Assembly: GCA_049967475.1 (NCBI GenBank)
Contig: JBMFSQ010000001.1
Coordinates: forward strand, 183,456-247,455
DNA: 64,000 bases
Source of the DNA: Chthonomonadales bacterium
GTDB taxonomy: Bacteria; Armatimonadota; Chthonomonadetes; Chthonomonadales; CAJBBX01
Direction: 5' to 3'
How positions within the stretch are numbered: position 1 is the stretch's first letter; each line of letters starts with the position of its first letter. The notes beneath the pieces are model-generated. The model was not told the DNA's origin and made no database searches. It saw only the letters and a list, made by a program, of their open reading frames with translations. Shown here in pieces: positions 1 through 64,000 of this stretch. A program made the position numbers and the translations under genes.

Positions 1-740
1 TCACCCAGCGCGTTGTAGCGGAGGCGGTCTGCAGGCGGCACGGTGGGTGCGGGAGGGGACGTCATGAGGCAGCCGAAAAACCCGGCCGGCAGAGTGAGGG
101 GCGCAACGAGATTACCTGTGCGGTCGCTGGAGCCGGAGGATCCGCCGGCCCATCCTACGCCCAGAAAGTTCTCCCACGACAGGGCCAAGGATGCTTCCAC
201 CGGTGCACGGGACACGTTCGTCACGCGGAACACGAAGAGCGCTACGGGAAGGGCGGAATTCTTCAGATCGTGCGGGATCAGGGGTGAGAAGACCCTGAGC
301 GAGAGGGTCACCGGAAGTTCGCGATCCGGATAGCGAAGAAACGCCTGTGGGAACAGTCCGCGGTATTCCAGGTTCGCCACCGTGGGCAGGCCGTACGGCT
401 CCGTACGTCGGAGCGAGCGGACTACGATGCGCCCGCCGGCATTCGTCCATACTGCGGCAAAGCATCCGTTGAGACCGCCTGTAGGGTGAAGCCAGTTGTT
501 GTTGATTGTAGCGTTGATCAACATGCCGTCAGGGCGGAGTTGGAAGGTGCCGCAGCCGATGGATCCGATGGGCACGCCGGACCCCAGCTCAGGAAGACGA
601 ACGGATTGCGTGGAGACCTGGGGCGCTCCGAGAGCTCTAGCGGCAATGGCCATCGCGGCCAAGGCGGCTCCCCACAATGCGCCGCCCTTGGAGGAGCGTT
701 GGCCATCTTTGGTGATGCGATGCCGCCCGAAGCGGTGCAT
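1..740 (-). CDS. Glycoside hydrolase family 116-like protein (GBA2-type beta-glucosidase N-terminal domain); N-terminal part only, continues past the left edge
   Basis: Absent from the ORF track because it is open at the window edge. My translation of the minus strand from ATG 740-738 gives MHRFGRHRITKDG...LPELGSGVPIGSIGCGTFQLRPDGMLINATINNNW...DLKNSALPVALFVFRVTNVSRAPVEASLALSWENFLG. The GxPIGxIGxG and NSxLPVxxF blocks match what I recall of GH116_N. It starts 7 nt after the stop of the upstream gene (747). Confidence 0.55.
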   Translation of the reverse strand, partial: MHRFGRHRITKDGQRSSKGGALWGAALAAMAIAARALGAPQVSTQSVRLPELGSGVPIGSIGCGTFQLRPDGMLINATINNNWLHPTGGLNGCFAAVWTNAGGRIVVRSLRRTEPYGLPTVANLEYRGLFPQAFLRYPDRELPVTLSLRVFSPLIPHDLKNSALPVALFVFRVTNVSRAPVEASLALSWENFLGVGWAGGSSGSSDRTGNLVAPLTLPAGFFGCLMTSPPAPTVPPADRLRYNALG

Positions 741-746
741 CACGCC

Positions 747-2162
747 TTAGCTCTTGCCGGGCGTGGTGGTTTGTGGCGCTGGAGCCGGCGCGGCGCGCTC
801 CACATGGAGGATGTGGCTGGTGCGCCATTCGCGCTTGTGCCACGTGACGCGCGCATGGAGCACATAGTCGCCGGGCTGCGTGGCAGAGGGGATCACCACA
901 AAGAATTGAGGCCGAATGACGCTATCCTGGTGCTGGGACTCGAAGCCCTTCTTGTGCCGCCCTTCGATGACCCATCCTGCTGGAACCTGCAATTCTACAT
1001 CCCCGCGGGTGTACCCCGGCACAGCACATTGGATCTCCACCGTGACGCGTTCCTTGTTCTGATCTGAAGGGAAGGCCGGCTCGGGGGATGCACTCATCGT
1101 GAGGACGAAGGGTTCCACCACCTGAAAGCTGGCAGTGGCGTGCACCGAGCGACCGTTGGCAAGTTCTGCCGAGGCGCTCAATTGGTAGAAGCCCGGCACG
1201 GCGGTGTCTGGAAGGCGGCATGAATAGCGAAGTTTGAGGGATTTGCGGGGATTGACCGGAGGAACATTCGGGTTCCGCTCGGAGAGGAGGATATCCGCAG
1301 CTGCTCCGTCCCCCGACCATGCCACCCAGCGTATCGGTATCGGCTCATCAGAACCGGGGATGAGTTCAAGGGTCGCGTTGAGGGTGCCGCCCGGGATCAC
1401 ACGCTGGTCTTCCAACGTAAGCCTCGGCGACACTCCAGGCGCTCCCGTGACGCGGGCATCCACCAGATCAACATCCACGAGCAGGTGCGGTTCATAGGGC
1501 GGGGTAGGCGTAGGCACTTGCCCGGCCGGCAGGAAGTCCGCCCGGAAGCCGATGGTGGCATTCGCGCGCGGCATAAGACCGGCAATGCCTTTAGGCACGG
1601 CCAGTTCGATTACGTAATTGCTTCCCGTGGCCTTGGCGGCGATCTGGATTGCTTTCGTGTCTACCACACGGTCGTTCCACACCGGCTGATCCTTGCCGCT
1701 GGCTGCATCCAGAATGCGGGCCGTTATCGGGGGCATGACGCCTGCCGTTACAGGCGCCACCGTGATCTCGAGATTATCCGCGCCCCGTAGCCAGCCGTCG
1801 TCGTTGGCGTCTATGTCGAAGATTGCCCAGGCAGGCTGGTCGGTCTTGGCGGCAATGTAGAGGTAATCGTCATCCCAATTCAGGTATACCGTGCCTGTGA
1901 CGGGCCCGTCGCTGATGGTGTAGAGCGGGTCCCACTCCCCCTCGGCGATGATGCCGTCGAGGACAGGGCGCCGCTTGAGGCGTTGGCGGTCGAAGGGGTA
2001 GCGGGGCCGCTCCCGGTAGTTCACGGAGAACTGTTTCGGCGCTTCCTGAGGTTGCGCGGCTGGGGCATTGCCTTCCTGGGCCATTGCAGGCGTCGGGCAG
2101 CCAGGCGAACACAAAATCAGTAAAAAGAGGCACAACGAGAGGGCAGATGAGGCTGACGACAC
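747..2162 (-). CDS. Secreted protein with a CBM9/DOMON-like carbohydrate-binding domain and CARDB/NEW3-like beta-sandwich repeats
   Basis: ORF 747..2207. Signal peptide SSALSLCLFLLILCSPGCPTPAMAQ. YLNWDDDYLYIAAKT and DIDANDDGW look CBM9-like. VELQVPAGWVIEG and ATQPGDYVLHARV look NEW3/CARDB-like. Start moved to GTG 2162 (GAGG 7 nt upstream) because the promoter at 2226-2198 fires downstream of the 2207 start. Confidence 0.6.
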   Translation of the reverse strand: MSSASSALSLCLFLLILCSPGCPTPAMAQEGNAPAAQPQEAPKQFSVNYRERPRYPFDRQRLKRRPVLDGIIAEGEWDPLYTISDGPVTGTVYLNWDDDYLYIAAKTDQPAWAIFDIDANDDGWLRGADNLEITVAPVTAGVMPPITARILDAASGKDQPVWNDRVVDTKAIQIAAKATGSNYVIELAVPKGIAGLMPRANATIGFRADFLPAGQVPTPTPPYEPHLLVDVDLVDARVTGAPGVSPRLTLEDQRVIPGGTLNATLELIPGSDEPIPIRWVAWSGDGAAADILLSERNPNVPPVNPRKSLKLRYSCRLPDTAVPGFYQLSASAELANGRSVHATASFQVVEPFVLTMSASPEPAFPSDQNKERVTVEIQCAVPGYTRGDVELQVPAGWVIEGRHKKGFESQHQDSVIRPQFFVVIPSATQPGDYVLHARVTWHKREWRTSHILHVERAAPAPAPQTTTPGKS

Positions 2163-2197
2163 GACGGCACCTCGCTTCGGGGAGATGATGTGGATAC

Positions 2198-2226
2198 ACT
2201 CTAACACGTTTGAGCGAGCGTGTCAA
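2198..2226 (-). promoter_or_regulatory. Sigma70-type promoter TTGACA-17-TAGAGT for the CBM9-like gene
   Basis: The minus strand reads cTTGACAcgctcgctcaaacgtgtTAGAGTgtatcc. The -35 is at 2226-2221 and the -10 at 2203-2198. Confidence 0.6.
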
Positions 2227-2238
2227 GCAGGGCGGAGT

Positions 2239-2267
2239 TTGACATGGAGCCCTGCAGCCGCTATAAT
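2239..2267 (+). promoter_or_regulatory. Perfect-consensus sigma70 promoter TTGACA-17-TATAAT for the PRC/MgtE_N/CBS gene
   Basis: gtTTGACAtggagccctgcagccgcTATAATtcc. The expected TSS is about 20 nt before ATG 2294. Confidence 0.7.
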
Positions 2268-2293
2268 TCCCCAGGTATGACATTTCATCGTCT

Positions 2294-3580
2294 ATGATCA
2301 AATACCTTACCGAACTCCTGGGCCGTCGCGTTGTGGATGCCGACGGTATCGCCCTTGGCCGAGTGTCGGAGGCTATCGCCGAGCAGGGTAACCGCTTCCC
2401 GGCAGTTGCGGCCCTCGGTGTGCGCACGGCAAGCGGGGTACTTTGGGTTCCCTTCGCGGTCGTAGATACCAGTAATCCCGTCTTTCGCCTTCGGGTGCGC
2501 CGGGATGAACTCGTACCCTATGAGCCCAAAGAAGGAAGCCTGTACCTTCGGCGCGACATTCTGGATAAGCAGATTGTTGACGTCCACGATTACCGCGTGG
2601 TGCGCGTCAACGACGTGCGCCTGGCACCCTGCGGGGATCGCCTGTGCGTGATCGGCGTGGATGCGGGCTTCCGGGCCCTGGTACGGCGCGCGGGTATCGG
2701 GCCGGTGGTGGAAGCCCTGGCGCGCCTGGTGGGCAGGCCGCTGCAAGCGAACCTCATCGGTTGGGACGATGTGGAAACGTTCGAGCCTGATGCTGCGGGC
2801 GGAGGGCGCATCAGGCTCAAGGTTCCCCATGAGAAGATCTCCCGCCTTCATCCTGCAGATATCGCCGACATCGTGGAGCAGCTCGATCCTCAGCAGCGTA
2901 CGGAGGTCATCGAGGCGCTGGATGTAGAGACTGCCGCCGATACCATCGAGGAGATGGAGGACGAAGAGGCGGCTCAGGTTATGGCGGCCCTGAAGGAGGA
3001 GAAGGCTGCCGACATCCTCGAAGAAATGGATCCCGATGAAGCTGCGGACGTGTTGGGAGATCTCTCCAACAGCCGGACCGAGGAACTTCTGGAACATATG
3101 GCGCCCGAGGTTGCAGCCGACGTAAAAGAGCTCATCGGATATGATGAGGAGACCGCCGGCGGCCTCATGACGCCGGAGTTCATCGCCATTCCCGGCCATC
3201 TCACTGCCGCACAGACTATTGAGAGGCTCAGAGAGCTTGCTCCCAAGGCGGAGACCATCTACTACGTGTACGTGGTGGACGAAGACGGGCATCTTGCCGG
3301 CGTCATCTCCCTCAGGGATCTTATCGTAGCCGACCCCGACACGCCGATCCAGGACGTCATGGTACGGAATGTGCGCTACGCCCACACGAGTGACCATGCG
3401 GACGACGTGGCTCAGGTGATCAGCCGTTACAACCTTCTCGCTCTGCCGGTGGTAGATGAGGATCATGTGCTCCAGGGGATCATCACGGTGGATGACATCA
3501 TGGAGCGACTTGCGCCGCCCGAGCGCCGGCGAAAGCTGCCGCAGGTGGCCGTAGAAGAAGAGCCCCAGAGGCAGCAATAG
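2294..3580 (+). CDS. Soluble PRC-barrel + MgtE N-terminal domain + tandem CBS domain protein (no MgtE membrane domain)
   Basis: 428 aa. The N-terminus LLGRRVVDADGIALGRV is PRC-barrel-like. The acidic helical repeats EEAAQVMAALKEEKAADILEEMDPDEAADVLGDL...LLEHMAPEVAADVKELI are typical of MgtE_N. GGLMTPEFIAIPGHLTAAQ...YVYVVDEDGHLAGVISLRDL...LLALPVVDEDHVLQGIITVDDI forms a CBS pair. The protein ends without any TM segments. Confidence 0.8.
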   Translation: MIKYLTELLGRRVVDADGIALGRVSEAIAEQGNRFPAVAALGVRTASGVLWVPFAVVDTSNPVFRLRVRRDELVPYEPKEGSLYLRRDILDKQIVDVHDYRVVRVNDVRLAPCGDRLCVIGVDAGFRALVRRAGIGPVVEALARLVGRPLQANLIGWDDVETFEPDAAGGGRIRLKVPHEKISRLHPADIADIVEQLDPQQRTEVIEALDVETAADTIEEMEDEEAAQVMAALKEEKAADILEEMDPDEAADVLGDLSNSRTEELLEHMAPEVAADVKELIGYDEETAGGLMTPEFIAIPGHLTAAQTIERLRELAPKAETIYYVYVVDEDGHLAGVISLRDLIVADPDTPIQDVMVRNVRYAHTSDHADDVAQVISRYNLLALPVVDEDHVLQGIITVDDIMERLAPPERRRKLPQVAVEEEPQRQQ

Positions 3581-3609
3581 GCCGCGCACTGCGGGCTTGT
3601 CCTCGCCGC

Positions 3610-4887
3610 ATGTGTGCCGAGGCCGGCGTTAACCGAGTTCCGTTCATGGCAATGGAGCATGCTGAAGCCCCCAAGCCCTCCATCGGCGGCTTGGCTGTAA
3701 CCCTGGTGGGGTTAGCTGTGCTGCTGGTGGTCCCCATGCTCGCCTGGCAACGTACCGAGAGCATCCGCGAGCGCATCGAGGAGGATGTAGACCCGGCCCG
3801 CCACCGCATCGGCATTGCCATCGAGACGGCGAACCGGGCCAGAAGCGTAGCCTTCTACTATCTTTTCACACGCGATCGGGAATATGCGCTGCGGTACGCG
3901 GATCTCGTAACCGAATGGCGCCGCTGGAGCGCCGATGATGCGCGCATCGCCCGATGCGGCCCCGAAGTAGAGCACGCCTGGCGCGCAGGCACGGGAGAGC
4001 TGAACCTTTGGTTTGCCCGTTACGGTAGCGAGTACATTCGCACGGGCCGGCACAGAAACCTTCCCGAGGCGGACCGGCAGTTTCTGCGCGGAGAAGCCCT
4101 GTTGGCCTCAGCGCGCACGCAGGCAGACAAGCTTTCCCTTCTGCTCCGGAGCCGTGCTGGGTCGGTAAGCCACGCAGAAGTCGCCGTGAGCGCCGCCATG
4201 GCGATGATCAGCTTGCTCGTGGCAGCCTTCGCTTGGGAGGATGCCCGTAGCCGCCGCGTGCTCTGGATGCGCGAACGAGACGCTGCCGAGAGGCTGAGGC
4301 TGGCCGTCCGTGAAATCAACCACCGCGTGAAAAACAACCTGCAAGTGATTGCCGCCCTGCTGGACATGCACCTCATGGAGGAGGCCGAGGCAGTGCATCG
4401 CAGCCGCCTGGAAGAACTTCTACGGCAGGTGCGGGCTATGGCCGCCGTGCACGAATTCCTTAGCCGGGGGCCTGCCGGAGATCAGGTGCCGGCCGGAGCC
4501 GTTCTGGAGCGCCTCGTGGAACTTGCAGGCAAGCCTTGCGGGCTGGCCGCTAGTGTTCAAAGCGAAAACATCCTTCTCACAATCAAGCAAGCCAACGCCC
4601 TGGCCCTCATCGTGAATGAATTGCTCCTAAATGCTTCAAAGCATGGGGCCACGGCGGTTCGAGTGAGGCTCCAAGACGGCGCCGGCCACGTCCGCCTGAC
4701 GGTGGGTGACAATGGCCCAGGCTTCGAGCCGGGCTTCGAAATGGCAAAGGATGCTGCCGTAGGTCTTTCCCTGGTGCGAACCCTTGCCGAGCATGATCTG
4801 CGTGGAGAGCTCCACCTGTACAACGATGGCGGCGCCGTGGTGGAGGTGTCGTTTCCACTGGTGAGGCGCGAAGGAATGGGCGCTTAG
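3610..4887 (+). CDS. Membrane sensor histidine kinase, HisKA_2/HWE-like type
   Basis: H-box INHRVKNNLQVIAALLDMH. ATPase motifs NELLLNASKHG and GDNGPGF. Two hydrophobic segments (GGLAVTLVGLAVLLVVPMLAW, AVSAAMAMISLLVAAFAW) flank a periplasmic-type helical region. The start is uncertain (ATG 3610, 3646 or 3652). It lies 29 nt after the upstream gene. Confidence 0.8.
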   Translation: MCAEAGVNRVPFMAMEHAEAPKPSIGGLAVTLVGLAVLLVVPMLAWQRTESIRERIEEDVDPARHRIGIAIETANRARSVAFYYLFTRDREYALRYADLVTEWRRWSADDARIARCGPEVEHAWRAGTGELNLWFARYGSEYIRTGRHRNLPEADRQFLRGEALLASARTQADKLSLLLRSRAGSVSHAEVAVSAAMAMISLLVAAFAWEDARSRRVLWMRERDAAERLRLAVREINHRVKNNLQVIAALLDMHLMEEAEAVHRSRLEELLRQVRAMAAVHEFLSRGPAGDQVPAGAVLERLVELAGKPCGLAASVQSENILLTIKQANALALIVNELLLNASKHGATAVRVRLQDGAGHVRLTVGDNGPGFEPGFEMAKDAAVGLSLVRTLAEHDLRGELHLYNDGGAVVEVSFPLVRREGMGA

Positions 4888-5059
4888 CCGGTGGCGCTAA
4901 GGGGTTGGCAGCGGATCTTGCACACTGTGCGGCACGGTGAAGGCCGGCGAATGGTGTCCCTACCCCATCATCCCAAAACCCTGAGGGAGGGCCACAGCCC
5001 GTGTTGCACGAATTAGCCTCACGGAGTGTTCCAGCAGGAGAAAGGAGCGGAGGACTGAG

Positions 5060-6121
5060 ATGGCGGCGAAGTACCGCGTTGGGATTATCGGAACAGGCCG
5101 GCCTTGGAAGAGCCCCGGGGCAACCGGCTTCGGAATGGCGCACGGGCACGCGCGAGGATACCTGAAGACGGGCCGCTGTGAATTGACGGCAATCGCGGAC
5201 GTGAATGCAGAGAATGCAGAAGCCTTTGCCAAGGAATACGGGAGTCCTGCCATATACAGCGACTATACCCAGATGCTGAAACGCGAGCGTTTGGACATCG
5301 TCAGCATCTGCACCTGGCCGGCGCTCCATGCACCCATGGTAAGGGCATGCGCCGAAGCCGGCGTGCGGGCCGTCCATTGCGAGAAGCCGATGGCTCTTCG
5401 CTGGGGGGAAGCTCGTGCCATGCATGAGGCTTGTGTGCAGAATGGGGTGCAGCTCACGTTCAATCATCAACGGCGCTTCCTTCAGCCGTTCCAGACGGCT
5501 CGGGAGATGCTGGACGAAGGGGCGATCGGAACGCTTCTGCGGATCGAGGGTCAGTGCGCCGACCTGTTCGATTGGGGGACGCACTGGTTCGATATGTTCT
5601 TTTACTACAATCATGATCAAGATGCGGAGTGGGTCCTCGGCCAGATAGATGCGCGCCGAACGCGGCTCGTCTTTGGAGCGCCGGTGGAGGACCAGGGCGT
5701 CAGTCTCTTCAAGTTCCGCAACGGCGTGCGGGCTTTGCTCGTTACGGGTTATGATGCGGACATCGGGTGCGCCAACCGCCTGATCGGAACCGACGGTGTC
5801 ATCGAGATAGGGTGGGAGGCTCCCTGGCTGCGCTATCACGCTCGCTCAGGCGGCTGGCGCGAGGTGGAGATGACCGAGGGCATCCACGACCCAGTGGGCC
5901 TTGAGCGCGCCATGGCGGATGTGGTGTCCTCGCTTGATCAGGGCCTGCGCCCTCTTCTCTCCAGTTTCAACGCCATTCGCAGTACGGAGGTCCTTTTCGC
6001 CACATATGAATCCGCCAGGGTGCGTGGCCGCATTGATCTGCCGCTTACGAACCCCGAGGCGGGGTTGGCGCCTATGCTCGAAGCAGGTGCGGCGGATCCA
6101 CACGCTTCGCAGCCGCGTTGA
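5060..6121 (+). CDS. Gfo/Idh/MocA family oxidoreductase
   Basis: N-terminal Rossmann motif YRVGIIGTGRPW. VHCEKPMA motif. Strong SD caGGAGAAAGGAGcGGAGGactgagATG. Confidence 0.85.
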   Translation: MAAKYRVGIIGTGRPWKSPGATGFGMAHGHARGYLKTGRCELTAIADVNAENAEAFAKEYGSPAIYSDYTQMLKRERLDIVSICTWPALHAPMVRACAEAGVRAVHCEKPMALRWGEARAMHEACVQNGVQLTFNHQRRFLQPFQTAREMLDEGAIGTLLRIEGQCADLFDWGTHWFDMFFYYNHDQDAEWVLGQIDARRTRLVFGAPVEDQGVSLFKFRNGVRALLVTGYDADIGCANRLIGTDGVIEIGWEAPWLRYHARSGGWREVEMTEGIHDPVGLERAMADVVSSLDQGLRPLLSSFNAIRSTEVLFATYESARVRGRIDLPLTNPEAGLAPMLEAGAADPHASQPR

Positions 6122-6153
6122 GCGACATTATTTGGCGCCGGATCGGGAGGCAC

Positions 6154-8091
6154 CTACGCTGAGGACGCGTGTTTTCGTTCCGTTTGGAGCCGCCGAACCT
6201 TCTGGAGCATCTCCATGAGGTCTGCCCGGGATGGAGCCTTCGCCAGCCCGGCAGAAAGGGTCGCGGCGGCGCCATCCAGGTCGCCGAGGTGGATTTGGGC
6301 TTCGGCGAGCTTGCTGTAGGCGAGCCCCACCCAGCCGGCGCGCCGGACGCACAGCGCGAATTCGTTTCGGGCCTCGGGCCACTTCCCGAGGTGGGCGTAA
6401 GCCGTCCCCAGGGCTGCGTGCAAGTCCGTGCGTTTGGGCTGGCCCGCCAAGGCTCGTGCGAAGTAGCGCACGGCTTTGGCGTATTCCTTGCGGTGCAGGG
6501 CGATATAGCCGAAACCCTCGCTGGCGCCGGCGTTTGCCGGATCGAGGAGGTCGGAAGCTTGGAAGCATGCCAAGGCGCCGTCGTCATCTTTGCGTTGCTC
6601 CCGCGCGAAGCCCAGTTGCGCAAAGATAGCCCCCAGCCATTGTTCGGGTCGAACGAAGTTTCCCTGATTGTCGGCCACGCGTCTTCGCACACTCTCATCC
6701 TGATGGAAGACCTGCCAGGCCGATTGAGGATTGCGCCAGGCGTTGGACCCATACAGCAGCGTGAGAAGCGCCTCCATCTGCCGTTCTGCCGCTTGGCTCT
6801 GGTGATCGTTCAGAAGCTCCGCTGCAAGGTTCATACGGGCAATGATGCTGTAGGGATCGTAGCGTACGGTAGTGCCGAAGAGCGTGCGTGCATCCTTCCA
6901 TTGGCCGACGCCCCACAGGGTTAGGGCCGCATACCACACAAAGAACGCTCCTGCCGCGGACCATCGGAGGGTCGCGCGAAGTGCGTTTCCCCGCGCGTAC
7001 CCGATGCTGTTGATGGCCCATGCCAGAAGGGCAGCCACCCCGATGCCCGTGATGCCGACGCGATATGGAGCTACCAGGAGCGAGGGCAGCGGCAGGAAAT
7101 TGAGCACGGGCAGGGCCGAGAGCCAAATGAAGATAAGGAACCATGCGGCTGTGCATTCCCTTCGTTTCAATAGACTGGCGAGAAGCCACAGACTTCCGGC
7201 GAGGGCGGCGCTGCCTATCGCAAGAGACCACACTGGGTGGTGTTCGAACCATCCCAGGCAGAATGTGTGCAGCCATCGGGGCGACGGTGCGATGAAGAGG
7301 AGTGTGTAGTACGTTACAGATTGGAGCCCTTCGGCAACCTGGCTTGCAAGGCTCGCAGGCAGTGCGGCCGGCCGGGGAGGTCCGATGGCCATCCAAGTGG
7401 CAACGTACAATGCTGCAATGAGCAGCGACGGCGTCATGACTGCGGCTAGGGTGCGCATCTTTTCGGTCCGGGGGGACGTCTCGAACCAGAGGATTGCCAG
7501 AGCGGTGCACGGAAGGAGAGCCAGAGCCTGTTCCTTCGTAAAGATGGCGGCTCCAAACGCGGCAACTGCGGCTGCGTAGAGCAACGCGCGTTTGCCCCCT
7601 TGCTTCTTCGATGCGGCGAACAGAGCCCAGGCGTAAAGGCAAACGAAGAGGCTGCACAGCGCGTCGGTACGGCCGCCGATCCACGCCGTTGTGCTCACCT
7701 GGGCCGGTTGAACCGCGAAAAGGAGGCTGCCCAGGAGCGCGATGCGCCAGCGGCCAAACGCAGCGTAGAGCGTGCCGATCAGGGCCAGAGTGGTAAGCAC
7801 ATGGATCAGGATATTCGTTTGGTGGTAGCCCAGCGGGGTAGTAGACCACATCAGGTGGTCTAAGAAGAAGGTTACGGACACGAGCGGGCGGTAATAATGT
7901 TCCAGGAATGGCTGCGTGAAGCACGAAGCGAACGAATGGCCTCCTCCGATGCCGGATCCGCCCACCAGCACGTGGTCATCCCAGATCATCATCCCCTGCA
8001 GGGCCGAGCTGTAGACCCCTGCGGCAATTACGATGATGGCAATGACGGCTGCGGCGATGCGGTATTCACGGCCAGCTTCTTGCGTGGTCAT
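6154..8091 (-). CDS. Multi-pass membrane protein with C-terminal TPR repeats (TMTC/PMT-like glycosyltransferase-fold family)
   Basis: 645 aa. About 10 hydrophobic segments. N-terminal MIWDDHVLV...YYRPLVSVTFFLDHLMW...GYHQTNILIHV is typical of DUF1736/TMTC-like proteins. The C-terminal third has TPR-like repeats (ALACFQASDLLDPANAGA, YAKAVRYFARALAGQP, LGKWPEARNEFALCV). Confidence 0.7.
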   Translation of the reverse strand: MTTQEAGREYRIAAAVIAIIVIAAGVYSSALQGMMIWDDHVLVGGSGIGGGHSFASCFTQPFLEHYYRPLVSVTFFLDHLMWSTTPLGYHQTNILIHVLTTLALIGTLYAAFGRWRIALLGSLLFAVQPAQVSTTAWIGGRTDALCSLFVCLYAWALFAASKKQGGKRALLYAAAVAAFGAAIFTKEQALALLPCTALAILWFETSPRTEKMRTLAAVMTPSLLIAALYVATWMAIGPPRPAALPASLASQVAEGLQSVTYYTLLFIAPSPRWLHTFCLGWFEHHPVWSLAIGSAALAGSLWLLASLLKRRECTAAWFLIFIWLSALPVLNFLPLPSLLVAPYRVGITGIGVAALLAWAINSIGYARGNALRATLRWSAAGAFFVWYAALTLWGVGQWKDARTLFGTTVRYDPYSIIARMNLAAELLNDHQSQAAERQMEALLTLLYGSNAWRNPQSAWQVFHQDESVRRRVADNQGNFVRPEQWLGAIFAQLGFAREQRKDDDGALACFQASDLLDPANAGASEGFGYIALHRKEYAKAVRYFARALAGQPKRTDLHAALGTAYAHLGKWPEARNEFALCVRRAGWVGLAYSKLAEAQIHLGDLDGAAATLSAGLAKAPSRADLMEMLQKVRRLQTERKHASSA

Positions 8092-8284
8092 TTCGTTCTA
8101 TCCCGTTAGGCGGCGTGCCGCGCGCCGGCGCGGATGGGCGGCCGGAAGCAACTCCTTCAGATCTCTTATGCCATAATGAGGCGAGTTCTTTAGATGCATC
8201 GCGGGGGGCGCTAAGCCATACCGGATGACACTCTGAAACTTGCCTAGGCTTCAGGTCGTAATGCCATTGAATAAGGAGGGCGCC

Positions 8285-8467
8285 ATGGATCCTCGCAATA
8301 TATGGCATTGGGTGCTTTTGGCGGTAGGCATCTATCTCGTCATTGGGCTGCTCTCGTGGCTGTTCCACATGGTGATGTATCTGCTGCACTTCGCCATTGT
8401 GGTTCTCATCGTCGTGGGGGTGGTGTATCTGCTCACGAACATGTTTGGGCGCCGCAGCATCACCTGA
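8285..8467 (+). CDS. Small two-TM membrane protein, hypothetical (60 aa)
   Basis: MDPRNIWHWVLLAVGIYLVIGLLSWLFHMVMYLLHFAIVVLIVVGVVYLLTNMFGRRSIT. AAGGAGG lies 6 nt upstream of ATG 8285. The ORF-track start at 8240 has no SD. Confidence 0.6.
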   Translation: MDPRNIWHWVLLAVGIYLVIGLLSWLFHMVMYLLHFAIVVLIVVGVVYLLTNMFGRRSIT

Positions 8468-8533
8468 AGCCGCACGTCTGCGAGTTTGTGAAGTAGCAGG
8501 GTACCTGCGTCGCTCCGGCGCGCGGGCCCCGGG

Positions 8534-8563
8534 TTTACACCAGCCCTCATGCTGCGCTATACT
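8534..8563 (+). promoter_or_regulatory. Sigma70-type promoter TTTACA-18-TATACT for DAHP synthase
   Basis: ggTTTACAccagccctcatgctgcgcTATACTgca. It lies inside the over-extended ORF 8549..9655, which supports the ATG 8624 start. Confidence 0.55.
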
Positions 8564-8623
8564 GCAGGGCGGGGGCGGCGCAGACAAAAGCATCCTACGA
8601 CCGCTGCCGCAGCAGAGCACCTT

Positions 8624-9655
8624 ATGATCGTCCTGATGCATCGCCATGCCACCGTCGAACAAGTGGACGCAGTGGTGGAGGCGATTGCCAAACATGGTCT
8701 CAAGCCTCTGAATCTGCCTGGCGGAGATCACACGGCCATCGGGATAGCCAGCGCCATACCGCCCGAGTTGCGGGAGGGGTTGGCGAACCAGCTTTCTGCC
8801 ATGAACGGCGTGGCCAACGTAGTCCACGTGAGCCGGCCGTACAAGCTGGCATCCCGGGAATTCCACCAGGCGTCCACCATCGTGCGTGTGGGGGATGTGG
8901 AGATCGGCGGCGTCGGCTGTGTCGTGATCGCAGGACCATGTGCAGTGGAGAGCCGCGAGCAGATCTTCGCTACAGCGCGCTCGGTTCAGGCGGCAGGTGC
9001 CCGCATGTTGCGGGGAGGCGCGTACAAGCCCCGCACTTCACCCTACTCCTTCCAGGGTTTGCATGAGGAGGGGCTCTCTCTGCTGTTGGAAGTGCGCAAC
9101 GCATTGGGCATCCCTACGGTAACGGAGGTTGTGGATCCGCACGATGTAGACGAAGTGGCCCGGCACGCTGATATGCTCCAGATCGGGGCGCGCAACATGC
9201 AGAACTTCCCGCTCTTGATCGCAGCAGGTAGGTCCGGCCACCCTGTGTTGCTGAAGCGCGGTCCGGCTGCAACTTTGGATGAACTCCTCTTTGCGGCCGA
9301 GTATATCCTCCACCACGGAAACGACCGCGTGGTCCTTTGCGAGCGTGGAGTGCATCCTCTAGATCGCACGTACACCCGTAACACCTTGGATCTAAGCGCG
9401 GTGCCTGTTCTGAAGGAGATCACCCATCTTCCCGTGATCGTGGACCCCAGCCACGGCGTGGGGCATGCGCGGTATGTGCCGGCGATGTGCAGGGCAGCTT
9501 TGGCTGCTGGTGCCGATGGATTGATTATCGAGGTGCACCCATCGCCGCAGGCGGCTCTCTCGGATGGCCAGCAGTCCTTGACGCCGGAACAGTTCGCAGA
9601 ATTGATGGGCGGGCTAGCGAGGATTGCGGAGGCTGTAGGCCGGCGGCTGGCCTAG
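8624..9655 (+). CDS. aroF: 3-deoxy-7-phosphoheptulonate (DAHP) synthase, type I-beta with N-terminal ferredoxin-like regulatory domain
   Basis: MIVLMHRHATVEQVDAVVEAIAKHGLKPLNL (regulatory domain). Then VIAGPCAVESREQ, MLRGGAYKPRTSPYSFQG, LLKRG and VIVDPSHG, all typical of KDSA/DAHPS I-beta enzymes. Confidence 0.9.
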   Translation: MIVLMHRHATVEQVDAVVEAIAKHGLKPLNLPGGDHTAIGIASAIPPELREGLANQLSAMNGVANVVHVSRPYKLASREFHQASTIVRVGDVEIGGVGCVVIAGPCAVESREQIFATARSVQAAGARMLRGGAYKPRTSPYSFQGLHEEGLSLLLEVRNALGIPTVTEVVDPHDVDEVARHADMLQIGARNMQNFPLLIAAGRSGHPVLLKRGPAATLDELLFAAEYILHHGNDRVVLCERGVHPLDRTYTRNTLDLSAVPVLKEITHLPVIVDPSHGVGHARYVPAMCRAALAAGADGLIIEVHPSPQAALSDGQQSLTPEQFAELMGGLARIAEAVGRRLA

Positions 9656-10419
9656 GGCGAGGCTCCGATGGCGGCCAAATCCTCTTCTGTGTCTATATCG
9701 GTGGCGATTTCCGCGTGCGGCACGACGACGGCTCGTGCTGTGCAGCCCATCATGCGGGACACTGCCTCTTCCAGGCGCGGGATGGATAGGAACCCCCGCC
9801 GGAGCAGCACGGTGAGGGCGAAGAGGGCTACCGTTCCAAACCCGAGGACCATGGCCAATCGCGCAGGGCTTTTGCGAAGATTGTACGCTACCTGGATGCG
9901 CTCTCGCTGGGAGGCCATAACCCTCGTGTTCACAAGCACCATGTTGCCGCCGGTGAACTCACCCTCGCGAAGCAGCACAGAGGTCCGACGGATAGCCGGG
10001 AAGCGCTGCCGGCACAGGCGCATGTTGACGACCGGATAGACGAAATCGGCCTGCGTTGCGGCGGCTTTCCGGATGAAATCGTCCACGGCCTCGGAGGTGA
10101 GGAAGGGGATGTCGCACGTCGCCACGAGGGCGTAGGAGCTGTCACCCACTTCTCGGAGGCCTGCATACACGTTTTCCACAAGGGATCCTGCATCGGGAAG
10201 GAGGCGGTACCTGCGGTCGGCGGGCAGGTCGCCGATCACGACTACTGTGGAAACGTGGGAAGCGGCTGCCAGAGCTTCTACCACACGATGCACCATCGGC
10301 TCGCCCGCCACGCGGATGAGCGCTCGATGGCTCACACCCGAGCGGCGGGCTGCCGGCTCGAGCGTCTTCCCCCCTGCCAGCACGACAGCGGGCACCCTCT
10401 CCACGAGATGTCCGGTCAT
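9652..10419 (-). CDS. MobA-like NTP-transferase (nucleotidyltransferase family) protein
   Basis: AVVLAGGK...ALIRVAGEPMVHRVVEAL and CDIPFLTSEAVDDFI are typical of NTP_transf_3. A C-terminal hydrophobic segment is present (LAMVLGFGTVALFALTVLL). The start overlaps the ispE stop by 4 nt. Confidence 0.65.
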   Translation of the reverse strand: MTGHLVERVPAVVLAGGKTLEPAARRSGVSHRALIRVAGEPMVHRVVEALAAASHVSTVVVIGDLPADRRYRLLPDAGSLVENVYAGLREVGDSSYALVATCDIPFLTSEAVDDFIRKAAATQADFVYPVVNMRLCRQRFPAIRRTSVLLREGEFTGGNMVLVNTRVMASQRERIQVAYNLRKSPARLAMVLGFGTVALFALTVLLRRGFLSIPRLEEAVSRMMGCTARAVVVPHAEIATDIDTEEDLAAIGASP

Positions 10420-11312
10420 TCTACGGCATCTCCCAAGCGGAGGGCTTCCTCACGGTTTACACTCCTGCACACGGTGACGCTGTAGGGGCGCAGGCGCAAG
10501 AGCCGCGCGACTTCCTCCGCTTCGGAACGATCGAAGGCCACGCCGAATACCGCAGATCCGCTTCCGCAGAGGCGGGCGTTCCGAGCGCGGGCCATTAAGA
10601 GGTCATCCATCGCGACGGCAACGGCGGGTTCTTCGGCGAGGACCACTTGTTCGAAGTCGTTGGTCATGCGGGATGCGATGCGCTGGAGGTCCCTTGCGGC
10701 GACGAGCGCTTCCATAGAGCGTGTGCTGCGGGCAGAGACGCGGTGGGGCAGGGCGTCCAATGCCTGATAAGCGCGTTGGGTGGACACATGGACGGCGGGC
10801 ATCGCGATGATGAACCAGAGTTGCGGTGCATCGGGCAAGGCGGTGACGCGATCGCCCCGTCCCCGGACGGAGGCTGTTCCTCCCGTAAGAAAAAAGGGAA
10901 CATCCGAGCCGAGGTCGCTTGCGAGTTCAGCCAACTCTTCGGTTGTGAGGCCGAGGTCCAACAATTGGTTCACTCCGCGGAGGGCAGCCGCTGCGTTTGA
11001 ACTTCCTCCGCCCAACCCGGCTTGCACCGGGATGCGTTTGATGAGCCGGATCAACACGCCGCGCCCGGAGCCGGATTTGCGCAGAGCTGCCGCGGCGGCG
11101 CGGCATGCAAGATTGGTGTCATCGTGAGGTATTCCAGGGGCATCACACTGTAACCGGACGCCGGGTTCCTCCACCTCTTCCAGCTCGAGGCAATCGGCCA
11201 AGGACACAGTCTGCATCACACTGGCGATATTGTGGTATCCGTCCGGGCGGCGGCTGAGCACATCCAGGGTAAAGTTCACCTTGGCGTAGCTGGGGACTGT
11301 GAGGCGGCGCAT
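10416..11312 (-). CDS. ispE: 4-diphosphocytidyl-2-C-methyl-D-erythritol kinase
   Basis: MRRLTVPSYAKVNFTLDVLSRRPDGYH, IPVQAGLGGGSSNAAAAL and GSGSAVFGV are GHMP-kinase/IspE motifs. Start set at ATG 11312 (conserved N-terminus) rather than 11405. Confidence 0.9.
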   Translation of the reverse strand: MRRLTVPSYAKVNFTLDVLSRRPDGYHNIASVMQTVSLADCLELEEVEEPGVRLQCDAPGIPHDDTNLACRAAAAALRKSGSGRGVLIRLIKRIPVQAGLGGGSSNAAAALRGVNQLLDLGLTTEELAELASDLGSDVPFFLTGGTASVRGRGDRVTALPDAPQLWFIIAMPAVHVSTQRAYQALDALPHRVSARSTRSMEALVAARDLQRIASRMTNDFEQVVLAEEPAVAVAMDDLLMARARNARLCGSGSAVFGVAFDRSEAEEVARLLRLRPYSVTVCRSVNREEALRLGDAVE

Positions 11313-11455
11313 TTCTGGGGCGATCTCCCGGCATGGGCAATTACAGGCGGATGCCGCGTTGATATTGGACGGCGCGAGCCAAAATCCCTTTGGCGCGCGG
11401 GGCATGGGGCGTGATATACTGGTATCCTAATCCACTCGAGAAGGGTACCGATCCG

Positions 11456-12763
11456 ATGACGCATCAGGCCAGGGAGCGACCGGCAGGGAAGTCATCCGAC
11501 GCGGGATTGCGTCGGGAAATGGCCGCGGTCCACGCCATCAGCCGCCACCTCAGTTCTACGCTGGACTTGGAAGATCGTTTGCGGGACATTCTAAACGTGT
11601 CCATCGAGGCGGTTCAGGCAGAGGCCGGAACCATCTACCTGCACCGCCCTGCGGACGATACGCTCGAATTCCGTTACGTCGTGGGTCCCTCAGCCTCTCG
11701 CTCATTGTTCGGTATGGCAATCCCGGCATCCACGGGCATAGCCGGCCTCGTGTTCCGTTCCGGCGAGGGCTGCATCATAAACGACCTGGATGCCGCCGGA
11801 GCCCACCGCCGGGATTTTGGAGAAGGGATCGGCCTCGTTACGCGCAATATGGTCACTGTGCCGCTGAAGTTCAGCATGGGGCAGGCCGTAGGCGTGATGC
11901 AGATCCTTAACAGCAATCGCGGGAACTTCGATGCATCGGATCTCGAGACGCTGGAGATCATCGCAGCGATCGCGGCAGCAGCCATCGAGAATGCGCATTT
12001 GTATCGCCGCGCGCAACTCGCGGCAGTGGCCCATGCCGTGGGCGATCTCAGCCATGACCTGAAGAACAAGCTGGCTCCCATCGCAGGATGGGTGGACACG
12101 CTTCGCCCCATGATGGACGCCATGTTCGACGCGCCCGGTGGAGAACTTCCCGACGCGGATGCGGTTCAGGCTGTGCGGGAGTTCTACGGCGAAGCCTTCG
12201 ACACGATCAACCAACAGATTGTTGACATCCAGGACTATTGCAAGCTGATAGGGGACGCCATCAAGGGGGTAGTAGCGCAACCCCGATTGGAGGCGCATGA
12301 CCTCAACGCCGTGATCGAACGGCAACTGGCAGGGCTCGACCATGAGGCTGCCCGGCGGAACGTACGCATCGTTCGTGGGCTAGGGGCCGTGCCTACCGCC
12401 TTGTTCGACCGGTCCCAAATCGAGCGCGCGGTTTATAACCTGGTGAACAATGCCCTTCCCGAAACGCCCGAGGGAGGGACGATCACAGTGAGGACTGCTG
12501 TGGCGCAGGACCGCGCGTTCGGCGAGATGATCGTAATCGAGGTGGCGGATACCGGCCGCGGCATGCCTACGGATGTGCTGGAAGGTATCCTAAGGGGTGA
12601 AGCCCGCAGCGGGAAGGTAGGCGGCACGGGGCTTGGAACGCGCATCGTGGCGAACGCAGCGGCGGCCCATCACGGGCGCTTCGAGGGCGAGAGCCGGGAA
12701 GGGGCCGGCACGTGCTTCAGGCTCGCGCTGCCCCTGAGGCGTCCAGGTGGTTTCGATCAGTGA
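11456..12763 (+). CDS. Cytoplasmic GAF-domain sensor histidine kinase
   Basis: The GAF-like region runs from AGTIYLH to VTVPLKFSMGQAVGVMQILN. H-box VGDLSHDLKNKLAPI. N-box YNLVNNALPETPEGG. G-box VADTGRGMP...GGTGLGTRIV. Confidence 0.85.
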   Translation: MTHQARERPAGKSSDAGLRREMAAVHAISRHLSSTLDLEDRLRDILNVSIEAVQAEAGTIYLHRPADDTLEFRYVVGPSASRSLFGMAIPASTGIAGLVFRSGEGCIINDLDAAGAHRRDFGEGIGLVTRNMVTVPLKFSMGQAVGVMQILNSNRGNFDASDLETLEIIAAIAAAAIENAHLYRRAQLAAVAHAVGDLSHDLKNKLAPIAGWVDTLRPMMDAMFDAPGGELPDADAVQAVREFYGEAFDTINQQIVDIQDYCKLIGDAIKGVVAQPRLEAHDLNAVIERQLAGLDHEAARRNVRIVRGLGAVPTALFDRSQIERAVYNLVNNALPETPEGGTITVRTAVAQDRAFGEMIVIEVADTGRGMPTDVLEGILRGEARSGKVGGTGLGTRIVANAAAAHHGRFEGESREGAGTCFRLALPLRRPGGFDQ

Positions 12764-12769
12764 AGGGAT

Positions 12770-13252
12770 ATGTCTCTGATGCGTGCAGGTGTCCTCACGA
12801 TAAGTGATCGCTGCGCCAGAGGGGTTCAGGAGGATCATTCCGGGCCGCGGGCACGGGAACTCTTGCAGGGGCACGGTTGGGAGATCGTGACCCATGGTGT
12901 GGTTCCTGACGATGTAGAGCAGATCGCGCAAACCCTGGAGGAATGGTGTAGTGCCTGCGACCTCATCATTACCACAGGCGGAACCGGCCTGTCGCCTCGT
13001 GACGTAACACCTGAGGCGACGCTTCGGGTTGTGGATCGGGAGGCGCCCGGCCTCGCTGAATATGTGCGGTGGTATGGGTGCCAGCGCAACCCGCGGGCTG
13101 CCCTCTCGCGGGGCGTGGCCGGTGTCTGCAAGCGCACCCTCATCGTGAACCTGCCGGGGAGTGTGCGCGCTGTGGAAGAGGGGCTCCAGGCGCTGATGCC
13201 GTTGCTTCACCACGCCGTGGCCCTCATCCAGGATCAGCCGACGGATCACTAA
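12770..13252 (+). CDS. mog: Molybdenum cofactor biosynthesis protein, MogA/MoaB family
   Basis: AGVLTISDR, DLIITTGGTGLSPRDVTPEAT and LIVNLPGS are MoCF_biosynth domain motifs. Confidence 0.85.
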   Translation: MSLMRAGVLTISDRCARGVQEDHSGPRARELLQGHGWEIVTHGVVPDDVEQIAQTLEEWCSACDLIITTGGTGLSPRDVTPEATLRVVDREAPGLAEYVRWYGCQRNPRAALSRGVAGVCKRTLIVNLPGSVRAVEEGLQALMPLLHHAVALIQDQPTDH

Positions 13253-13258
13253 CCGGCG

Positions 13259-13288
13259 TTGACATCGCCGAGCTCATGCGGCTATCCT
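13259..13288 (+). promoter_or_regulatory. Sigma70-type promoter TTGACA-18-TATCCT for glyS
   Basis: cgTTGACAtcgccgagctcatgcggcTATCCTcta. It leaves a leader of about 105 nt. Confidence 0.5.
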
Positions 13289-13401
13289 CTAGAGGCGGTC
13301 GGCACATCTGCTGGGCCTTCAACGAGGATGCCCACAGCGCACGCTTGCTTGCATAGGGCCTTCCGCCGCTGCGTTCTCATGATTAGGGAGTGGGCGCATC
13401 T

Positions 13402-15555
13402 ATGCCAGATTTGTTGTTGGAAGTCGGAACTGAGGAGATGCCGGCGGGGGCGGTACGGAGCGCGCTCGAACAACTGAAGGCAGCAGTGTCCGCCCGGCTT
13501 GCCGATGCGCGTTTGCCCGCTGACGAAGTTCAGGTATACGGCACACCGCGCCGGCTGATCCTCATCGCGTGCGATGTTCCGGAGGTGCAGGCGAACGCGG
13601 TGCTGGAAGTCCGCGGGCCCTCACGGGCGGCAGCGTTCGATGCTTCAGGGCATCCCACCAAGGCTGCCATTGGCTTCGCGCGCAAGCAAGGGGTAGCTGT
13701 AGAAGATCTTCGACTGGTAGACACGCCCCAGGGCGAATATGTGTATGCCCGCGTTCTCCAAGAGGGCAAGCCCGCCAAGGACGTGCTGCCGGATCTACTG
13801 CGGCAAGCGGTATTGGGGCTTTATTTCCCCAAAATGATGCGGTGGAGCGAGGGCGCCGTGAGGTTCGTGCGGCCCATCCGCTGGATCTTGGCTCTGCTGG
13901 GCACGGACACGGTTCCCGTGGAGATTGCCGGGATACGAGCCGGCCGCTCTACACGGGGGCACCGGTTCCTGGCTCCTGGTCCCATGGAGGTGCCTGCGGC
14001 ATCGGGGTTTGTGGAGAAGCTGCGCAGCGTGTGCGTGTTGGCGGATCCTGACGAGCGCAGGTGTGAGATCGTGCGGCAGGCGAGTGAGCTCGCTCGCGGC
14101 GTGGGTGGTGTGGTGCCCTGGGATGAGGATCTGCTCGACGAGAACGTTTGGTTGGTGGAGTATCCCACAGCCCTCTTGGGCCGCTTCGACACGGTTTACC
14201 TGGACCTACCTCGGCCCGTTCTCGTGACGGCTATGAAGAAGCACCAGCGTACGTTCCCGGTGGAAGATGCCGACGGCCGCCTCATGCCGTACTTCATCGC
14301 GGTGCGCAACGGAGGCATGCGCTCGCTGGACGTGGTGCGTGAAGGGAATGAACGTGTGCTCACAGCGCGTTTCGCAGATGCGCGCTTCTTCTACGAAGAG
14401 GATCAGCGCTCCTCACTGGACGAGATGGCTGAACGCCTTTCGCGGGCGCTTTTCCAGGAGAAGTTGGGCACCCTGGCCCAGAAACGATCCCGGCTTGAAA
14501 AGCTGAGCGCATCGGTGGCGGAGGCGCGGCGAATGGATGCATCCGATCGCACCCTCTTGGCCCGCGCCGCGTCCCTGGCAAAGGCGGATCTTGCGAGCCG
14601 GATGGTCACAGAGCTCCCCGCTCTGCAGGGCATCATCGGCCGAGAATATGCCCTCATGCGTGGCGAGGATGCCCGTGTAGCCGACGCCATCGCAGAACAC
14701 TATATGCCGCGCGGCGCCGGTGATCTTCTTCCGGGTTCGCCGATCGGCAGGATCTTGGCCGTAGTGGATCGGATGGATACCCTTGTGGGTTACTATGCCG
14801 TAGGCATACGGCCCTCGGGCTCCAGCGATCCGTACGGATTGCGGAGGGCGGCCCAGGCAGTGGTGCAGATCCTCGCTGAGGATAGGGAGGCTCCTTCCCT
14901 TTCTGTGCTCGCATTTTTGGCGGGACAGGCGTATGCCGAAGTGAATGGCCTCGAGGTTCCGATGCACGCGTTGTGGCCCGATCTACGCCTGCTCTTCGAA
15001 CAGCGGATGGAAGCGCTCCTGGAGGAGAGGAATGTTCGCTACGATCTGGCGGAGGCCGCACTGGGGGCCGGGCCGATACTGGCGCACCACGTGTATGCTG
15101 TGCTTTGCCGGGCGGACGCCTTGCAGAATGCTGCGGGGGACGATGCCTTCGTACCCGTGGTGAATGCGGCGGGGAGGATTGCCAACATCCTTGCCGCAGC
15201 AGGGATGCGCGCCGAGCCGCCGGAGCCGCAAGCAGGTCAGCAGGAACCCCATCAAGTCCTCGCCGCTTTGGCTTCCGCTGTGCGCATGGGGCTGCTGCGC
15301 GAGGTAGAAGAGCGGGCGCTCTATGCCGAGGCGGAAAGGCTCATGCCGGAGGTCGCTCGCGCAGCCTCGGCATACGATTTCGCCGGCCTCTATGCCGCGC
15401 TCAAGCCGATGGGTTGTGTGGTGGACCGCTTCTTTGATGAAGTGCTCGTGATGGCCGATGACGCATCGCTTCGAAACAACCGCCTTGCCCTGCTTCGATG
15501 GGTGGATGCCCTCTACCGCAGCCTCGCGGATTTCTCTAAGGTCGTCATCGCATAA
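13402..15555 (+). CDS. glyS: Glycine--tRNA ligase beta subunit
   Basis: MPDLLLEVGTEEMPAGAV matches the conserved GlyS N-terminus (E. coli LVEIGTEELPPKAL). The size, about 717 aa, fits. The C-terminal anticodon-binding-like region is present. Confidence 0.9.
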   Translation: MPDLLLEVGTEEMPAGAVRSALEQLKAAVSARLADARLPADEVQVYGTPRRLILIACDVPEVQANAVLEVRGPSRAAAFDASGHPTKAAIGFARKQGVAVEDLRLVDTPQGEYVYARVLQEGKPAKDVLPDLLRQAVLGLYFPKMMRWSEGAVRFVRPIRWILALLGTDTVPVEIAGIRAGRSTRGHRFLAPGPMEVPAASGFVEKLRSVCVLADPDERRCEIVRQASELARGVGGVVPWDEDLLDENVWLVEYPTALLGRFDTVYLDLPRPVLVTAMKKHQRTFPVEDADGRLMPYFIAVRNGGMRSLDVVREGNERVLTARFADARFFYEEDQRSSLDEMAERLSRALFQEKLGTLAQKRSRLEKLSASVAEARRMDASDRTLLARAASLAKADLASRMVTELPALQGIIGREYALMRGEDARVADAIAEHYMPRGAGDLLPGSPIGRILAVVDRMDTLVGYYAVGIRPSGSSDPYGLRRAAQAVVQILAEDREAPSLSVLAFLAGQAYAEVNGLEVPMHALWPDLRLLFEQRMEALLEERNVRYDLAEAALGAGPILAHHVYAVLCRADALQNAAGDDAFVPVVNAAGRIANILAAAGMRAEPPEPQAGQQEPHQVLAALASAVRMGLLREVEERALYAEAERLMPEVARAASAYDFAGLYAALKPMGCVVDRFFDEVLVMADDASLRNNRLALLRWVDALYRSLADFSKVVIA

Positions 15556-15616
15556 TCCTGCGCCGGCGGAACCCAGATGCGGGCCCGTGCGTAGAGTCCA
15601 TGGGAGCCCTTGGAAC

Positions 15617-16351
15617 ATGCGAGCCGTTCTGAGTTGGGCGTTTCTATGGATTGTAGCGTGCCGGGCGGGCGCCTTCGGGCAGCCGCAGGCGCAGCAGCAA
15701 GAACTCTCGGCAGCGCAGATTTTGGCCAAAGCCCTGGAGGTCTATGCGTCAACCCCCACCTACAGCGCCGAATGGAGTTATACAATGGAACGGTCAAGAT
15801 CCGAGGCGCGCGCCACAGTGACGATCCAGGCAAAGGGAGGCCGGATGCTGCTGTTCCACGTAGCGCGCTCGTCTTCCAAAGTTCAGGACGAGGAGCTGCC
15901 GGAACTCAAAGTGGTGGTGGACGGAAAGTCGGCCGTCTTCCAGAACGCAACGGCCCGAATTTGGTACAGGGTTCCACTTCCGGCTGATGCACGCATCACC
16001 CCGCTGATGTTTCTGCCTCAGGTTCCTACTGCTCGCGGCGTCAATCGCGGCCCCGACATTACCGAAGGGCGTACCCGTTGCTACACGGTGTGGGGAACTT
16101 CGCCGGACGGAGCTGTGACGCGGATGGTGGTGGACGCGAAGACCTTCAGGATCCGCACCATCGTAAACGAGGTCGTAATCGGGCTCGACAAGGTGACCTC
16201 TACGCTGGCTGTAGTAAAGGAAGAATTCGGAAAGGATCTTGCTGACGCACTGTTCGAGGCGAAGGTCCCGCCGGGGTTCAAAGAGATCCCTGCGCCCTCA
16301 GAGGCTAAGGCGCTGTTCGGTGTGGCAGACGCAAAACCCGTAAAGCCGTGA
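15617..16351 (+). CDS. Secreted hypothetical protein (LolA/lipoprotein-sorting-like fold suspected)
   Basis: Signal peptide MRAVLSWAFLWIVACRAGAFGQP at ATG 15617. The ORF-track start at 15458 overlaps glyS. The fold guess rests only on size and beta-rich pattern. Confidence 0.5.
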   Translation: MRAVLSWAFLWIVACRAGAFGQPQAQQQELSAAQILAKALEVYASTPTYSAEWSYTMERSRSEARATVTIQAKGGRMLLFHVARSSSKVQDEELPELKVVVDGKSAVFQNATARIWYRVPLPADARITPLMFLPQVPTARGVNRGPDITEGRTRCYTVWGTSPDGAVTRMVVDAKTFRIRTIVNEVVIGLDKVTSTLAVVKEEFGKDLADALFEAKVPPGFKEIPAPSEAKALFGVADAKPVKP

Positions 16352-16388
16352 CGCACTCCCGGAAAGCAGGTTCCAACTGGACGCGGCA

Positions 16389-17711
16389 ATGAAGATTGTG
16401 TTCATAGACATTGACACCCTCCGTGCAGACCACCTGGGATGTTACGGGTATGGGAAGCCGACGAGCCCCGCCATAGATCGGCTTGCGGCAGAGGGGGTGC
16501 TGTTCGAGAGTTGCTTCGCCCCCGGCATCCCCACTACGCCGGCCCACACCACCATCTACACTGGGATGCACCCGATTTCGCACAACATCGTGACCCATGG
16601 GGGCGCTGTGGACCTAGACCGCCGCATCCCAGTGTTGCCGGAGCTCCTTCAGCAAGCCGGCCTCACCACATGCGCTGCCGACAATCTGTACGACATCAAA
16701 CCTTGGCTGGCCCGCGGATATGAGTTCTACATCAATTCTGCGCATCGTCATCGTATGAAGCTGCTGGTGTCTTGCGAGGAGATCAATCACCGCGCCATTC
16801 CATGGATCAAGGCTCATGCGGACGAACCTTTCTTCCTGTTCATTCATTACTGGGAGCCGCACACTCCTTACCTGCCGCCGGCCCGGTACCGGCTCTTCTG
16901 GGATGGTCGAGATCCTTTCGATCCCAACATCCATAGCCTGGAAGGCATTAAGCAGACGCCCTTCTGGAAAATGTGGGGTGACACCTGGTTCCGGAAGCTC
17001 GGACCTGTAACGGATGCAGATTATATCGTGTCGCTCTACGACGGGGAAGTGCGCCATGCAGACGATGGGGTAGCCGAGCTTATGGCTGCCCTGGACGAAG
17101 CAGGCATCGCTGAGGACACCCTGGTGGTGCTTACAGCGGATCATGGCGAGGTGATGGTGCGTAACGGCATCTACTTTGACCATCACGGCCTCTATGATGA
17201 GACCATCCGGGTTCCCCTTATTCTGCGATGGCCGGGGCGGCTCCCTGCCGGAAAGCGTGTACGCCACTTCGTGCAGCACCTGGATTACGCTCCAACGCTT
17301 CTGGCTTGGGTAGGATCGCAGGCTCCAGCAAACATGGAAGGAAAGGATTTCGGTCCTTTGGCAGAAGGGCGGGACGACACGCCCTTATGGGACCACGTGG
17401 TTTGTTGCGAATCCACCTGGCAATCCAAATGGGCATGGCGCACCCAAGACTACAAACTGATTGTTGCTCGGGCGCCCGACGCCTACGGCACGCCACCGAG
17501 GGAGCTTTATGATCTGGTGAACGATCCTGGTGAGGCGCACAACGTCGTAGGCGAATTGCCGGACATTGCCCACACCCTGGAACAGCATCTGGAAGAGTGG
17601 ATTGCCCAGCAATTGGCACGCTTCGGACGGACCGTGGATCCTCTGGTGGCGCAGGGCATTACCCTCGGAAAGCGGTGGGAAGCGATGCGCGCGGAATCCA
17701 AGGGGTCCTAG
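16389..17711 (+). CDS. Sulfatase-fold (alkaline phosphatase superfamily) hydrolase, non-canonical active site
   Basis: IVFIDIDTLRADHLGCYGY...SPAIDRLAAEGVLF and TADHGE are sulfatase-family blocks. The position of the C/S-x-P-x-R formylglycine motif reads T-T-P-A-H. No signal peptide. Confidence 0.75.
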   Translation: MKIVFIDIDTLRADHLGCYGYGKPTSPAIDRLAAEGVLFESCFAPGIPTTPAHTTIYTGMHPISHNIVTHGGAVDLDRRIPVLPELLQQAGLTTCAADNLYDIKPWLARGYEFYINSAHRHRMKLLVSCEEINHRAIPWIKAHADEPFFLFIHYWEPHTPYLPPARYRLFWDGRDPFDPNIHSLEGIKQTPFWKMWGDTWFRKLGPVTDADYIVSLYDGEVRHADDGVAELMAALDEAGIAEDTLVVLTADHGEVMVRNGIYFDHHGLYDETIRVPLILRWPGRLPAGKRVRHFVQHLDYAPTLLAWVGSQAPANMEGKDFGPLAEGRDDTPLWDHVVCCESTWQSKWAWRTQDYKLIVARAPDAYGTPPRELYDLVNDPGEAHNVVGELPDIAHTLEQHLEEWIAQQLARFGRTVDPLVAQGITLGKRWEAMRAESKGS

Positions 17712-17731
17712 CCTCCAGGGCTGCTCGCCTG

Positions 17732-18691
17732 TTACAGGGGCTCTTCCGGAATGGCGGGTGGGGCGCCCCTCATCGCCAAAGCCACGCCGGCCAGCAAGAT
17801 AACCCCGCCAATCCCTTGGTGCAGGCGCACTCTTTCGCCCAGAAAGGCCCAAGCCAGCGCCGCCGCAAACACGGGTTCTGTGAGAATGGTGGCGGCGACC
17901 TGGGGAGCAGGCAGGCGCCGGACGGACCAGTTGATCACCGTATGTCCGATGATCTGCGGCACAACGGCCATACCCAGGGCCGAAAGCCAAACCGCAACCG
18001 GTGTGGCGAACACACGCGAGGGCGGCGCAGCTGCCAATGCGAAGGGCCACAAGGAGAGTGCGCCGAAGGAATAGGTCCATGCCACGAGCTGCCACGTGCC
18101 GAGCGCTTCCCCCTGCGGGAGTACGGTTAGTTTCTGGATGATGAGGAGGTAGGCTGCGATCAACATGGCTCCTGCGACGGCGAGGGCCGCGCCGGCCGTC
18201 TGTTGGTTGGGGATAGGAAGGGGTGCGGATGCACTTCCCAGCGTAATCAGGCGCATCCCTGCAGCGGCAATCGCGAGCCCAGCCCAGAACCATGGACGCA
18301 CCCGCTCGCCCAGGAACAAGCGTCCGCCCAAGCCTGTCCACACGGGCGTGGTGCAAACGAGTAGTGTGGAAAGAGCCACAGGTGTGCGCTGCAACGAGGC
18401 GAACCATGCGGCGAAATGCAGCCCCAGCAGCACTCCCGCTGCAGCCAGGCGAAGGGCGGGAACCTGGGCGGAGCGCGCCCGTGTTCGGGACATCGCCGCT
18501 AGAGCGCAACCGGCGAGCACCATGATGGCCGCCAGCGTGAGCCGCCATGCTGCGAGGACTACAGGGTGCGCCCCTGCATCCAGACCGAAGCGAGCCAGAA
18601 GGGCGGCCGATCCGATGGCAAGCTGGCCCACGGCGAGCATCCAATATGCCAGGGCGGGGCTGGGCTCACGATGGGCGGGACGTTGGCTCAT
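17732..18691 (-). CDS. EamA/DMT-superfamily transporter
   Basis: About 10 TM segments in two EamA-like halves. The start is uncertain because 18691 overlaps the murB 3' end by 26 nt. Confidence 0.75.
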   Translation of the reverse strand: MSQRPAHREPSPALAYWMLAVGQLAIGSAALLARFGLDAGAHPVVLAAWRLTLAAIMVLAGCALAAMSRTRARSAQVPALRLAAAGVLLGLHFAAWFASLQRTPVALSTLLVCTTPVWTGLGGRLFLGERVRPWFWAGLAIAAAGMRLITLGSASAPLPIPNQQTAGAALAVAGAMLIAAYLLIIQKLTVLPQGEALGTWQLVAWTYSFGALSLWPFALAAAPPSRVFATPVAVWLSALGMAVVPQIIGHTVINWSVRRLPAPQVAATILTEPVFAAALAWAFLGERVRLHQGIGGVILLAGVALAMRGAPPAIPEEPL

Positions 18692-19691
18692 CCCAATCTC
18701 CCACGTAGAGCACTTCCTCTTCCAATCGGACGCCGAAAGCCTCGTAGACGCGAGCCTTTACCAGCTCGGCCAGGCTCCGGATATCGGCGGCGGTAGCGTT
18801 CCCCCGGTTCAGAAGGAAATTAGCGTGGCGTGTGCTGACCTGCGCTCCGCCCACTGCGAGGCCCATGCAACCGCACGCTTCGCTTAGATATCCGGCCGGG
18901 ATCACCCCTGCCTCGCGCAGAGGGCCGGGAAGTCCCGGGATCTTTTGGGCCAGCTCAGGGTCTATCACGTTTTTGAAGAAGCTTCCGGCGGATGCGTACC
19001 AGGGCTGCCTCCAAATGCGCCGTGCCTGGTTGCGGCGCGCCTCCGCCAAAATCGCGGTTCGTGGAGCCCTGGTAAGGCGCAGCTTCACGGCGATCACGGC
19101 GGCTTGCTGGGAGCCTTGGCGCAGGCGGCTGTTTCGGTACGAAAAGCCCATCCAACTGGGATCTACGGTGCGCCGGTCTCCCGCCTCCACCACCTCGAGC
19201 TCTTGTACCAGCTCCCCGATATTGTGCCGGTAAGCTCCGGCATTGGACACGAGGGCTCCGCCCACGGTACCCGGGATCCCAACTGCAAATTCCAACCCCG
19301 ACAGGCTTTCGCGGGCGCTGTCCAGGAAGAGCCTCATGAGGGGATAGCCGGTGTCTACGTATGTTACCTCTGCTACCCGGCAGCGTCGGCACAGGTTGTG
19401 GATCACCAGTCCGCGGAAGCCACGGTCGCTCACACAGATATTGCTGCCTCCGCCCAACAGGAACCACGGGACGCCTTCCTGCTGAACAACCGCCAGGACC
19501 TCCGCCAGATCCTCTGCGGTGCCCGCTGCGTAATAAAGATCAGCGGGACCACCTACTCGGAGAGTGGTATATTTGCGGAGGGGTTCGTTTTGGACCACCC
19601 TCCGGCGGATGCGCTCGGGGAGGGATTTGAGGATCAGATGGGTTGGCACGGCTTGACGGCGGCCGGCCGCCGCGTTTGGGGATGGCTTCAT
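18666..19691 (-). CDS. murB: UDP-N-acetylenolpyruvoylglucosamine reductase
   Basis: LRKYTTLRVGGPADLYY, PWFLLGGGSNI, RNSRL, AGSFFKN and GGAQVS...HANF are MurB motifs. Start set at ATG 19691 because the ctc promoter occupies 19748-19776. Confidence 0.9.
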   Translation of the reverse strand: MKPSPNAAAGRRQAVPTHLILKSLPERIRRRVVQNEPLRKYTTLRVGGPADLYYAAGTAEDLAEVLAVVQQEGVPWFLLGGGSNICVSDRGFRGLVIHNLCRRCRVAEVTYVDTGYPLMRLFLDSARESLSGLEFAVGIPGTVGGALVSNAGAYRHNIGELVQELEVVEAGDRRTVDPSWMGFSYRNSRLRQGSQQAAVIAVKLRLTRAPRTAILAEARRNQARRIWRQPWYASAGSFFKNVIDPELAQKIPGLPGPLREAGVIPAGYLSEACGCMGLAVGGAQVSTRHANFLLNRGNATAADIRSLAELVKARVYEAFGVRLEEEVLYVGDWDEPTSRPS

Positions 19692-19747
19692 TTGCCCATC
19701 AGTGTAACACGCAGAGGCACGGGTGTACAAGGCGGAGTGGAAGCTCA

Positions 19748-19776
19748 TTGACAAGCTGCCGCTGCCGCCGCATAAT
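19748..19776 (+). promoter_or_regulatory. Sigma70-type promoter TTGACA-17-CATAAT for ctc (L25)
   Basis: caTTGACAagctgccgctgccgccgCATAATgac. Confidence 0.65.
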
Positions 19777-19844
19777 GACAATGGATATTACCGGCCTTTA
19801 GCGGCCGTTGGGTACGCAGAGGTCGCCGACAGGAGATGGAAGCC

Positions 19845-20474
19845 ATGCGAGCTCGGTTGCGTGTTGTTCCACGCGCGCCTATGACGAAGGGCCAAATCAA
19901 GAAGCTGCGCGCCCAGGGATATGTGCCGGTGTCGTTAAGCGGTCGAGGTGTGAGTACGCGACACTACAGTGCGCCCAGTAAGGATCTGCAGGAGATCCTT
20001 CGGAAGGGCGGGCAAGCCGCCCTCATCGAAGTGCTGGTTGACGGCGAGGACGGCGCTGTCCTGGCAATGCCGCGTCAGGTGGAGCGAGACCCCATTACGC
20101 ATGGGCTCCTTCAGGTGGGGTTGATGCGCGTGTCTGCCCAGCAGCCTATTATCGCCAATGTGCCCGTCGTGCTGGTAGGGCAGCCCGGCGCAGCAAAATC
20201 GGGCCACGGTGTGCTGGAGCACGAGCGCGACACCCTGGAGGTTCGCGGCCTGCCCGAGAAGCTGCCGACCCACGTAGACGTGGATGTGTCGGGTATGGAG
20301 TTGGGGGACGCGCTCCACGTGCGCGATGTTCCAATCCCGCCAGATTGTGAAATCCTCACGGCGCCGGACGAGATCATTGCCGTGCTCCATCCCGTCCGTG
20401 TGCATGAAGCAGCCGCCGAGGAAGCGGCCGACACCGGGGCCGCAGAGGCAAGCACTTCGCGTACGGAGGAATGA
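19845..20474 (+). CDS. ctc: 50S ribosomal protein L25 / general stress protein Ctc
   Basis: KGQIKKLRAQGYVPVSLSG, a two-domain Ctc length and an acidic tail. ATG 19845 has AGGAG 9 nt upstream, whereas ATG 19836 abuts the SD. Confidence 0.85.
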   Translation: MRARLRVVPRAPMTKGQIKKLRAQGYVPVSLSGRGVSTRHYSAPSKDLQEILRKGGQAALIEVLVDGEDGAVLAMPRQVERDPITHGLLQVGLMRVSAQQPIIANVPVVLVGQPGAAKSGHGVLEHERDTLEVRGLPEKLPTHVDVDVSGMELGDALHVRDVPIPPDCEILTAPDEIIAVLHPVRVHEAAAEEAADTGAAEASTSRTEE

Positions 20475-21610
20475 AGCCAATGTTCGATGGGAACCGATAT
20501 GCGAGGCTGAGCTCATTGGCCGGCTCTTCATGGAACGTCGTTTTGGTCCTTGCATCGGCCTGGGCGGCGGTGTCGCCCGCACGCGCGGATCGCGCCGCTC
20601 CGATGGATTTTTCACCGGACGGCCAGCGCATCGCCTACGCCTGGGTGGGCACCCCTGCTGCGTCGCTGAGCGTTGTTCGCATAGATGGATCCGCGCTGCA
20701 GGTGGTTCCAGGCGGAGCCGGAGGGGCGGCGCCGAAGTGGTCTCCCGATGGGAGCCAATTGCTCTTCGCGGCCGGAGATGTACCGAACCGCGCCCGCATT
20801 TACGATATTGCAAAGGGCCAGACGCACGACGTGGGCCCTTTGATCGGGCCGCCCTTCGCCTGGCGTGAGGATGGCAAGCGCCTGGCGGGTCTTCGCCCTT
20901 TGGCTTCGGGAGGTGTCGAGATCGTATGGTATCTCGTGGCCGATGCGGGCACAACGTTCCGCGTTCCACTCACCTTTCAGCCCGTGCAGCGAGGGCCGCT
21001 CATCTGGCTGCCCAATACCGATGACGCCGCCATGCTGGGGCAGAGTGCTACAGGGGTGGACGTGTACACTGTGGAGGCGGGCCAGATCCACCAGATCACG
21101 ACTTCCAGCGACGTTCTGGGTTTGGCGTTGAGCGCTGACCGAAGCTCCCTTGTGTGGGCGCGTAAGAGCCCGAATACGCGCTACATTCTGATGTCTGCGT
21201 ACCGTTTCGATTTGAAGAGCCGATCGTCCGTGCGGCTGTCTTTTCCGGACCGGGTGAAGGCGCTGAACCCCGATCCGCATCATGCTCCTCGTTCCGTGGA
21301 TTGGGTGGAGTTTTCACCGGACGGCTCCAGGCTTCTGATGTGGGTTACACTGGATGTGAAACCTGTGAACAAGGTGGTACGGGCGCTTTACACCGTAACC
21401 ATGGACGGGCGGTCGGCGCAGTTATTGGCGCGATCCGCGCCGCAGGATGCGGTTGGACCTGCTGCCGCGCCGGCGGGCGAATACGTGCTTGATGCGTGCT
21501 GGTCCAAAGACGGCAGCAAAATCGCAGTGATGCAAGGTGTTCCCGGCTCAGAGACCCTTACCGTTTTTGGAGCCGATGGGTCGGGAGGTACCGTCATCGC
21601 TCGGCAATAG
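20471..21610 (+). CDS. PD40/TolB-like beta-propeller repeat protein, secreted
   Basis: Repeated FSPDGQRIAY, WSPDGSQLLF, FSPDGSRLLM and WSKDGSKIAV. Signal-like SSWNVVLVLASAWAAVSPARA. The start overlaps the ctc stop (ATGA). ATG 20480 is an alternative start. Confidence 0.7.
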   Translation: MKPMFDGNRYARLSSLAGSSWNVVLVLASAWAAVSPARADRAAPMDFSPDGQRIAYAWVGTPAASLSVVRIDGSALQVVPGGAGGAAPKWSPDGSQLLFAAGDVPNRARIYDIAKGQTHDVGPLIGPPFAWREDGKRLAGLRPLASGGVEIVWYLVADAGTTFRVPLTFQPVQRGPLIWLPNTDDAAMLGQSATGVDVYTVEAGQIHQITTSSDVLGLALSADRSSLVWARKSPNTRYILMSAYRFDLKSRSSVRLSFPDRVKALNPDPHHAPRSVDWVEFSPDGSRLLMWVTLDVKPVNKVVRALYTVTMDGRSAQLLARSAPQDAVGPAAAPAGEYVLDACWSKDGSKIAVMQGVPGSETLTVFGADGSGGTVIARQ

Positions 21611-21815
21611 CAGGGATGCGCCGGATTGCTCTGCTCGAGCTGCGGGATCCCTGCTTCCCACATCCTGTTTGACCAGGGACCCGCGGCTGAGCGCGGCATC
21701 TATGGGCAGGCACGGCCAAGCAGGCCGCAATCCGTTTGTGGCGGCACCGGCGTGCTGCCCCGGTCAGGCCTTGATCGTACGGCCGCGGTCTGTTTCGGGG
21801 AGAGGAGCTTAAGCT

Positions 21816-22961
21816 ATGTTGCGGCGGGCTCTGCTGGCAGGAAGCGCTCCATTCCTGCTCATGGGGTTATGGGGTTGCGCAACCATGGCGGTGTCGCCCG
21901 ACGGAAGGCGCGTGGCTGCCACATCCGCTCATGGCCTGGCGATTTTGGATGACCGAGGACGTGTGCTGCGTACGGTTCCGCAAAGCGACCACGCGGACGC
22001 CGTGCTCTGGTCCCCCGACGGCCGATACTTGCTCTTTTTCAAGTCGGGCGACCAGAAACAGGGCACCTCGGAAAGGGAGGCGGCTGAAACCGCTGTTCTC
22101 TACGATACGGCAACGAACCAGCTCAAAGTGATCTCGAGGAGCGCCAGCGATGTCGGTGCCTTCCGCAGCGACGGCCGCAAGGTGGCGCTGTTCGAGCTGG
22201 ACGAAGGCGGCCAGGTGGCGCTCGTGGAGCGGGACATCCCTTCTGGAGAAGAAACGGCCCGCTACTACTCCTCCGCGGTGAACGTGTCTGGTCCAGGAAT
22301 GCAATGGCTCCCGGGCAGGGATGCCCAGGCTTATCTGGCAACGGGTGCGGACCGGACACGGCACGGCGCATCCGACTTATACGTGATGATGGACGGCGAG
22401 GAACAGGTTCTGTGTCCGTGCGACGATGTGATCGGCTTTGCCCCGACGGCCGACGGTAAGGGATTGATCTGGGCCAGAAGCCCTCGGAATGGACGGCCCG
22501 CTCCGCTGATCCTCGAGACCTATGATTTTGCTTCCCAAACCCGCACGCCCGTCCCCATGAAGCGCATGCCTTTTTGGTTGACTGCGTCCGAGGGGTATCG
22601 TGCCGAAGTTGTTTACGCTGCATTTTCGCCGGACACGCGCCGCCTTGCAGTGTGCGTGGACTATGAGGAACGGCGCCATCCTTCGTGGCGCAAGGCCCGC
22701 ACCTTCAGCGCCTGCTTTGTGATGACCCGGGACGGCACCCAATGGAGGCTGCTCCGGCGGACTGTACCGCGCAACGTGGACGGGGGCGTGGTCATCCTGC
22801 CGCAATGGGCCAGGAACGGCAGCCGCATCGCAGTGATGCTTCTTGGCCAATATACGTACACAGTGTCTTTGTTTGAACCGGATGGGTCTCGAGAACGGCG
22901 GCTGCTGGCCGTGATCGAATGGCCGCGCTACCGGGCGAGGCGCCATAGGGGCCGTCGTTGA
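21816..22961 (+). CDS. PD40/TolB-like beta-propeller lipoprotein (paralogue of the previous gene)
   Basis: Lipobox LLMGLWGC. VSPDGRRVAA, WSPDGRYLLF, FRSDGRKVAL, FSPDTRRLAV. SD GGAGAGGAG 9 nt upstream. Confidence 0.7.
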   Translation: MLRRALLAGSAPFLLMGLWGCATMAVSPDGRRVAATSAHGLAILDDRGRVLRTVPQSDHADAVLWSPDGRYLLFFKSGDQKQGTSEREAAETAVLYDTATNQLKVISRSASDVGAFRSDGRKVALFELDEGGQVALVERDIPSGEETARYYSSAVNVSGPGMQWLPGRDAQAYLATGADRTRHGASDLYVMMDGEEQVLCPCDDVIGFAPTADGKGLIWARSPRNGRPAPLILETYDFASQTRTPVPMKRMPFWLTASEGYRAEVVYAAFSPDTRRLAVCVDYEERRHPSWRKARTFSACFVMTRDGTQWRLLRRTVPRNVDGGVVILPQWARNGSRIAVMLLGQYTYTVSLFEPDGSRERRLLAVIEWPRYRARRHRGRR

Positions 22962-23896
22962 CCGAAGCGCGGGTTGCAAAGGTGAAGCCGGCCCGTTTGG
23001 AGCCCGGCATGCGCTTGGGAGTAGTTGCTCCATCCAGCTCTGTGCGCGACGGGCGCTTGCAAGCGGCGCTGGATCTGCTGGAGGCGGCCGGGTACCAAAC
23101 CATCCTTGGCGATCACCTCTACGACCGCTACGGGTATCTGGCGGGGACGGATGCAGCCAGGGCAGCAGACCTCAACTCCATGTTCGCCCGAAAGGATGTG
23201 GACGGCATTCTTTGCGCGCGCGGCGGGTACGGCTCGTGGCGCGTCCTGGATCTGGTGGATTGGGACACGGTGCGCGCAAACCCGAAGGTCTTCATCGGAT
23301 ACAGCGACATAACCCTCCTTCACCTGGCCATGGAGCGCCGAGCCAACCTCGTAACATTCCACGGCCCCATGGCGATTACGATCGGCAAAGGCCTGGACCC
23401 ATCAACGTTCGAGCAGTTTTTGGCTGTGGTGTCCCGTCCTGTTCCGGCAGGAACGCTCCCATGGGATGGTGTGGGCAAGTTGGTGGGGGGCCGGGCTGCA
23501 GGACCCCTTGCCGGCGGATGCCTCTCACTCCTCGCTGCGGCAGTGGGCACTCCAGATGCGCCGGACTTCCGAGGGTGCATCGTGCTCCTAGAGGATGTAG
23601 GAGAAAGCCTGCCTCACGTAGACCGGCACCTCTGCCAACTTGCCCGGAGCGGCTGTTTCCGCCAGGCGGCCGGCTTCGTCATCGGTACCGTTACGGGCGC
23701 TAGGCAGGAAGGAGCAGACGGCGCGATTACGCTTGAGGATCTATGGCAAAGGTACATCGTACCCCTAGGCAAACCGGCTGTGTGGGGCTTTCGTTTTGGC
23801 CACGTGGAGAACCCTCTTACCCTGCCTCTAGGATGCTTGGCAGAATTGGATGCCGACGCCGGGAGGCTCTCGATACTGGAAGCGGCGGTAGTATGA
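22958..23896 (+). CDS. LD-carboxypeptidase (peptidase S66, muramoyltetrapeptide carboxypeptidase-like)
   Basis: LEPGMRLGVVAPSS, RGGYGS, FIGYSDITLLH (Ser nucleophile) and FGHVENPLTLPLG. Confidence 0.85.
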   Translation: MTEARVAKVKPARLEPGMRLGVVAPSSSVRDGRLQAALDLLEAAGYQTILGDHLYDRYGYLAGTDAARAADLNSMFARKDVDGILCARGGYGSWRVLDLVDWDTVRANPKVFIGYSDITLLHLAMERRANLVTFHGPMAITIGKGLDPSTFEQFLAVVSRPVPAGTLPWDGVGKLVGGRAAGPLAGGCLSLLAAAVGTPDAPDFRGCIVLLEDVGESLPHVDRHLCQLARSGCFRQAAGFVIGTVTGARQEGADGAITLEDLWQRYIVPLGKPAVWGFRFGHVENPLTLPLGCLAELDADAGRLSILEAAVV

Positions 23897-23904
23897 TGCG
23901 GCCC

Positions 23905-24951
23905 CTAACCGCTTCCGGGGATCGCAATCACCTGATGCTCTATTGCAGACCGGTAGGCTGCTTCAAGCACCTCGGTTACATGGGCGCCGTGGGAGCATGG
24001 CGAGAACAGTTCGCTTCTGCCGCGGATGGCGTCAATCAGGTTGGCGACGGGCCCGGGCACAGCCGGCAACTCGGCTTCGGCGAAGACCTCGGGTTCGGCA
24101 TCCCGGCGTACCAGCGTGGTGCGGAACTCGAAGCCTTCCACCGAAAGCGTGCCGAGGGTTCCGGCGAAGGTGTTGCACACGCGCCGCGTGGGATAGCGGC
24201 TGTCTCCAACGGAGCAAACGGCGGCCACTGAGCCATTCTCCAGAGTGATTGCCAGTGACGCACGGCGGTCTTGGGGTACCGTGTCCATGGTGCAGGCGAC
24301 GCGGGTGGCGCGCAGTCCCGTTACCCAAAGCACTTCCGAGATGAGGTGAGGGCCGCCGTCCATGAGGTAGCCGCCGCCGCTGAGCGCGGGGTCTGCGCGG
24401 AAAAGGGTCGGCGGGACGACACCCGGCAGATCGGCGGGCTTGGGGGCCCTGCCGAATACGTAGTCGGCGTTGCCGGTCCAAAACATTTGGATGGCCTCGA
24501 TTTCACCTACGCGTCCTTGGCGCACCAGTGCGCGCATCCGGTGGCAATGGGCCCAATAGGGTGGGTTGAGGGCCACGGCAAGATGGACGTTACGGTGGGC
24601 GGCTTGGCTGCACAGGTGCCGGGCTTGGGCGCTGGTGAGCGTCATAGGCTTTTCGAGAAGCACATGGAGGCCGGCTTCTACGGCGGCAAGGGCCTGTTCG
24701 TAGTGCTGAGCAGGCGGAGTGGCGATTACGACGGCGTCCAGGGAGCGCTGCGCGAGCATCTCCTGCCAATCGGTGAATGTGGCCGCAGGTTGGAAGTGTT
24801 CCGCCAGGCGCTCGAGTGCCGATCGGTCCCTGCGGCAAAGGGCATCCAATGCGGCTTCCGGATGGCTGCGGATGTCGGGTATGTGCCGGCGCGAAGCGAA
24901 CCATCCTGCGCCGATCACCCCAAACCTTATCGGAGGTTTCTCTGCGATCAT
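23905..24951 (-). CDS. Gfo/Idh/MocA family oxidoreductase
   Basis: IRFGVIGAGWFASRRHIP and HVLLEKPM. Confidence 0.85.
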   Translation of the reverse strand: MIAEKPPIRFGVIGAGWFASRRHIPDIRSHPEAALDALCRRDRSALERLAEHFQPAATFTDWQEMLAQRSLDAVVIATPPAQHYEQALAAVEAGLHVLLEKPMTLTSAQARHLCSQAAHRNVHLAVALNPPYWAHCHRMRALVRQGRVGEIEAIQMFWTGNADYVFGRAPKPADLPGVVPPTLFRADPALSGGGYLMDGGPHLISEVLWVTGLRATRVACTMDTVPQDRRASLAITLENGSVAAVCSVGDSRYPTRRVCNTFAGTLGTLSVEGFEFRTTLVRRDAEPEVFAEAELPAVPGPVANLIDAIRGRSELFSPCSHGAHVTEVLEAAYRSAIEHQVIAIPGSG

Positions 24952-25106
24952 GCTCCTGTTACACCTGGTTTGCGATTAGGCCGCAAGGCACAGTGCTTCC
25001 GCGCGGTTTCCGTATCTCGTCGTGAGCGCCATGGTTGCGCCCGGTAGTTGCTGCGGCTTCAATCGCCGGGCTCCACGGCGCATTCGGCTGAAACCTTATG
25101 TGCCGG

Positions 25107-25913
25107 TCATCCCACCCTGGGTTCCCATGTTACGCGCCACAACGAGAAGACGGCGTCACACGTCTCTACGTCGTCTAGAGAGTCCGCCAGTAATCGGGTA
25201 CGCCGCTCCAGTTCGGCCACCAGTTCCTGGTGCTGCTGCGGCGGCACATGCCAGAGACGCGAATACGGATTTCGGCGCGCCAATTGCAAGACTTCTCCTG
25301 TTGTCATGGCGATTGTCCAGTGAATGGTTCCACCGTCTATTTGCTGCACGGAGGCGCCTGTGGAGGCCAAGTATTCCAGAGCAACGGCCACCGATGGGGC
25401 TCCGACGTGCGGCCGAGCGAGTCCCCGTTCCTCGGCGAGCTTGAAATAAAGCTCCCGAGTGGGGAGATTATGTCCTCCTTCTGCTCCCAGATAAAGGCTC
25501 GCGCCCGGTACCAGGATGCGGCGCACCTCATTCAGGACGTGCTGCCAGTCGGCGATGAGGTGGAGCACGTGCACCATGAGGCACCCGCCCACCGAAGCCG
25601 TTGCGATAGGGATGTGCCGGATGTCGGCGCGCGCGAGAAGGGCCCGGGGGCAACTTTGTTGGGCCTTTTGGAGCATGGCGTAGGAGATATCCAGCCCGAT
25701 CAGGGTGAGGCCGGTTCTGCAGAGTGGGCCAGCAAAGCGGCCCGTACCGACGCCGGCTTCCACGAATGGGAGTGCTGCGCGTCGGCCCAAATCCTTCCGA
25801 ATGATGTTGGCGATGGCGGCCAGATGTTCGGGCGGGATGCGCCGTGTTTCATCGTAAAAGCTCGCCGCTCGGTCGAAGCTGATATATGCGGGTGTGTGGG
25901 CGCTTCCGGTCAC
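25107..25913 (-). CDS. Class I SAM-dependent methyltransferase
   Basis: Motif I FVEAGVGTGRF, motif II-like IGLDISYAML. GTG start with GGAG 10 nt upstream. It lies 62 nt downstream of the symporter on the same strand. Confidence 0.75.
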   Translation of the reverse strand: MTGSAHTPAYISFDRAASFYDETRRIPPEHLAAIANIIRKDLGRRAALPFVEAGVGTGRFAGPLCRTGLTLIGLDISYAMLQKAQQSCPRALLARADIRHIPIATASVGGCLMVHVLHLIADWQHVLNEVRRILVPGASLYLGAEGGHNLPTRELYFKLAEERGLARPHVGAPSVAVALEYLASTGASVQQIDGGTIHWTIAMTTGEVLQLARRNPYSRLWHVPPQQHQELVAELERRTRLLADSLDDVETCDAVFSLWRVTWEPRVG

Positions 25914-25975
25914 GACGGCTTACTCCGTTCTTCGCGTGTGCACATCAACGAGTTCAGATTCGTCGAGGGCAGCCT

Positions 25976-27436
25976 TCAATCCTTCCGTCCGCCGTTGGAG
26001 GGGGATTTCACAGCAACCCGGCCCCGTACCCGCTCGATGGACCGGGCTGCCAGGTATACGGCGGCGGAGGCCAGCAATCCCGGGTACATTGGTTGCAAGT
26101 GGAAGGGGAAGTCTTCCGTTGCCGCCTGCAACCCGTGACGCCCCAGCCAGCCTGCCAGCAGGCAGATTGCTGCGGTTCCGCCGCCGGCCAGCATGCATGC
26201 GAAGGTCCCCTCTGCAGACGCTTGCCAACGCGGCGCGTAGCCGGCCAAAACTGCAATCAACATTCCGGGCACGCAAACGGTGCCGATGGCGTACCATTGC
26301 CTCACTACGGAGGGAACAGCCAATGCGATGGCGATGCCGAGCACGGTTGTAACGACGAGGCCCCATCGCGTGTAGACGGGTACGCTCTCGTTAGTGGCGT
26401 CCTCGCGAAGCCTCCACACGAAGTCACGCCCCACCGTCATGGCGCCAATGAACGTGTAAGACACCACCGTGGACATGACTGTTGCGAGCATGCCCAAATA
26501 GAAAAGGCCCTTGATGCCGGAAGGCAGGGCAATCTCCGCCAGTAGCGGGTACGCCATGTCGTGAGAAGTGCCCGGCGGCATCACAGGCAGCGCCGCTCGG
26601 GCATAGAGGCCCGTTGTAGTCGTGAGGAAGTCGAAGGCAGCCCAGCACACGATGGCAGCGAGGATGCCAGTCCGAGCCACGGACGGGGTGCGGGCGGCGT
26701 AGCAGCGTTGGTGGAAACCGGGGTCCACGAGGGTCCACACGGCGATAAAAAACCAAACGAGGATGAAGCCGAGATCCTGACCTCCGTCCAGCCGCAAATG
26801 GGTGGGAGGCACGTGAGCGGCAAGCCAGTGAAAGCCGCCCAGCCGGTGAATGAGGACGGGAAGCGCCGCTGCGAAGCCGCCGAACATGAGGAGAAACTGG
26901 AACACATTGATGCGGACGTCGCTTTCGAATCCCCCCGCATAAACATACGCTACAGAGAAAAGAGTTCCAACGAGGATGGCGGGCAATTCCGGCCAGCCGA
27001 AGGCGATTTGCACGAGCCGGCCTACCATGAGGATGTAGGGGGCGGGGGTGATCATGATGAAGGCATAAACCGCGCCGAGGAGCGCTGCCGGGCGGCCGTA
27101 AGTGCGGTGGAGTTTATCGGGGATGGTATAGAGGCTGGCTTCGCGGACCCTGGTGGCGAGGAATAAAGCGAACACCAGAGCGAATACATAATAGGGGAGC
27201 CCCTGGGTAGTCCAGTTGGCGATGCCGTAATCGTAGGTGAACTCCCCCGATGCAAGGATGCCGCCGTACCACGTCGCCACGAGGGTCGCTACGAATACCG
27301 GCAGGCTCAGGCGGCGGGCTGCGATCAGATACTCCTCCGTTCCCCGCCGGCGCTTCCAGAAGCCCACAATCACGGTGGCGATGAAGTAGGTTGCCAAAAT
27401 CGCTCCGTCCAAAGCTGAGAAGTGCGCCCGGATCAT
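25976..27436 (-). CDS. Sodium:solute symporter family transporter (candidate thiamine/HMP importer, ThiV/PanF-like)
   Basis: 486 aa and multi-TM throughout. The N-terminal region (FIATVIVGFWKRRRGTEEYLIAARRLS, WYGG) is SSS-family-like. Its ATG overlaps the thiN TGA (ATGA at 27433-27436), and it lies downstream of the TPP riboswitch. Confidence 0.8.
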   Translation of the reverse strand: MIRAHFSALDGAILATYFIATVIVGFWKRRRGTEEYLIAARRLSLPVFVATLVATWYGGILASGEFTYDYGIANWTTQGLPYYVFALVFALFLATRVREASLYTIPDKLHRTYGRPAALLGAVYAFIMITPAPYILMVGRLVQIAFGWPELPAILVGTLFSVAYVYAGGFESDVRINVFQFLLMFGGFAAALPVLIHRLGGFHWLAAHVPPTHLRLDGGQDLGFILVWFFIAVWTLVDPGFHQRCYAARTPSVARTGILAAIVCWAAFDFLTTTTGLYARAALPVMPPGTSHDMAYPLLAEIALPSGIKGLFYLGMLATVMSTVVSYTFIGAMTVGRDFVWRLREDATNESVPVYTRWGLVVTTVLGIAIALAVPSVVRQWYAIGTVCVPGMLIAVLAGYAPRWQASAEGTFACMLAGGGTAAICLLAGWLGRHGLQAATEDFPFHLQPMYPGLLASAAVYLAARSIERVRGRVAVKSPSNGGRKD

Positions 27437-28068
27437 GAGCGCCCGTCCCCGGTAACTCGGTGTAGGTGGAGGGCCAACAAGGTTCCCTGGGCCACGCGGA
27501 TGCGGGCAGCCGGTTCCGTGAATTCGTTGCTTACCCCGCGGGAGCCTGGGGAAAGGGACTCACCGTCGAGAGCCCAGCGCACCCCGGTTAGGGTTACGCC
27601 TTTCGCCGGAGCGAAGAGAATGAGCGAGAGGGTGTCTCCGGGCGTTCCCTCGACCGTGGCTTCACCGACGACTGCGCGAGCGTCACCCCAATCCTCGACA
27701 ATGCGGATGGGTTCCCCTGCGTACTTTACGAGGATGCTCATATTGGTGAGGGTGTGGTCCAACCGCCGGCCCGTAGCGCCGGTGATCGTGACGGTTTGGG
27801 CGCCGCGTTGAAGCGCCCACACCACGGCCTTTTCAAGGTCTGAGGCATTCTGGTCAGGCGCAGGCTTCAGGATGGACGGATCCATCTGCTCGAGGATCTC
27901 GCTCGAGAGTGAGTCGAAGTCCCCCATGACTACGTCGGCGCCGGATCCCAGGCTGCGCAGAACCTCCGCGGCTCCATCCGTGGCGATGGTCAGATCCGCT
28001 TGGGCGCGGAGGGTTTCGAGCAATCTGGCGGAAGGGGGGCTGCCGTTGGCTACGATGAGGATGCGAAT
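27433..28068 (-). CDS. thiN: Thiamine pyrophosphokinase
   Basis: VVMGDFDS, PDQNASDLEKAV and ITGATGRRLDHTLTN are TPK motifs. The ORF track starts at TTG 28023, but the conserved N-terminus IRILIVANGSPPSARLL continues upstream to ATT 28068-28066. That codon sits 5 nt after AAGGAGG and directly after an in-frame TAA, with no ATG/GTG/TTG in between. Confidence 0.8.
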   Translation of the reverse strand: MRILIVANGSPPSARLLETLRAQADLTIATDGAAEVLRSLGSGADVVMGDFDSLSSEILEQMDPSILKPAPDQNASDLEKAVVWALQRGAQTVTITGATGRRLDHTLTNMSILVKYAGEPIRIVEDWGDARAVVGEATVEGTPGDTLSLILFAPAKGVTLTGVRWALDGESLSPGSRGVSNEFTEPAARIRVAQGTLLALHLHRVTGDGRS

Positions 28069-28091
28069 GGGTGCCTCCTTTTACCCGGTAG

Positions 28092-28130
28092 GGCGAGGCG
28101 CACGGGGTGTAACCCAATCTGCGCCTCGCC
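28092..28130 (-). other. Intercistronic 11-bp GC hairpin between the DUF1559 gene and thiN (no U-tract)
   Basis: The minus strand reads GGCGAGGCGCAgattgggttacaccccgTGCGCCTCGCC. It begins 13 nt after the DUF1559 stop and ends 11 nt before the thiN SD. Confidence 0.6.
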
Positions 28131-28143
28131 GCGTGTCTTCGGC

Positions 28144-28887
28144 CTAGTCGCAGCCCCAATACCACATCTGCCCGGTGGCGGGGTTGATATCCCCGCTGCG
28201 CTGGCCGCCTGGGCAAACGACCTGGTTGTCAAAATCGGCGCTGCTCACGGTGAACTTGGCATGGCCATCGGCGAAGACCACGCCGCCACCGCGCGTATGC
28301 CACTGTTTATACCACGTAGGATAGTATCCGTATTTGTCCATGACGAAGAAGGGGAACATCTCGTCTCGGATGATGCGCGTCTCTGCCGGGAGCAAGAAGC
28401 TGGCGTCCGTTACGATGGTGGTGTAATCGTAGGGGGTGTTGTTCTGGGTAGATTCGCCGGCGACGATTGTATAGCTCCCGGCATTGAAGCGATAGCTCGA
28501 GCCATAGCACATCTGGTAGCTGGACATACCCGGGCAGCCGTAGAATGGATCGGCCAGGGCAGGGCCGCCCGTGTCATCAGGGCACTTGAAAAGATCCTTA
28601 TTCTTGCCATAAGGCAGGATCTCCAGTTCCACCCCCTTGTGCCCAGGCTGGCCGGCCGGCGGCTGGCTATTGTAGGCATAGAAGATGGGCATGGTCTCGT
28701 CATAATCCTGCACGTACATGCGCACCTGCATGCCGATTTGGCGGGCGTTGGAGAGGCAGGTGACCTCGCGGGCTTTCTCACGGGCCTGGGCGAAGACGGG
28801 GAAGAGTATCGCTGCCAGGATCGCGATGATGGCGATCACTACGAGCAGCTCGATGAGTGTGAACGCACGTCGTATGGTGCGGAGCAT
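28144..28887 (-). CDS. Prepilin-type N-terminal cleavage/methylation domain protein of the DUF1559 / H-X9-DG family
   Basis: [40 protein letters not shown] is the class III signal peptide plus the typical DUF1559 start. The C-terminal [13 protein letters not shown] is H-X9-DG. Start is ATG 28887 with GGAAAGGAAGG upstream. The remainder of ORF 28144..29142 is riboswitch RNA. Confidence 0.9.
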
Positions 28888-29001
28888 CCTCGGTCCTTCC
28901 TTTCCGGGGATGCCGGGGCGGCTTACTGGGCGCCCTCTTCGGATGGGGAACGGTGCGCCTCTCGCTCTGTGAACGGAAGGCGGCGGTCCCAGAGCCCTCG
29001 T

Positions 29002-29042
29002 AAAAACGAAGCGCCGCAGCCCTTTGGATGGAAAGCTGCGGC
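29002..29042 (-). terminator. Rho-independent terminator forming the expression platform of the TPP riboswitch
   Basis: The minus strand reads CGCCGCAGCtttccatccaaaggGCTGCGGCGcttcgttttt. This is a 9-bp GC stem followed by a U-run, 15 nt after the aptamer. Confidence 0.8.
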
Positions 29043-29056
29043 GTTCTAGCCGGTGT

Positions 29057-29153
29057 GCAACGCTTCCCTCCGTCGGCATTATCCGAATCAGGTGGTCAGG
29101 GTTCTTCGAGCTACCTCGAAGTCTCAGCCGGTTTCCCAGCACCCCTAGCGGTT
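29057..29153 (-). promoter_or_regulatory. TPP (thiamine pyrophosphate, THI-box) riboswitch aptamer
   Basis: The minus strand reads CCGCUAGGGGUGCUGGGAAACCGGCUGAGA-CUUCGAGguagCUCGAAG-AACCCUGACCACCUGAUUCGGAUAAUGCCGACGGAGGGAAGCG. Compare E. coli thiM: GGGGUGC...CUGAGA...ACCC.....ACCUGAUCUGGAUAAUGCCAGCGUAGGGAAG. All conserved blocks are present in order, and P1 is closable by CGCU/AGCG. Confidence 0.9.
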
Positions 29154-29178
29154 ACTGATTGTAAGGTGGTTCGATGTT

Positions 29179-29208
29179 AGTGTATCACGGCCGTCCAGCG
29201 GGTGTCAA
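29179..29208 (-). promoter_or_regulatory. Sigma70-type promoter TTGACA-18-TACACT driving the TPP riboswitch operon
   Basis: The minus strand reads ctgcTTGACAcccgctggacggccgtgaTACACTaac. The -35 overlaps the trxA stop codon (GCT TGA CAC). Confidence 0.6.
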
Positions 29209-29540
29209 GCAGTCAGGAGTTTTTCCAGCTTCCGGGCGATGACGCTCTTGGGTACGGCGCCGATGACCTGATCCGCCACCTGCCCATTCTTGAAGAAAAG
29301 CAAAGTGGGGATGGACATAATGCCGTATTTGCTGGCAATGTCATACTCCTGGTCGGTATCAACCTTTACCACCTTGACCTTGCCGGCATATTCTTCGGCA
29401 ACCGCATCTACGTGGGGTGCGATCATCCTGCAGGGGCCGCACCACACGGCCCAGAAGTCCACCAACACCGGGATAGGGGATTGCAGGACTTCTTTATCGA
29501 AATTCTCCGCGGTTACCGCCTGAGCCTTGCTCATATTCAC
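29205..29540 (-). CDS. trxA: Thioredoxin
   Basis: 111 aa. [18 protein letters not shown] active site. SD GGAGGA 7 nt upstream. Confidence 0.95.
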
Positions 29541-29580
29541 TCCTCCGTTGTTCGCGTCGCAGCAGGCGAGCAGATGCGCC

Positions 29581-29609
29581 CGTTATACCTCGGCAATCTC
29601 ATCGTGTCA
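29581..29609 (-). promoter_or_regulatory. Sigma70-type promoter TTGACA-17-TATAAC for trxA
   Basis: The minus strand reads gTTGACAcgatgagattgccgaggTATAACggg. Confidence 0.6.
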
Positions 29610-29727
29610 ACACGGGGGCTCTAACGCACCTCTTTGCGGTGTTCGGGGGCAACGCCCCTCGATCTGTCGGACCCCCATTGCCTGCCGGTCAAGTCCCATT
29701 ACGGCGGGTCCTTTCAGGGGGTTCCCG

Positions 29728-31428
29728 TCATTTTGCCCCCCAGGCTGCTCGAGCGAAGGCTTCCAGGTCCTCATAGCGCTGCAACCACGTGGTGTACATC
29801 ACACCGTCTATTCCAGGCACGTTCTTGGCATCGTCGAGCCATTTGGCGATTGTGCCCGCATCCCTGTCGTAGTACCCTGCCAGGATCTGTTTATTCCCGC
29901 GGTTTGCGAAAAACGGCAGGCTCTTCTTCCGCCCGTCGAAGTTCCAGTTGACAATCCCCACGTCGGGAGACAGCCCCTCCCATGAGCCGGACCACGTGCC
30001 GTTGACCAGGTAATAGTCGTCATGTGCGTTGTGGCTAGGATCAAACATGTCGCTCCACACGTAGATGCGCGCTCGAGGACTTACCGAACGGATGATCGCG
30101 ACGCACCGACGCACGTTATCGGCCAGCATCTGGCCGGGCGTCATGCGGCGGGCCTGGCAGGCAGCGCACCAGTTGGCGATGCGGATCTCGTCGTGGGACA
30201 TCAGCACGGCTGTCGGGTGGAACAGGGCTTCTACGCGCCGCATTTGGTCCATCAGTACTTGGTAGACCTTGGGGTGTGTGAGGCAGCAGGTGGTCTGCAT
30301 GTCATAGATGAAGGCGGGGTGGTAGAAGCTGACCAACAGGCGCTGGCCTTCGCGTATGCGGGATTGCGGACTAAGGACGATGGGCGAGGCCTCGTGGTAG
30401 AGTTCGAACTCGCCGGGCCACGGAACGTTGCCCATCTTGGGATCCCGCACGGGTTCAAAATCGCGCCCTTCGATGTATTGGGTGCCATCCTCGGCGCGTA
30501 CCTTGAGCGGGCACCCTTCCCGGCGGATCACATTGACGAGCCCCAGTTCTTCGAGCCGCACATCGTCTATCCATAGGGTTCCGCCCTTGCCGCCCCACAC
30601 GCCGATATAGAGGTTGGCTTGTGATGAGTCGAGGCTGTTGAAGGTTACTTGGTGCTCCCGCCAGTCCTGCGTGGACCGCACTCCCAGGTTCTGTTCGCAA
30701 AGGTTGCGCTTGCCGGCGAGCATAAGGATGCGCACCTCGCCGGGCGTTTGGAAGTCGGCTGTCTTCATCCACGCGGTAAGGCGATAGTAGCGGTGGGGCT
30801 TCAGCGTCACTTGCTGCATGATGCGGCCATGCCCATATTGGGGATCGACTGTGCCTACGTTCTGGAAGCGCAGGGAGGCTCCACCGGAATGGCGCACCTC
30901 GCGATCTATGAAGCTGGCCTTACCGGGGAAATCCTGGAACTGCCAGCCCAGTGCCGTGGCCCCATTCGCCTCCTCGAACCCGCCGTTTCGGACGCCGATT
31001 GCCGGATCGGGTTCCAAAAACGCTTTGCCGTTGCGCACCCGAAACGGCGCATCTACCACGGGAATGCCTTCAACGAGGTTCGGGTCGTGAGCTAGGATCC
31101 CCGAGCTGTAGCCTATGGGAAACACTGCAGGAACCAATTCCAATTTGAGGGCCTTGGCCGTGTCGGCAATCCGGCGGGCGTTGTTGAAATACTCCGGGCC
31201 CATCCGGTCCAGGATATTGAGCTTATAATCTGCCAGCACGAACCCGTTGTACCCGCATGCGGCGGCCCGACGCATAACGCCCACGGCTGCGGACACGTTG
31301 GCATCTACGAGGAGGTTCGTGGAGAGGTAGAACCAGCGGTGGGGGATGGGGCGCGGAGCGTTTGGAGCAGCAGGCAGGTATACGCGGGCAGCGAGCGCCG
31401 CGCCGAGGCAGATCAGGGAGAGGGGCAT
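29728..31428 (-). CDS. Secreted hypothetical glycoside-hydrolase-like (TIM-barrel-like) protein with an inserted CBM4/9-type carbohydrate-binding module
   Basis: 566 aa with a signal peptide. The central NGGFEEANGATALGWQF...GGASLRFQN...YYRLTAWMKTADF...LYIGVWGGKGGTLWIDDVRLEE is the jelly-roll CBM4_9 pattern. The flanks (GYNGFVLADYKLN... and ...HDEIRIANWC...IYVWSDMFDP...GVMYTTW) look like the two halves of a barrel. No family name can be assigned from memory. Confidence 0.5.
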   Translation of the reverse strand: MPLSLICLGAALAARVYLPAAPNAPRPIPHRWFYLSTNLLVDANVSAAVGVMRRAAACGYNGFVLADYKLNILDRMGPEYFNNARRIADTAKALKLELVPAVFPIGYSSGILAHDPNLVEGIPVVDAPFRVRNGKAFLEPDPAIGVRNGGFEEANGATALGWQFQDFPGKASFIDREVRHSGGASLRFQNVGTVDPQYGHGRIMQQVTLKPHRYYRLTAWMKTADFQTPGEVRILMLAGKRNLCEQNLGVRSTQDWREHQVTFNSLDSSQANLYIGVWGGKGGTLWIDDVRLEELGLVNVIRREGCPLKVRAEDGTQYIEGRDFEPVRDPKMGNVPWPGEFELYHEASPIVLSPQSRIREGQRLLVSFYHPAFIYDMQTTCCLTHPKVYQVLMDQMRRVEALFHPTAVLMSHDEIRIANWCAACQARRMTPGQMLADNVRRCVAIIRSVSPRARIYVWSDMFDPSHNAHDDYYLVNGTWSGSWEGLSPDVGIVNWNFDGRKKSLPFFANRGNKQILAGYYDRDAGTIAKWLDDAKNVPGIDGVMYTTWLQRYEDLEAFARAAWGAK

Positions 31429-31430
31429 GG

Positions 31431-31670
31431 TTACACCTCGCCTTTGGACGATGCTGACGGCGCGGTTTCGGGACTATCGGCTTCCAGTGTGACGGACCGG
31501 ATATTCACGATGGGGATTAAGGTGGTTCTTCCTTTGCCCACCAGAACCTTGACCCACTGATCGCCTACTTCCTGAAGCACGCCGCTCCATTGCCCGGCTT
31601 CGTTCACCAGCACGAAGCTCACGCGGGATCCGATGTATTCTCGTACGAACGCGTCTGCCATGAGTTCCAC
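31431..31670 (-). CDS. Small hypothetical protein, Sm/LSm-like pattern (79 aa)
   Basis: YIGSRVSFVLVNEAGQWSGVLQEVGDQWVKVLVGKGRTTLIPIVNIRSVTL. The stop abuts the next gene's start (31431/31428). Confidence 0.5.
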   Translation of the reverse strand: MELMADAFVREYIGSRVSFVLVNEAGQWSGVLQEVGDQWVKVLVGKGRTTLIPIVNIRSVTLEADSPETAPSASSKGEV

Positions 31671-31736
31671 CTGGTGCCCGATCTGGGAGGGCTGGATCAG
31701 GACTGCCTGCCCTCCCAGATCCGGTAAGCGGAGCGT

Positions 31737-32762
31737 CTATCCTTCCACCGGTACGGGTTTGCCCGTGGCGATGGACCGGTTCGCCGCCAAGGTGAGTTCA
31801 AGCGTTTTTGCCGCATCGGGATAGGTGGATTGGATGCGGCTGCCGTCTCCGGTGGCTACAGCGTCCAGAAACACGCGGTCCTCGATGGCGAAGATATTGT
31901 CCTCACCTTTGATTTCCTCAGGGTCGGCACCCTTGCGCAGGATCTTAACGGAATGTTCCCATCCGGTGAAGAGGAGCGTCGTGTCGTGGGCGTAGATGTT
32001 GAGCGTCACCCCTCCGCCGCCTCCGTTGGCGGAGCAGGATGACATGAGATTGGCGACGCCTCCAGACTTGAGGCGTATGTTCACCGAGCTCGCGTCGTCT
32101 ATGGTGTAATTGTAGATGTTCTTGTTGAAGCCGTTGGCGGCATGGGCACACACTTCCACGGCTTCGCCGCACAGAAATCGGACTAAGTCGAAGGTATGGG
32201 TAGTCTGCTCTACGATCTGGCCGCCGCTCTTGTCTTTTTGCACCCACCACGATCCGATATTGGTGTCTCCGGGTTTGGGGTTGGGCGATCCGCCGATCCA
32301 TCCGCCGAAGACGAGGATGGCAGGGTCGCTTTGGAGAAGCGTGCGCCCCTTCTGCACGCCTGCACGGTAGCGGTTCATGTACCCGGCGCACGTGAGGAGC
32401 CCTGTGCGCTCGACTTCGGCGGCAAGCTCTCGCGTGAGGCCCCAGTCCAGGCCAACGGGCTTCTCTACGAAGAACGGTTTGCGGTAGCGGAGGCACGCCT
32501 GTTCGGCGGGGCCGTGTGCGAAGGGGGGCAGGAGGATAAACACCGCATCTGCCTCCACTTCTTGCAGCATTTCGTGGGGGTTCGAGAAGGTCCGTGGTGC
32601 AGCCGCCGGCCGAAGCTCCTTGAGTTCCGCCAGGCGTTGCTGGATCTTAGCGGCATCCACGTCGCAAAAGGCTACAATCTCGGCATCCTGGAAGGGAGCG
32701 ATTGCCTTCAAATGGGCCGATGCCATCCCTCCGCTTCCCACGAAGGCACATCTTACAGCCAT
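31737..32762 (-). CDS. Gfo/Idh/MocA family oxidoreductase
   Basis: MAVRCAFVGSGGMASAHL and FFVEKPV. Start set at ATG 32762 (Rossmann N-terminus). Confidence 0.85.
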   Translation of the reverse strand: MAVRCAFVGSGGMASAHLKAIAPFQDAEIVAFCDVDAAKIQQRLAELKELRPAAAPRTFSNPHEMLQEVEADAVFILLPPFAHGPAEQACLRYRKPFFVEKPVGLDWGLTRELAAEVERTGLLTCAGYMNRYRAGVQKGRTLLQSDPAILVFGGWIGGSPNPKPGDTNIGSWWVQKDKSGGQIVEQTTHTFDLVRFLCGEAVEVCAHAANGFNKNIYNYTIDDASSVNIRLKSGGVANLMSSCSANGGGGGVTLNIYAHDTTLLFTGWEHSVKILRKGADPEEIKGEDNIFAIEDRVFLDAVATGDGSRIQSTYPDAAKTLELTLAANRSIATGKPVPVEG

Positions 32763-32875
32763 GATGAGGGTTCTCCTTAGGTGTAGGGCATTCTCACGCC
32801 GGCGGCGCGAGGCCGGCGCATCCATACGTTACCTTCGGTGGCGCTGAGGGTATTCCCTGCTGCTTTCCGAACCCT

Positions 32876-34336
32876 TTACCGGTAAACTTCCAATTCGGCA
32901 ATGGCCATCTGACCGCCGGGTTGGTTGGGCCCGTCGGGCTTGAGCGCGCACACACGCACGTATCTGGCTTCCACCGGACTAAAGGTTCCCTCCCACGGTC
33001 TGCCATCATGATGATCCACGTCGGCTACGGTAATCCAATTTGAACCGTCGGACGAGAGGCGTATCTGAAAGTGGGTGGCATATGCCTGGGGAGCGAATGT
33101 AACCTTTACGCGGCGCACGGAAAGGGTGTCTACCAGGTCTACCTCAAAGCACCAGGGCCATTCATTGGCCGCTTCGGCAAAGGTGTCGGTCCGCCCGTCA
33201 ACGCCGAGGCGGGGGATATGAACATCGGCGCTGGCGGGGAGTTCGTGCGATCCGTCCAGGCTCAGGAGCTTCGCCTGCTTGTGGTAGGCGAGGTTCCCTG
33301 GAGGTATGGCCTCGCGGGTTCGGCTGCGTGTGAGTTCGGCGCGGACGGCTTTGAGGAGTTCCACTTGCGAGCGATCCAAGGCGCCGTCCCGATAAAGGAG
33401 CACGTCAATAGACACTACGCCTCCCCGCCGATGTACTTCGCTTACGTACTCCGCCAACGCTGCCTTGGTGCAGCAGCAGCCCGGCTGAGCCCACGTGGGC
33501 CCAAGGAACGAAAGGATGTGCCATTGTTCGCCGTGGATCCAGCGGCTCACGGGCACATCATAGAAGCGGTTCTGCTCGCCGGCTGTGTAATCTTCATGCG
33601 GAGTGTAGGGCATTACCTTGGGATCCACGCCGCGGTTGAGTGCGACGATGCTGCGGGGATTGCCGGCCTTGAGGGCGCGTGCCATAACGGCAAGCTTGGC
33701 ATCGTCATAGCCAATCCAGGGATACATCCCGTCGGTCCACCAGCCGGCGATCTTGGAACCGTACCTGCGGCTGTACTCTTCCGCAACGGACGCCCATTTG
33801 CGCACGAACTCCTCCGAGACCGGAGTGCCGCACCCGAACGCGCGGCCGGCTTTGGCGTCCTGGCTGGGCCCATCGCCGGTCCAATAGAGCATGAGGGGAA
33901 TGCCGCGCTTGTGGAGGGAGCGGTAGAGGTCTTCGATGAGATCCCGGGTAGCGCAGGCTTGGCCGGGCCGGTACCCCGTGATGCGGTCGAAGGTAGAGTT
34001 GGGCGCAATCATATACCGCGTGAGTTGCATCACGGTGAAGATGACGTACCCGGCGCCGACCTCCTTCATCGTTTTGGCGAAGCGCTCGGTGTCGAATTCG
34101 TGCACGCAGGCATCCCAGCTCGTTTGACGGCCCAGGCTGTGGATTTGCTCTCGATTATTCTGGAGACCATTCAGGTAATGGACAAAGACGCCGTATCCTG
34201 CCTTATGGAACCAATCCGTGTTTGGGTTCATTGGGTCTCCCTGGCTTGGGGTAACGGTCCAATTCATGAGCATCCAACCGCATGCGAACGAGGCAAGTGC
34301 GATTTTGCGAACAGATCCGATAGGCGGACACGCCAT
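32876..34336 (-). CDS. Secreted alpha-L-fucosidase-like (GH29-like) glycoside hydrolase with C-terminal F5/8 type C (discoidin) domain
   Basis: WFHKAGYGVFVHY, FAKTMKEVGAGYVIFT and TRDLIEDLYRSLHKRGIPLMLYW follow the GH29 block order, but the KHHDGF block is divergent. The C-terminal FEVDLVDTLSVRRVKVTF...FQIRLSSDGSNW...ARYVRV...IAELEVY is discoidin-like. Confidence 0.55.
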   Translation of the reverse strand: MACPPIGSVRKIALASFACGWMLMNWTVTPSQGDPMNPNTDWFHKAGYGVFVHYLNGLQNNREQIHSLGRQTSWDACVHEFDTERFAKTMKEVGAGYVIFTVMQLTRYMIAPNSTFDRITGYRPGQACATRDLIEDLYRSLHKRGIPLMLYWTGDGPSQDAKAGRAFGCGTPVSEEFVRKWASVAEEYSRRYGSKIAGWWTDGMYPWIGYDDAKLAVMARALKAGNPRSIVALNRGVDPKVMPYTPHEDYTAGEQNRFYDVPVSRWIHGEQWHILSFLGPTWAQPGCCCTKAALAEYVSEVHRRGGVVSIDVLLYRDGALDRSQVELLKAVRAELTRSRTREAIPPGNLAYHKQAKLLSLDGSHELPASADVHIPRLGVDGRTDTFAEAANEWPWCFEVDLVDTLSVRRVKVTFAPQAYATHFQIRLSSDGSNWITVADVDHHDGRPWEGTFSPVEARYVRVCALKPDGPNQPGGQMAIAELEVYR

Positions 34337-34348
34337 GGATGCCTCCTG

Positions 34349-34939
34349 TTACCCGGCGCTTCCCGTTCTGTTAGCCAAAGCGCCGGAAGAATGGAGCCGC
34401 TCTGAGCGCAATCCGTGGTGCTGTTCACTGGTAAGAAGGTGTTCCCCGCAATGACCAATCACTACCAGCTTCCCTGCGTGATCCAACCAAAAGTGCAGGC
34501 GTACGTTTTGATTGCGCGCGAGGCGGCACTTCACATGGGGGCTGATGTCAATCGTTTGGCCTGCATACGTGCGCAGCCGCTGGCAAACGGCCGCCGCGAT
34601 GCGTTTGGATGATTTACTCTCGGTAAGGGCAAGAGTAAGCCCCGTACGATTGCGGAATTCGTCCTCTAGCGAAGCGCTTCCCTCCGTAAAGGCGAGGTGC
34701 CACAAAGGACCTGCAACGCTGTAGACGAGCTGCCACGCCCGGTCGGCGTCAGCGAGGGAAAGGGCCCCATGCCGGCGATCCCACGTTCGGGCCGAAGCGA
34801 ACGCTTCCGGTAAAACGAAGATACGGTTTGGGCACGTGGATTGGAAGAACGCTACGATGCCCGCGAGAGATCGCGGCAGGTCCAAAGGCATTCCATGCAA
34901 AGGTTTGTTTCCGGACGTACCGCTCGGATGATGCTCCAT
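34349..34939 (-). CDS. Hypothetical protein with C-terminal RelE/ParE-toxin-like segment
   Basis: 196 aa. VKCRLARNQNVRLHFWLDHAGKLVVIGHCGEHL aligns by eye with RelE yKIKLRssGYRLVYQVidekvvVfVIsVGKRe. More A/T-ending codons than its neighbours (by eye). Confidence 0.45.
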   Translation of the reverse strand: MEHHPSGTSGNKPLHGMPLDLPRSLAGIVAFFQSTCPNRIFVLPEAFASARTWDRRHGALSLADADRAWQLVYSVAGPLWHLAFTEGSASLEDEFRNRTGLTLALTESKSSKRIAAAVCQRLRTYAGQTIDISPHVKCRLARNQNVRLHFWLDHAGKLVVIGHCGEHLLTSEQHHGLRSERLHSSGALANRTGSAG

Positions 34940-34963
34940 GGCCTAATCCTTCCATTGTACAGG

Positions 34964-35905
34964 TTACCGCGTCTCTCCTTCATAATAGACCCATCGGGTG
35001 GAAGACCGGAAAACGATTAGGGTTGCCGCAAGAGTGAGCAAAAAAAGCACCCACGCCATGGCGCAGGCATATCCCATGCGGAAGTATGCAAAGGCATTCT
35101 GGAACAGGTACAGGGCGTAGAAGAGGGTGGAATTGGCAGGGCCCCCATTGGTCATGATGAAGGTTTGGGTGAAGTATTGGAATGTGCCGATGATGCCGAG
35201 GACTACGTTGAAGAAGATCACGGGCGAAATGGCTGGTATCGTGATGTGCCACGTGCGCGTCCAGGGGCCCGCGCCGTCAATCTCGGCGGCTTCATAGAGG
35301 TGCGTGGGAACGCCTTGGAGGGCTGCCAAGTAGATGACGACCCCGCCGCCCACCATCCACAGGTCCAGAATGATGAATGCGGGCTTCGACCACACCGGGC
35401 TCTGGAGCCATTCCGTGGTGGGTAGGTGGAGGAACTGAAGCGTCTTGTTCACGAGCCCGTATTGCGGGTTCAAGAGCCAAAGCCATAGGATTGCCGAAGC
35501 CACGGTGGGGACTACCGAGGGCAAGTAATAGAGAGTGCGGAAAAGCGCCATCCCTTTGAGCTTCTGGTTCAAAAGCAGCGCCACTCCCACCGAAATGACC
35601 GTGGCGATGGGAAGCTCGATGAACATGAAAACCGTGTTGTAGAGGGAGGGCAGGAAGTAATCGGTATCCGAGAAGAGTTCCATGTAATTGCGGAGCCCCA
35701 CCCAGTGCGGAGGCGAGAGGACACGGTACTCGCAGAAGCTGTAATAGAGCGACGCTCCGATTGGGTAGAGGGTAAGGGCCAGGAAGCCGACTAGCCAAGG
35801 GGAGATGAAGGCAAGGCCCATGAGCAAATCGCGTGTCGCTCGGGCACCACGGGACTGGCCGGATCGCTTGGGCAGGGACGGGTGTTCGATGGAAGAGGGC
35901 CTCAT
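34964..35905 (-). CDS. ABC transporter permease, CUT1 sugar type (MalF/UgpA-like)
   Basis: LLMGLAFISPWLVGFLALTLYPIGASLYYSF. Six TM segments. EAA-like loop YEAAEIDGAGPWTRTWHITIP. The start overlaps the binding-protein stop (ATGA). Confidence 0.85.
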   Translation of the reverse strand: MRPSSIEHPSLPKRSGQSRGARATRDLLMGLAFISPWLVGFLALTLYPIGASLYYSFCEYRVLSPPHWVGLRNYMELFSDTDYFLPSLYNTVFMFIELPIATVISVGVALLLNQKLKGMALFRTLYYLPSVVPTVASAILWLWLLNPQYGLVNKTLQFLHLPTTEWLQSPVWSKPAFIILDLWMVGGGVVIYLAALQGVPTHLYEAAEIDGAGPWTRTWHITIPAISPVIFFNVVLGIIGTFQYFTQTFIMTNGGPANSTLFYALYLFQNAFAYFRMGYACAMAWVLFLLTLAATLIVFRSSTRWVYYEGETR

Positions 35906-37260
35906 CGGTACCGGTTGAGCTCCTTTTGAACCCGGATGCGCACGTCCCGCAGAGCCTGTGCAGGCGTCTTGCGGCCGTCCAGGGCCATTTCCCGCGCTGT
36001 GGTAAGCTCGTTATTGTAGAGGTTCGCTACAGGCAGGGCTGGGAAGTGGCCGCCATTCGGGCTGTCGGCCAGATCGAGAAAGACCGAGAACTTCCGTTTG
36101 TACGGCGCCCCTTCCCTCAACCGTGGCGACTTCAGGGCAGCGCGGATATTGGGGACGTTGTTCATGGCCTCTGCGAAAAGGATCTGCGCCTCTTCAGTTT
36201 GCATCCAAACGAGAAGGTTCCAGGCTTCCTCGGGGTGTTTACTGCCCCTGGGGATGCAGATCATGTTTCCTCCCAGCCACGTAGAGCGCGCGCGTTCCGG
36301 ATGCCCGGCCGGCGGCGGAATGGGTGCAACCTCATAGTCCAATCCGGGCGCGTATCGGCTTACCCAATAAGGGTTCCATTCACCGTTGAGCATCATGGCC
36401 ACCTTCCCCACGAAGAAGGGGTTGTTGGCACTCTGAGCCTGGCCAAAGCCTGCGGCAAAGCCGTTGACCTTCTGGTATCCGCCCATTCGCCGGATCACGT
36501 CCACGTACCAAAGCAGAGCAGCGAGGCCTCCTGGGTCGTCCGGGGTTACCTGGTTGGTACGCGGGTCGTAAAGACGGCCTCCAAAATCCTGCGTGATGAC
36601 GTTCAGATCCCCGATGGGCTGCAATCCCAGCCGTACGAGATTGCCGGATGCGTCGCGTTGGGTAAGGCGCACGGCGTACTCTGCGAGTTCTTGAAGGGTG
36701 GAAGGAGGCCGATTGGGATCGAGCCCAGCTTCCCGAAAGGCGCGCCGGTTCCAGAAGAGGGCATAATCGTCAATGAGATACGGCATGGCATAGAGGCGGC
36801 CTTTGTAGCGGCAGAGGCTGAGGGACGCGGGCACGAAATCGGCCTCGTTGAGACCGCTGCGTCGAAACCAATCGTCCAGGGGATACACGGCGTTATTCGC
36901 CGCCAAAGGGCCCAAGTACAACGGGTCTGCGAGGGTGAAGAGGTCGGGAGGTACTCCTGCAACGATGGCCCGGACGGTCTTCGTGTCGTCATTGACGGCG
37001 CCCAAGTTCTCTACGATGATGTTGGGATGCAGTTCGTGATACCGGGCCAGTACCCGAAGGAAGTTCTTCTCTTCCTGACCGGACCACATGGACCACACAG
37101 TAAGATGGATTACCCCACGGGTTTCTTGGGGCGCCGGGCCGCAGCCGATGGTCGCAGTGATGGCCGCAAGGGCGGCGAGGGTGGGCAGGCGGCAGCGGAG
37201 GTTTTGAAGAAGCGTGGAACATGTCTGCGCGCAACGGCTGGGGCCCTTCCAGAGGCTCAT
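35902..37260 (-). CDS. ABC transporter extracellular solute-binding lipoprotein (sugar type)
   Basis: Start ATG 37260 (AGGAAGG upstream). Lipobox AAITATIGCG. LTVWSMWSGQEE...FLRVLARYHELHPNIIV is typical of SBP_bac_1. Confidence 0.8.
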   Translation of the reverse strand: MSLWKGPSRCAQTCSTLLQNLRCRLPTLAALAAITATIGCGPAPQETRGVIHLTVWSMWSGQEEKNFLRVLARYHELHPNIIVENLGAVNDDTKTVRAIVAGVPPDLFTLADPLYLGPLAANNAVYPLDDWFRRSGLNEADFVPASLSLCRYKGRLYAMPYLIDDYALFWNRRAFREAGLDPNRPPSTLQELAEYAVRLTQRDASGNLVRLGLQPIGDLNVITQDFGGRLYDPRTNQVTPDDPGGLAALLWYVDVIRRMGGYQKVNGFAAGFGQAQSANNPFFVGKVAMMLNGEWNPYWVSRYAPGLDYEVAPIPPPAGHPERARSTWLGGNMICIPRGSKHPEEAWNLLVWMQTEEAQILFAEAMNNVPNIRAALKSPRLREGAPYKRKFSVFLDLADSPNGGHFPALPVANLYNNELTTAREMALDGRKTPAQALRDVRIRVQKELNRYR

Positions 37261-37408
37261 TTCCGGTTTACCTTCCTGCGAATTCTTGCGAGCGGTGCCT
37301 CTCCAAAGTGTGAACTCTTCGGATGCCGCTGCCCATCCACGCGGAGAACCCGGCCCAAGAGCGCTGCCTGCAAAGCACACTGACTGACATCTTGGTGTGT
37401 TACAAGCC

Positions 37409-37454
37409 TTGGGCAAGCGTGCGCGGCAGCCGGCTAGTGGAAGCAGCGCGAGGC
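37409..37454 (-). terminator. 13-bp perfect GC hairpin 3 nt after the mdh-like stop (terminator-like, no U-tract)
   Basis: The minus strand reads GTGCGCGGCAGCC-20 nt-GGCTGCCGCGCAC. Confidence 0.5.
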
Positions 37455-37467
37455 TGCCGCGCACCGT

Positions 37468-38478
37468 TCATAGGTTCGGGTTGATAGAGCTCCAATCGCT
37501 CAGCGGGGGCAATAGTCCAGCTTCGATGATCTCATCGCGCAGTTTGCACAGGTGCGTATAGCTCTCCTGAAGCGCGGCCATATCCTCTGGAGACCCGTGC
37601 GGGACGCGCCCAACGATGCCTTCCGGCGTCCAATCTACATCGGCAGCCATCATCACTTTGGCGTATGGGCCATCCTTGAAGTATGCGCCACACGGCCACG
37701 GGTAATCCCCTCCACGAATGCGAGCCCGGAGCATCTCTACGCTCTGATGCGCCGGCGATTGATAGGATGACCGGCCGCGGAGCTTGATGATGCGGGCGCC
37801 GCCGTTGCGCACATGGTTTTGGATCTCCGCCCATTCTTCTTGGGAGAGGCTCTTACCGTTGACGGTAGCCCCGCCCAGCAGGTCATCAATAGACACGCCG
37901 CATACTTTGGTGCCGCCCTTGAAGACCGCCATTTTTTCGCCATGCCCGCCGTACGTCTTGCATCCGGTGACTTCATCTTGGGGGACCCCGAAATGCTGGG
38001 CCAGGCGAGTTTGCAGCCGCGTGCTGTCCAGTGCGGCAAGGGTCGTTACCTTGCTTGGTGCGAGGCCGCTATGGACAAGCGTCGTAAGGCCAGTTACGTC
38101 GGCCGGGTTGAAGATCACGATGACGAACTCGACATTTGGGCAGGCGTTGCGAATGGCCTCACCGAGCCCCTTAGCGATCTCACAGTTCCCGCGGAGAAGG
38201 TCCTCGCGCGTCATTCCTTCTTTTCGCGGAGCCCCGCCTGAGGTAATGACGTAGGCTGCATCTTGGAGAGCTTGCGCTTCATCGGTAGTCCAAGAAACAG
38301 ATGCCCCAGGGTAGGCGCAGTGATAGATCTCTTCTGCTGCGCCTTCCAGCGGCCCGGCGAGCGGGTCGTACATGGCTATATTACACGCGGTGCCGGTGGA
38401 GAGCAGGTCTTGCACGAGGTTGGAGCCGATGGCACCTGCTGCGCCCAGCACCGCTACTTTTTTGTTGGTTAGGTACAT
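37468..38478 (-). CDS. mdh: Lactate/malate dehydrogenase family protein (probable malate dehydrogenase)
   Basis: KKVAVLGAAGAIGSNLVQDL Rossmann motif. ITSGGAPRKEGMTREDLL substrate loop. GGHGE. Start is ATG 38478 with GGAG upstream. Confidence 0.75.
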   Translation of the reverse strand: MYLTNKKVAVLGAAGAIGSNLVQDLLSTGTACNIAMYDPLAGPLEGAAEEIYHCAYPGASVSWTTDEAQALQDAAYVITSGGAPRKEGMTREDLLRGNCEIAKGLGEAIRNACPNVEFVIVIFNPADVTGLTTLVHSGLAPSKVTTLAALDSTRLQTRLAQHFGVPQDEVTGCKTYGGHGEKMAVFKGGTKVCGVSIDDLLGGATVNGKSLSQEEWAEIQNHVRNGGARIIKLRGRSSYQSPAHQSVEMLRARIRGGDYPWPCGAYFKDGPYAKVMMAADVDWTPEGIVGRVPHGSPEDMAALQESYTHLCKLRDEIIEAGLLPPLSDWSSINPNL

Positions 38479-38565
38479 GGCTTCTGCTCCGGAACATAGG
38501 ATTGTAGGTATCTTGCTGTTCACCTCGCAGGGTCGGGTTTCCTCTGTAGGAAAGGCGGACGCGAG

Positions 38566-39969
38566 TTATTTGCCGATGCAGAAGTCGCTGAAGATGCGGT
38601 GGATTACCTCTTCGCTGGCAGTTTCTCCGGTGATTGCGCCCAATGCATCCAGGGCGCCGCGAAGATCTATCGAGATGAAATCGGGGGGCAGCCCCGAATG
38701 GATCGTGTTCTGCGCTGCATCGAGGGCGGCCAAGGCATCGGATAGGGCAGCCTGGTGGCGCGCATTGGTCACCATGAAGCCCTCGTGGAAGCCCGATGCG
38801 CCGGCGTGGAGGATGCGGGCCACCGCCTCTTCCAACGATGCAATGCCTTCGCCAAGCAGAGCAGAGACCGGGACGATCAGGCCGTCCCCTTTGCGCTGGG
38901 CCAGTTCCTGAACGCGCAGTGCGGCGGCGTCGGCAGGTATGAGGTCCTTCTTGTTGAGCGCCCAAATGGAAGGAACCCCTTGTAAGTCGGCTGCGATGGC
39001 CTCATCCTCCGGCGTCCATCCTTCCGAAGCATCGAGCACGAGCACAATGGCGGTAGCGCTCTTGAGGGTAGAACGGGTGCGTTGGACGCCGATCTGCTCT
39101 ACAGGGTCTTCTGTTGGCCGGATGCCGGCGGTGTCCATCACGGTAACGGGGATGCCGGCGATGTTCACGACATCTTCGATGACGTCCCGTGTCGTTCCGG
39201 GGATGGGAGTGACGATGGCGCGTTCGAACCGGAGGAGCGCGTTCAGAAGGCTGGACTTGCCCACATTGGGTCTTCCGACAATCGCCAATCGGGCTCCTTC
39301 CCGGTACAGGCGTCCCTGGTGCGCGGAAGCCAGCAATCGGCGGATTTCGGTGTGCACTTCCTGGATGCGTTGCAGGGTGGCTGAAGTGTCGAGATCGCCT
39401 ACTTCGTCGGAGAAGTCGAGGGTAACTTCGACTGCTGCGAGGATGCCGACGAGATCGTTCCGAATGCGCGCGACCTCTTGAGAAAGGCGCCCTTGCTGCT
39501 GCATGACGGCCAAACGCAGGGCGTCTTCGGTTTTGGCGCGGATCAGGTCACACACTGCTTCGGCTTGGGCGAGATCCATCCGTCCGTTGAGGAATGCCCG
39601 TTGGGTGAACTCGCCTGGTTGTGCAGGCCGGGCGCCCTCACGCAGCAAGAGGGTCATGGCGCGGGCGAGGATTACGGGCCCGCCGTGGCATGAGAATTCC
39701 ACCACATCCTCACCGGTATAGCTGTGGGGGGCCTTGAAAAGGAGGAGGAGGGCTTCATCTACCACTTCGTTTGTGCGTCTGTCCGTGATGCGCCCTAGAT
39801 GGATTGTATGGCTGGGGCGGTGATCCAGAGGCACGGATGCGTGACGATCCTTCCACACTCGCTGAGCAATCTCGAAAGCCTTCGGACCGGACACACGTAC
39901 GATGCCGATACCTCCTTCGCCGGGAGGGGTCGCGATCGCTGCTATCGTGTCGGCTGCATTGGCGTGCAT
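38566..39969 (-). CDS. mnmE: tRNA modification GTPase MnmE
   Basis: DTIAAIATPPGEGGIGIVRVSG, GRPNVGKSSLLNAL, DTAGIR, NKKD and the C-terminal FCIGK. Confidence 0.95.
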   Translation of the reverse strand: MHANAADTIAAIATPPGEGGIGIVRVSGPKAFEIAQRVWKDRHASVPLDHRPSHTIHLGRITDRRTNEVVDEALLLLFKAPHSYTGEDVVEFSCHGGPVILARAMTLLLREGARPAQPGEFTQRAFLNGRMDLAQAEAVCDLIRAKTEDALRLAVMQQQGRLSQEVARIRNDLVGILAAVEVTLDFSDEVGDLDTSATLQRIQEVHTEIRRLLASAHQGRLYREGARLAIVGRPNVGKSSLLNALLRFERAIVTPIPGTTRDVIEDVVNIAGIPVTVMDTAGIRPTEDPVEQIGVQRTRSTLKSATAIVLVLDASEGWTPEDEAIAADLQGVPSIWALNKKDLIPADAAALRVQELAQRKGDGLIVPVSALLGEGIASLEEAVARILHAGASGFHEGFMVTNARHQAALSDALAALDAAQNTIHSGLPPDFISIDLRGALDALGAITGETASEEVIHRIFSDFCIGK

Positions 39970-40003
39970 CGAGCATCCGTTCCAGTGAAGCCCACTCGCG
40001 GCG

Positions 40004-42211
40004 CTACACAGCCTGCAGCTTCGCGAAGGACTGCATCAGTTTCTTAATGCCGACTGGAGCCGGGAACGCAACGCTCACCTGCAGGTCGCCATTGACATTC
40101 TCGGCGCTGAGAACGATGCCGGTACCGAAGGTATGATGACGTACCTTTTGGCCGGGTCGAAACGACACGGCACCCTGCTGTTCCTCGCGCGGGCTGGGAA
40201 CGCGGTCCACCCAAAGCTTGGCGGCGGCAGACACTTTGGAGGAACTACCGGACTGGGCCCGAACCGAAGCCGGCATTCCATAGAGCTCAGGCGGGATGTC
40301 GTTGAGGAAGCGGGAACGGGGATTGTAGGAGATCGTTCCAAACAAGGTGCGCCGGTAAGCGTGTGTAAGGTAGAGTTCTTCTTTCGCACGGGTAATGCCG
40401 ACGTAGCAGAGGCGCCGTTCCTCTTCGAGCTCCCGATCCGAGTTCATCGCCCTCGCGTGGGGGAAAACGCCTTCCTCGAGGCCGACAAGGAATACCACGG
40501 GAAACTCGAGACCCTTGGCGGAGTGAAGCGTCATGAGGGTGACGGCATCGGCGCGGGCATCCAGCGTGTCCAAATCGGACACGAGAGACACCTGCTCCAG
40601 GAAGGCAGCCAGGCTCCGATCGTCCGATTCCGCATCGAAGCGCGTGGTGACCGTGAGGAATTCCTGCACGTTCTCGGAGCGAGATTGGGCATCCGCGCCG
40701 GAATGTGCCTCCAGGTCGCTCAGGTAGTGCGTTTTATTGAGCAGTTCCGTGGTGAGGTCGGTGACTGTTGCATTGGGCGCCAGGTCGCGTAAATGGGTCA
40801 CGAGATCCACGAAGCTGCTCAAAGCGCTGCGCTGCCTGGCCGAGAGTTCGGCGATTTGTGCAGACCCCAATAAGGCATCCCAGAGGGGCTGGGAGGTTGC
40901 TTCCGCGGTCTTCTCCAAGATTGCCAAGGTCGCCGGGCCGATCCCGCGCGAGGGCACGTTGAGGATGCGCTTCAAACTCACCGCGTCTCTTGGATTGTGA
41001 AGGACGCGCAGGTAGGCGACGATGTCCTTTACTTCCTTGCGTTCGTAGAAACGCACGCCCCCCACGATGCGGTAGGGCACGCGGAAGGTGAGGAAGACCT
41101 CCTCGAAGGCGCGGCTTTGGGCGTTGGTGCGGTAAAGGACTGCGAAGTCCCCATAGGTACGTCGGCGCGCCCGCACCGCATCCCATATTGTGCGCACAAC
41201 GAATTCTGCTTCGTCCTGCTCGTTATCGGCTTCCTTCACCGTGAGGGGGCAGCCGCGAGGGTTGTTCGTCCAAAGGCGTTTATCTTTGCGGCTTTGGTTG
41301 CGTGACACGACGGCGTGGGCGGCATCCAGAATCGTGCCCGTTGACCTATAGTTTTGTTCGAGCTTCACGACGCGGGCATCGGGATAGTCTCGCTCGAACT
41401 GGAGGATGAGCCCCACGTCGGCTCCGCGAAACATATAGATGGATTGATCGTCGTCACCTACCACGCAAAGGTTCCGGTGTTTGGCTGCCAGGAGGGTGAG
41501 CAGGAGGTACTGGGCATAGTTGACGTCCTGGTATTCATCCACCAGGATATACCGGAAGCGTTCCTGGTAGCGCTGAAGGATATCGGGTCGCTGTTGAAAG
41601 AGGCGCACGGCGTAGAAGAGGAGGTCGTCAAAATCGAGGGCGCGGTTGAGGCGCAGCTTCTGGTTGTAAAGGTCATACACGCGCTCGGCGACGCGCTCTA
41701 CAAAGCCTTGGTAGTGCTTCCCGAATTCTTCGGGAGGGACGAGGCGTTCTTTTGCCCGGCTGATGAGGGAGAGAATGGCACGAGGAGCGAACTTCTTGTC
41801 GTCTATTTGGAGTTGGCCGAGCGCCTCGCGCACGAGCGTGACCTGGTCACCGTCATCGTAAACTACGAAATCCCGTTCCAATCCGATGGCATCTCCGGCT
41901 TCCCGCAGGATGCGAGCGCATGTGGCATGGAATGTGCCGATCCAGATGTGCCGGCTTGCCTCGCCCACAATGCTCGCGATCCTCTCCCGCATCTCCCCGG
42001 CAGCTTTGTTGGTAAAAGTCACGGCGAGGATGTTGCGGGGATGGGCTTTGCCTGCCGCGATGAGGTAGGCTACGCGGTGGGTGAGCACGCGCGTTTTGCC
42101 TGATCCCGCGCCCGCGAAGATCAGGAGCGGGCCGTCGCCGTGGAGCACGGCTTCACGCTGCTGAGGATTGAGGCTGGCAAGAAGCGGGTGGTGAAGGCCT
42201 ATCTCGGCCAT
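40004..42211 (-). CDS. pcrA: ATP-dependent DNA helicase PcrA/UvrD
   Basis: LNPQQREAV, AGAGSGKTRVLTHRVAYLI, VDEYQDVN, LEQNYRST, TLHSAKGLEFPVVFLVG, RRLCYVGITRA and the C-terminal FRPGQKVRHHTFGTGIV. Start is ATG 42211 (GGAGG upstream, TATAAT at 42236-42231). Confidence 0.9.
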   Translation of the reverse strand: MAEIGLHHPLLASLNPQQREAVLHGDGPLLIFAGAGSGKTRVLTHRVAYLIAAGKAHPRNILAVTFTNKAAGEMRERIASIVGEASRHIWIGTFHATCARILREAGDAIGLERDFVVYDDGDQVTLVREALGQLQIDDKKFAPRAILSLISRAKERLVPPEEFGKHYQGFVERVAERVYDLYNQKLRLNRALDFDDLLFYAVRLFQQRPDILQRYQERFRYILVDEYQDVNYAQYLLLTLLAAKHRNLCVVGDDDQSIYMFRGADVGLILQFERDYPDARVVKLEQNYRSTGTILDAAHAVVSRNQSRKDKRLWTNNPRGCPLTVKEADNEQDEAEFVVRTIWDAVRARRRTYGDFAVLYRTNAQSRAFEEVFLTFRVPYRIVGGVRFYERKEVKDIVAYLRVLHNPRDAVSLKRILNVPSRGIGPATLAILEKTAEATSQPLWDALLGSAQIAELSARQRSALSSFVDLVTHLRDLAPNATVTDLTTELLNKTHYLSDLEAHSGADAQSRSENVQEFLTVTTRFDAESDDRSLAAFLEQVSLVSDLDTLDARADAVTLMTLHSAKGLEFPVVFLVGLEEGVFPHARAMNSDRELEEERRLCYVGITRAKEELYLTHAYRRTLFGTISYNPRSRFLNDIPPELYGMPASVRAQSGSSSKVSAAAKLWVDRVPSPREEQQGAVSFRPGQKVRHHTFGTGIVLSAENVNGDLQVSVAFPAPVGIKKLMQSFAKLQAV

Positions 42212-42351
42212 GAGCGTCCTCCGTGTCCTAATTATAACGCACAGAGGGCTTCCACTCCGCCGATGCAGGGATGCGGGCGGCACGAGGCTAATCTGTTCGC
42301 GGAACACGCACGCAACCCTGGCGCATCGCGGCGCCTTTACAGGAGGGGATC

Positions 42352-44964
42352 ATGCCCTATACGCTCCACGTGGTGTCTCATACCCATTGGGATCGGGAAT
42401 GGTTCATGCCGTTCCAACAGTTTCGATTGAGGCTCGTAGATCTGGTAGACCATCTTTTGCAGATCCTAGACACCGACCCGGATTTTCACTATTTCAACCT
42501 CGACGCTCAGACCATCGTGCTGGAGGATTACCTGCAGATACGGCCCCAAAGAAGTGAGGAATTGAAGCGGTACATCGCCGAAGGCCGCATCACGGTTGGG
42601 CCGTGGTATCAGTTGAACGACCAATTCCTGACGAGTGGCGAAGCCACGGTACGAAGCCTGCTCGTGGGGCACCGCATCGCAGCATCCTTCGGCGGCGTGA
42701 TGAAGGTGGGCTATCTTCCGGATCAGTTCGGCAACCTCTCACAAATGCCGCAGATCCTTCGCGGCTTTGGCATAGACAATGCCGTGGTGGGCCGCGGATA
42801 CCAGCTCGTTGGAGACCGCACTATGGAGTTCCTGTGGGAAGCTCCCGATGGAACCCAGGTGCTCGGCTCTCTCATGGCGTTTTGGTACAACAATGCCCAG
42901 CGCATCCCCTCCGACTTGGACGAGGCCGTGCAGTTTGTGATGGACCTCAAGGATCGCATGGCGCCGCGGTCCTCGTCATCGCATTTGCTTCTGATGAACG
43001 GAGTAGATCATCTTGAGGCCCAGCCGGATGTGGGCCGCATCATTGCGCAGGTGAACCGGGAACTGGAACGCCGCGGCATTCCGGATCGGCTGGTGCACAG
43101 CACCCTGCCGCAGTACATCGCTGCTCTCCGAGAGGAATTGGGAGGCACGCGAGGCCCCCGCGGAACAACATGCGGGCCGCTGCAGGTGAAGCAGGGGGAG
43201 CTTCGCGAGGATCGTTGGGGCGCATGCCTTGCTGGAACGCTTTCTACCCGCATGTACATCAAACAGGCCAACCACCGCGCCCAAACGGCTTTAGAGCAAT
43301 ATGCTGAGCGGCTCTCATCCTTTGCGCGTTTGCATGGGGCTCCTTATCCCCATGACGAACTCCTCTACGCTTGGAAGCTTCTCATGCAGAACCATCCCCA
43401 CGATTCTATTTGCGGCTGCTCGGTGGACCAGGTTCACCGCGAGATGATGCCGCGCTTCCAACAAGTAGAGCAGGTGGCGGAGGTCGTAACGGAGAAGGCC
43501 CTGGATGTGCTCACTCGGCGCGACCGCACCAAAGGCGCCGTGGAAGACGCCTTCAGCATCTTCGTGTTCAACCCTCTGAACTGGATGAGGACGGACCCGG
43601 TGCGGTGCACCCTGGAGTTCCCGCTGGGCGCCCCTGCCCGCGGCAACCCCGGCCGGGATGCGCGCCGCGCACTTCGGGGGTTCAGTCTCTCCGATGCGGA
43701 GGGACGCGCGGTGCCCTTTGCCGTAATCGCATGCGAAGAGGTAATCCGCCAGGTGATCAGTCCCCACGAACTGCCGCTGGATCAGTGGGTTCAGAGGATC
43801 ACCATCGAATTCGTGGCGAGCAATGTACCCGGATGCGGGTGGCGCATCTACACGATCCGGCCGGAACCTTCGTGGCCGCACTATCCCGATCTGGCCGTGC
43901 CCACTGGGGAACCTGATCCCCTGGCTCTGTGGATGCCCCTCCTGGAAGATGTAGGAGACGTGGGTGATGAGTACCTCTTCCGAAGCCCGCGCAACGACCG
44001 CCGCATCCTTGTACACCCCGCCTCTTTGCCGGGGATGAGCGGCGAGGAGCACTATGCAAGCTGCGTGCGGCGCAGCCGAAGCGTTCGAGGATCTTTGATG
44101 CTTCCTGCGGCAGGCGACCTGGAGCACCGCGCCGGCGAGTTAGTGGAATGTCCTGTGGTGATCACCGCCACGCAATGGGCCGAGATAGACCGGGTGGAGG
44201 TGGAATTGGAATTCGAGAACCGGGCCCGGGATCACCGGTTGCGGGCAGTGTGGAACGTGGAGAGTGCGGAAGCGCTCGTAGCCGGCGGTCAATTCGATGC
44301 CGTACGGCGCCCGGTTCCGGATGCCCTGGTGGACGAAGGGGCTGCGCCGTTCAGCCCCCACCAACTTTGGGTGGATGCTGCAGGAGAGGATGGCGGCGGA
44401 GGCGTTAGCGGCGTGGCGATCCTTGATGAGGGGCTCCCCGAACATGAGGCGTATCCAGGCTTTATGGGCCGGCGCGGAATGGCCGTCGCCATTACATTGC
44501 TGCGCTGTGTAGGCCAACTGAGCCGAAGAGGGGATGGGCCAGGCATCCTGACACCGGAGGCTCAATGCCCGGGCCGCCATACGTTTCGGCTGGCTGTAGT
44601 GCCCCATCATGGCGACTGGCAGGAGGCCAAGGTGTGGCAGCAAGGGCACCGCTTCAGTGCGCCCCTTGTGGCGGTGCAGTCGCAAGGATGGGACGGTATG
44701 GCTGCCCAAGGCGTCTTCTTGGAGGTTGGCGCGGACGAATGGGTGGTAACCTGCATCAAGCGTGCCGAGGATCGCGACGGACTCATCATAAGGTGGTTCA
44801 ATACTGTGGACGAGCAGGTGTCGGGTCGGGTGCGTGTGCCCGGCGCCAAACGAATGCGCCGCGTAAACCTGAACGAGGAGCCCCTAGAGGATTGGTCTGT
44901 CGGAGACACAATGGCGCTGACAACAGGGGGCAAGCATATCGAGACGGTGGAAGCCGAACTGTAG
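42352..44964 (+). CDS. Glycoside hydrolase family 38 alpha-mannosidase
   Basis: HVVSHTHWDREW, GPWYQLNDQFL, LPDQFG and HPHDSICGCS. 870 aa. SD AGGAGG. Confidence 0.9.
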   Translation: MPYTLHVVSHTHWDREWFMPFQQFRLRLVDLVDHLLQILDTDPDFHYFNLDAQTIVLEDYLQIRPQRSEELKRYIAEGRITVGPWYQLNDQFLTSGEATVRSLLVGHRIAASFGGVMKVGYLPDQFGNLSQMPQILRGFGIDNAVVGRGYQLVGDRTMEFLWEAPDGTQVLGSLMAFWYNNAQRIPSDLDEAVQFVMDLKDRMAPRSSSSHLLLMNGVDHLEAQPDVGRIIAQVNRELERRGIPDRLVHSTLPQYIAALREELGGTRGPRGTTCGPLQVKQGELREDRWGACLAGTLSTRMYIKQANHRAQTALEQYAERLSSFARLHGAPYPHDELLYAWKLLMQNHPHDSICGCSVDQVHREMMPRFQQVEQVAEVVTEKALDVLTRRDRTKGAVEDAFSIFVFNPLNWMRTDPVRCTLEFPLGAPARGNPGRDARRALRGFSLSDAEGRAVPFAVIACEEVIRQVISPHELPLDQWVQRITIEFVASNVPGCGWRIYTIRPEPSWPHYPDLAVPTGEPDPLALWMPLLEDVGDVGDEYLFRSPRNDRRILVHPASLPGMSGEEHYASCVRRSRSVRGSLMLPAAGDLEHRAGELVECPVVITATQWAEIDRVEVELEFENRARDHRLRAVWNVESAEALVAGGQFDAVRRPVPDALVDEGAAPFSPHQLWVDAAGEDGGGGVSGVAILDEGLPEHEAYPGFMGRRGMAVAITLLRCVGQLSRRGDGPGILTPEAQCPGRHTFRLAVVPHHGDWQEAKVWQQGHRFSAPLVAVQSQGWDGMAAQGVFLEVGADEWVVTCIKRAEDRDGLIIRWFNTVDEQVSGRVRVPGAKRMRRVNLNEEPLEDWSVGDTMALTTGGKHIETVEAEL

Positions 44965-45033
44965 CGAGACCGGCACCCCGATGGGGTATGGTGATGGCAA
45001 TTGCCCTTCTGATGGGGCCACGATGGAGGATGC

Positions 45034-45891
45034 ATGGAACGACGACCGTACGGCAACACGAAAGAACAACTCTCCATCATCGCATTCGGCGGGATTGTGG
45101 TGATGGGCTTGGATCAACAGGAGGCGGATCGTTGGGTGCGTGAAGCCTACGACCGCGGAGTGAATTACTACGACGTTGCGCCCAGCTATGGCGATGCGGA
45201 GGAGCGGCTAGGGCCTGCACTTAAGGGCATCCGCGACAGCATTTTCCTTGCATGCAAGACGGGCAAACGGCTCAAGAAAGAGGCGGCGGAGGAGCTTCGT
45301 GCTTCCCTGAAACGTCTGCGCACGGACCGCTTCGATCTCTATCAGTTGCATGCCCTCACCACAGATGAGGATATCGAGCAGGCGTTCGGTCCAGGCGGAG
45401 CCCTCGAGGCGCTCGTAGAAGCTCGGGAAGCCGGGCTCGTGAGATACCTGGGCTTCAGCGCTCATTCCGTGAAGGCTGCCTTGGCTGCTCTAGAACGCTT
45501 CCAGTTCGATTCGGTGTTGTTCCCTTTTAATATCACTGCGTACTCCACAGGGAACTTCGGTCCCCAGGTGCTCGAGGCGGCACAGACGCGCTGCGTGGCC
45601 CGTTTGGCTCTCAAAGCCATGGCGAAGGGTCCATGGCCGGATGGGGCCGATCGCAGCGCCTACCCCAATTGCTGGTACGAACCCCACACCGATCCGGAAG
45701 TTGCGGAACTTGCGTTGCGCTGGACCCTTTCGCTGCCCATCACAGCCGCTGTGCCCCCGGGAGATCCCAAGCTTTATCGGATGGCTCTTACCTTCGCGGA
45801 GCGCTTCCGGCCTCTAAGTGATGAGGAACTGGAACGGGCGCAAGCGCTTGCGCGGCAGGCAACTCCCCTTTTTCGCCAGGAGGCAGCCTAG
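45034..45891 (+). CDS. Aldo/keto reductase
   Basis: GVNYYDVAPSYGDAEE, DRFDLYQLH and YLGFSAH. Confidence 0.85.
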   Translation: MERRPYGNTKEQLSIIAFGGIVVMGLDQQEADRWVREAYDRGVNYYDVAPSYGDAEERLGPALKGIRDSIFLACKTGKRLKKEAAEELRASLKRLRTDRFDLYQLHALTTDEDIEQAFGPGGALEALVEAREAGLVRYLGFSAHSVKAALAALERFQFDSVLFPFNITAYSTGNFGPQVLEAAQTRCVARLALKAMAKGPWPDGADRSAYPNCWYEPHTDPEVAELALRWTLSLPITAAVPPGDPKLYRMALTFAERFRPLSDEELERAQALARQATPLFRQEAA

Positions 45892-45955
45892 GGCAATCGG
45901 GGGCTCGAGCTGGTCCCAGCCCGACCCCCGGTCCCGGCCTCCCGCAGCGGCATCT

Positions 45956-46612
45956 TTAGGGTGTCGCGGGGTGCCTGTTGATCGCCGTGCCCACCCGCAC
46001 GCCGATCAATTCGGTGCCATGCTGGAGCCAGACACTGCCGTCGTCAATCGCCTGGATGCGCCAACCTTTGGCGACGGCATCGCCCGGGTGCAGGATCATG
46101 ATCTGCCCTTGCACCTCCAGCGTGGCCACCGACCGATCTCCTCGGACGATGCCGATTACGCGGATCTCCGGTCGCTCTTCGGCCGGTTTGGCGAGTTCTG
46201 CAGGCATACCGGGCAGCACGCTCCCTGCGGCGATGGGCGGAAGGGGTTGCGGGCGGATGGGGGACACATCCACCTTTGGCGCAGGTGCTGGTGCAGAGGT
46301 TGGGTTGGATACCGGCCCCTTGGCATGCAGCGGCGTAAAGGGGTCGGGAATAGGCGGCTCTGGCTCGGGTTCTTTGCGAGCGGCAATGGCCTTGGATGTG
46401 GGGAAGTCCGGAGCGGGCGCGGCCTGCGGGGTACTCGCCGGCGGCGTGGGTGCCGGGGCTCCTGCGGAAGGTACTGGGGCAGGTACCTGCCGTGTCTTAG
46501 GCGCGACTACGCCCAATAGGGTGTGGACTACGAAGAACATCACCACAACGATGAGGCCGATGAGCGCTGAAGCCTTCATCCGCTCTGCGGGAGATAAGGT
46601 TGCGAAGTTCAT
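45956..46612 (-). CDS. PilP-like pilus/secretion assembly protein (N-terminal TM, Pro-rich linker, C-terminal beta domain)
   Basis: TM segment ALIGLIVVVMFFVVHTLLGVV. A PAPVPSAGAPAPTPPASTPQAAPAP linker. The C-terminal IRVIGIVRGDRSVATLEVQGQIMILHPGDAVAKGWRIQAIDDGSVWL resembles the PilP/GspC-HR beta-sandwich pattern. It sits directly after the secretin gene. Confidence 0.45.
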   Translation of the reverse strand: MNFATLSPAERMKASALIGLIVVVMFFVVHTLLGVVAPKTRQVPAPVPSAGAPAPTPPASTPQAAPAPDFPTSKAIAARKEPEPEPPIPDPFTPLHAKGPVSNPTSAPAPAPKVDVSPIRPQPLPPIAAGSVLPGMPAELAKPAEERPEIRVIGIVRGDRSVATLEVQGQIMILHPGDAVAKGWRIQAIDDGSVWLQHGTELIGVRVGTAINRHPATP

Positions 46613-46645
46613 GGCAGGTCTCCTGAATGGCGCCGCGACAGGGTG

Positions 46646-48403
46646 CTACTGTGGCAAGATCTTGATGGTGAGAAAGACCATCACTTCGGAGCGCCGGTGG
46701 TCGCGATACTCATTCTTGAACAGGTATCCCAGGATGGGCAGGTCGCCCAGGAACGGTATCTTGGACATCGCCTTGACGTCGTCATCGCGGATGAGCCCGC
46801 CGATAACGATGGTGTCGCCATCCTTCACACGCACGATGGTCTCGGCTTCGCGGGCGCTGGTTTGAGGCAGCCCGTTTGAGATGGCGCTTACGGTACTCAC
46901 CACCGGGTGCACCCTGAGTGTAATGTTGCCGTCGTCATTCACGCGCGGGTGGACCAGCAGGATGATGCCCACGGGCACCTCCACGACGGTGAACTGATTG
47001 CCGGCGGTGGCACTGCTCTGGGCGAGCGTTTGGAAGCGGAGCGTGTCGCCGATGAAGATGGATGCATCTTGGTCGTTCAGTACGGCAATCTGGGGGCTTG
47101 CCAGCAGCTTCGCCTTCTTGTTGGTGATGAGGGCGTTGAGGGTGGCTCCCGGTGTGAATTGCACTCGCCCGAAGGTCCCGAACCCTGCCGGTCCCACAGG
47201 CAAGGGCGAGGAGGGTACCACGTTGGTGCTCAACTGAGGGCGTTCTACAAACAGGAACTGGTTCCATTGCCACTCAACGCCGAGGTTCCGCAGTTCTTCT
47301 GGGGAGGTGTCCACGACCTTCGCCTCAACCATCACTTGGCGAGGCGCTTGATCTTCCGCCTCCAGCAGGTGCAGCGCATCCTGAACGGCTGCCGATGGGC
47401 CCTTGAGGATCAGGGACAGGGCATTCTTGCTGATCTGGCCGTTTTGGCTGTTGGGCTGCCCGGGCAGACCGTTGGTGCCGTTAGGCGTGAGGGTATTGGT
47501 TTGGCTTCCAATCCCGATGCCCCCCACGAACTGCCCGCTGAGGGGCCGAAATTGCGGTACGGCCGGAGCTGCGCTCTCGGGACCCGCGATGACTTGCACG
47601 TCCGGATAGGCTTGCTGCACCATCTGGGCGAGCTGGTCCGCTGCGCTGAACTTGATGCGGTATACCTTCGTGACGAAATCCGCATTCGGTTGGACGTCGA
47701 GCATGGATGCTCCAGCCTTGGCGGCCTCCACGTCGGCGCGGGTTCCCGACACGATGATGGCGTTGCCGGCCGGCTCGACACTTACGCCCGGGACGATCTT
47801 TGCCAAAGCCGGAGCGATCTGGGCGCCGGTGCGGTTCTGCAACGCGATGCGCTCAGACACGCGCCGGCTATCGGGCGTATCGAGGTCATTTTGGTGGAGG
47901 AACTTCTCGGCTGCGTCCACATCATCCGGGGCACCTATGAGAACGACCGCCTTCCCCTGCGGATGGGCGGTGACGTCTGCGAAGGCGTTCTGGGCAAGGT
48001 CGGCTGCAGCCTGGGCCGGAAGATGTTCCAGGCTTACTGAGCGGCTGATGCCGAGGCGCTCCAACGTTTGCCGCATCTCGCTGCGGGGAGCAATGACATA
48101 GGTGCCGTTCACCTTCTTCGCTTGAAGCCCTGCGAGGTTGGTTACAAGGCCCAAAGCCTCATCCACCGTCTTCTTGCGCAGGTGCAACGTCACCTGTCCC
48201 TTGACGCTGGGATTGAGAGCGATGTTGATGCCGCTCTGCGCAGCCAGGGCTCGGATTACGTCTGCGACGTCGGCATTGACGTAATCCAGCGTGATGGTAG
48301 CGGCATTCGGCGGGAGTTTGTTCGCCGTGCCGTCAGCCCCGCGGGCTGCCAAGGGCAGCATCGCTATGGTGAGTGCTCCGCATAAGAGCGTGTAGGTTTT
48401 CAT
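46646..48403 (-). CDS. Secretin (PilQ/GspD family)
   Basis: Signal peptide MKTYTLLCGALTIAMLPLAARGADG at ATG 48403 (GAGGGG upstream). Secretin_N-like repeats. The C-terminal LASPQIAVLNDQDASIFIG...GDTIVIGGLIRDD...IPFLGDLPILGYLFKN is the secretin domain. Confidence 0.9.
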   Translation of the reverse strand: MKTYTLLCGALTIAMLPLAARGADGTANKLPPNAATITLDYVNADVADVIRALAAQSGINIALNPSVKGQVTLHLRKKTVDEALGLVTNLAGLQAKKVNGTYVIAPRSEMRQTLERLGISRSVSLEHLPAQAAADLAQNAFADVTAHPQGKAVVLIGAPDDVDAAEKFLHQNDLDTPDSRRVSERIALQNRTGAQIAPALAKIVPGVSVEPAGNAIIVSGTRADVEAAKAGASMLDVQPNADFVTKVYRIKFSAADQLAQMVQQAYPDVQVIAGPESAAPAVPQFRPLSGQFVGGIGIGSQTNTLTPNGTNGLPGQPNSQNGQISKNALSLILKGPSAAVQDALHLLEAEDQAPRQVMVEAKVVDTSPEELRNLGVEWQWNQFLFVERPQLSTNVVPSSPLPVGPAGFGTFGRVQFTPGATLNALITNKKAKLLASPQIAVLNDQDASIFIGDTLRFQTLAQSSATAGNQFTVVEVPVGIILLVHPRVNDDGNITLRVHPVVSTVSAISNGLPQTSAREAETIVRVKDGDTIVIGGLIRDDDVKAMSKIPFLGDLPILGYLFKNEYRDHRRSEVMVFLTIKILPQ

Positions 48404-48524
48404 TCGTGCCCCTCGATCCGTCGAACGCCGCGTGCCTGCGATGCGTTCGGTTTTTGACTTGTCCGTGTCCTTCTCTCGGCAGCTCATCATGAGGCGAGCC
48501 TTTCTTCCTGGGCAGGCTGGTGTG

Positions 48525-49121
48525 CTAGGGCTTGCCCGGCTGGGCGGGGCCAACCGGCGCGTCCACATAGCGCGTAACCGTTATCGTGGTTTGAAGAGAC
48601 GGATATCCTTTGCTCCCGGGCGTTACCCTGAGGTCCGTCAGCGAGATCAACCGCCGAGACGCTTCGAGGCCTTTGAGGAAGGCGCGCAGGGACGGAAAGG
48701 TGCCTTCAAACGTTATCGGGCTTTTGATGGCCAGCACATCCTGAGGTAGAGCATCCGCCGGCTTGGGAGCCTGGGGTGAGCCGGGCGGTGGGGGTGGCGC
48801 AGGCGGCGGGGGCGCCAGGGAGGCGATGGAAAGAAGCCGGTTCCCTGTGCGGTTGCACAACGTCGCCAGACCTCGCAGAAACTCGGCCTGCTCTTCTTTG
48901 GACATGGGCAGCGTGGCCACGGTGGGATCCGGAGGCAGCTTGCTGATCTCGTCCAGTTGCACCAAGTAGCTTCGCACGTCCGCTTGGGTTGCGCGGATGC
49001 TCTGGTGGAGTTCGCGGAGCTTGTGTTGCCGCGGGAACATCACTACGCAACATACCAGCAGCGATAAGGGCGGCATAAGCAGCACGATGGCGCGCTGAAG
49101 CCACGCAGGAAGAGCATTCAT
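48525..49121 (-). CDS. PilO/GspM-like inner-membrane assembly protein
   Basis: MNALPAWLQRAIVLLMPPLSLLVCCVVMF TM segment, then a coiled region and a small C-terminal domain. AAGGAGG lies 7 nt upstream. ATG is 1 nt after the upstream stop. Confidence 0.5.
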   Translation of the reverse strand: MNALPAWLQRAIVLLMPPLSLLVCCVVMFPRQHKLRELHQSIRATQADVRSYLVQLDEISKLPPDPTVATLPMSKEEQAEFLRGLATLCNRTGNRLLSIASLAPPPPAPPPPPGSPQAPKPADALPQDVLAIKSPITFEGTFPSLRAFLKGLEASRRLISLTDLRVTPGSKGYPSLQTTITVTRYVDAPVGPAQPGKP

Positions 49122-49122
49122 A

Positions 49123-50799
49123 CTAGCTGCCTCCTTGACTACTTGCTTGAGCCTGATTGGCCTGGGGGGCGGCATTGGCCTGCACCACGGGCTGGACGAA
49201 GCTCGTTTGAAGGTCGAAGTGGATGCCGCCTCCGTTGTTAGGGTCTATGCGGGCCAAGTTGTTCATACGCACGGGCTCAAGGCTGGGTGAAAGATTGAGA
49301 GTGTCCATCACATCCGCAACGGCCTTGGGGGTGGGCGCTTCGCCGCTTATGGTGATGACGCCGTTGGCATCCATGCTCAAATTCACCAGGGAGGCTCTGC
49401 GCGACACGGAGGCTGCTACAAAGTCCAGCGCCTCGCGGAGCGGCTTCGAGCGATGATGAATGGCCTCTGTCAGGTTCTTCTGCCGTTCCAGCAGCGCCAC
49501 CTTGGCGGCATGCTCTGCTTTGAGGGCGTTCAGCTCGGTGCGGAGTTGCGTGAGGTTGCGCTGAGAACGCGATATGGCGCCGCCTACGACAATGGCAGCC
49601 AGGATGGTTCCCACCATAATAACGGAGCTTGCGGCGGCGCTCAGCATGATGGCCTTGGGCGCCATGCGCCGTTCCACCACCACGCGGTCGCCGGCAACCA
49701 GGTCCAGGCTTGGAGCGGCGTCGTAGGGACTTCCCATTCCGCGCAGGGCCAGCCCCACGGCCACGGTGTATCGGAAGGCGTCGGCGCCCTTCAAAACGGC
49801 TGCGGCCTCCGGAGCCACATTGAGGGTGTCCAACGCCGAGGCGAGTTCGGCGGCTGTGCGCAGATGCTGCGTAAGAACCTCAAAAAGTTGGGCGGCATCC
49901 GGTGCGTCTATGGCGAACCGAGCCAGCATCGTCTCCCCGGCCGAGGGGAACTCACGGATGTAGTAGTCTATGGACCTTTGCACTTCCGTCATGAGGAGGC
50001 CGATTGCTTGGCGGTTGTACGGTTCGTACTCGGGCGCGGACGACGGAGCCTCCTCGTCGTCGCCTCCGAGGCTCACGAGGAGGCCGCCCCTGGGCTGATT
50101 TCCGGACGACGGAGTGCCTGGGTTCGCCGTACGCAATTCCGGCACGCCGGTGTCTATGCGCCGGTAAAACTGAAGTTGGCCGTGGTGGGTGATGAAGACG
50201 TCGGTGCCTGTGGCCGAAAGCACTACGCTCGCTACCGAACCCTCGTTGCACAGCATAGGGTAGAGAGCGCGCAAGAGAGCTATGGATCCGGGTTCCACCG
50301 CAGCCAGCGGCAGGTTGGCTTCGTCCATAGTAGCCCGGTAACTCGCCACCAGCCGTTCTTCGGCCCCCATGAGCAGGATGCGGAGCACGGGTTCCTCGCC
50401 TGCCGCCTGAGCGTCTTTGTCGCCAACATCGGGGAGCTTGAAGTAATCGAAGGCGCTCTGCCCTGCCGGGAGGATGCGGTAATGGTCCATCTCTCCCCGC
50501 AGTACAGATCGGATCTCGCCGTCGGGGACGGGTGGGATCTCCATCACGCGGGCAACGAGGCTGCAGTTGGTGAGACCCATGACGATCTGGCTCGCCTTGG
50601 GATCCAGTTCTACGCAGAGGCGCCGTACAACACCTGCTACCACATGCGGGTCGAGCAGCCCCTCCTCGTCCACTGCGCCTTCGGGGATCGGCAGAGCGCG
50701 CACACCGGCCAATTGGGGAGCAGGCCCGGATTGCCGCACATAGGCTGCCCGAACCTGGTCGTTGGACACCTCGATGCCGATAACCGCTCGATGTTTCAC
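49123..50799 (-). CDS. PilM-PilN fusion protein (actin-like ATPase domain + TM + PilN-like domain; GspL-like architecture)
   Basis: 558 aa. The N-terminus AVIGIEVSNDQVRAAYV and about 370 aa of PilM-like sequence. Then the TM segment AIMLSAAASSVIMVGTILAAIVVGGAI, a coiled coil LTQLRTELNALKAEHAAKVALLERQ, and a PilN-like tail (VSRRASLVNLSMDANGVITISGEAPT). Confidence 0.7.
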   Translation of the reverse strand: MKHRAVIGIEVSNDQVRAAYVRQSGPAPQLAGVRALPIPEGAVDEEGLLDPHVVAGVVRRLCVELDPKASQIVMGLTNCSLVARVMEIPPVPDGEIRSVLRGEMDHYRILPAGQSAFDYFKLPDVGDKDAQAAGEEPVLRILLMGAEERLVASYRATMDEANLPLAAVEPGSIALLRALYPMLCNEGSVASVVLSATGTDVFITHHGQLQFYRRIDTGVPELRTANPGTPSSGNQPRGGLLVSLGGDDEEAPSSAPEYEPYNRQAIGLLMTEVQRSIDYYIREFPSAGETMLARFAIDAPDAAQLFEVLTQHLRTAAELASALDTLNVAPEAAAVLKGADAFRYTVAVGLALRGMGSPYDAAPSLDLVAGDRVVVERRMAPKAIMLSAAASSVIMVGTILAAIVVGGAISRSQRNLTQLRTELNALKAEHAAKVALLERQKNLTEAIHHRSKPLREALDFVAASVSRRASLVNLSMDANGVITISGEAPTPKAVADVMDTLNLSPSLEPVRMNNLARIDPNNGGGIHFDLQTSFVQPVVQANAAPQANQAQASSQGGS

Positions 50800-50849
50800 G
50801 GCTCTAACTCCCTACTCAAGATGATCACTAGTCATTTCGGCGCGGGACA

Positions 50850-51356
50850 TCATTTCTCGCGAAACCGCACCCGGCTGGAGAGGCGGCGCGTAAATCCGTT
50901 GATATTGACTACCACGACGATATCGGCGGCCCCCACCGAACCTGGAACAGCGGGCGACGTGGACGACACCCAGGCTGATCCGTTCCACGTGTAGTAAGTG
51001 AGCGATAGCGACTGGACCCCGGCTAAGATTTGATTGCCGCCGGCCGGCACGTTGTTCACCGAGGTGCGCAAGGTGCCGTCGGTGGCCACCCAATAACGGA
51101 TGCTGTTGCCCGCATTGTCCGAAAATGTAACGTCGGACGGCGAGGCTGATACGAGCCCAGACGTGCCCCGCAAATGGTCTGCAAAAAGGTCCACAACCTG
51201 GCGCGCGTTGGCGTTGGCAGTGTTCTGGTTGATGAGCATGTATTCCGCGTCATAAGCGCTGCGCACCAGCGTCCAGAGGCCGGCGCCGATGATTACGGAT
51301 ATGAGCCCTGCGACCAGCATCTCGATGAGGGTGAAGCCTGCACGCCGGTTCTTCAT
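50850..51356 (-). CDS. Prepilin-type N-terminal cleavage/methylation domain minor pseudopilin
   Basis: MKNRRAGFTLIEMLVAGLISVIIGAGLW. ATGA overlap with the upstream gene. Confidence 0.8.
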   Translation of the reverse strand: MKNRRAGFTLIEMLVAGLISVIIGAGLWTLVRSAYDAEYMLINQNTANANARQVVDLFADHLRGTSGLVSASPSDVTFSDNAGNSIRYWVATDGTLRTSVNNVPAGGNQILAGVQSLSLTYYTWNGSAWVSSTSPAVPGSVGAADIVVVVNINGFTRRLSSRVRFREK

Positions 51357-51811
51357 ATTCCTGCCCTCACGAGGTACGTGCCCGTTTGATAGAGGATCGT
51401 ATTCGTCCCCGACAGCTTTACCGTAATGTTGACGGTGCGAAGGGCATTATCGGCAGGCACTGCGCCGGGTTGCCCCGCTGTCCCCGATTTGACGGCGTCG
51501 CTCACGACGCTGACCGTAACGGTGTAGCGGTTGGACGGACTCGCCTGCGCCACCGGGGTCTCCGAGCCGTCGTAGTACGTCGTTACCGTTCCTTCCGCCT
51601 GGCCGGCGAAACCGTTCATCTTGACTTGTTCCATTGCGTACCGCCCAAGGTTATAGGCCACGCCAAGGTCGTCCGACGCGGTGGTGATGTTGAACGAAAA
51701 CACCCATGCGTTGATGAGACCCATCAAACCAATGGCAAGCAGGAGTGAAGCGATGAGCAGCTCAACCAGGGTGATCCCCTGCACCGTTTGCTTGTGTCGT
51801 TGCTTCATCAT
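51353..51811 (-). CDS. Prepilin-type N-terminal domain minor pseudopilin
   Basis: MMKQRHKQTVQGITLVELLIASLLLAIGLMGL. GAGGAAG SD upstream of ATG 51811. Confidence 0.75.
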   Translation of the reverse strand: MMKQRHKQTVQGITLVELLIASLLLAIGLMGLINAWVFSFNITTASDDLGVAYNLGRYAMEQVKMNGFAGQAEGTVTTYYDGSETPVAQASPSNRYTVTVSVVSDAVKSGTAGQPGAVPADNALRTVNITVKLSGTNTILYQTGTYLVRAGI

Positions 51812-51923
51812 AATGCTTCCTCGACCTTGGCCTAAGCCCGCGCGGCCAAACGTATCGTTCCATAGATTGCGGGTTGGATCGCCACACTTTTTGTGGGTTC
51901 CAGCACTCTGCGCCTCCAATGGG

Positions 51924-53111
51924 CTACAGGCCGGGCGTTGTTTCGGTCCATGAATTGTCGAAGCCGTAATAGCTGTAACTGGACGGCTGGGCGAGGCCCG
52001 GAATAAAGTTGATGGTGATGTTGCCGTTGATATCCATCTTGTTCGCGATGATTTGCCCGTTCGTGATGGGGTTGCCGCTGTTGGTTACATAACCGTAGGG
52101 ATTTCCGGAGGCATCTTTGTTGTATGCGTAGATGCACGCGTCAATCTCTTGGTTGCCGGCCAGGTTGATGCCGCTGGTAGTGGCGACGTAGATATGCACG
52201 TTGGGCGTTTTGCTCATGGACACTGCAGCGGTGCCGCCTCGGAAGTTGCAAGTACCGCTGCCCCCGTCCGGCCCCACCCAAAGGTTGATCGGGCCATTGG
52301 CATTGTTGAAGTAGATCTGATCATTCCCTTTGAGGTTGATGTTCGTAACGTAGTAGTTTCCGGGACCGAGGGTGATGGAACTGGTGATGCTGTTGTTGAG
52401 GATGCCCGCTGCTGCGTTGTCATTATGAGTGGCCAGCCAGGCCATGCCTCCGTTGGGGAACATTCGGTTTGCTATCTCATCAATAGTGGGCCACGAGAGT
52501 GGGCGGGGATATCGGAACACCGTGTAGCCGCCCGGATCGTTGCCGTCGTACCATCCGGCGTTGGGCCCGTCGAAGAAGACACTGCCGATTACGGTGGGTG
52601 TGCCCGAGAAGTCAAAGTATCCGTTGGTGCCGATGTCGCCGGTGATTGTGATGGCGGATCCGTGGAAGACGCTGGTGCCCATCATGGTGTAGATCGCGAA
52701 GCGGTTGGAGGGATAAAAGCCCTTGCCCGACACCTTGATGGACCGCGTTACTCCCTTGTAGCTGCCGGTTGCCAGCACATAGAGGTAATTGGAGGGATCC
52801 CAAGGCATGGACCCGTCCCGGTTCGTGCACCATACCGTGAATGTGCCCTGGGGAACCGCATACGTTGTAGGAGCCAGATCCGCTTGCGTGGGATCGTTAC
52901 TGATCTTGTGGAATTCATAATTCACACCCGCTTCGGCCAAGTTCAGTGCTGCGGAAAAGCGGGCGTCCATAGTGGCCCGTTCCTGGTGGGCGGTGGTGAG
53001 GAAGCCGATCCCCAGGAGCAGGATGGACACGATGAGGATCATGTAAAGAGCGGTTATGAGGGCAAAGCCTCGAGCTCTTGTTTGCCGGGAGCATTGTGAG
53101 GCGGACATCAT
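51924..53111 (-). CDS. PilX-like large minor pilin with Asn/Gly-rich beta-helix-like C-terminal domain
   Basis: MMSASQCSRQTRARGFALITALYMILIVSILLLGIGFLT is PilX_N-like. The C-terminus is rich in NG/GN repeats (ITGDIGTNGYFDF, INLKGNDQIYFNNANGPINLW, NGQIIANKMDINGNITINF). Confidence 0.65.
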   Translation of the reverse strand: MMSASQCSRQTRARGFALITALYMILIVSILLLGIGFLTTAHQERATMDARFSAALNLAEAGVNYEFHKISNDPTQADLAPTTYAVPQGTFTVWCTNRDGSMPWDPSNYLYVLATGSYKGVTRSIKVSGKGFYPSNRFAIYTMMGTSVFHGSAITITGDIGTNGYFDFSGTPTVIGSVFFDGPNAGWYDGNDPGGYTVFRYPRPLSWPTIDEIANRMFPNGGMAWLATHNDNAAAGILNNSITSSITLGPGNYYVTNINLKGNDQIYFNNANGPINLWVGPDGGSGTCNFRGGTAAVSMSKTPNVHIYVATTSGINLAGNQEIDACIYAYNKDASGNPYGYVTNSGNPITNGQIIANKMDINGNITINFIPGLAQPSSYSYYGFDNSWTETTPGL

Positions 53112-53244
53112 AGGACACCCCGTGTTCCAGGTTGATCGAGCAGCGGCGGGCGGCCCATGGGCAATCCCGGCGATGCTCATCCTGGGTTATTCCACGGAGG
53201 TGGGGCTTGTTGGGGCCGGTGAAGCCACGGGGATGGGGCGAAGG

Positions 53245-54078
53245 TCAACGACGGGCAGGGAAGGATACCATCTGGCCGGCTGGGCCGACCCAAGCGGCGA
53301 CGCCTGGGTACTTGGCGTTGAGAAAACGCACGAACTTCTGGGGGTCTTCCTGGTTGCCAACGAACATGTCGTAATGCGCGGGGACTGCAAGACCCACGTT
53401 CAACTCGCCTGCGATCTCTACGGCCTCTTGGAACGTCATATTGCCGATCGTTCCGCGCAGGAAGCGTTCCGCGTCGCGCCCGTTGATGGGGAGAAAAGCC
53501 GCATCAAGGCGATGCCATTGCCGCAGGGAGGTGAGGAGACCTTCGTAATTGATCGTGTCTCCGGAATGATAGAAAGTCACTCCCCCCGTCTCGACGACGT
53601 ACCCGAGGTAGGGATATCCGAGGACCGGATCCTCGTCGAAGAACTCATGCTTGCTCTTCAAAGCCGTCACCCGAATGGAGCCGATTTCGACTGTGTCCCC
53701 GGCGTTCATGGCGATGAGGCGTTCCTGTGGGACGCCGCCTTCCTCCATCATCCTTTGGGCGAGCGCGCGGGGGCTGACGAAGCGCGTTTGCGGTGAGTGT
53801 GCCACGAAGCTGCGAAGGGTTGCCGGGCTCAGGTGATCGGCGTGTCCGTGGCTTACCGTGACGAGATCCGCAAAGACGGGATCCTCGAGGCGAATGGGAG
53901 GCGGTGTCTGCCGGCGTTCCCATGGGTCGAAGAAGGGATCCAGGTAGATCACGGCGCCCCCGGCTTTGACCACGACACTGAGCTGCCCGAGCCACCAGAA
54001 CACTCCGCTTCCCGCAGGCGGCGCCGCAGTGCGTATCTCATGAAGCAATTCCTCACCACTCTTGGCCACGGTTGCCAT
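53245..54078 (-). CDS. MBL-fold metallo-hydrolase (UlaG-like)
   Basis: GVFWWLGQLSVVVKAGGAVIYLDPFF and VSHGHADH. Start is ATG 54078 with GAGG 7 nt upstream. The 124-codon extension in the ORF track is Arg/Pro-rich and unlike any MBL N-terminus. Confidence 0.8.
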   Translation of the reverse strand: MATVAKSGEELLHEIRTAAPPAGSGVFWWLGQLSVVVKAGGAVIYLDPFFDPWERRQTPPPIRLEDPVFADLVTVSHGHADHLSPATLRSFVAHSPQTRFVSPRALAQRMMEEGGVPQERLIAMNAGDTVEIGSIRVTALKSKHEFFDEDPVLGYPYLGYVVETGGVTFYHSGDTINYEGLLTSLRQWHRLDAAFLPINGRDAERFLRGTIGNMTFQEAVEIAGELNVGLAVPAHYDMFVGNQEDPQKFVRFLNAKYPGVAAWVGPAGQMVSFPARR

Positions 54079-54196
54079 TTGGATCCTCGCAGTATCGTAA
54101 AGTTGGCCCGGCCGGCCCGTTCTACCCCTAACCTTCAACACGGGCGGCAGAACTCCTTCCCGGGCTGCGGCGCGCTTCCGCCGGAGGGGGAGCTTC

Positions 54197-54538
54197 GTGG
54201 ATGGAACAGGGAATACAGGGGCGCGCGACACGACGTGGGCCCGCCCGGAGCGGTCTGGGGAAGCGCTCTTCCTGGCCCAATGGTTGTTACCCGTGCGTGC
54301 GTGCCCCGGCGGCTGCACCGTTCGCATGGGCAGCACGGGCCGGGTGAAGGATCTCGTGAGGGAGCGCACGTGTTCAGAATGTGGGGGAAGATGCCGGGCG
54401 CAGCAGGTGGCCCCCGGTTCCATTGGGGGGTCCCCAGGGAAAGCCCCCAAGTCGTTGAGCGCGCGCCGGCGTTTATCGCACCGATTGTCTCTAGGACCTG
54501 AACCCCTCTTCCCTTCGCGATGCCGGCATTCCCCGTGA
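54197..54538 (+). CDS. Candidate small Cys-rich (zinc-ribbon-like) protein, hypothetical
   Basis: GTG start with GGAGG 9 nt upstream. Hand count over about 51 codons gives roughly 86% GC at position 3 versus about 65% at positions 1 and 2. G at codon position 1 is about 41% on plus versus about 25% for the wobble-sharing minus frame. The sequence contains ACPGGC-x18-CSECGG. It is Arg-rich with a poor C-terminus, so this call is tentative. Confidence 0.35.
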   Translation: MDGTGNTGARDTTWARPERSGEALFLAQWLLPVRACPGGCTVRMGSTGRVKDLVRERTCSECGGRCRAQQVAPGSIGGSPGKAPKSLSARRRLSHRLSLGPEPLFPSRCRHSP

Positions 54539-54565
54539 GGAATGCAACAATTCGCCTGATCCCGC

Positions 54566-54594
54566 TTGACATCCGGGATAAGCCGGCGTATATT
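54566..54594 (+). promoter_or_regulatory. Sigma70-type promoter TTGACA-17-TATATT for the double zinc-ribbon membrane protein
   Basis: cgcTTGACAtccgggataagccggcgTATATTcga. Confidence 0.65.
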
Positions 54595-54666
54595 CGAGTG
54601 AAATGGTCATCCGCTCGCTGCCGCGGCATTTCGGCAGTGCAGGGGTCAGGGAAGGGAGGCAAGCTC

Positions 54667-55275
54667 ATGGCAGTGTCGCCGACATGCCCGCAGTGCGGAG
54701 CCGCTGTTGGTGCCTCGGATGCTGCGTGCCCGGCATGTGGGCACGTTCTGAACGCTCATCAGACGGTTGGGTTCACGCCATCCCAGACGGGCGCGACCTC
54801 GGGCGGCACACAAGTGCCCACGAAGGTATGCCCAGTGTGCGGCACACGACTTCACGCTGCTGCGCCGCAGTGCTTTCGGTGCAGGTATTCGTTCACGCAG
54901 CCGCCGCCGGCTCAAGCTCCTCCCGCTCCTCTGCCGCTGCCCGACCCGGGATCCCCGGCGCCGCCGCAAGGGCCGTCTTGGATGCCCCCAGGGTCTTCGG
55001 TGGTTTATACCGTACCGGTTGCACCGCGATTTGCCACCATCTTCGATGAGCCGAACGCCCCATCCAGGTACTGGCTCCTGGGGTTAGGTATCTTCGGTTA
55101 CCTCGCTCTCATCTCCGTGTTGGCCCTCTTCACATTATTGATCCGGAAGGCAGTGGAATCGGGCAGAGTTCCCTACGGGTCGGATCTCATCTGTTTTCTT
55201 CTGGTGGATGTCCCAGTTTTTGGGTGGTGCATCGGCGGGATTTTGCGCCTGGTGCGGGATGCGCTGCATTATTGA
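54667..55275 (+). CDS. Membrane protein with two N-terminal zinc ribbons, a Pro-rich linker and two C-terminal TM helices
   Basis: CPQCGAAVGASDAACPACG and CPVCGTRLHAAAPQCFRC. PPPAQAPPAPLPLPDPGSPAPPQGP linker. YWLLGLGIFGYLALISVLALFTLLI and LICFLLVDVPVFGWCIGGIL TM helices. SD GGGAAGGGAGG. Confidence 0.7.
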   Translation: MAVSPTCPQCGAAVGASDAACPACGHVLNAHQTVGFTPSQTGATSGGTQVPTKVCPVCGTRLHAAAPQCFRCRYSFTQPPPAQAPPAPLPLPDPGSPAPPQGPSWMPPGSSVVYTVPVAPRFATIFDEPNAPSRYWLLGLGIFGYLALISVLALFTLLIRKAVESGRVPYGSDLICFLLVDVPVFGWCIGGILRLVRDALHY

Positions 55276-55637
55276 CCTGCTGCTCTCCCGGTGGGAAAGG
55301 CATGCATCGGCTCGTCCGCCGTTGGTTGTGGTGAAGGGCCTGCGCGCCGCATGCATCGCGAAGACATCATCGGCCACTTCTTCCTGAAGACGATGTGCAG
55401 GATAGCGCGCGCCGAGCGGAGATCCGACGTTTACAGGAGCCTCCCGTGTGCGCATGGTCCGCAAAGGCCGGTGCGGCATATGCGGGTCGAGTGTTTCCTT
55501 TCGATGTACGGCAGGCGGGCCGCGTGGCGCTGCAGCGGGTCCGGAGTTTCCGTGTCCCCGGCATTTCCTTGCGGATGAATGGTCCGTCGCTCCAATGGCT
55601 GGCCGTCGGTCATCTCGAAGATCGAGGCCGGTATCCC

Positions 55638-56399
55638 CTACGTCGTCATCAGGATGAATACAGCTTCCATATCCTGGTCCTCAATCACCGCGCGGTAGAG
55701 CCAGTACCGTGCCTTGTCCACGTCGTAATGCCCGTAATCTTCATTCAGATAGATCATCCCAAGGTGGCGCGTTGCAGTCGGGATATCCTGTTCTGCCGCA
55801 GCTTCGAGCGATTTGATGCTTTTTTGGATGTTTTGCCGGACCAGGATACCTTGCAGGTAGGCCAGTCCGACCGCAAGATCGCCGATCCCGCTGCCCAACT
55901 TTGCGCTCCGCCGGTAGTATCGCATGGCGAGTTTGTTGCTTTGCTTCACTCCGTAGCCGCCTTCGTAGAACATACCGACCGCGGCCAATGAGTCAGGATG
56001 GTTCTGCCGGGCAGCGCGCCGTACCGACTTTACGGCCTCACGGTTGGCTGCAAAGGGCTTCGAGATGTCGAGGCGATCGAACCCCGACTTCACTTGGCCG
56101 CGCACTGAGTTGAGTTCGGCGGCCCGCCTGAAGTATGCATCGGCCCTCACATCGTCGCCGCCGGACCATTGGGCGCGCGTCTCGTAGACACTACCCAAGA
56201 GCCAACAAGCCTCACCGTCGCCGAGGTCTGCAAAGCGCTGCAGGAGCGCCTCCGCTTCCTTGAAACGAGCAGTATGGTCGGCGGGGCGCGGCAGATCCTC
56301 TTGCACGAGTGCGGCGTTTCCGGTTTTTGGGGCGAACCTGGCGACGTATAGGCCGGCGACCTCCCACAACGCGTCGGCGTCGCCTTGGATGGGCTTCAC
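55638..56399 (-). CDS. Sel1-like (SLR/TPR) repeat protein
   Basis: Repeats such as GDGEACWLLGSVYE, AVGMFYEGGYGVKQSNKLAMRYYRRSAKLG, GDLAVGLAYLQG and ATRHLGMIYLNE. GTG start with a poor SD, so the start is uncertain. Confidence 0.7.
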   Translation of the reverse strand: MKPIQGDADALWEVAGLYVARFAPKTGNAALVQEDLPRPADHTARFKEAEALLQRFADLGDGEACWLLGSVYETRAQWSGGDDVRADAYFRRAAELNSVRGQVKSGFDRLDISKPFAANREAVKSVRRAARQNHPDSLAAVGMFYEGGYGVKQSNKLAMRYYRRSAKLGSGIGDLAVGLAYLQGILVRQNIQKSIKSLEAAAEQDIPTATRHLGMIYLNEDYGHYDVDKARYWLYRAVIEDQDMEAVFILMTT

Positions 56400-56736
56400 G
56401 CTCCAATGCTTCTACATCCGGTGCAGGGCGATCCATTGCCGTTGGCAGCGGCTGATCTTGCGGACCCAGCGGGCTCTCACAGGGTGTGTCGTCGTGTCGT
56501 CCGGCGGGGCCTTTCCGAGGGTTCGCGTCGTTCGTGGCAGTCATTGCAGTGTTCTCCGATGGTGTTAATCGCGGCACGTACCATACCAATAATCGCAGCG
56601 AGCGAAAGTGCACGCGTGAGATTACACAGGATCGCGCCCGACACTTGCGTTGTTGTTCCGGGGGCTTGCAGCGGCATCATGGGTTCCGACCATGTGTTCT
56701 GTGCGGTGCTGGGGATGCTTCACCAGTGGCGGCTTC

Positions 56737-56765
56737 TTGACACTCGCGGCCGGACGTGGTTAAAT
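56737..56765 (+). promoter_or_regulatory. Sigma70-type promoter TTGACA-17-TTAAAT for ftsEX
   Basis: ttcTTGACActcgcggccggacgtggTTAAATatg. Leader of about 100 nt. Confidence 0.55.
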
Positions 56766-56871
56766 ATGCAATCAACGGCCGTGTCGGCCGGCGCTCGCGC
56801 TCGGGGGCTCCTGAAGGCTCCGTCCCGGTGGGTGCAGGCGGCGGGCGGCACGCAGGGCACGGCCACCCGCC

Positions 56872-57567
56872 ATGATCGAACTTCACGATGTGTCCGTCGT
56901 TTACCCCGGAGAACGCACGGCCCTCGCGCACGTGTCGCTCCGCATCCATAAGGGCGAATTCGTTTTCATCGTGGGCCCCACAGGGTCCGGCAAATCTACC
57001 CTGCTCAAGCTGCTCTACCGAGAAGAACTTCACATCAAAGGCAAGGTGCTCGTGTCCGGAAGAGATCTCACCACACTCCGCCCGCGCGAAGTTCCCTTCC
57101 TGCGCAGGCGCCTAGGCATCGTATTTCAGGATTTCGGCCTCTTGCCTAACAAGACCGTCTTCGAGAACGTTGCCTACGCCTTGCGGGTGATCGGAGCCGG
57201 GCGAAAGGAGATCCGACGCAAGGTGCCTCCGGCGTTGGAGCTTGTGGGCCTGGTGCATCGGTGCGATGCCTTCCCCGGTCAGTTGTCTGGAGGGGAGCAG
57301 CAGCGCGTGGCCATTGCCAGGGCGCTGGTGAATGACCCGCCGCTGCTTCTGGCCGACGAGCCCACCGGCAACCTCGATCCCGAGACTTCCTTGGGCATCC
57401 TGCGCATCCTGGAACATGTTAACGTTCGCGGCACCACCGTACTGGTAGCCACGCACGACAAGTACATTGTGGATTGCGCCCGCAAACGGGTGGTAGCCCT
57501 CGAACGCGGGCACCTCGTGCGAGACGAGTTGGAAGGGACCTACGAGCGTGAGCCTGTCGTCCATTAG
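56872..57567 (+). CDS. ftsE: Cell division ATP-binding protein FtsE
   Basis: GPTGSGKSTLLKLL, LSGGEQQRVAIARAL and LLLADEPTGNLD. Followed by ftsX. Confidence 0.9.
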   Translation: MIELHDVSVVYPGERTALAHVSLRIHKGEFVFIVGPTGSGKSTLLKLLYREELHIKGKVLVSGRDLTTLRPREVPFLRRRLGIVFQDFGLLPNKTVFENVAYALRVIGAGRKEIRRKVPPALELVGLVHRCDAFPGQLSGGEQQRVAIARALVNDPPLLLADEPTGNLDPETSLGILRILEHVNVRGTTVLVATHDKYIVDCARKRVVALERGHLVRDELEGTYEREPVVH

Positions 57568-58453
57568 CTTCTTGATGGGGGAAGCAGCCAGAGACATCCG
57601 GCGCAACGGCCTCATGTCGGTGGCGGCGCTCACTACGTCGGCCATCTCGTTGACGGTTCTGGGAGGTGCCTTATTCACTCTCTATCGCCTCCACCAGTTT
57701 GCCGATGCCCAGCCCCGCCGGTTCGAGATCTCGGTATTCCTGCGCCCGGAAGTTCCCCGCGCTGCCGTCAAAGAGATCCGCAGGCGCATCCAATCGCTGC
57801 CGCCGGTGGAGCGCGTAACGCTCTTCACCAAGGAACAGGCTTATACCGAACTTCAGCAGGCCGACCGCGAGAGCAGCACGGCGATCGTAGCGGCGCTGGG
57901 GGGAGCGAACCCACTGCCGGACCGGCTGGATGTGCGTCTGCGGGATCCTTCGGCTACGGGTATGATTGCGGCGGTGCTCCAGGATCGGGCGCGGTTTCCT
58001 GAAGTGGATCGCGTGCGCACGGCCCGGGACGCCTTGCAGGTATTCCTGGGGGTGCAACGGATCGTTCGCAATGTGGGAGGGGGCCTTGCCGCACTTTTGT
58101 TCATCGGAACGGCCTTCGTCATCCAGAACACAATCCGCCTAACTGTGATTGCGCGGCGGCGGGAGATCCGCATCATGCAGTTAGTGGGAGCCACACCGGG
58201 CTTCATCCGGATGCCCCTCGTGCTGGAAGGAATGTTCTACGGCGTCTTCGGCGCGCTGGTGGCAGGAGGTGTGGTGCTCTTTGTTGTGGCTCAGGTGTCT
58301 TCCTATGGTCGGCGCATCGTGTCCCCTCTGGCTCATACCATGCCGCCGGCTGTGGGGCCATGGACGGTGATGGCAGTGCTGGTGGCCATCGGCGCCCTTT
58401 TAGGCTCGTTGGGAAGTGCGCTCTCCATCAGGAGGTTTTTGAAGGCTGTTTAG
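57548..58453 (+). CDS. ftsX: Cell division permease FtsX
   Basis: EAARDIRRNGLMSVAAL, a periplasmic domain and three C-terminal TM helices. It overlaps ftsE by 20 nt (ATG 57575 is an alternative start). Confidence 0.85.
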   Translation: MSLSSISFLMGEAARDIRRNGLMSVAALTTSAISLTVLGGALFTLYRLHQFADAQPRRFEISVFLRPEVPRAAVKEIRRRIQSLPPVERVTLFTKEQAYTELQQADRESSTAIVAALGGANPLPDRLDVRLRDPSATGMIAAVLQDRARFPEVDRVRTARDALQVFLGVQRIVRNVGGGLAALLFIGTAFVIQNTIRLTVIARRREIRIMQLVGATPGFIRMPLVLEGMFYGVFGALVAGGVVLFVVAQVSSYGRRIVSPLAHTMPPAVGPWTVMAVLVAIGALLGSLGSALSIRRFLKAV

Positions 58454-58520
58454 TCTTTGACCCGGCGCGGCCGGCGTTTGTGCCCGCACGAACGGTGCGG
58501 CGGGCAAAAAGGGAAGGGAC

Positions 58521-59672
58521 ATGCGCAATAACTGGGTGGCCGGTTTCCTTGTTGCTGCGGTGCTCAGCGCGCTGGGTTGCGCTGCGGCAGCGGCACCGCA
58601 TCACAGCAAGACAGGAAAATCGCCCAAAGAACTGCGCCGGCAGCTCCATGCGGTGCGCGCCCGCATCCACGCTCAACGGCTCGAGGTGCGGCGCACTCGG
58701 GCAAAAGAGCATCATGTGGTGGGAGAGATAGACCGCATCGAGGCCCGCATCCTCACTACGGAACAACGCCTGCGCGCTGTAAAGAGCAGATTGGCGGCGA
58801 TCGCCCGGCGCAGGAAGGTGTTGATTGCCCGCATGGATTTTACGCAGAAGCGCCTCGACGGCCGAAGGCGTGTCCTGGCCAGGCGCCTTAGGGAGAACTA
58901 CGAATTGGGCAGCACTTCGTACGTGCAGGCGCTTCTGAGTTCACGATCCATGCACGACTATCTCTCCAGATCCTATTATGTGGAGCGCATCGTTGAAAGC
59001 GACGTCAAGCTCATGGCCGGGATCAGGGAGGATCAGGCGCAGCTCCTGGCAGATCAGCGTGAGCTGGATGCCCGGGATGCGGAACAACGGGTGCTGAAGG
59101 CCGAATTGGAGCGCTCCTACTTCCAGTATCGCGAGGATGTTTTGGCCAAACGGCGCACCCTCGAGCAGATCCAGGAGGACCGTGAAGCCAAAGAGGCAGC
59201 CCTGGACGAATTGGAGGAAGCCTCCAACGAGATCGCTGCCCGGCTTCGAGCTTTGGAGCAGACGCCCGGCGGGCGGGCACGTCTTCTGCGCGCATGGACC
59301 GGGCACTTCATTCGGCCTGCGTGGGGACCCATAACGAGCGGCTTCGGCATGCGGTACCATCCCATTCTTCATCGCACGCGGATGCATACGGGCGTGGATA
59401 TCGGTGCGGGATATGGAGAACCCATTCGCGCTGCCGCTGCGGGCGAAGTCGTAATGGCCGGTTACATGCGCGGCTATGGGTACGTGGTGATCATTGACCA
59501 TGGGGGCGGAGTGTCCACACTCTACGGCCATTGCTCCGAGTTGCTGGTGTCGGAAGGGCAAAGCGTTCGGCAGGGGCAGGTGATCGCCCGCGTTGGGAGC
59601 ACTGGGCTGGCCACCGGGCCTCATCTTCACTTCGAGGTGCGGCGCAATGGGGTGCCGGTGAACCCCTTCTAG
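58521..59672 (+). CDS. M23 family metallopeptidase with N-terminal coiled coil (EnvC-like murein hydrolase activator)
   Basis: Signal peptide, a long coiled coil (LRAVKSRLAAIARRRKVL...), then HTGVDIGAGYGEPIRAAAAGEV...GGVSTLYGHCS...GPHLHFEVRRNG. Confidence 0.85.
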   Translation: MRNNWVAGFLVAAVLSALGCAAAAAPHHSKTGKSPKELRRQLHAVRARIHAQRLEVRRTRAKEHHVVGEIDRIEARILTTEQRLRAVKSRLAAIARRRKVLIARMDFTQKRLDGRRRVLARRLRENYELGSTSYVQALLSSRSMHDYLSRSYYVERIVESDVKLMAGIREDQAQLLADQRELDARDAEQRVLKAELERSYFQYREDVLAKRRTLEQIQEDREAKEAALDELEEASNEIAARLRALEQTPGGRARLLRAWTGHFIRPAWGPITSGFGMRYHPILHRTRMHTGVDIGAGYGEPIRAAAAGEVVMAGYMRGYGYVVIIDHGGGVSTLYGHCSELLVSEGQSVRQGQVIARVGSTGLATGPHLHFEVRRNGVPVNPF

Positions 59673-59698
59673 GCAGGGGCTTCCGCATGGGCAAGGCG

Positions 59699-59728
59699 TT
59701 GACGCGGCCGGGGAGGGCTGGATATACT
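59699..59728 (+). promoter_or_regulatory. Sigma70-type promoter TTGACG-18-TATACT for tRNA-Val
   Basis: gcgTTGACGcggccggggagggctggaTATACTgat. It lies about 25 nt before the tRNA 5' end. Confidence 0.55.
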
Positions 59729-59752
59729 GATAGCGGACGGTCGCGACATCGC

Positions 59753-59825
59753 GGGCGAATAGCTCAGCCGGAAGAGCGCTTGCTTTACACGCAAGATGTC
59801 GGGGGTTCGAGTCCCTCTTCGCCCA
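59753..59825 (+). tRNA. tRNA-Val (anticodon TAC)
   Basis: GGGCGAATAGCTCAGCCGGAAGAGCGCTTGCTTTACACGCAAGATGTCGGGGGTTCGAGTCCCTCTTCGCCCA. Acceptor 7 bp GGGCGAA/TTCGCCC. D stem GCTC/GAGC. Anticodon stem CTTGC/GCAAG with loop TTTACAC. T arm GGGGG-TTCGAGT-CCCTC. No encoded CCA. Confidence 0.95.
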
Positions 59826-60029
59826 TGCGTATTCCTTTAAGTGCGGGCCGATGCAGCTCAAGAGCTCGGTGGGCGCCCGCGACGACAGGAAATCCTCAGG
59901 AAAGGTCAGGCGGTAACGGACTTTGGTTTACCATGCGGAGGACGGCCGGACGGCTGAACCCCAGGTTCCAGAGGCAGGATCTGCCCCGGCGGGATCCGGC
60001 GTCCTCGCCTTGCGGGGAGGCTCCCGCGT

Positions 60030-61124
60030 ATGAAGGTCGGCATCATCGGTCTCCCGGAAACCGGCAAGACCACCGTATTCAATGCCCTTACACGTTCTGA
60101 CGCTGCCCTTCATACCTACGGCGTCCGTTCCCAGGAGATCAACCTGGGCACGATCCCAGTCCCGGATGAGCGCTTTGACTTTGCCGTCCGAGTGTGCCGG
60201 CCCAAGAAGAAGGTGCCTGCGACACTCGATGTTACCGACGGCGCCGCCCGCATCGAGCTGGGGGAGCGTGGCCGGAACTTCGGTACGGATTTCTTCGCCG
60301 GTGTGCGATCTATGGACGCCTTGGTGCTTGTGCTGCGTGCCTTCCACTCACCTGCCCTCCCCGATCCTGATGGCGGCGTGGATCCCGAGCGTGAAGCGCG
60401 CACCGTAATGGAGGAGCTCCTATTGGCGGATCTGGCGGTGGTGGAGGGGCGGCTCGAGCGGTTGGGCAAGAACCGTACGATGAAGCGGCAGACGCCTGCG
60501 GAGGCAGCCGAGGAGCAGGCACTCGCACGCGTGAAAGCCCACCTGGAGGCGGAACAGCCCGTGCGCACGCTGGAACTCTCACCCGACGAGGAACGGGCCC
60601 TGCGCGGTTTCGCCTTCGTAAGCGGCAAGCCCCTGATCCTCGTGGCCAATCTGGGTGAAGAAGATCTTGCCGCACCCGAAAAGGTTACCGCAGGACTTCG
60701 GAAGCTTGCGGCATCGCAGGCACTCCCCCTTGTAGAGCTATGCGCCAAAGTGGAGATGGAAGTGGCTCAGATGGACCCCGCCGAGGAGCGCGAATTCCTC
60801 CAAGCTCTCGGCATCTCTGAGCCGGCCCGCAACCGCCTCATTCGCGAAGCCTACGCTGCCCTGGGGTACATCAGCTTCCTCACAGTAGGTGAGGATGAAG
60901 TGCGGGCCTGGACGATCCGCAAGGGAACTACCGCATTGGGCGCAGCTGAGAAGATCCACACGGACATCGCCCGCACCTTTATCCGGGCGGAAGTGATGGA
61001 TTTTGCCGATTTCCGGGCGTTCGGAGGATGGGACGCCGCACGATCGGCAGGCAAGATGCGCCTCGAGGGGAAGGATTACGTAGTAAAAGACGGCGAGATC
61101 GTCCACATCCGCCATTCGCGGTAA
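60030..61124 (+). CDS. ychF: YchF-like ribosome-binding ATPase (Obg-like GTPase/ATPase family), divergent P-loop
   Basis: [21 protein letters not shown], the coiled insertion, and the C-terminal TGS-like [30 protein letters not shown]...[15 protein letters not shown]. Confidence 0.8.
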
Positions 61125-61146
61125 CGTGTCGGGCGGGCCGGGAACT

Positions 61147-61174
61147 CTTGACACGTTCGTGGGGTAGCATAGGA
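61147..61174 (+). promoter_or_regulatory. Sigma70-type promoter TTGACA-16-TAGGAT for cysE
   Basis: ctcTTGACAcgttcgtggggtagcaTAGGATaca. Confidence 0.5.
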
Positions 61175-61213
61175 TACATTAAAACAGCATCCGTTACGGA
61201 TAAGGGGCGCTAC

Positions 61214-61918
61214 GTGTTCGGCCGACTTAGGGAAGACGTTCAGACGATCATGCGCAGGGACCCGGCGGCGCGCAGCATCTGGGAGGTGCTGAGTTATCCG
61301 GGTCTGCACGCCATCCTTTTCCACCGCGTGGCTCACTGGCTCTGGAACCTGCCGGTTCCTCCGCGCGGCCTCTGGAAGCTCACCGGCAGGCTTCTTTCTC
61401 AATTCTCGCGCTTCGTAACCGGCATCGAGATCCACCCCGGGGCAAAGATCGGCCGGCGTTTCTTTATTGATCACGGGATGGGCAACGTAATCGGCGAGAC
61501 TGCCGTCATCGGCGACGATGTGCTGATGTACCATCAAGTTACTCTCGGCGGTACGACCTTGCAGAAGGTGAAGCGGCATCCCACTATCGGCAATAATGTA
61601 CTCATCGGACCCGGAGCCAAGATTATCGGGGCCATTACGGTTGGGGATAATTGCAAGATCGGCGCCAACGCCGTTGTAAACAAGGATATTCCTCCCAATT
61701 GCACCGTCGTGGGAGTTCCGGGGCGCATCGTTGTGCGCGACAGTCTGCGGGTATATGACGATGTTCCGGTAATGGACAACCTTCTCAACCGCATAGATCC
61801 CGAAGACGAGGTGATCCGGGAGCTTCGACAGCGGGTGGAGTTCCTGGAACAGCACATCGAGAAGCTCGAGCAGCACCTGGCAGATCACGAGCGTTTCGAC
61901 CGGAGCGCCCAGCCGTAG
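61214..61918 (+). CDS. cysE: Serine O-acetyltransferase
   Basis: GTG start giving [44 protein letters not shown], the conserved SATase N-terminus. Then [19 protein letters not shown] and hexapeptide repeats. The ORF-track start at 61028 overlaps ychF. Confidence 0.9.
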
Positions 61919-61951
61919 CTGTGGCTGCCCTTGCGGGGGCGCCGTTGTGCG

Positions 61952-63403
61952 ATGTGCAGAGAAAGGCGCGGAAGCGCGAGAGTGGCCCACTACGTGAAAG
62001 CGACACGTGTCTGTTTCCTCGCCCTCTTGATGGCCGGCGCGGCCGGAGCCGGCACTCTTGCCGCCATGAGCCGCAGCGGCGAAGAGGTCGTCGCCCCCGG
62101 TATTCACGTTGCAGGCATGGATTGGAGCGGGCGGACGCTGGATGCTGCCCGCGTGGATCTGGAACAGTGGGCAATCCAACAAACCTCGCGGCCCTTCATA
62201 ATGATCGCTCGTCTTCCCGAGGGCCGGACTTTGGAGTGGTCGCCGCCACGTGGGGCCCTTGGCGCATCCGTGGACATCGAGGCCACCATGGATCAGGTGC
62301 GGAGGGCCGGTGAGGGGAGAAATGTGTTCGAGCGCATCGTGGAGTGGTTTGCCGGCAAGCGCACAGTAGACGTTGCGCCGGCGTGGCGCATCGAGGATCA
62401 TACGCTGCGCGCGTATCTTCTGAAGCATGTAGCTCCGCGCGTGCGCCGGGTTCCCCGGGATGCGCGCTTCATTCCTTCGGCCAACGGTTACCGAACTCTT
62501 CCGGATCGTTCCGGGCTCAGGCTGGATTTGGAACAGGCTGCGGCCTTGTGTGCCCAGCGGCTGCCGCTTGCCGGTGCAGATCCGCTACCCCTTCCTTTGG
62601 TGCAGGTTGCGCCTCATGTTCGGACCTCCGACGTTGCCTCCATTCGGGGTGAGCTAGCCCATTTCACGACACATTACTCGGAACGCGGCAACCGAGCGCG
62701 CAACATCATCGTAGCATGCCGGCGCATCAACGGTATCGTTCTCAAACCGGGAGATGTATTCTCCTACAACCAGGTGGTAGGGCCGCGGGACATCAGCAGT
62801 GGGTTCCGCATAGCACCGGTCATTATCCATGGGCAACTGAAGCCTGGGATGGGCGGCGGCGTATGCCAGGTGTCTTCCACCCTTTACAACGCCGTAGCCC
62901 TGGCTGGCCTGCAAATCGTGCGGCGGGAGCATCATGCGTTCCCGGTGCACTATGTGCCTCCCGGACGGGATGCCACGGTTGCCTACGGGGCCATAGACTT
63001 CCGCTTTCGCAATAACACCCAATCGGCGGTGGCTATTGCCGCCGACGGTACTCGCGGCCGGGTTGTCATGCGCATATTCGGCCGGCCCAACCCCGGGCGC
63101 CGCATCTCCATTGTGCGCACGCGTGTGGAGAGTTGGCCTCCTCCTGTTCAGGTGGTGCGGGATCCTTCGCTGCCCGAAGGCGTTCGGCGCGTTCTGGATC
63201 GCGGCCACGCCGGGCACCGCGTCACAGTGCTGCGGGTGGTGAAGGAGGGGGGCCGGGTGGTACGGCGCGAGATTCTGTCCGTGGACCATTACCGCGCATT
63301 CCCCCGCATCGTCGCCATTGGGATCGGACCTGTGCCGTTAAGGAACCACCTGCGCCCCGTACTGCAAGACGATGGCTTGGGTCAGGAAGCCCCAGGCCTC
63401 TAG
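61952..63403 (+). CDS. VanW family protein (N-terminal TM anchor, VanW domain, C-terminal G5-like domain)
   Basis: RNIIVACRRINGIVLKPGDVFSYNQVVGPR, GGGVCQVSSTLYNA and DATVAYGAIDFRFRNNT. The start is uncertain (61931, 61952 or GTG 61982). Confidence 0.8.
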   Translation: MCRERRGSARVAHYVKATRVCFLALLMAGAAGAGTLAAMSRSGEEVVAPGIHVAGMDWSGRTLDAARVDLEQWAIQQTSRPFIMIARLPEGRTLEWSPPRGALGASVDIEATMDQVRRAGEGRNVFERIVEWFAGKRTVDVAPAWRIEDHTLRAYLLKHVAPRVRRVPRDARFIPSANGYRTLPDRSGLRLDLEQAAALCAQRLPLAGADPLPLPLVQVAPHVRTSDVASIRGELAHFTTHYSERGNRARNIIVACRRINGIVLKPGDVFSYNQVVGPRDISSGFRIAPVIIHGQLKPGMGGGVCQVSSTLYNAVALAGLQIVRREHHAFPVHYVPPGRDATVAYGAIDFRFRNNTQSAVAIAADGTRGRVVMRIFGRPNPGRRISIVRTRVESWPPPVQVVRDPSLPEGVRRVLDRGHAGHRVTVLRVVKEGGRVVRREILSVDHYRAFPRIVAIGIGPVPLRNHLRPVLQDDGLGQEAPGL

Positions 63404-63473
63404 CACAGATCCCTCCTTCACTACCGGTGCCCCTTCGCGCCGTCGTTCTTCGCCCCCATTCGTCCCCTAGCCC

Positions 63474-63502
63474 TTGACACAATCCGGCACAGTCGTTAGA
63501 AT
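63474..63502 (+). promoter_or_regulatory. Consensus sigma70 promoter TTGACA-17-TAGAAT
   Basis: cccTTGACAcaatccggcacagtcgtTAGAATgta. It is followed by a leader of about 210 nt before the partial ORF at 63718. Confidence 0.65.
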
Positions 63503-63717
63503 GTAGGGCGACTGAGTGGTGACTGCATGGGGATCCGATGGTGACTGAATAGAGTGTTAAGGGTGCCTCGCATTATTCCATGTTTCGCTGCCACGGCGTC
63601 ACCACCAAATCACCCACGGCCCTGTGTGTCGAATGCGCGTAAAACGCGGCGGCATTTCGGCATCCCAGGCGGCCGGCGGGCAGCAGTGAGGGCGGCACTG
63701 AGTTGAGCGACGATGTG

Positions 63718-64000
63718 ATGGAGTGGGTTTCTTCTGTGCTGAGGCATATGCCGGCGGCGCGCCCATGGGATGACGCTGCGGCTGAAACGTACCGGATGGC
63801 TCTTCGGAGGCTGCCCGACGCTTTGGTTCGGCGAACGATCGCGCGGGCGGTTGCTGTCTGTACGCAGCGCCCCACGGTAGCGGAACTCCTGACCCTTGCT
63901 GCGGAATGTGCCGCCGGGCATCATCCTTCCGCCTCCGCCGCGTGGAAGGAAGTGCGCCATCTCCTTGAGACGCGCGGTCTCTACTGCCGCCGAGATCCCC
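63718..64000 (+). CDS. Partial ORF, phage-type replicative-helicase loader/inhibitor (G39P-like) suspected; runs off the right edge
   Basis: Not in the ORF track (open at the edge). My translation gives MEWVSSVLRHMPAARPWDDAAAETYRMALRRLPDALVRRTIARAVAVCTQRPTVAELLTLAAECAAGHHPSASAAWKEVRHLLETRGLYCRRDP. The W..L....P......Y...L..L....V..A........PT[VI]AEL pattern resembles G39P-family loaders. An in-frame stop lies at 63640. TTG 63703 and GTG 63715 are alternative starts. Confidence 0.4.
   Translation, partial: MEWVSSVLRHMPAARPWDDAAAETYRMALRRLPDALVRRTIARAVAVCTQRPTVAELLTLAAECAAGHHPSASAAWKEVRHLLETRGLYCRRDP

Follow-up and report, generated by a model that had tools for sequence, protein, structure and literature searches.

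A conserved secretin and minor-pilin operon of a Chthonomonadales bacterium, probably a motor-less paralogous module with its engine encoded in trans

On the minus strand of the window, by which we mean the whole 64 kb stretch of DNA analysed from a Chthonomonadales bacterium (Armatimonadota), seven closely spaced, co-directional open reading frames occupy positions 45956-53111 (Table 1). The sequence-only reading had described seven tightly packed genes here, which the ORF calls confirmed, and family profile matches supported the gene content and order it had given: a PilX-like tip pilin (g1), two minor pilins (g2 and g3), a PilM-PilN fusion (g4), a PilO/GspM-like protein (g5), a secretin (g6), and a membrane-anchored connector (g7). 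The two tightest joints it had named were likewise present in the junction sequence, as a 4-nt ATGA overlap at g2/g3 and a single nucleotide between stop and start at g4/g5 (TAG-T-ATG); the remaining intergenic gaps measured 33-121 nt, and GC3 of the seven genes was 0.70-0.76. The same gene order was found across L001-L013, L022, and L023, on contigs of Chthonomonadales type, and was kept in 11 GTDB species representatives as well as other metagenome contigs. Purifying selection is strong on each of the seven genes, and the cluster is a genuine, conserved operon. The absence of engine genes from the cluster might suggest a decaying, non-functional remnant of a duplicated pilus locus, but selection and conservation already contradict this highly improbable reading: none of the seven ORFs is disrupted, Shine-Dalgarno-like motifs are present at the cluster genes, order and overlaps are retained in relatives down to ~48% identity, and dN/dS against an 89%-identical relative (L012) is 0.03-0.13 at a dS of ~1 (g1, 0.05; g2, 0.05; g3, 0.04; g5, 0.03; g7, 0.13).

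Table 1. Genes and domains of the cluster, with positions in the window
Feature	Position	Strand	Description
g1 large PilX/GspK-class minor pilin	51924..53111	-	394-395 aa; DUF7305, weak PilX_N
g2 minor pilin, PilV/GspI-class	51353..51811	-	152 aa; N_methyl, PilV-like match
g3 minor pilin	50850..51356	-	168 aa; N_methyl 24.8 bits, above cut-off
g4 PilM-PilN fusion	49123..50799	-	558 aa, GTG start; PilM_2 + PilN
g4 cytoplasmic PilM domain	49729..50799	-	residues 1-357, ends GLALR
g4 linker motif PsLDLvaGDrVvvERRmAP	49657..49713	-	residues 363-381
g4 single transmembrane helix	49573..49653	-	residues 383-409; hydrophobic stretch in sequence
g4 periplasmic PilN domain	49201..49416	-	residues 462-533; PF05137 match
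g5 PilO/GspM-like bitopic protein	48525..49121	-	198 aa; start 1 nt past g4 stop
g6 secretin	46646..48403	-	585 aa; Secretin 152 bits, Secretin_N, STN, GspD_N0
g7 GspC/PilP-equivalent connector	45956..46612	-	218 aa; T2SSC in homologues, AlphaFold2 + Foldseek
g7 HR/PilP-type domain	45989..46171	-	predicted secretin N0 binder

The start of g1 was fixed from the 394-aa gene call in L012. Its class-III-like leader (RARG/FALIT, the slash marking the cleavage site) lacks Glu5 and leads into a long N-terminal helix and a C-terminal, beta-helix-like DUF7305 domain (28 bits, above cut-off). DUF7305 was matched by 6 of 7 g1 homologues and PilX_N weakly by 4 of the 7 (E 0.07-0.09); for g1 itself the PilX_N match was weak (E 0.09), and the PilX assignment, resting on scores below the cut-offs of curated models, is tentative. 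The g2 protein (leader QG/ITLVE), which is retained in relatives, matched N_methyl (E 2.5e-4) and TIGR02523 PilV (33 bits, below the 52-bit cut-off), and g3 has the leader AG/FTLIE. In g4, one polypeptide combines an actin-like PilM domain with PilN, end to end (PilM_2, 38 bits; PilN, 23.6 bits; both above Pfam cut-offs), and residues 4-355 aligned to positions 3-348 of the 348 in TIGR01175. Its PDB matches were to PilM only (3jc8, 2ych, 5eou), with no GspL match in that search. The fusion has 1668 representative homologues, most of which are full length, at 520-580 aa, and its GTG/TTG start was kept in 12 of 13 homologues; in 13 homologues the linker has the 80% consensus P.LDL..GD.V..E.R.AP, which sits where the N-terminal PilM-binding peptide of PilN would be and may be equivalent to its INLLP motif. 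Because a complete PilM and a PilN-type junction motif are kept, the fusion looks independent of GspL. The g5 protein consists of an N-terminal transmembrane helix, a coiled coil, a Pro-rich insert, and a C-terminal domain; all of its family matches were weak and below cut-off (PilO, E 0.012; T2SSM_b, E 0.014; GspM_XpsM, E 0.003), and although these sub-cut-off scores make the PilO assignment provisional, the best three matches in a profile search of the PDB were all PilO (E 0.12-0.21).

The secretin g6 carries a Sec signal peptide, an N0/STN domain (STN, 37 bits; GspD_N0, 28 bits), three Secretin_N-type stretches (58 bits), and the C-terminal secretin domain, and the domain search returned neither an AMIN domain nor an S-domain. 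It scored 213 bits end to end against TIGR02517 GspD versus 189 bits against TIGR02515 PilQ, both below cut-off, and in the PDB 105 bits against PilQ versus 99 bits against GspD. The product of the last gene, g7 (locus tag ACP5VE_00960 in the source NCBI MAG, on a 317-kb contig), has an N-terminal transmembrane helix (residues 14-35) and a C-terminal beta domain of the HR type (residues 148-208), joined by a Pro-rich linker in which a DPF.P motif is invariant; a lipobox is absent. It had been read as a PilP-like gene placed after the secretin. The position stands, but the name does not, and a GspC-like protein fits better because T2SSC (PF11356) was matched by 8 of 17 g7 homologues (best E 4.5e-6) and PilP by none of the 17 in Pfam; the matches of g7 itself were all below cut-off (GspC_delta, 23.8 bits; pilP_fam, 21.2 bits). 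AlphaFold2 modelled residues ~150-210 with a pLDDT of 91-95, and the best Foldseek match of the C-terminal domain was the GspC HR domain 3oss_C (TM-target 0.82, rmsd 1.3 A), followed by PilP (2y4y, 2ivw, 2lc4), LspC, GspB, and PulC. By analogy with GspC-GspD (3oss) and PilP-PilQ, the HR domain may bind the secretin N0 domain.

The sequence-only reading had found no ATPase, platform, peptidase, or major pilin within 10 kb, and this proved true of the whole window: apart from FtsE, no GspE/PilB/PilT Walker A was found in the 64 kb, T2SSE, T2SSF, and Peptidase_A24 gave no match across it, and tblastn with the ATPase, platform, and major pilin of a relative found nothing there. Engine genes were not found in the flanks of any clade-B locus either, clade B being the smaller of two paralogous clades and the one in which the window cluster falls; it has no adjoining motor at any locus. 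Clade A comprises complete loci (L014, L017, L020, L021 (labelled Chthonomonadales), and L025) with distant, collinear homologues of all seven cluster genes (for L014 against g1-g7, tblastn E-values of 3e-12 to 5e-127), in the order PilB-like c-di-GMP-type ATPase, PilC/GspF platform, one to five tandem major pilins, minor pilins, PilMN, PilO-like protein, secretin, and GspC-like protein. Their ATPases are of the MshEN (c-di-GMP-binding) type; orthologous ATPases occur in Chthonomonadales MAGs at 56-65% identity, and that of L020 is 74% identical to a Chthonomonadales ATPase. Neighbour-joining trees of PilMN and of the secretin both separated ATPase-linked from motor-less sets, and among 127 full-length fusion representatives 98 were nearer clade A and 7 clearly nearer clade B. 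Both kinds of locus were seen together in one MAG only (GCA_027319965.1), which holds L014 and L016, a motor-less four-gene sister of clade B without minor pilins; the two have similar GC contents (0.537 and 0.546) and tetranucleotide profiles (r 0.95). On these data the cluster does not look like the ordinary pilMNOPQ part of some complete locus, because the complete loci of relatives have PilMN, PilO, secretin, and GspC-like genes of their own.

The cluster is probably a motor-less clade-B paralogue, a functional operon whose engine is supplied in trans, and most likely a spare envelope-plus-tip module rather than merely the detached half of one system. The T4aP systems are normally encoded at multiple loci (PMC6668835) and Chthonomonas genomes are notoriously de-operonised, with a dispersed, non-operonic gene organisation (PMC4959169), so the lack of a neighbouring motor is in itself unremarkable. 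Both facts also favour a single split system, in which the cluster would be an ordinary pilMNOPQ-plus-minor-pilin operon, with pilB, pilC, pilA, pilD, and pilT scattered and no second PilMN/secretin set, and two ATPase contigs (L018 and L019; Chthonomonadales/Chthonomonadaceae) do end directly after the platform or pilin gene. However, in L020 and L021 the ATPase-platform-pilin genes are followed directly by minor pilins and PilM(N) of their own, and this, the division of the two trees, and the MAG with both kinds make a single split system unlikely. It is more doubtful still that the module is a dedicated machine assembling or displaying GspG-like DUF1559 (SBP_bac_10) prepilins, the TPP-riboswitch-controlled one at 28.1-28.9 kb among them. 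Planctomycetes are DUF1559-rich. Clade B is without its own major pilin whereas clade A has one, the window protein has a GspG-like class-III N-terminus (RRA/[24 protein letters not shown]), Armatimonadota have dozens of PulG-like genes (PMC4072686), and the function of DUF1559 is unknown in the literature (PMC10632474); yet no DUF1559 gene adjoins the cluster in any related locus, and that of the window lies 17 kb off in another operon, apparently one for thiamine salvage, together with genes for thiamin pyrophosphokinase and an SSF transporter.

By every marker tested, the family is intermediate between T4aP and T2SS, and profile scores, intermediate and below curated cut-offs, agree with the earlier view that content alone leaves the two undecided. 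The linked ATPase of relatives scored 598-601 bits for PilB versus 571-597 for GspE, and the platform 380 for GspF versus 364 for PilC, all below curated cut-offs. The output could be a long pilus or a short pseudopilus. In a T2SS-like machine, which we regard as possible but rather unlikely, a short periplasmic pseudopilus would push folded exoproteins (e.g. glycoside hydrolases) through the secretin using a GspE/GspF/GspG set encoded elsewhere. Such a machine would fit the match of g7 to T2SSC rather than PilP and its GspC-like membrane anchor, the GspL topology of the fusion (a cytoplasmic actin-like domain, one transmembrane helix, and a periplasmic ferredoxin-like domain; PulL has been described as a PilM+PilN fusion, PMC10191384), the M-like partner, the D-like secretin with its end-to-end GspD alignment, N0 and three N-domains and no AMIN, the tip set of three, its one large subunit without Glu5, as in GspI/J/K, the gsp-like order of L014 (E-F-G...K-I-J-L-M), and a report of T2SS in Armatimonadetes (PMC6668835). 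In contrast, the cytoplasmic domain of g4 is a full PilM with a PilN-type junction, GspD/E/F/G/M equivalog scores are all below cut-off, the C-like protein has no PDZ or coiled-coil domain and the secretin no S-domain, the linked clade-A ATPase has an N-terminus of the PilB/MshE type (505-511 bits against full-length PilB/PilF versus 382 against full-length GspE, with the cores scoring alike, at ~377), the pilins of clade-A loci are 3-5 tandem paralogues with cysteines, as is typical of pili, and Armatimonadota are documented as having fimbriae and several PilT genes (PMC4072686). The lineage has many glycoside hydrolases.

Among known systems, T4aP pilMNOPQ operons (P. aeruginosa, M. xanthus, T. 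thermophilus pilMNOWQ) resemble the cluster in having PilM/PilN/PilO-type genes followed by the secretin, alignment genes apart from pilB/pilC/pilD/pilA, and minor pilins that prime the filament. Unlike them, the cluster includes the minor pilins, which in T4aP have separate operons, fuses PilM and PilN, replaces PilP with a membrane-anchored GspC-like protein after the secretin, has a secretin with a GspD-like N-domain layout and no AMIN, and is a second, motor-less paralogue rather than the sole alignment module. In the MSHA pilus, MshI is possibly a PilM/PilN-like fusion, and the mshI-J-K-L genes, in which PilO-like, PilP-like, and secretin genes come after it, are similar; the MshEN-type ATPases of clade A are a further likeness. 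However, g6 reached 152 bits, below the 250-bit MshL cut-off, MshM and MshN were not seen, and the connector gene here follows the secretin. The Akkermansia Amuc_1098-Amuc_1101 family, which pairs a secretin with a long PilM-like protein in a diderm outside the Proteobacteria, gave weak NCBIfam matches and was rejected (25.8 against a cut-off of 650, and 73.8 against 750). The orphan GspC-GspD pair XphA/XqhA of P. aeruginosa works with the Xcp engine as a functional hybrid, as described in a passage of PMC6567927 citing Michel et al. 2007; it too is an envelope module outside the main locus, and by analogy the present cluster may act in trans, although as an orphan module it is much larger (tip pilins, L-like fusion, M-like protein, D, and C).

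As a motor-less paralogue, the cluster would supply all envelope-spanning and filament-priming parts of a T4aP/T2SS-class machine and no cytoplasmic engine. The three minor pilins (g1 K/PilX-like, g2 I/PilV-like, and g3) would form a tip complex priming filament growth; g4 and g5 would build an inner-membrane cage, with a cytoplasmic PilM ring as the docking site for the extension ATPase and platform; g7, anchored in the membrane, would span the periplasm and clamp the cage to the secretin N0 domain via its HR domain; and g6 would be the outer-membrane pore. The ATPase, platform, prepilin peptidase, and major subunit would therefore have to come in trans. In Armatimonadota, genes for PilB, PilC, PilD, several PilT, and dozens of PulG-like prepilins are present elsewhere in the genome (PMC4072686). 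The most economical source of the engine would be a presumed clade-A locus of the same genome, although the clade-B PilM domain, being only 26-29% identical to clade-A PilM, may dock a different ATPase. If the engine is shared, the cell would gain a second conduit and tip on one engine.

Seven co-directional open reading frames were found on the minus strand between positions 45956 and 53111 of the window, as the sequence-only reading had described, and are designated g1 to g7 in transcription order. The ATGA overlap of g2 with g3 and the 1-nt spacing between g4 and g5 were both borne out by a sequence check, and the remaining intergenic gaps measured 33-121 nt and carried Shine-Dalgarno-like motifs. 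The starts of g1, g2, g5 and g6 were taken from the gene calls of L012, a relative 89% identical to the window cluster. GC3 was 0.70-0.76 across the cluster genes, and dN/dS relative to L012 was 0.03-0.13 for all seven genes at a dS of about 1. On the basis of these ratios, the GC3 values and the junctions, g1-g7 are, as judged from sequence, expressed and selected genes as opposed to chance ORFs in a genome of 62% GC; the reading of the cluster as a decaying remnant was rejected on the dN/dS values. The 64-nt gap between g7 and a convergent aldo-keto reductase gene holds a G+C-rich inverted repeat (CGGGGGTCGGG...CTCGAGCCCCCG, window 45890-45956), which may be a bidirectional terminator and which was not flagged by the consensus terminator scan because it has no T-run. 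That scan, which also covered sigma-70 promoters, gave no informative signal.

Window coordinates of the seven cluster genes and of the three genes downstream of the TPP riboswitch
Feature	Position	Strand	Remark
g1	53111-51924	minus	
g2	51811-51353	minus	
g3	51356-50850	minus	
g4	50799-49123	minus	
g5	49121-48525	minus	
g6	48403-46646	minus	
g7	46612-45956	minus	
DUF1559/SBP_bac_10 protein	28144-28887	minus	first gene after TPP riboswitch
Thiamin pyrophosphokinase	27433-28023	minus	second gene
SSF-family symporter	25976-27436	minus	third gene

The subunits encoded by g1-g3 carry the class-III (prepilin-type) signal of the type IV filament superfamily. The leader of g1 (RARG/FALIT) is class-III-like and, as in GspK/PilX-class subunits, is without Glu5; its match to PilX_N was weak, and its DUF7305 domain, found in six of seven g1 homologues, scored above the Pfam cut-off. 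The GspK/PilX-like fold of g1 is putative, the single-sequence AlphaFold model (mean pLDDT 37.6) having been useless for fold. Both g2 and g3 encode small N_methyl pilins with prepilin-type leaders (QG/ITLVE and AG/FTLIE, respectively) and N_methyl matches, and g2 leans to PilV at 33 bits, below the cut-off. At two related loci, L005 (5522-9293) and L008 (5471-9293), approximately 2 kb of extra sequence holding at least one additional gene lies between the g1 homologue and g2, which makes the tip-pilin end of the operon more variable than the core that runs from PilMN to the connector.

A PilM-PilN fusion is encoded by g4: PilM_2 and PilN both exceeded their Pfam cut-offs, the TIGR01175 alignment covered the entire PilM model, and the PDB sequence relatives were PilM proteins only, with no family or PDB match to GspL (T2SSL cytoplasmic domain and GspL_C); the domain is PilM-type. 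The two parts are joined end to end, PilM ending in GLALR and being followed by a conserved segment (P.LDL..GD.V..E.R.AP), one TM helix, a coiled coil and the PilN domain. From its position we infer that the LDL..GD segment is the counterpart of the PilN N-terminal PilM-binding peptide, in which case the fusion would be independent of that producing GspL. A full HMMER scan recovered 1668 representatives of the fusion (clusters at 50% identity) at E <=0.001 and 324 at 1e-10, most of them 520-580 aa in length and aligned end to end, and the family is apparently centred on Armatimonadota. The g5 product was PilO/GspM-like on weak scores (E 0.003-0.014, including GspM_XpsM at 17 bits against a cut-off of 60, T2SSM_b at E 0.014 and PilO at E 0.012), and its top three PDB profile-search matches were all PilO. 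The cluster thus encodes inner-membrane assembly proteins of the PilM/PilN/PilO (GspL/GspM) type, the PilO-like part being weak yet consistent.

The g6 product is laid out as a signal peptide, an N0/STN domain, three Secretin_N stretches and a secretin domain that scored 152 bits against the 27.5-bit cut-off of PF00263, which identifies it as a secretin-type outer-membrane channel. On curated models it fell below every cut-off, with 213 bits and an end-to-end alignment for GspD (TIGR02517; cut-off 351) and 189 bits for PilQ (TIGR02515; cut-off 284), and its PDB scores for PilQ and GspD were equal. The g7 product matches exactly NCBI protein MGC8666673.1, which carries locus tag ACP5VE_00960 and comes from a 317-kb contig of a Chthonomonadales MAG. 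In the family of g7 a TM helix at the N-terminus is followed by a proline-rich linker, in which a DPF.P motif is invariant, and then by a conserved C-terminal domain of 60 residues; g7 has no lipobox and no PDZ or coiled-coil domain. Pfam T2SSC matched 8 of 17 g7 homologues and Pfam PilP none of them, and g7 scored 23.8 bits on NCBIfam GspC_delta, for which the cut-off is 150. A profile search of g7 against PDB sequences found nothing, leaving the fold search alone informative: the AlphaFold2 model was confident in the C-terminal domain only (pLDDT 91-95), and for this domain Foldseek ranked the GspC HR domain (3oss_C) first (TM-target 0.82, rmsd 1.3 A), ahead of PilP, LspC, GspB and PulC. On these matches g7, the least certain of the seven assignments, is a probable connector equivalent to PilP/GspC and stands closer to GspC, so that GspC-like describes it better than the PilP-like label of the sequence-only reading.

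The absence of partner genes noted from sequence extended to the whole 64-kb window, which contains no GspE/PilB/PilT ATPase (hence no PilT retraction ATPase), GspF/PilC platform, prepilin peptidase or major pilin. Both flanks of the cluster are housekeeping genes, with an MBL-fold hydrolase, a zinc-ribbon protein, FtsEX, an M23 peptidase and YchF on one side and the aldo-keto reductase, a GH38 enzyme, UvrD, MnmE, a lactate/malate dehydrogenase-family gene and an ABC sugar transporter on the other. The FtsE-FtsX-M23 peptidase genes, the last with a PcsB-like coiled coil, form a cell-division hydrolase module followed by a tRNA gene (59753-59825), the whole spanning 56872-59825. Elsewhere in the window, two minus-strand ORFs of 566 aa (29728-31428) and 196 aa (34349-34939) had no Pfam match at E 0.001, the shorter lying inside an ABC sugar-transporter/fucosidase gene run.

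The gene order of the cluster, from g1 (variably) through g2, g3, PilMN, PilO and the secretin to g7, was found again in 11 GTDB loci and in the related loci L012, L013, L022 and L023; the flanking genes vary among these loci, and no ATPase was found within their fetched flanks. The best GTDB species representatives were Chthonomonadales/Chthonomonadaceae MAGs with 48-62% PilMN identity. Complete loci were also found in relatives, around distant members of the fusion family. L014 encodes a 572-aa ATPase (MshEN+T2SSE), then a T2SSF platform, then three pilins of 140-155 aa in tandem and, after these, collinear homologues of all seven genes; L017 has ATPase-platform-PilMN-PilO-secretin-connector, and the pattern recurred in L020, in L021, which is labelled Chthonomonadales and has five tandem pilins, and in L025. 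The complete loci carry the major pilins besides the ATPase and the platform, and no prepilin peptidase was seen in them. Orthologues of their ATPases were found in several MAGs of Chthonomonadales and Fimbriimonadales. The tandem major-pilin paralogues directly after the platform gene in L014 (5552-7221, three) and L021 (4267-6693, five) are near-identical, 127-155 aa long, and share conserved cysteines and a CPNGGxY motif. In L018, a Chthonomonadaceae contig, a 1-nt frameshift near 13300 apparently interrupts the pilin gene that follows the platform gene (13180-13441), the N-terminal part being continued in a different frame as CRANMQTIANAV...; the probable cause is an error of assembly.

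Were it not for these loci, the default reading would be that the window cluster is one half of a split system, since the genes of T4aP systems usually lie at several loci (PMC6668835) and Chthonomonas has de-operonised genomes (PMC4959169). The complete loci, however, have PilMN, PilO-like, secretin and connector genes of their own, and neighbor-joining (NJ) trees built for PilMN and for the secretin alike separated two groups: an ATPase-linked clade A (L014, L017 and L020) and a motor-less clade B, made up of the window cluster and L001-L013, to which L016 is sister. L014 and the motor-less L016 occur together in one MAG, GCA_027319965.1, and match in composition; L016 (10001-14791) is a four-gene PilMN-PilO-secretin-connector module, with neither pilin nor ATPase, directly beside a NADH dehydrogenase (nuo) operon. 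L013 and L020, which derive from one sample, were not counted as one genome because their GC contents differ (0.568 versus 0.629). Given the complete loci, the two-clade trees and the MAG with both types, the window cluster is best read, from sequence comparison, as a conserved motor-less paralogue of the complete locus known from relatives, and not simply as one half split off from a lone system. Among 127 full-length fusion representatives, 98 were nearer clade A and only 7 clearly nearer clade B, and a metagenome scan returned chiefly ordinary unfused PilM genes, adding only L022 and L023 to clade B and L025 to clade A.

The sequence-only reading had held that gene content could not decide between a type IV pilus and type II secretion, and our curated scores likewise fell between the two; the same was true of the clade-A ATPase, platform and pilin, all of which were below cut-off on the NCBIfam models. 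We lean, tentatively, towards a pilus-forming machine. The complete PilM domain, the PilN-type junction motif and the PilV and PilX_N leanings of the minor pilins point to T4aP, as do the PilB/MshE-type N-terminus of the clade-A ATPase and the tandem cysteine-containing pilins. Against PDB, the clade-A ATPases scored 505-511 bits for full-length PilB/PilF and 382 for GspE, with cores equal; on NCBIfam these proteins, which belong to relatives and not to the window, reached 598-601 bits for PilB (TIGR02538; cut-off 676) and 571-597 for GspE. Fimbriae and PilT paralogues are documented in Armatimonadota, with six PilT genes in Fimbriimonas (PMC4072686). T4aP nevertheless have a separate cytoplasmic PilM that binds the PilN N-terminus, and a PilQ-type secretin with a PilP lipoprotein; here PilM and PilN are fused, and g6 and g7 do not form such a pair. 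The L-like topology of the fusion, the GspC-like connector, the GspD-like secretin layout and the gsp-like order in L014 favor T2SS, PulL has been described as PilM+PilN (PMC10191384), and a T2SS has been reported in Armatimonadetes (PMC6668835); Armatimonadetes systems are not listed in the supplements of Denise et al. Neither a GspD above its cut-off nor a GspL was found in the cluster. On the MshL model of the MSHA pilus (TIGR02519), g6 scored 152 bits against a cut-off of 250. Two other memberships were rejected: the competence (ComG) pilus, given the presence of a secretin and weak ComGD/GE/GF matches (E ~0.007-0.09); and the Akkermansia Amuc_1098/1101 families (NCBIfam equivalog scores of 25.8 versus 650 and 73.8 versus 750 bits). 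The clade-A ATPases of L014 (2075-3793) and L020 (10001-11716) contain an N-terminal MshEN c-di-GMP-binding motif (RLGEQLLAAGIIDEDQLNQALSRQ) and passed the 38-bit cut-off of the NCBIfam c-di-GMP_motif model with 54-58 bits, and these machines are therefore probably c-di-GMP-switched.

By homology with known systems, a prepilin peptidase encoded elsewhere would process g2, g3 and probably g1, and the three minor pilins would form a tip that primes polymerization. PilMN and the PilO-like protein would build an inner-membrane cage, with its ring of PilM as the docking site for a platform and an ATPase of PilB type, the HR-type domain of g7 is predicted to grip the secretin N0, and the filament would exit through the secretin. 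Because no engine (ATPase and platform) is encoded with the cluster, the module must use products made elsewhere, for which a clade-A locus, as known from relatives, would be the most economical source. Such borrowing would be analogous to the XphA/XqhA pair, which plugs into the Xcp system (PMC6567927), although that is a small pair and clade B a larger module.

The sequence-only reading had also proposed the cluster as the assembly machine of the DUF1559 protein, whose true start lies near 28887 and whose N-terminus is GspG-like and prepilin-type. A TPP riboswitch (RF00059, 29048-29156, minus strand, 69.9 bits) lies upstream of its three-gene operon (25976-29156), which resembles one for thiamine salvage or uptake, its first gene encoding a pilin-anchored protein that is solute-binding-protein-like; a prepilin-type DUF1559 protein at the head of a thiamine-type operon hints that DUF1559 proteins may be ligand-capture subunits. 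No DUF1559 gene adjoins the cluster in any related locus, and a link between the two is speculation, made slightly more attractive by the lack of a major pilin of its own in clade B. In L013 (15036-21683), a distant Chthonomonadales relative, the cluster abuts an opposite-strand thiamine biosynthesis operon (ThiD/E, ThiO, ThiS, ThiG, ThiC); as this was seen at one locus only, it is probably coincidence, though a curious one in view of the TPP-riboswitch DUF1559 gene of the window. In a reading that we consider quite improbable, clade B would be a second conduit specific to this lineage, drawing on the PilB/PilC engine encoded by the complete locus and polymerizing the expanded GspG-like DUF1559 prepilins (SBP_bac_10, solute-binding-protein-like) into a short pseudopilus with ligand-binding heads for nutrient capture, the TPP-riboswitch DUF1559 protein being one cargo; were it so, the large DUF1559 family would gain a function and a machine.

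The cluster is real and conserved and is a variant of known filament machines, notable for its motor-less paralogy, its PilM-PilN fusion and its mosaic of T4aP and T2SS features. The mosaic, which joins T4aP hallmarks (full PilM, PilN junction motif, PilB/MshE-type ATPase and tandem pilins) to T2SS ones (L-like fusion, membrane-anchored GspC-like connector and GspD-like secretin), bears on the origin of T2SS from T4aP, and the natural fusion is possibly a useful construct for structural work. For annotation, the lesson is that a cluster that looks incomplete need not be a split system or an array of pseudogenes and may instead be a conserved accessory module. The fusion family represents a large and as yet uncharacterised lineage of type IV filament machines, and the motor-less but strongly conserved paralogue raises the question of whether one ATPase/platform engine may serve two different envelope conduits and tip complexes, a kind of sharing for which, to our knowledge, the XphA/XqhA pair has so far been the only case.
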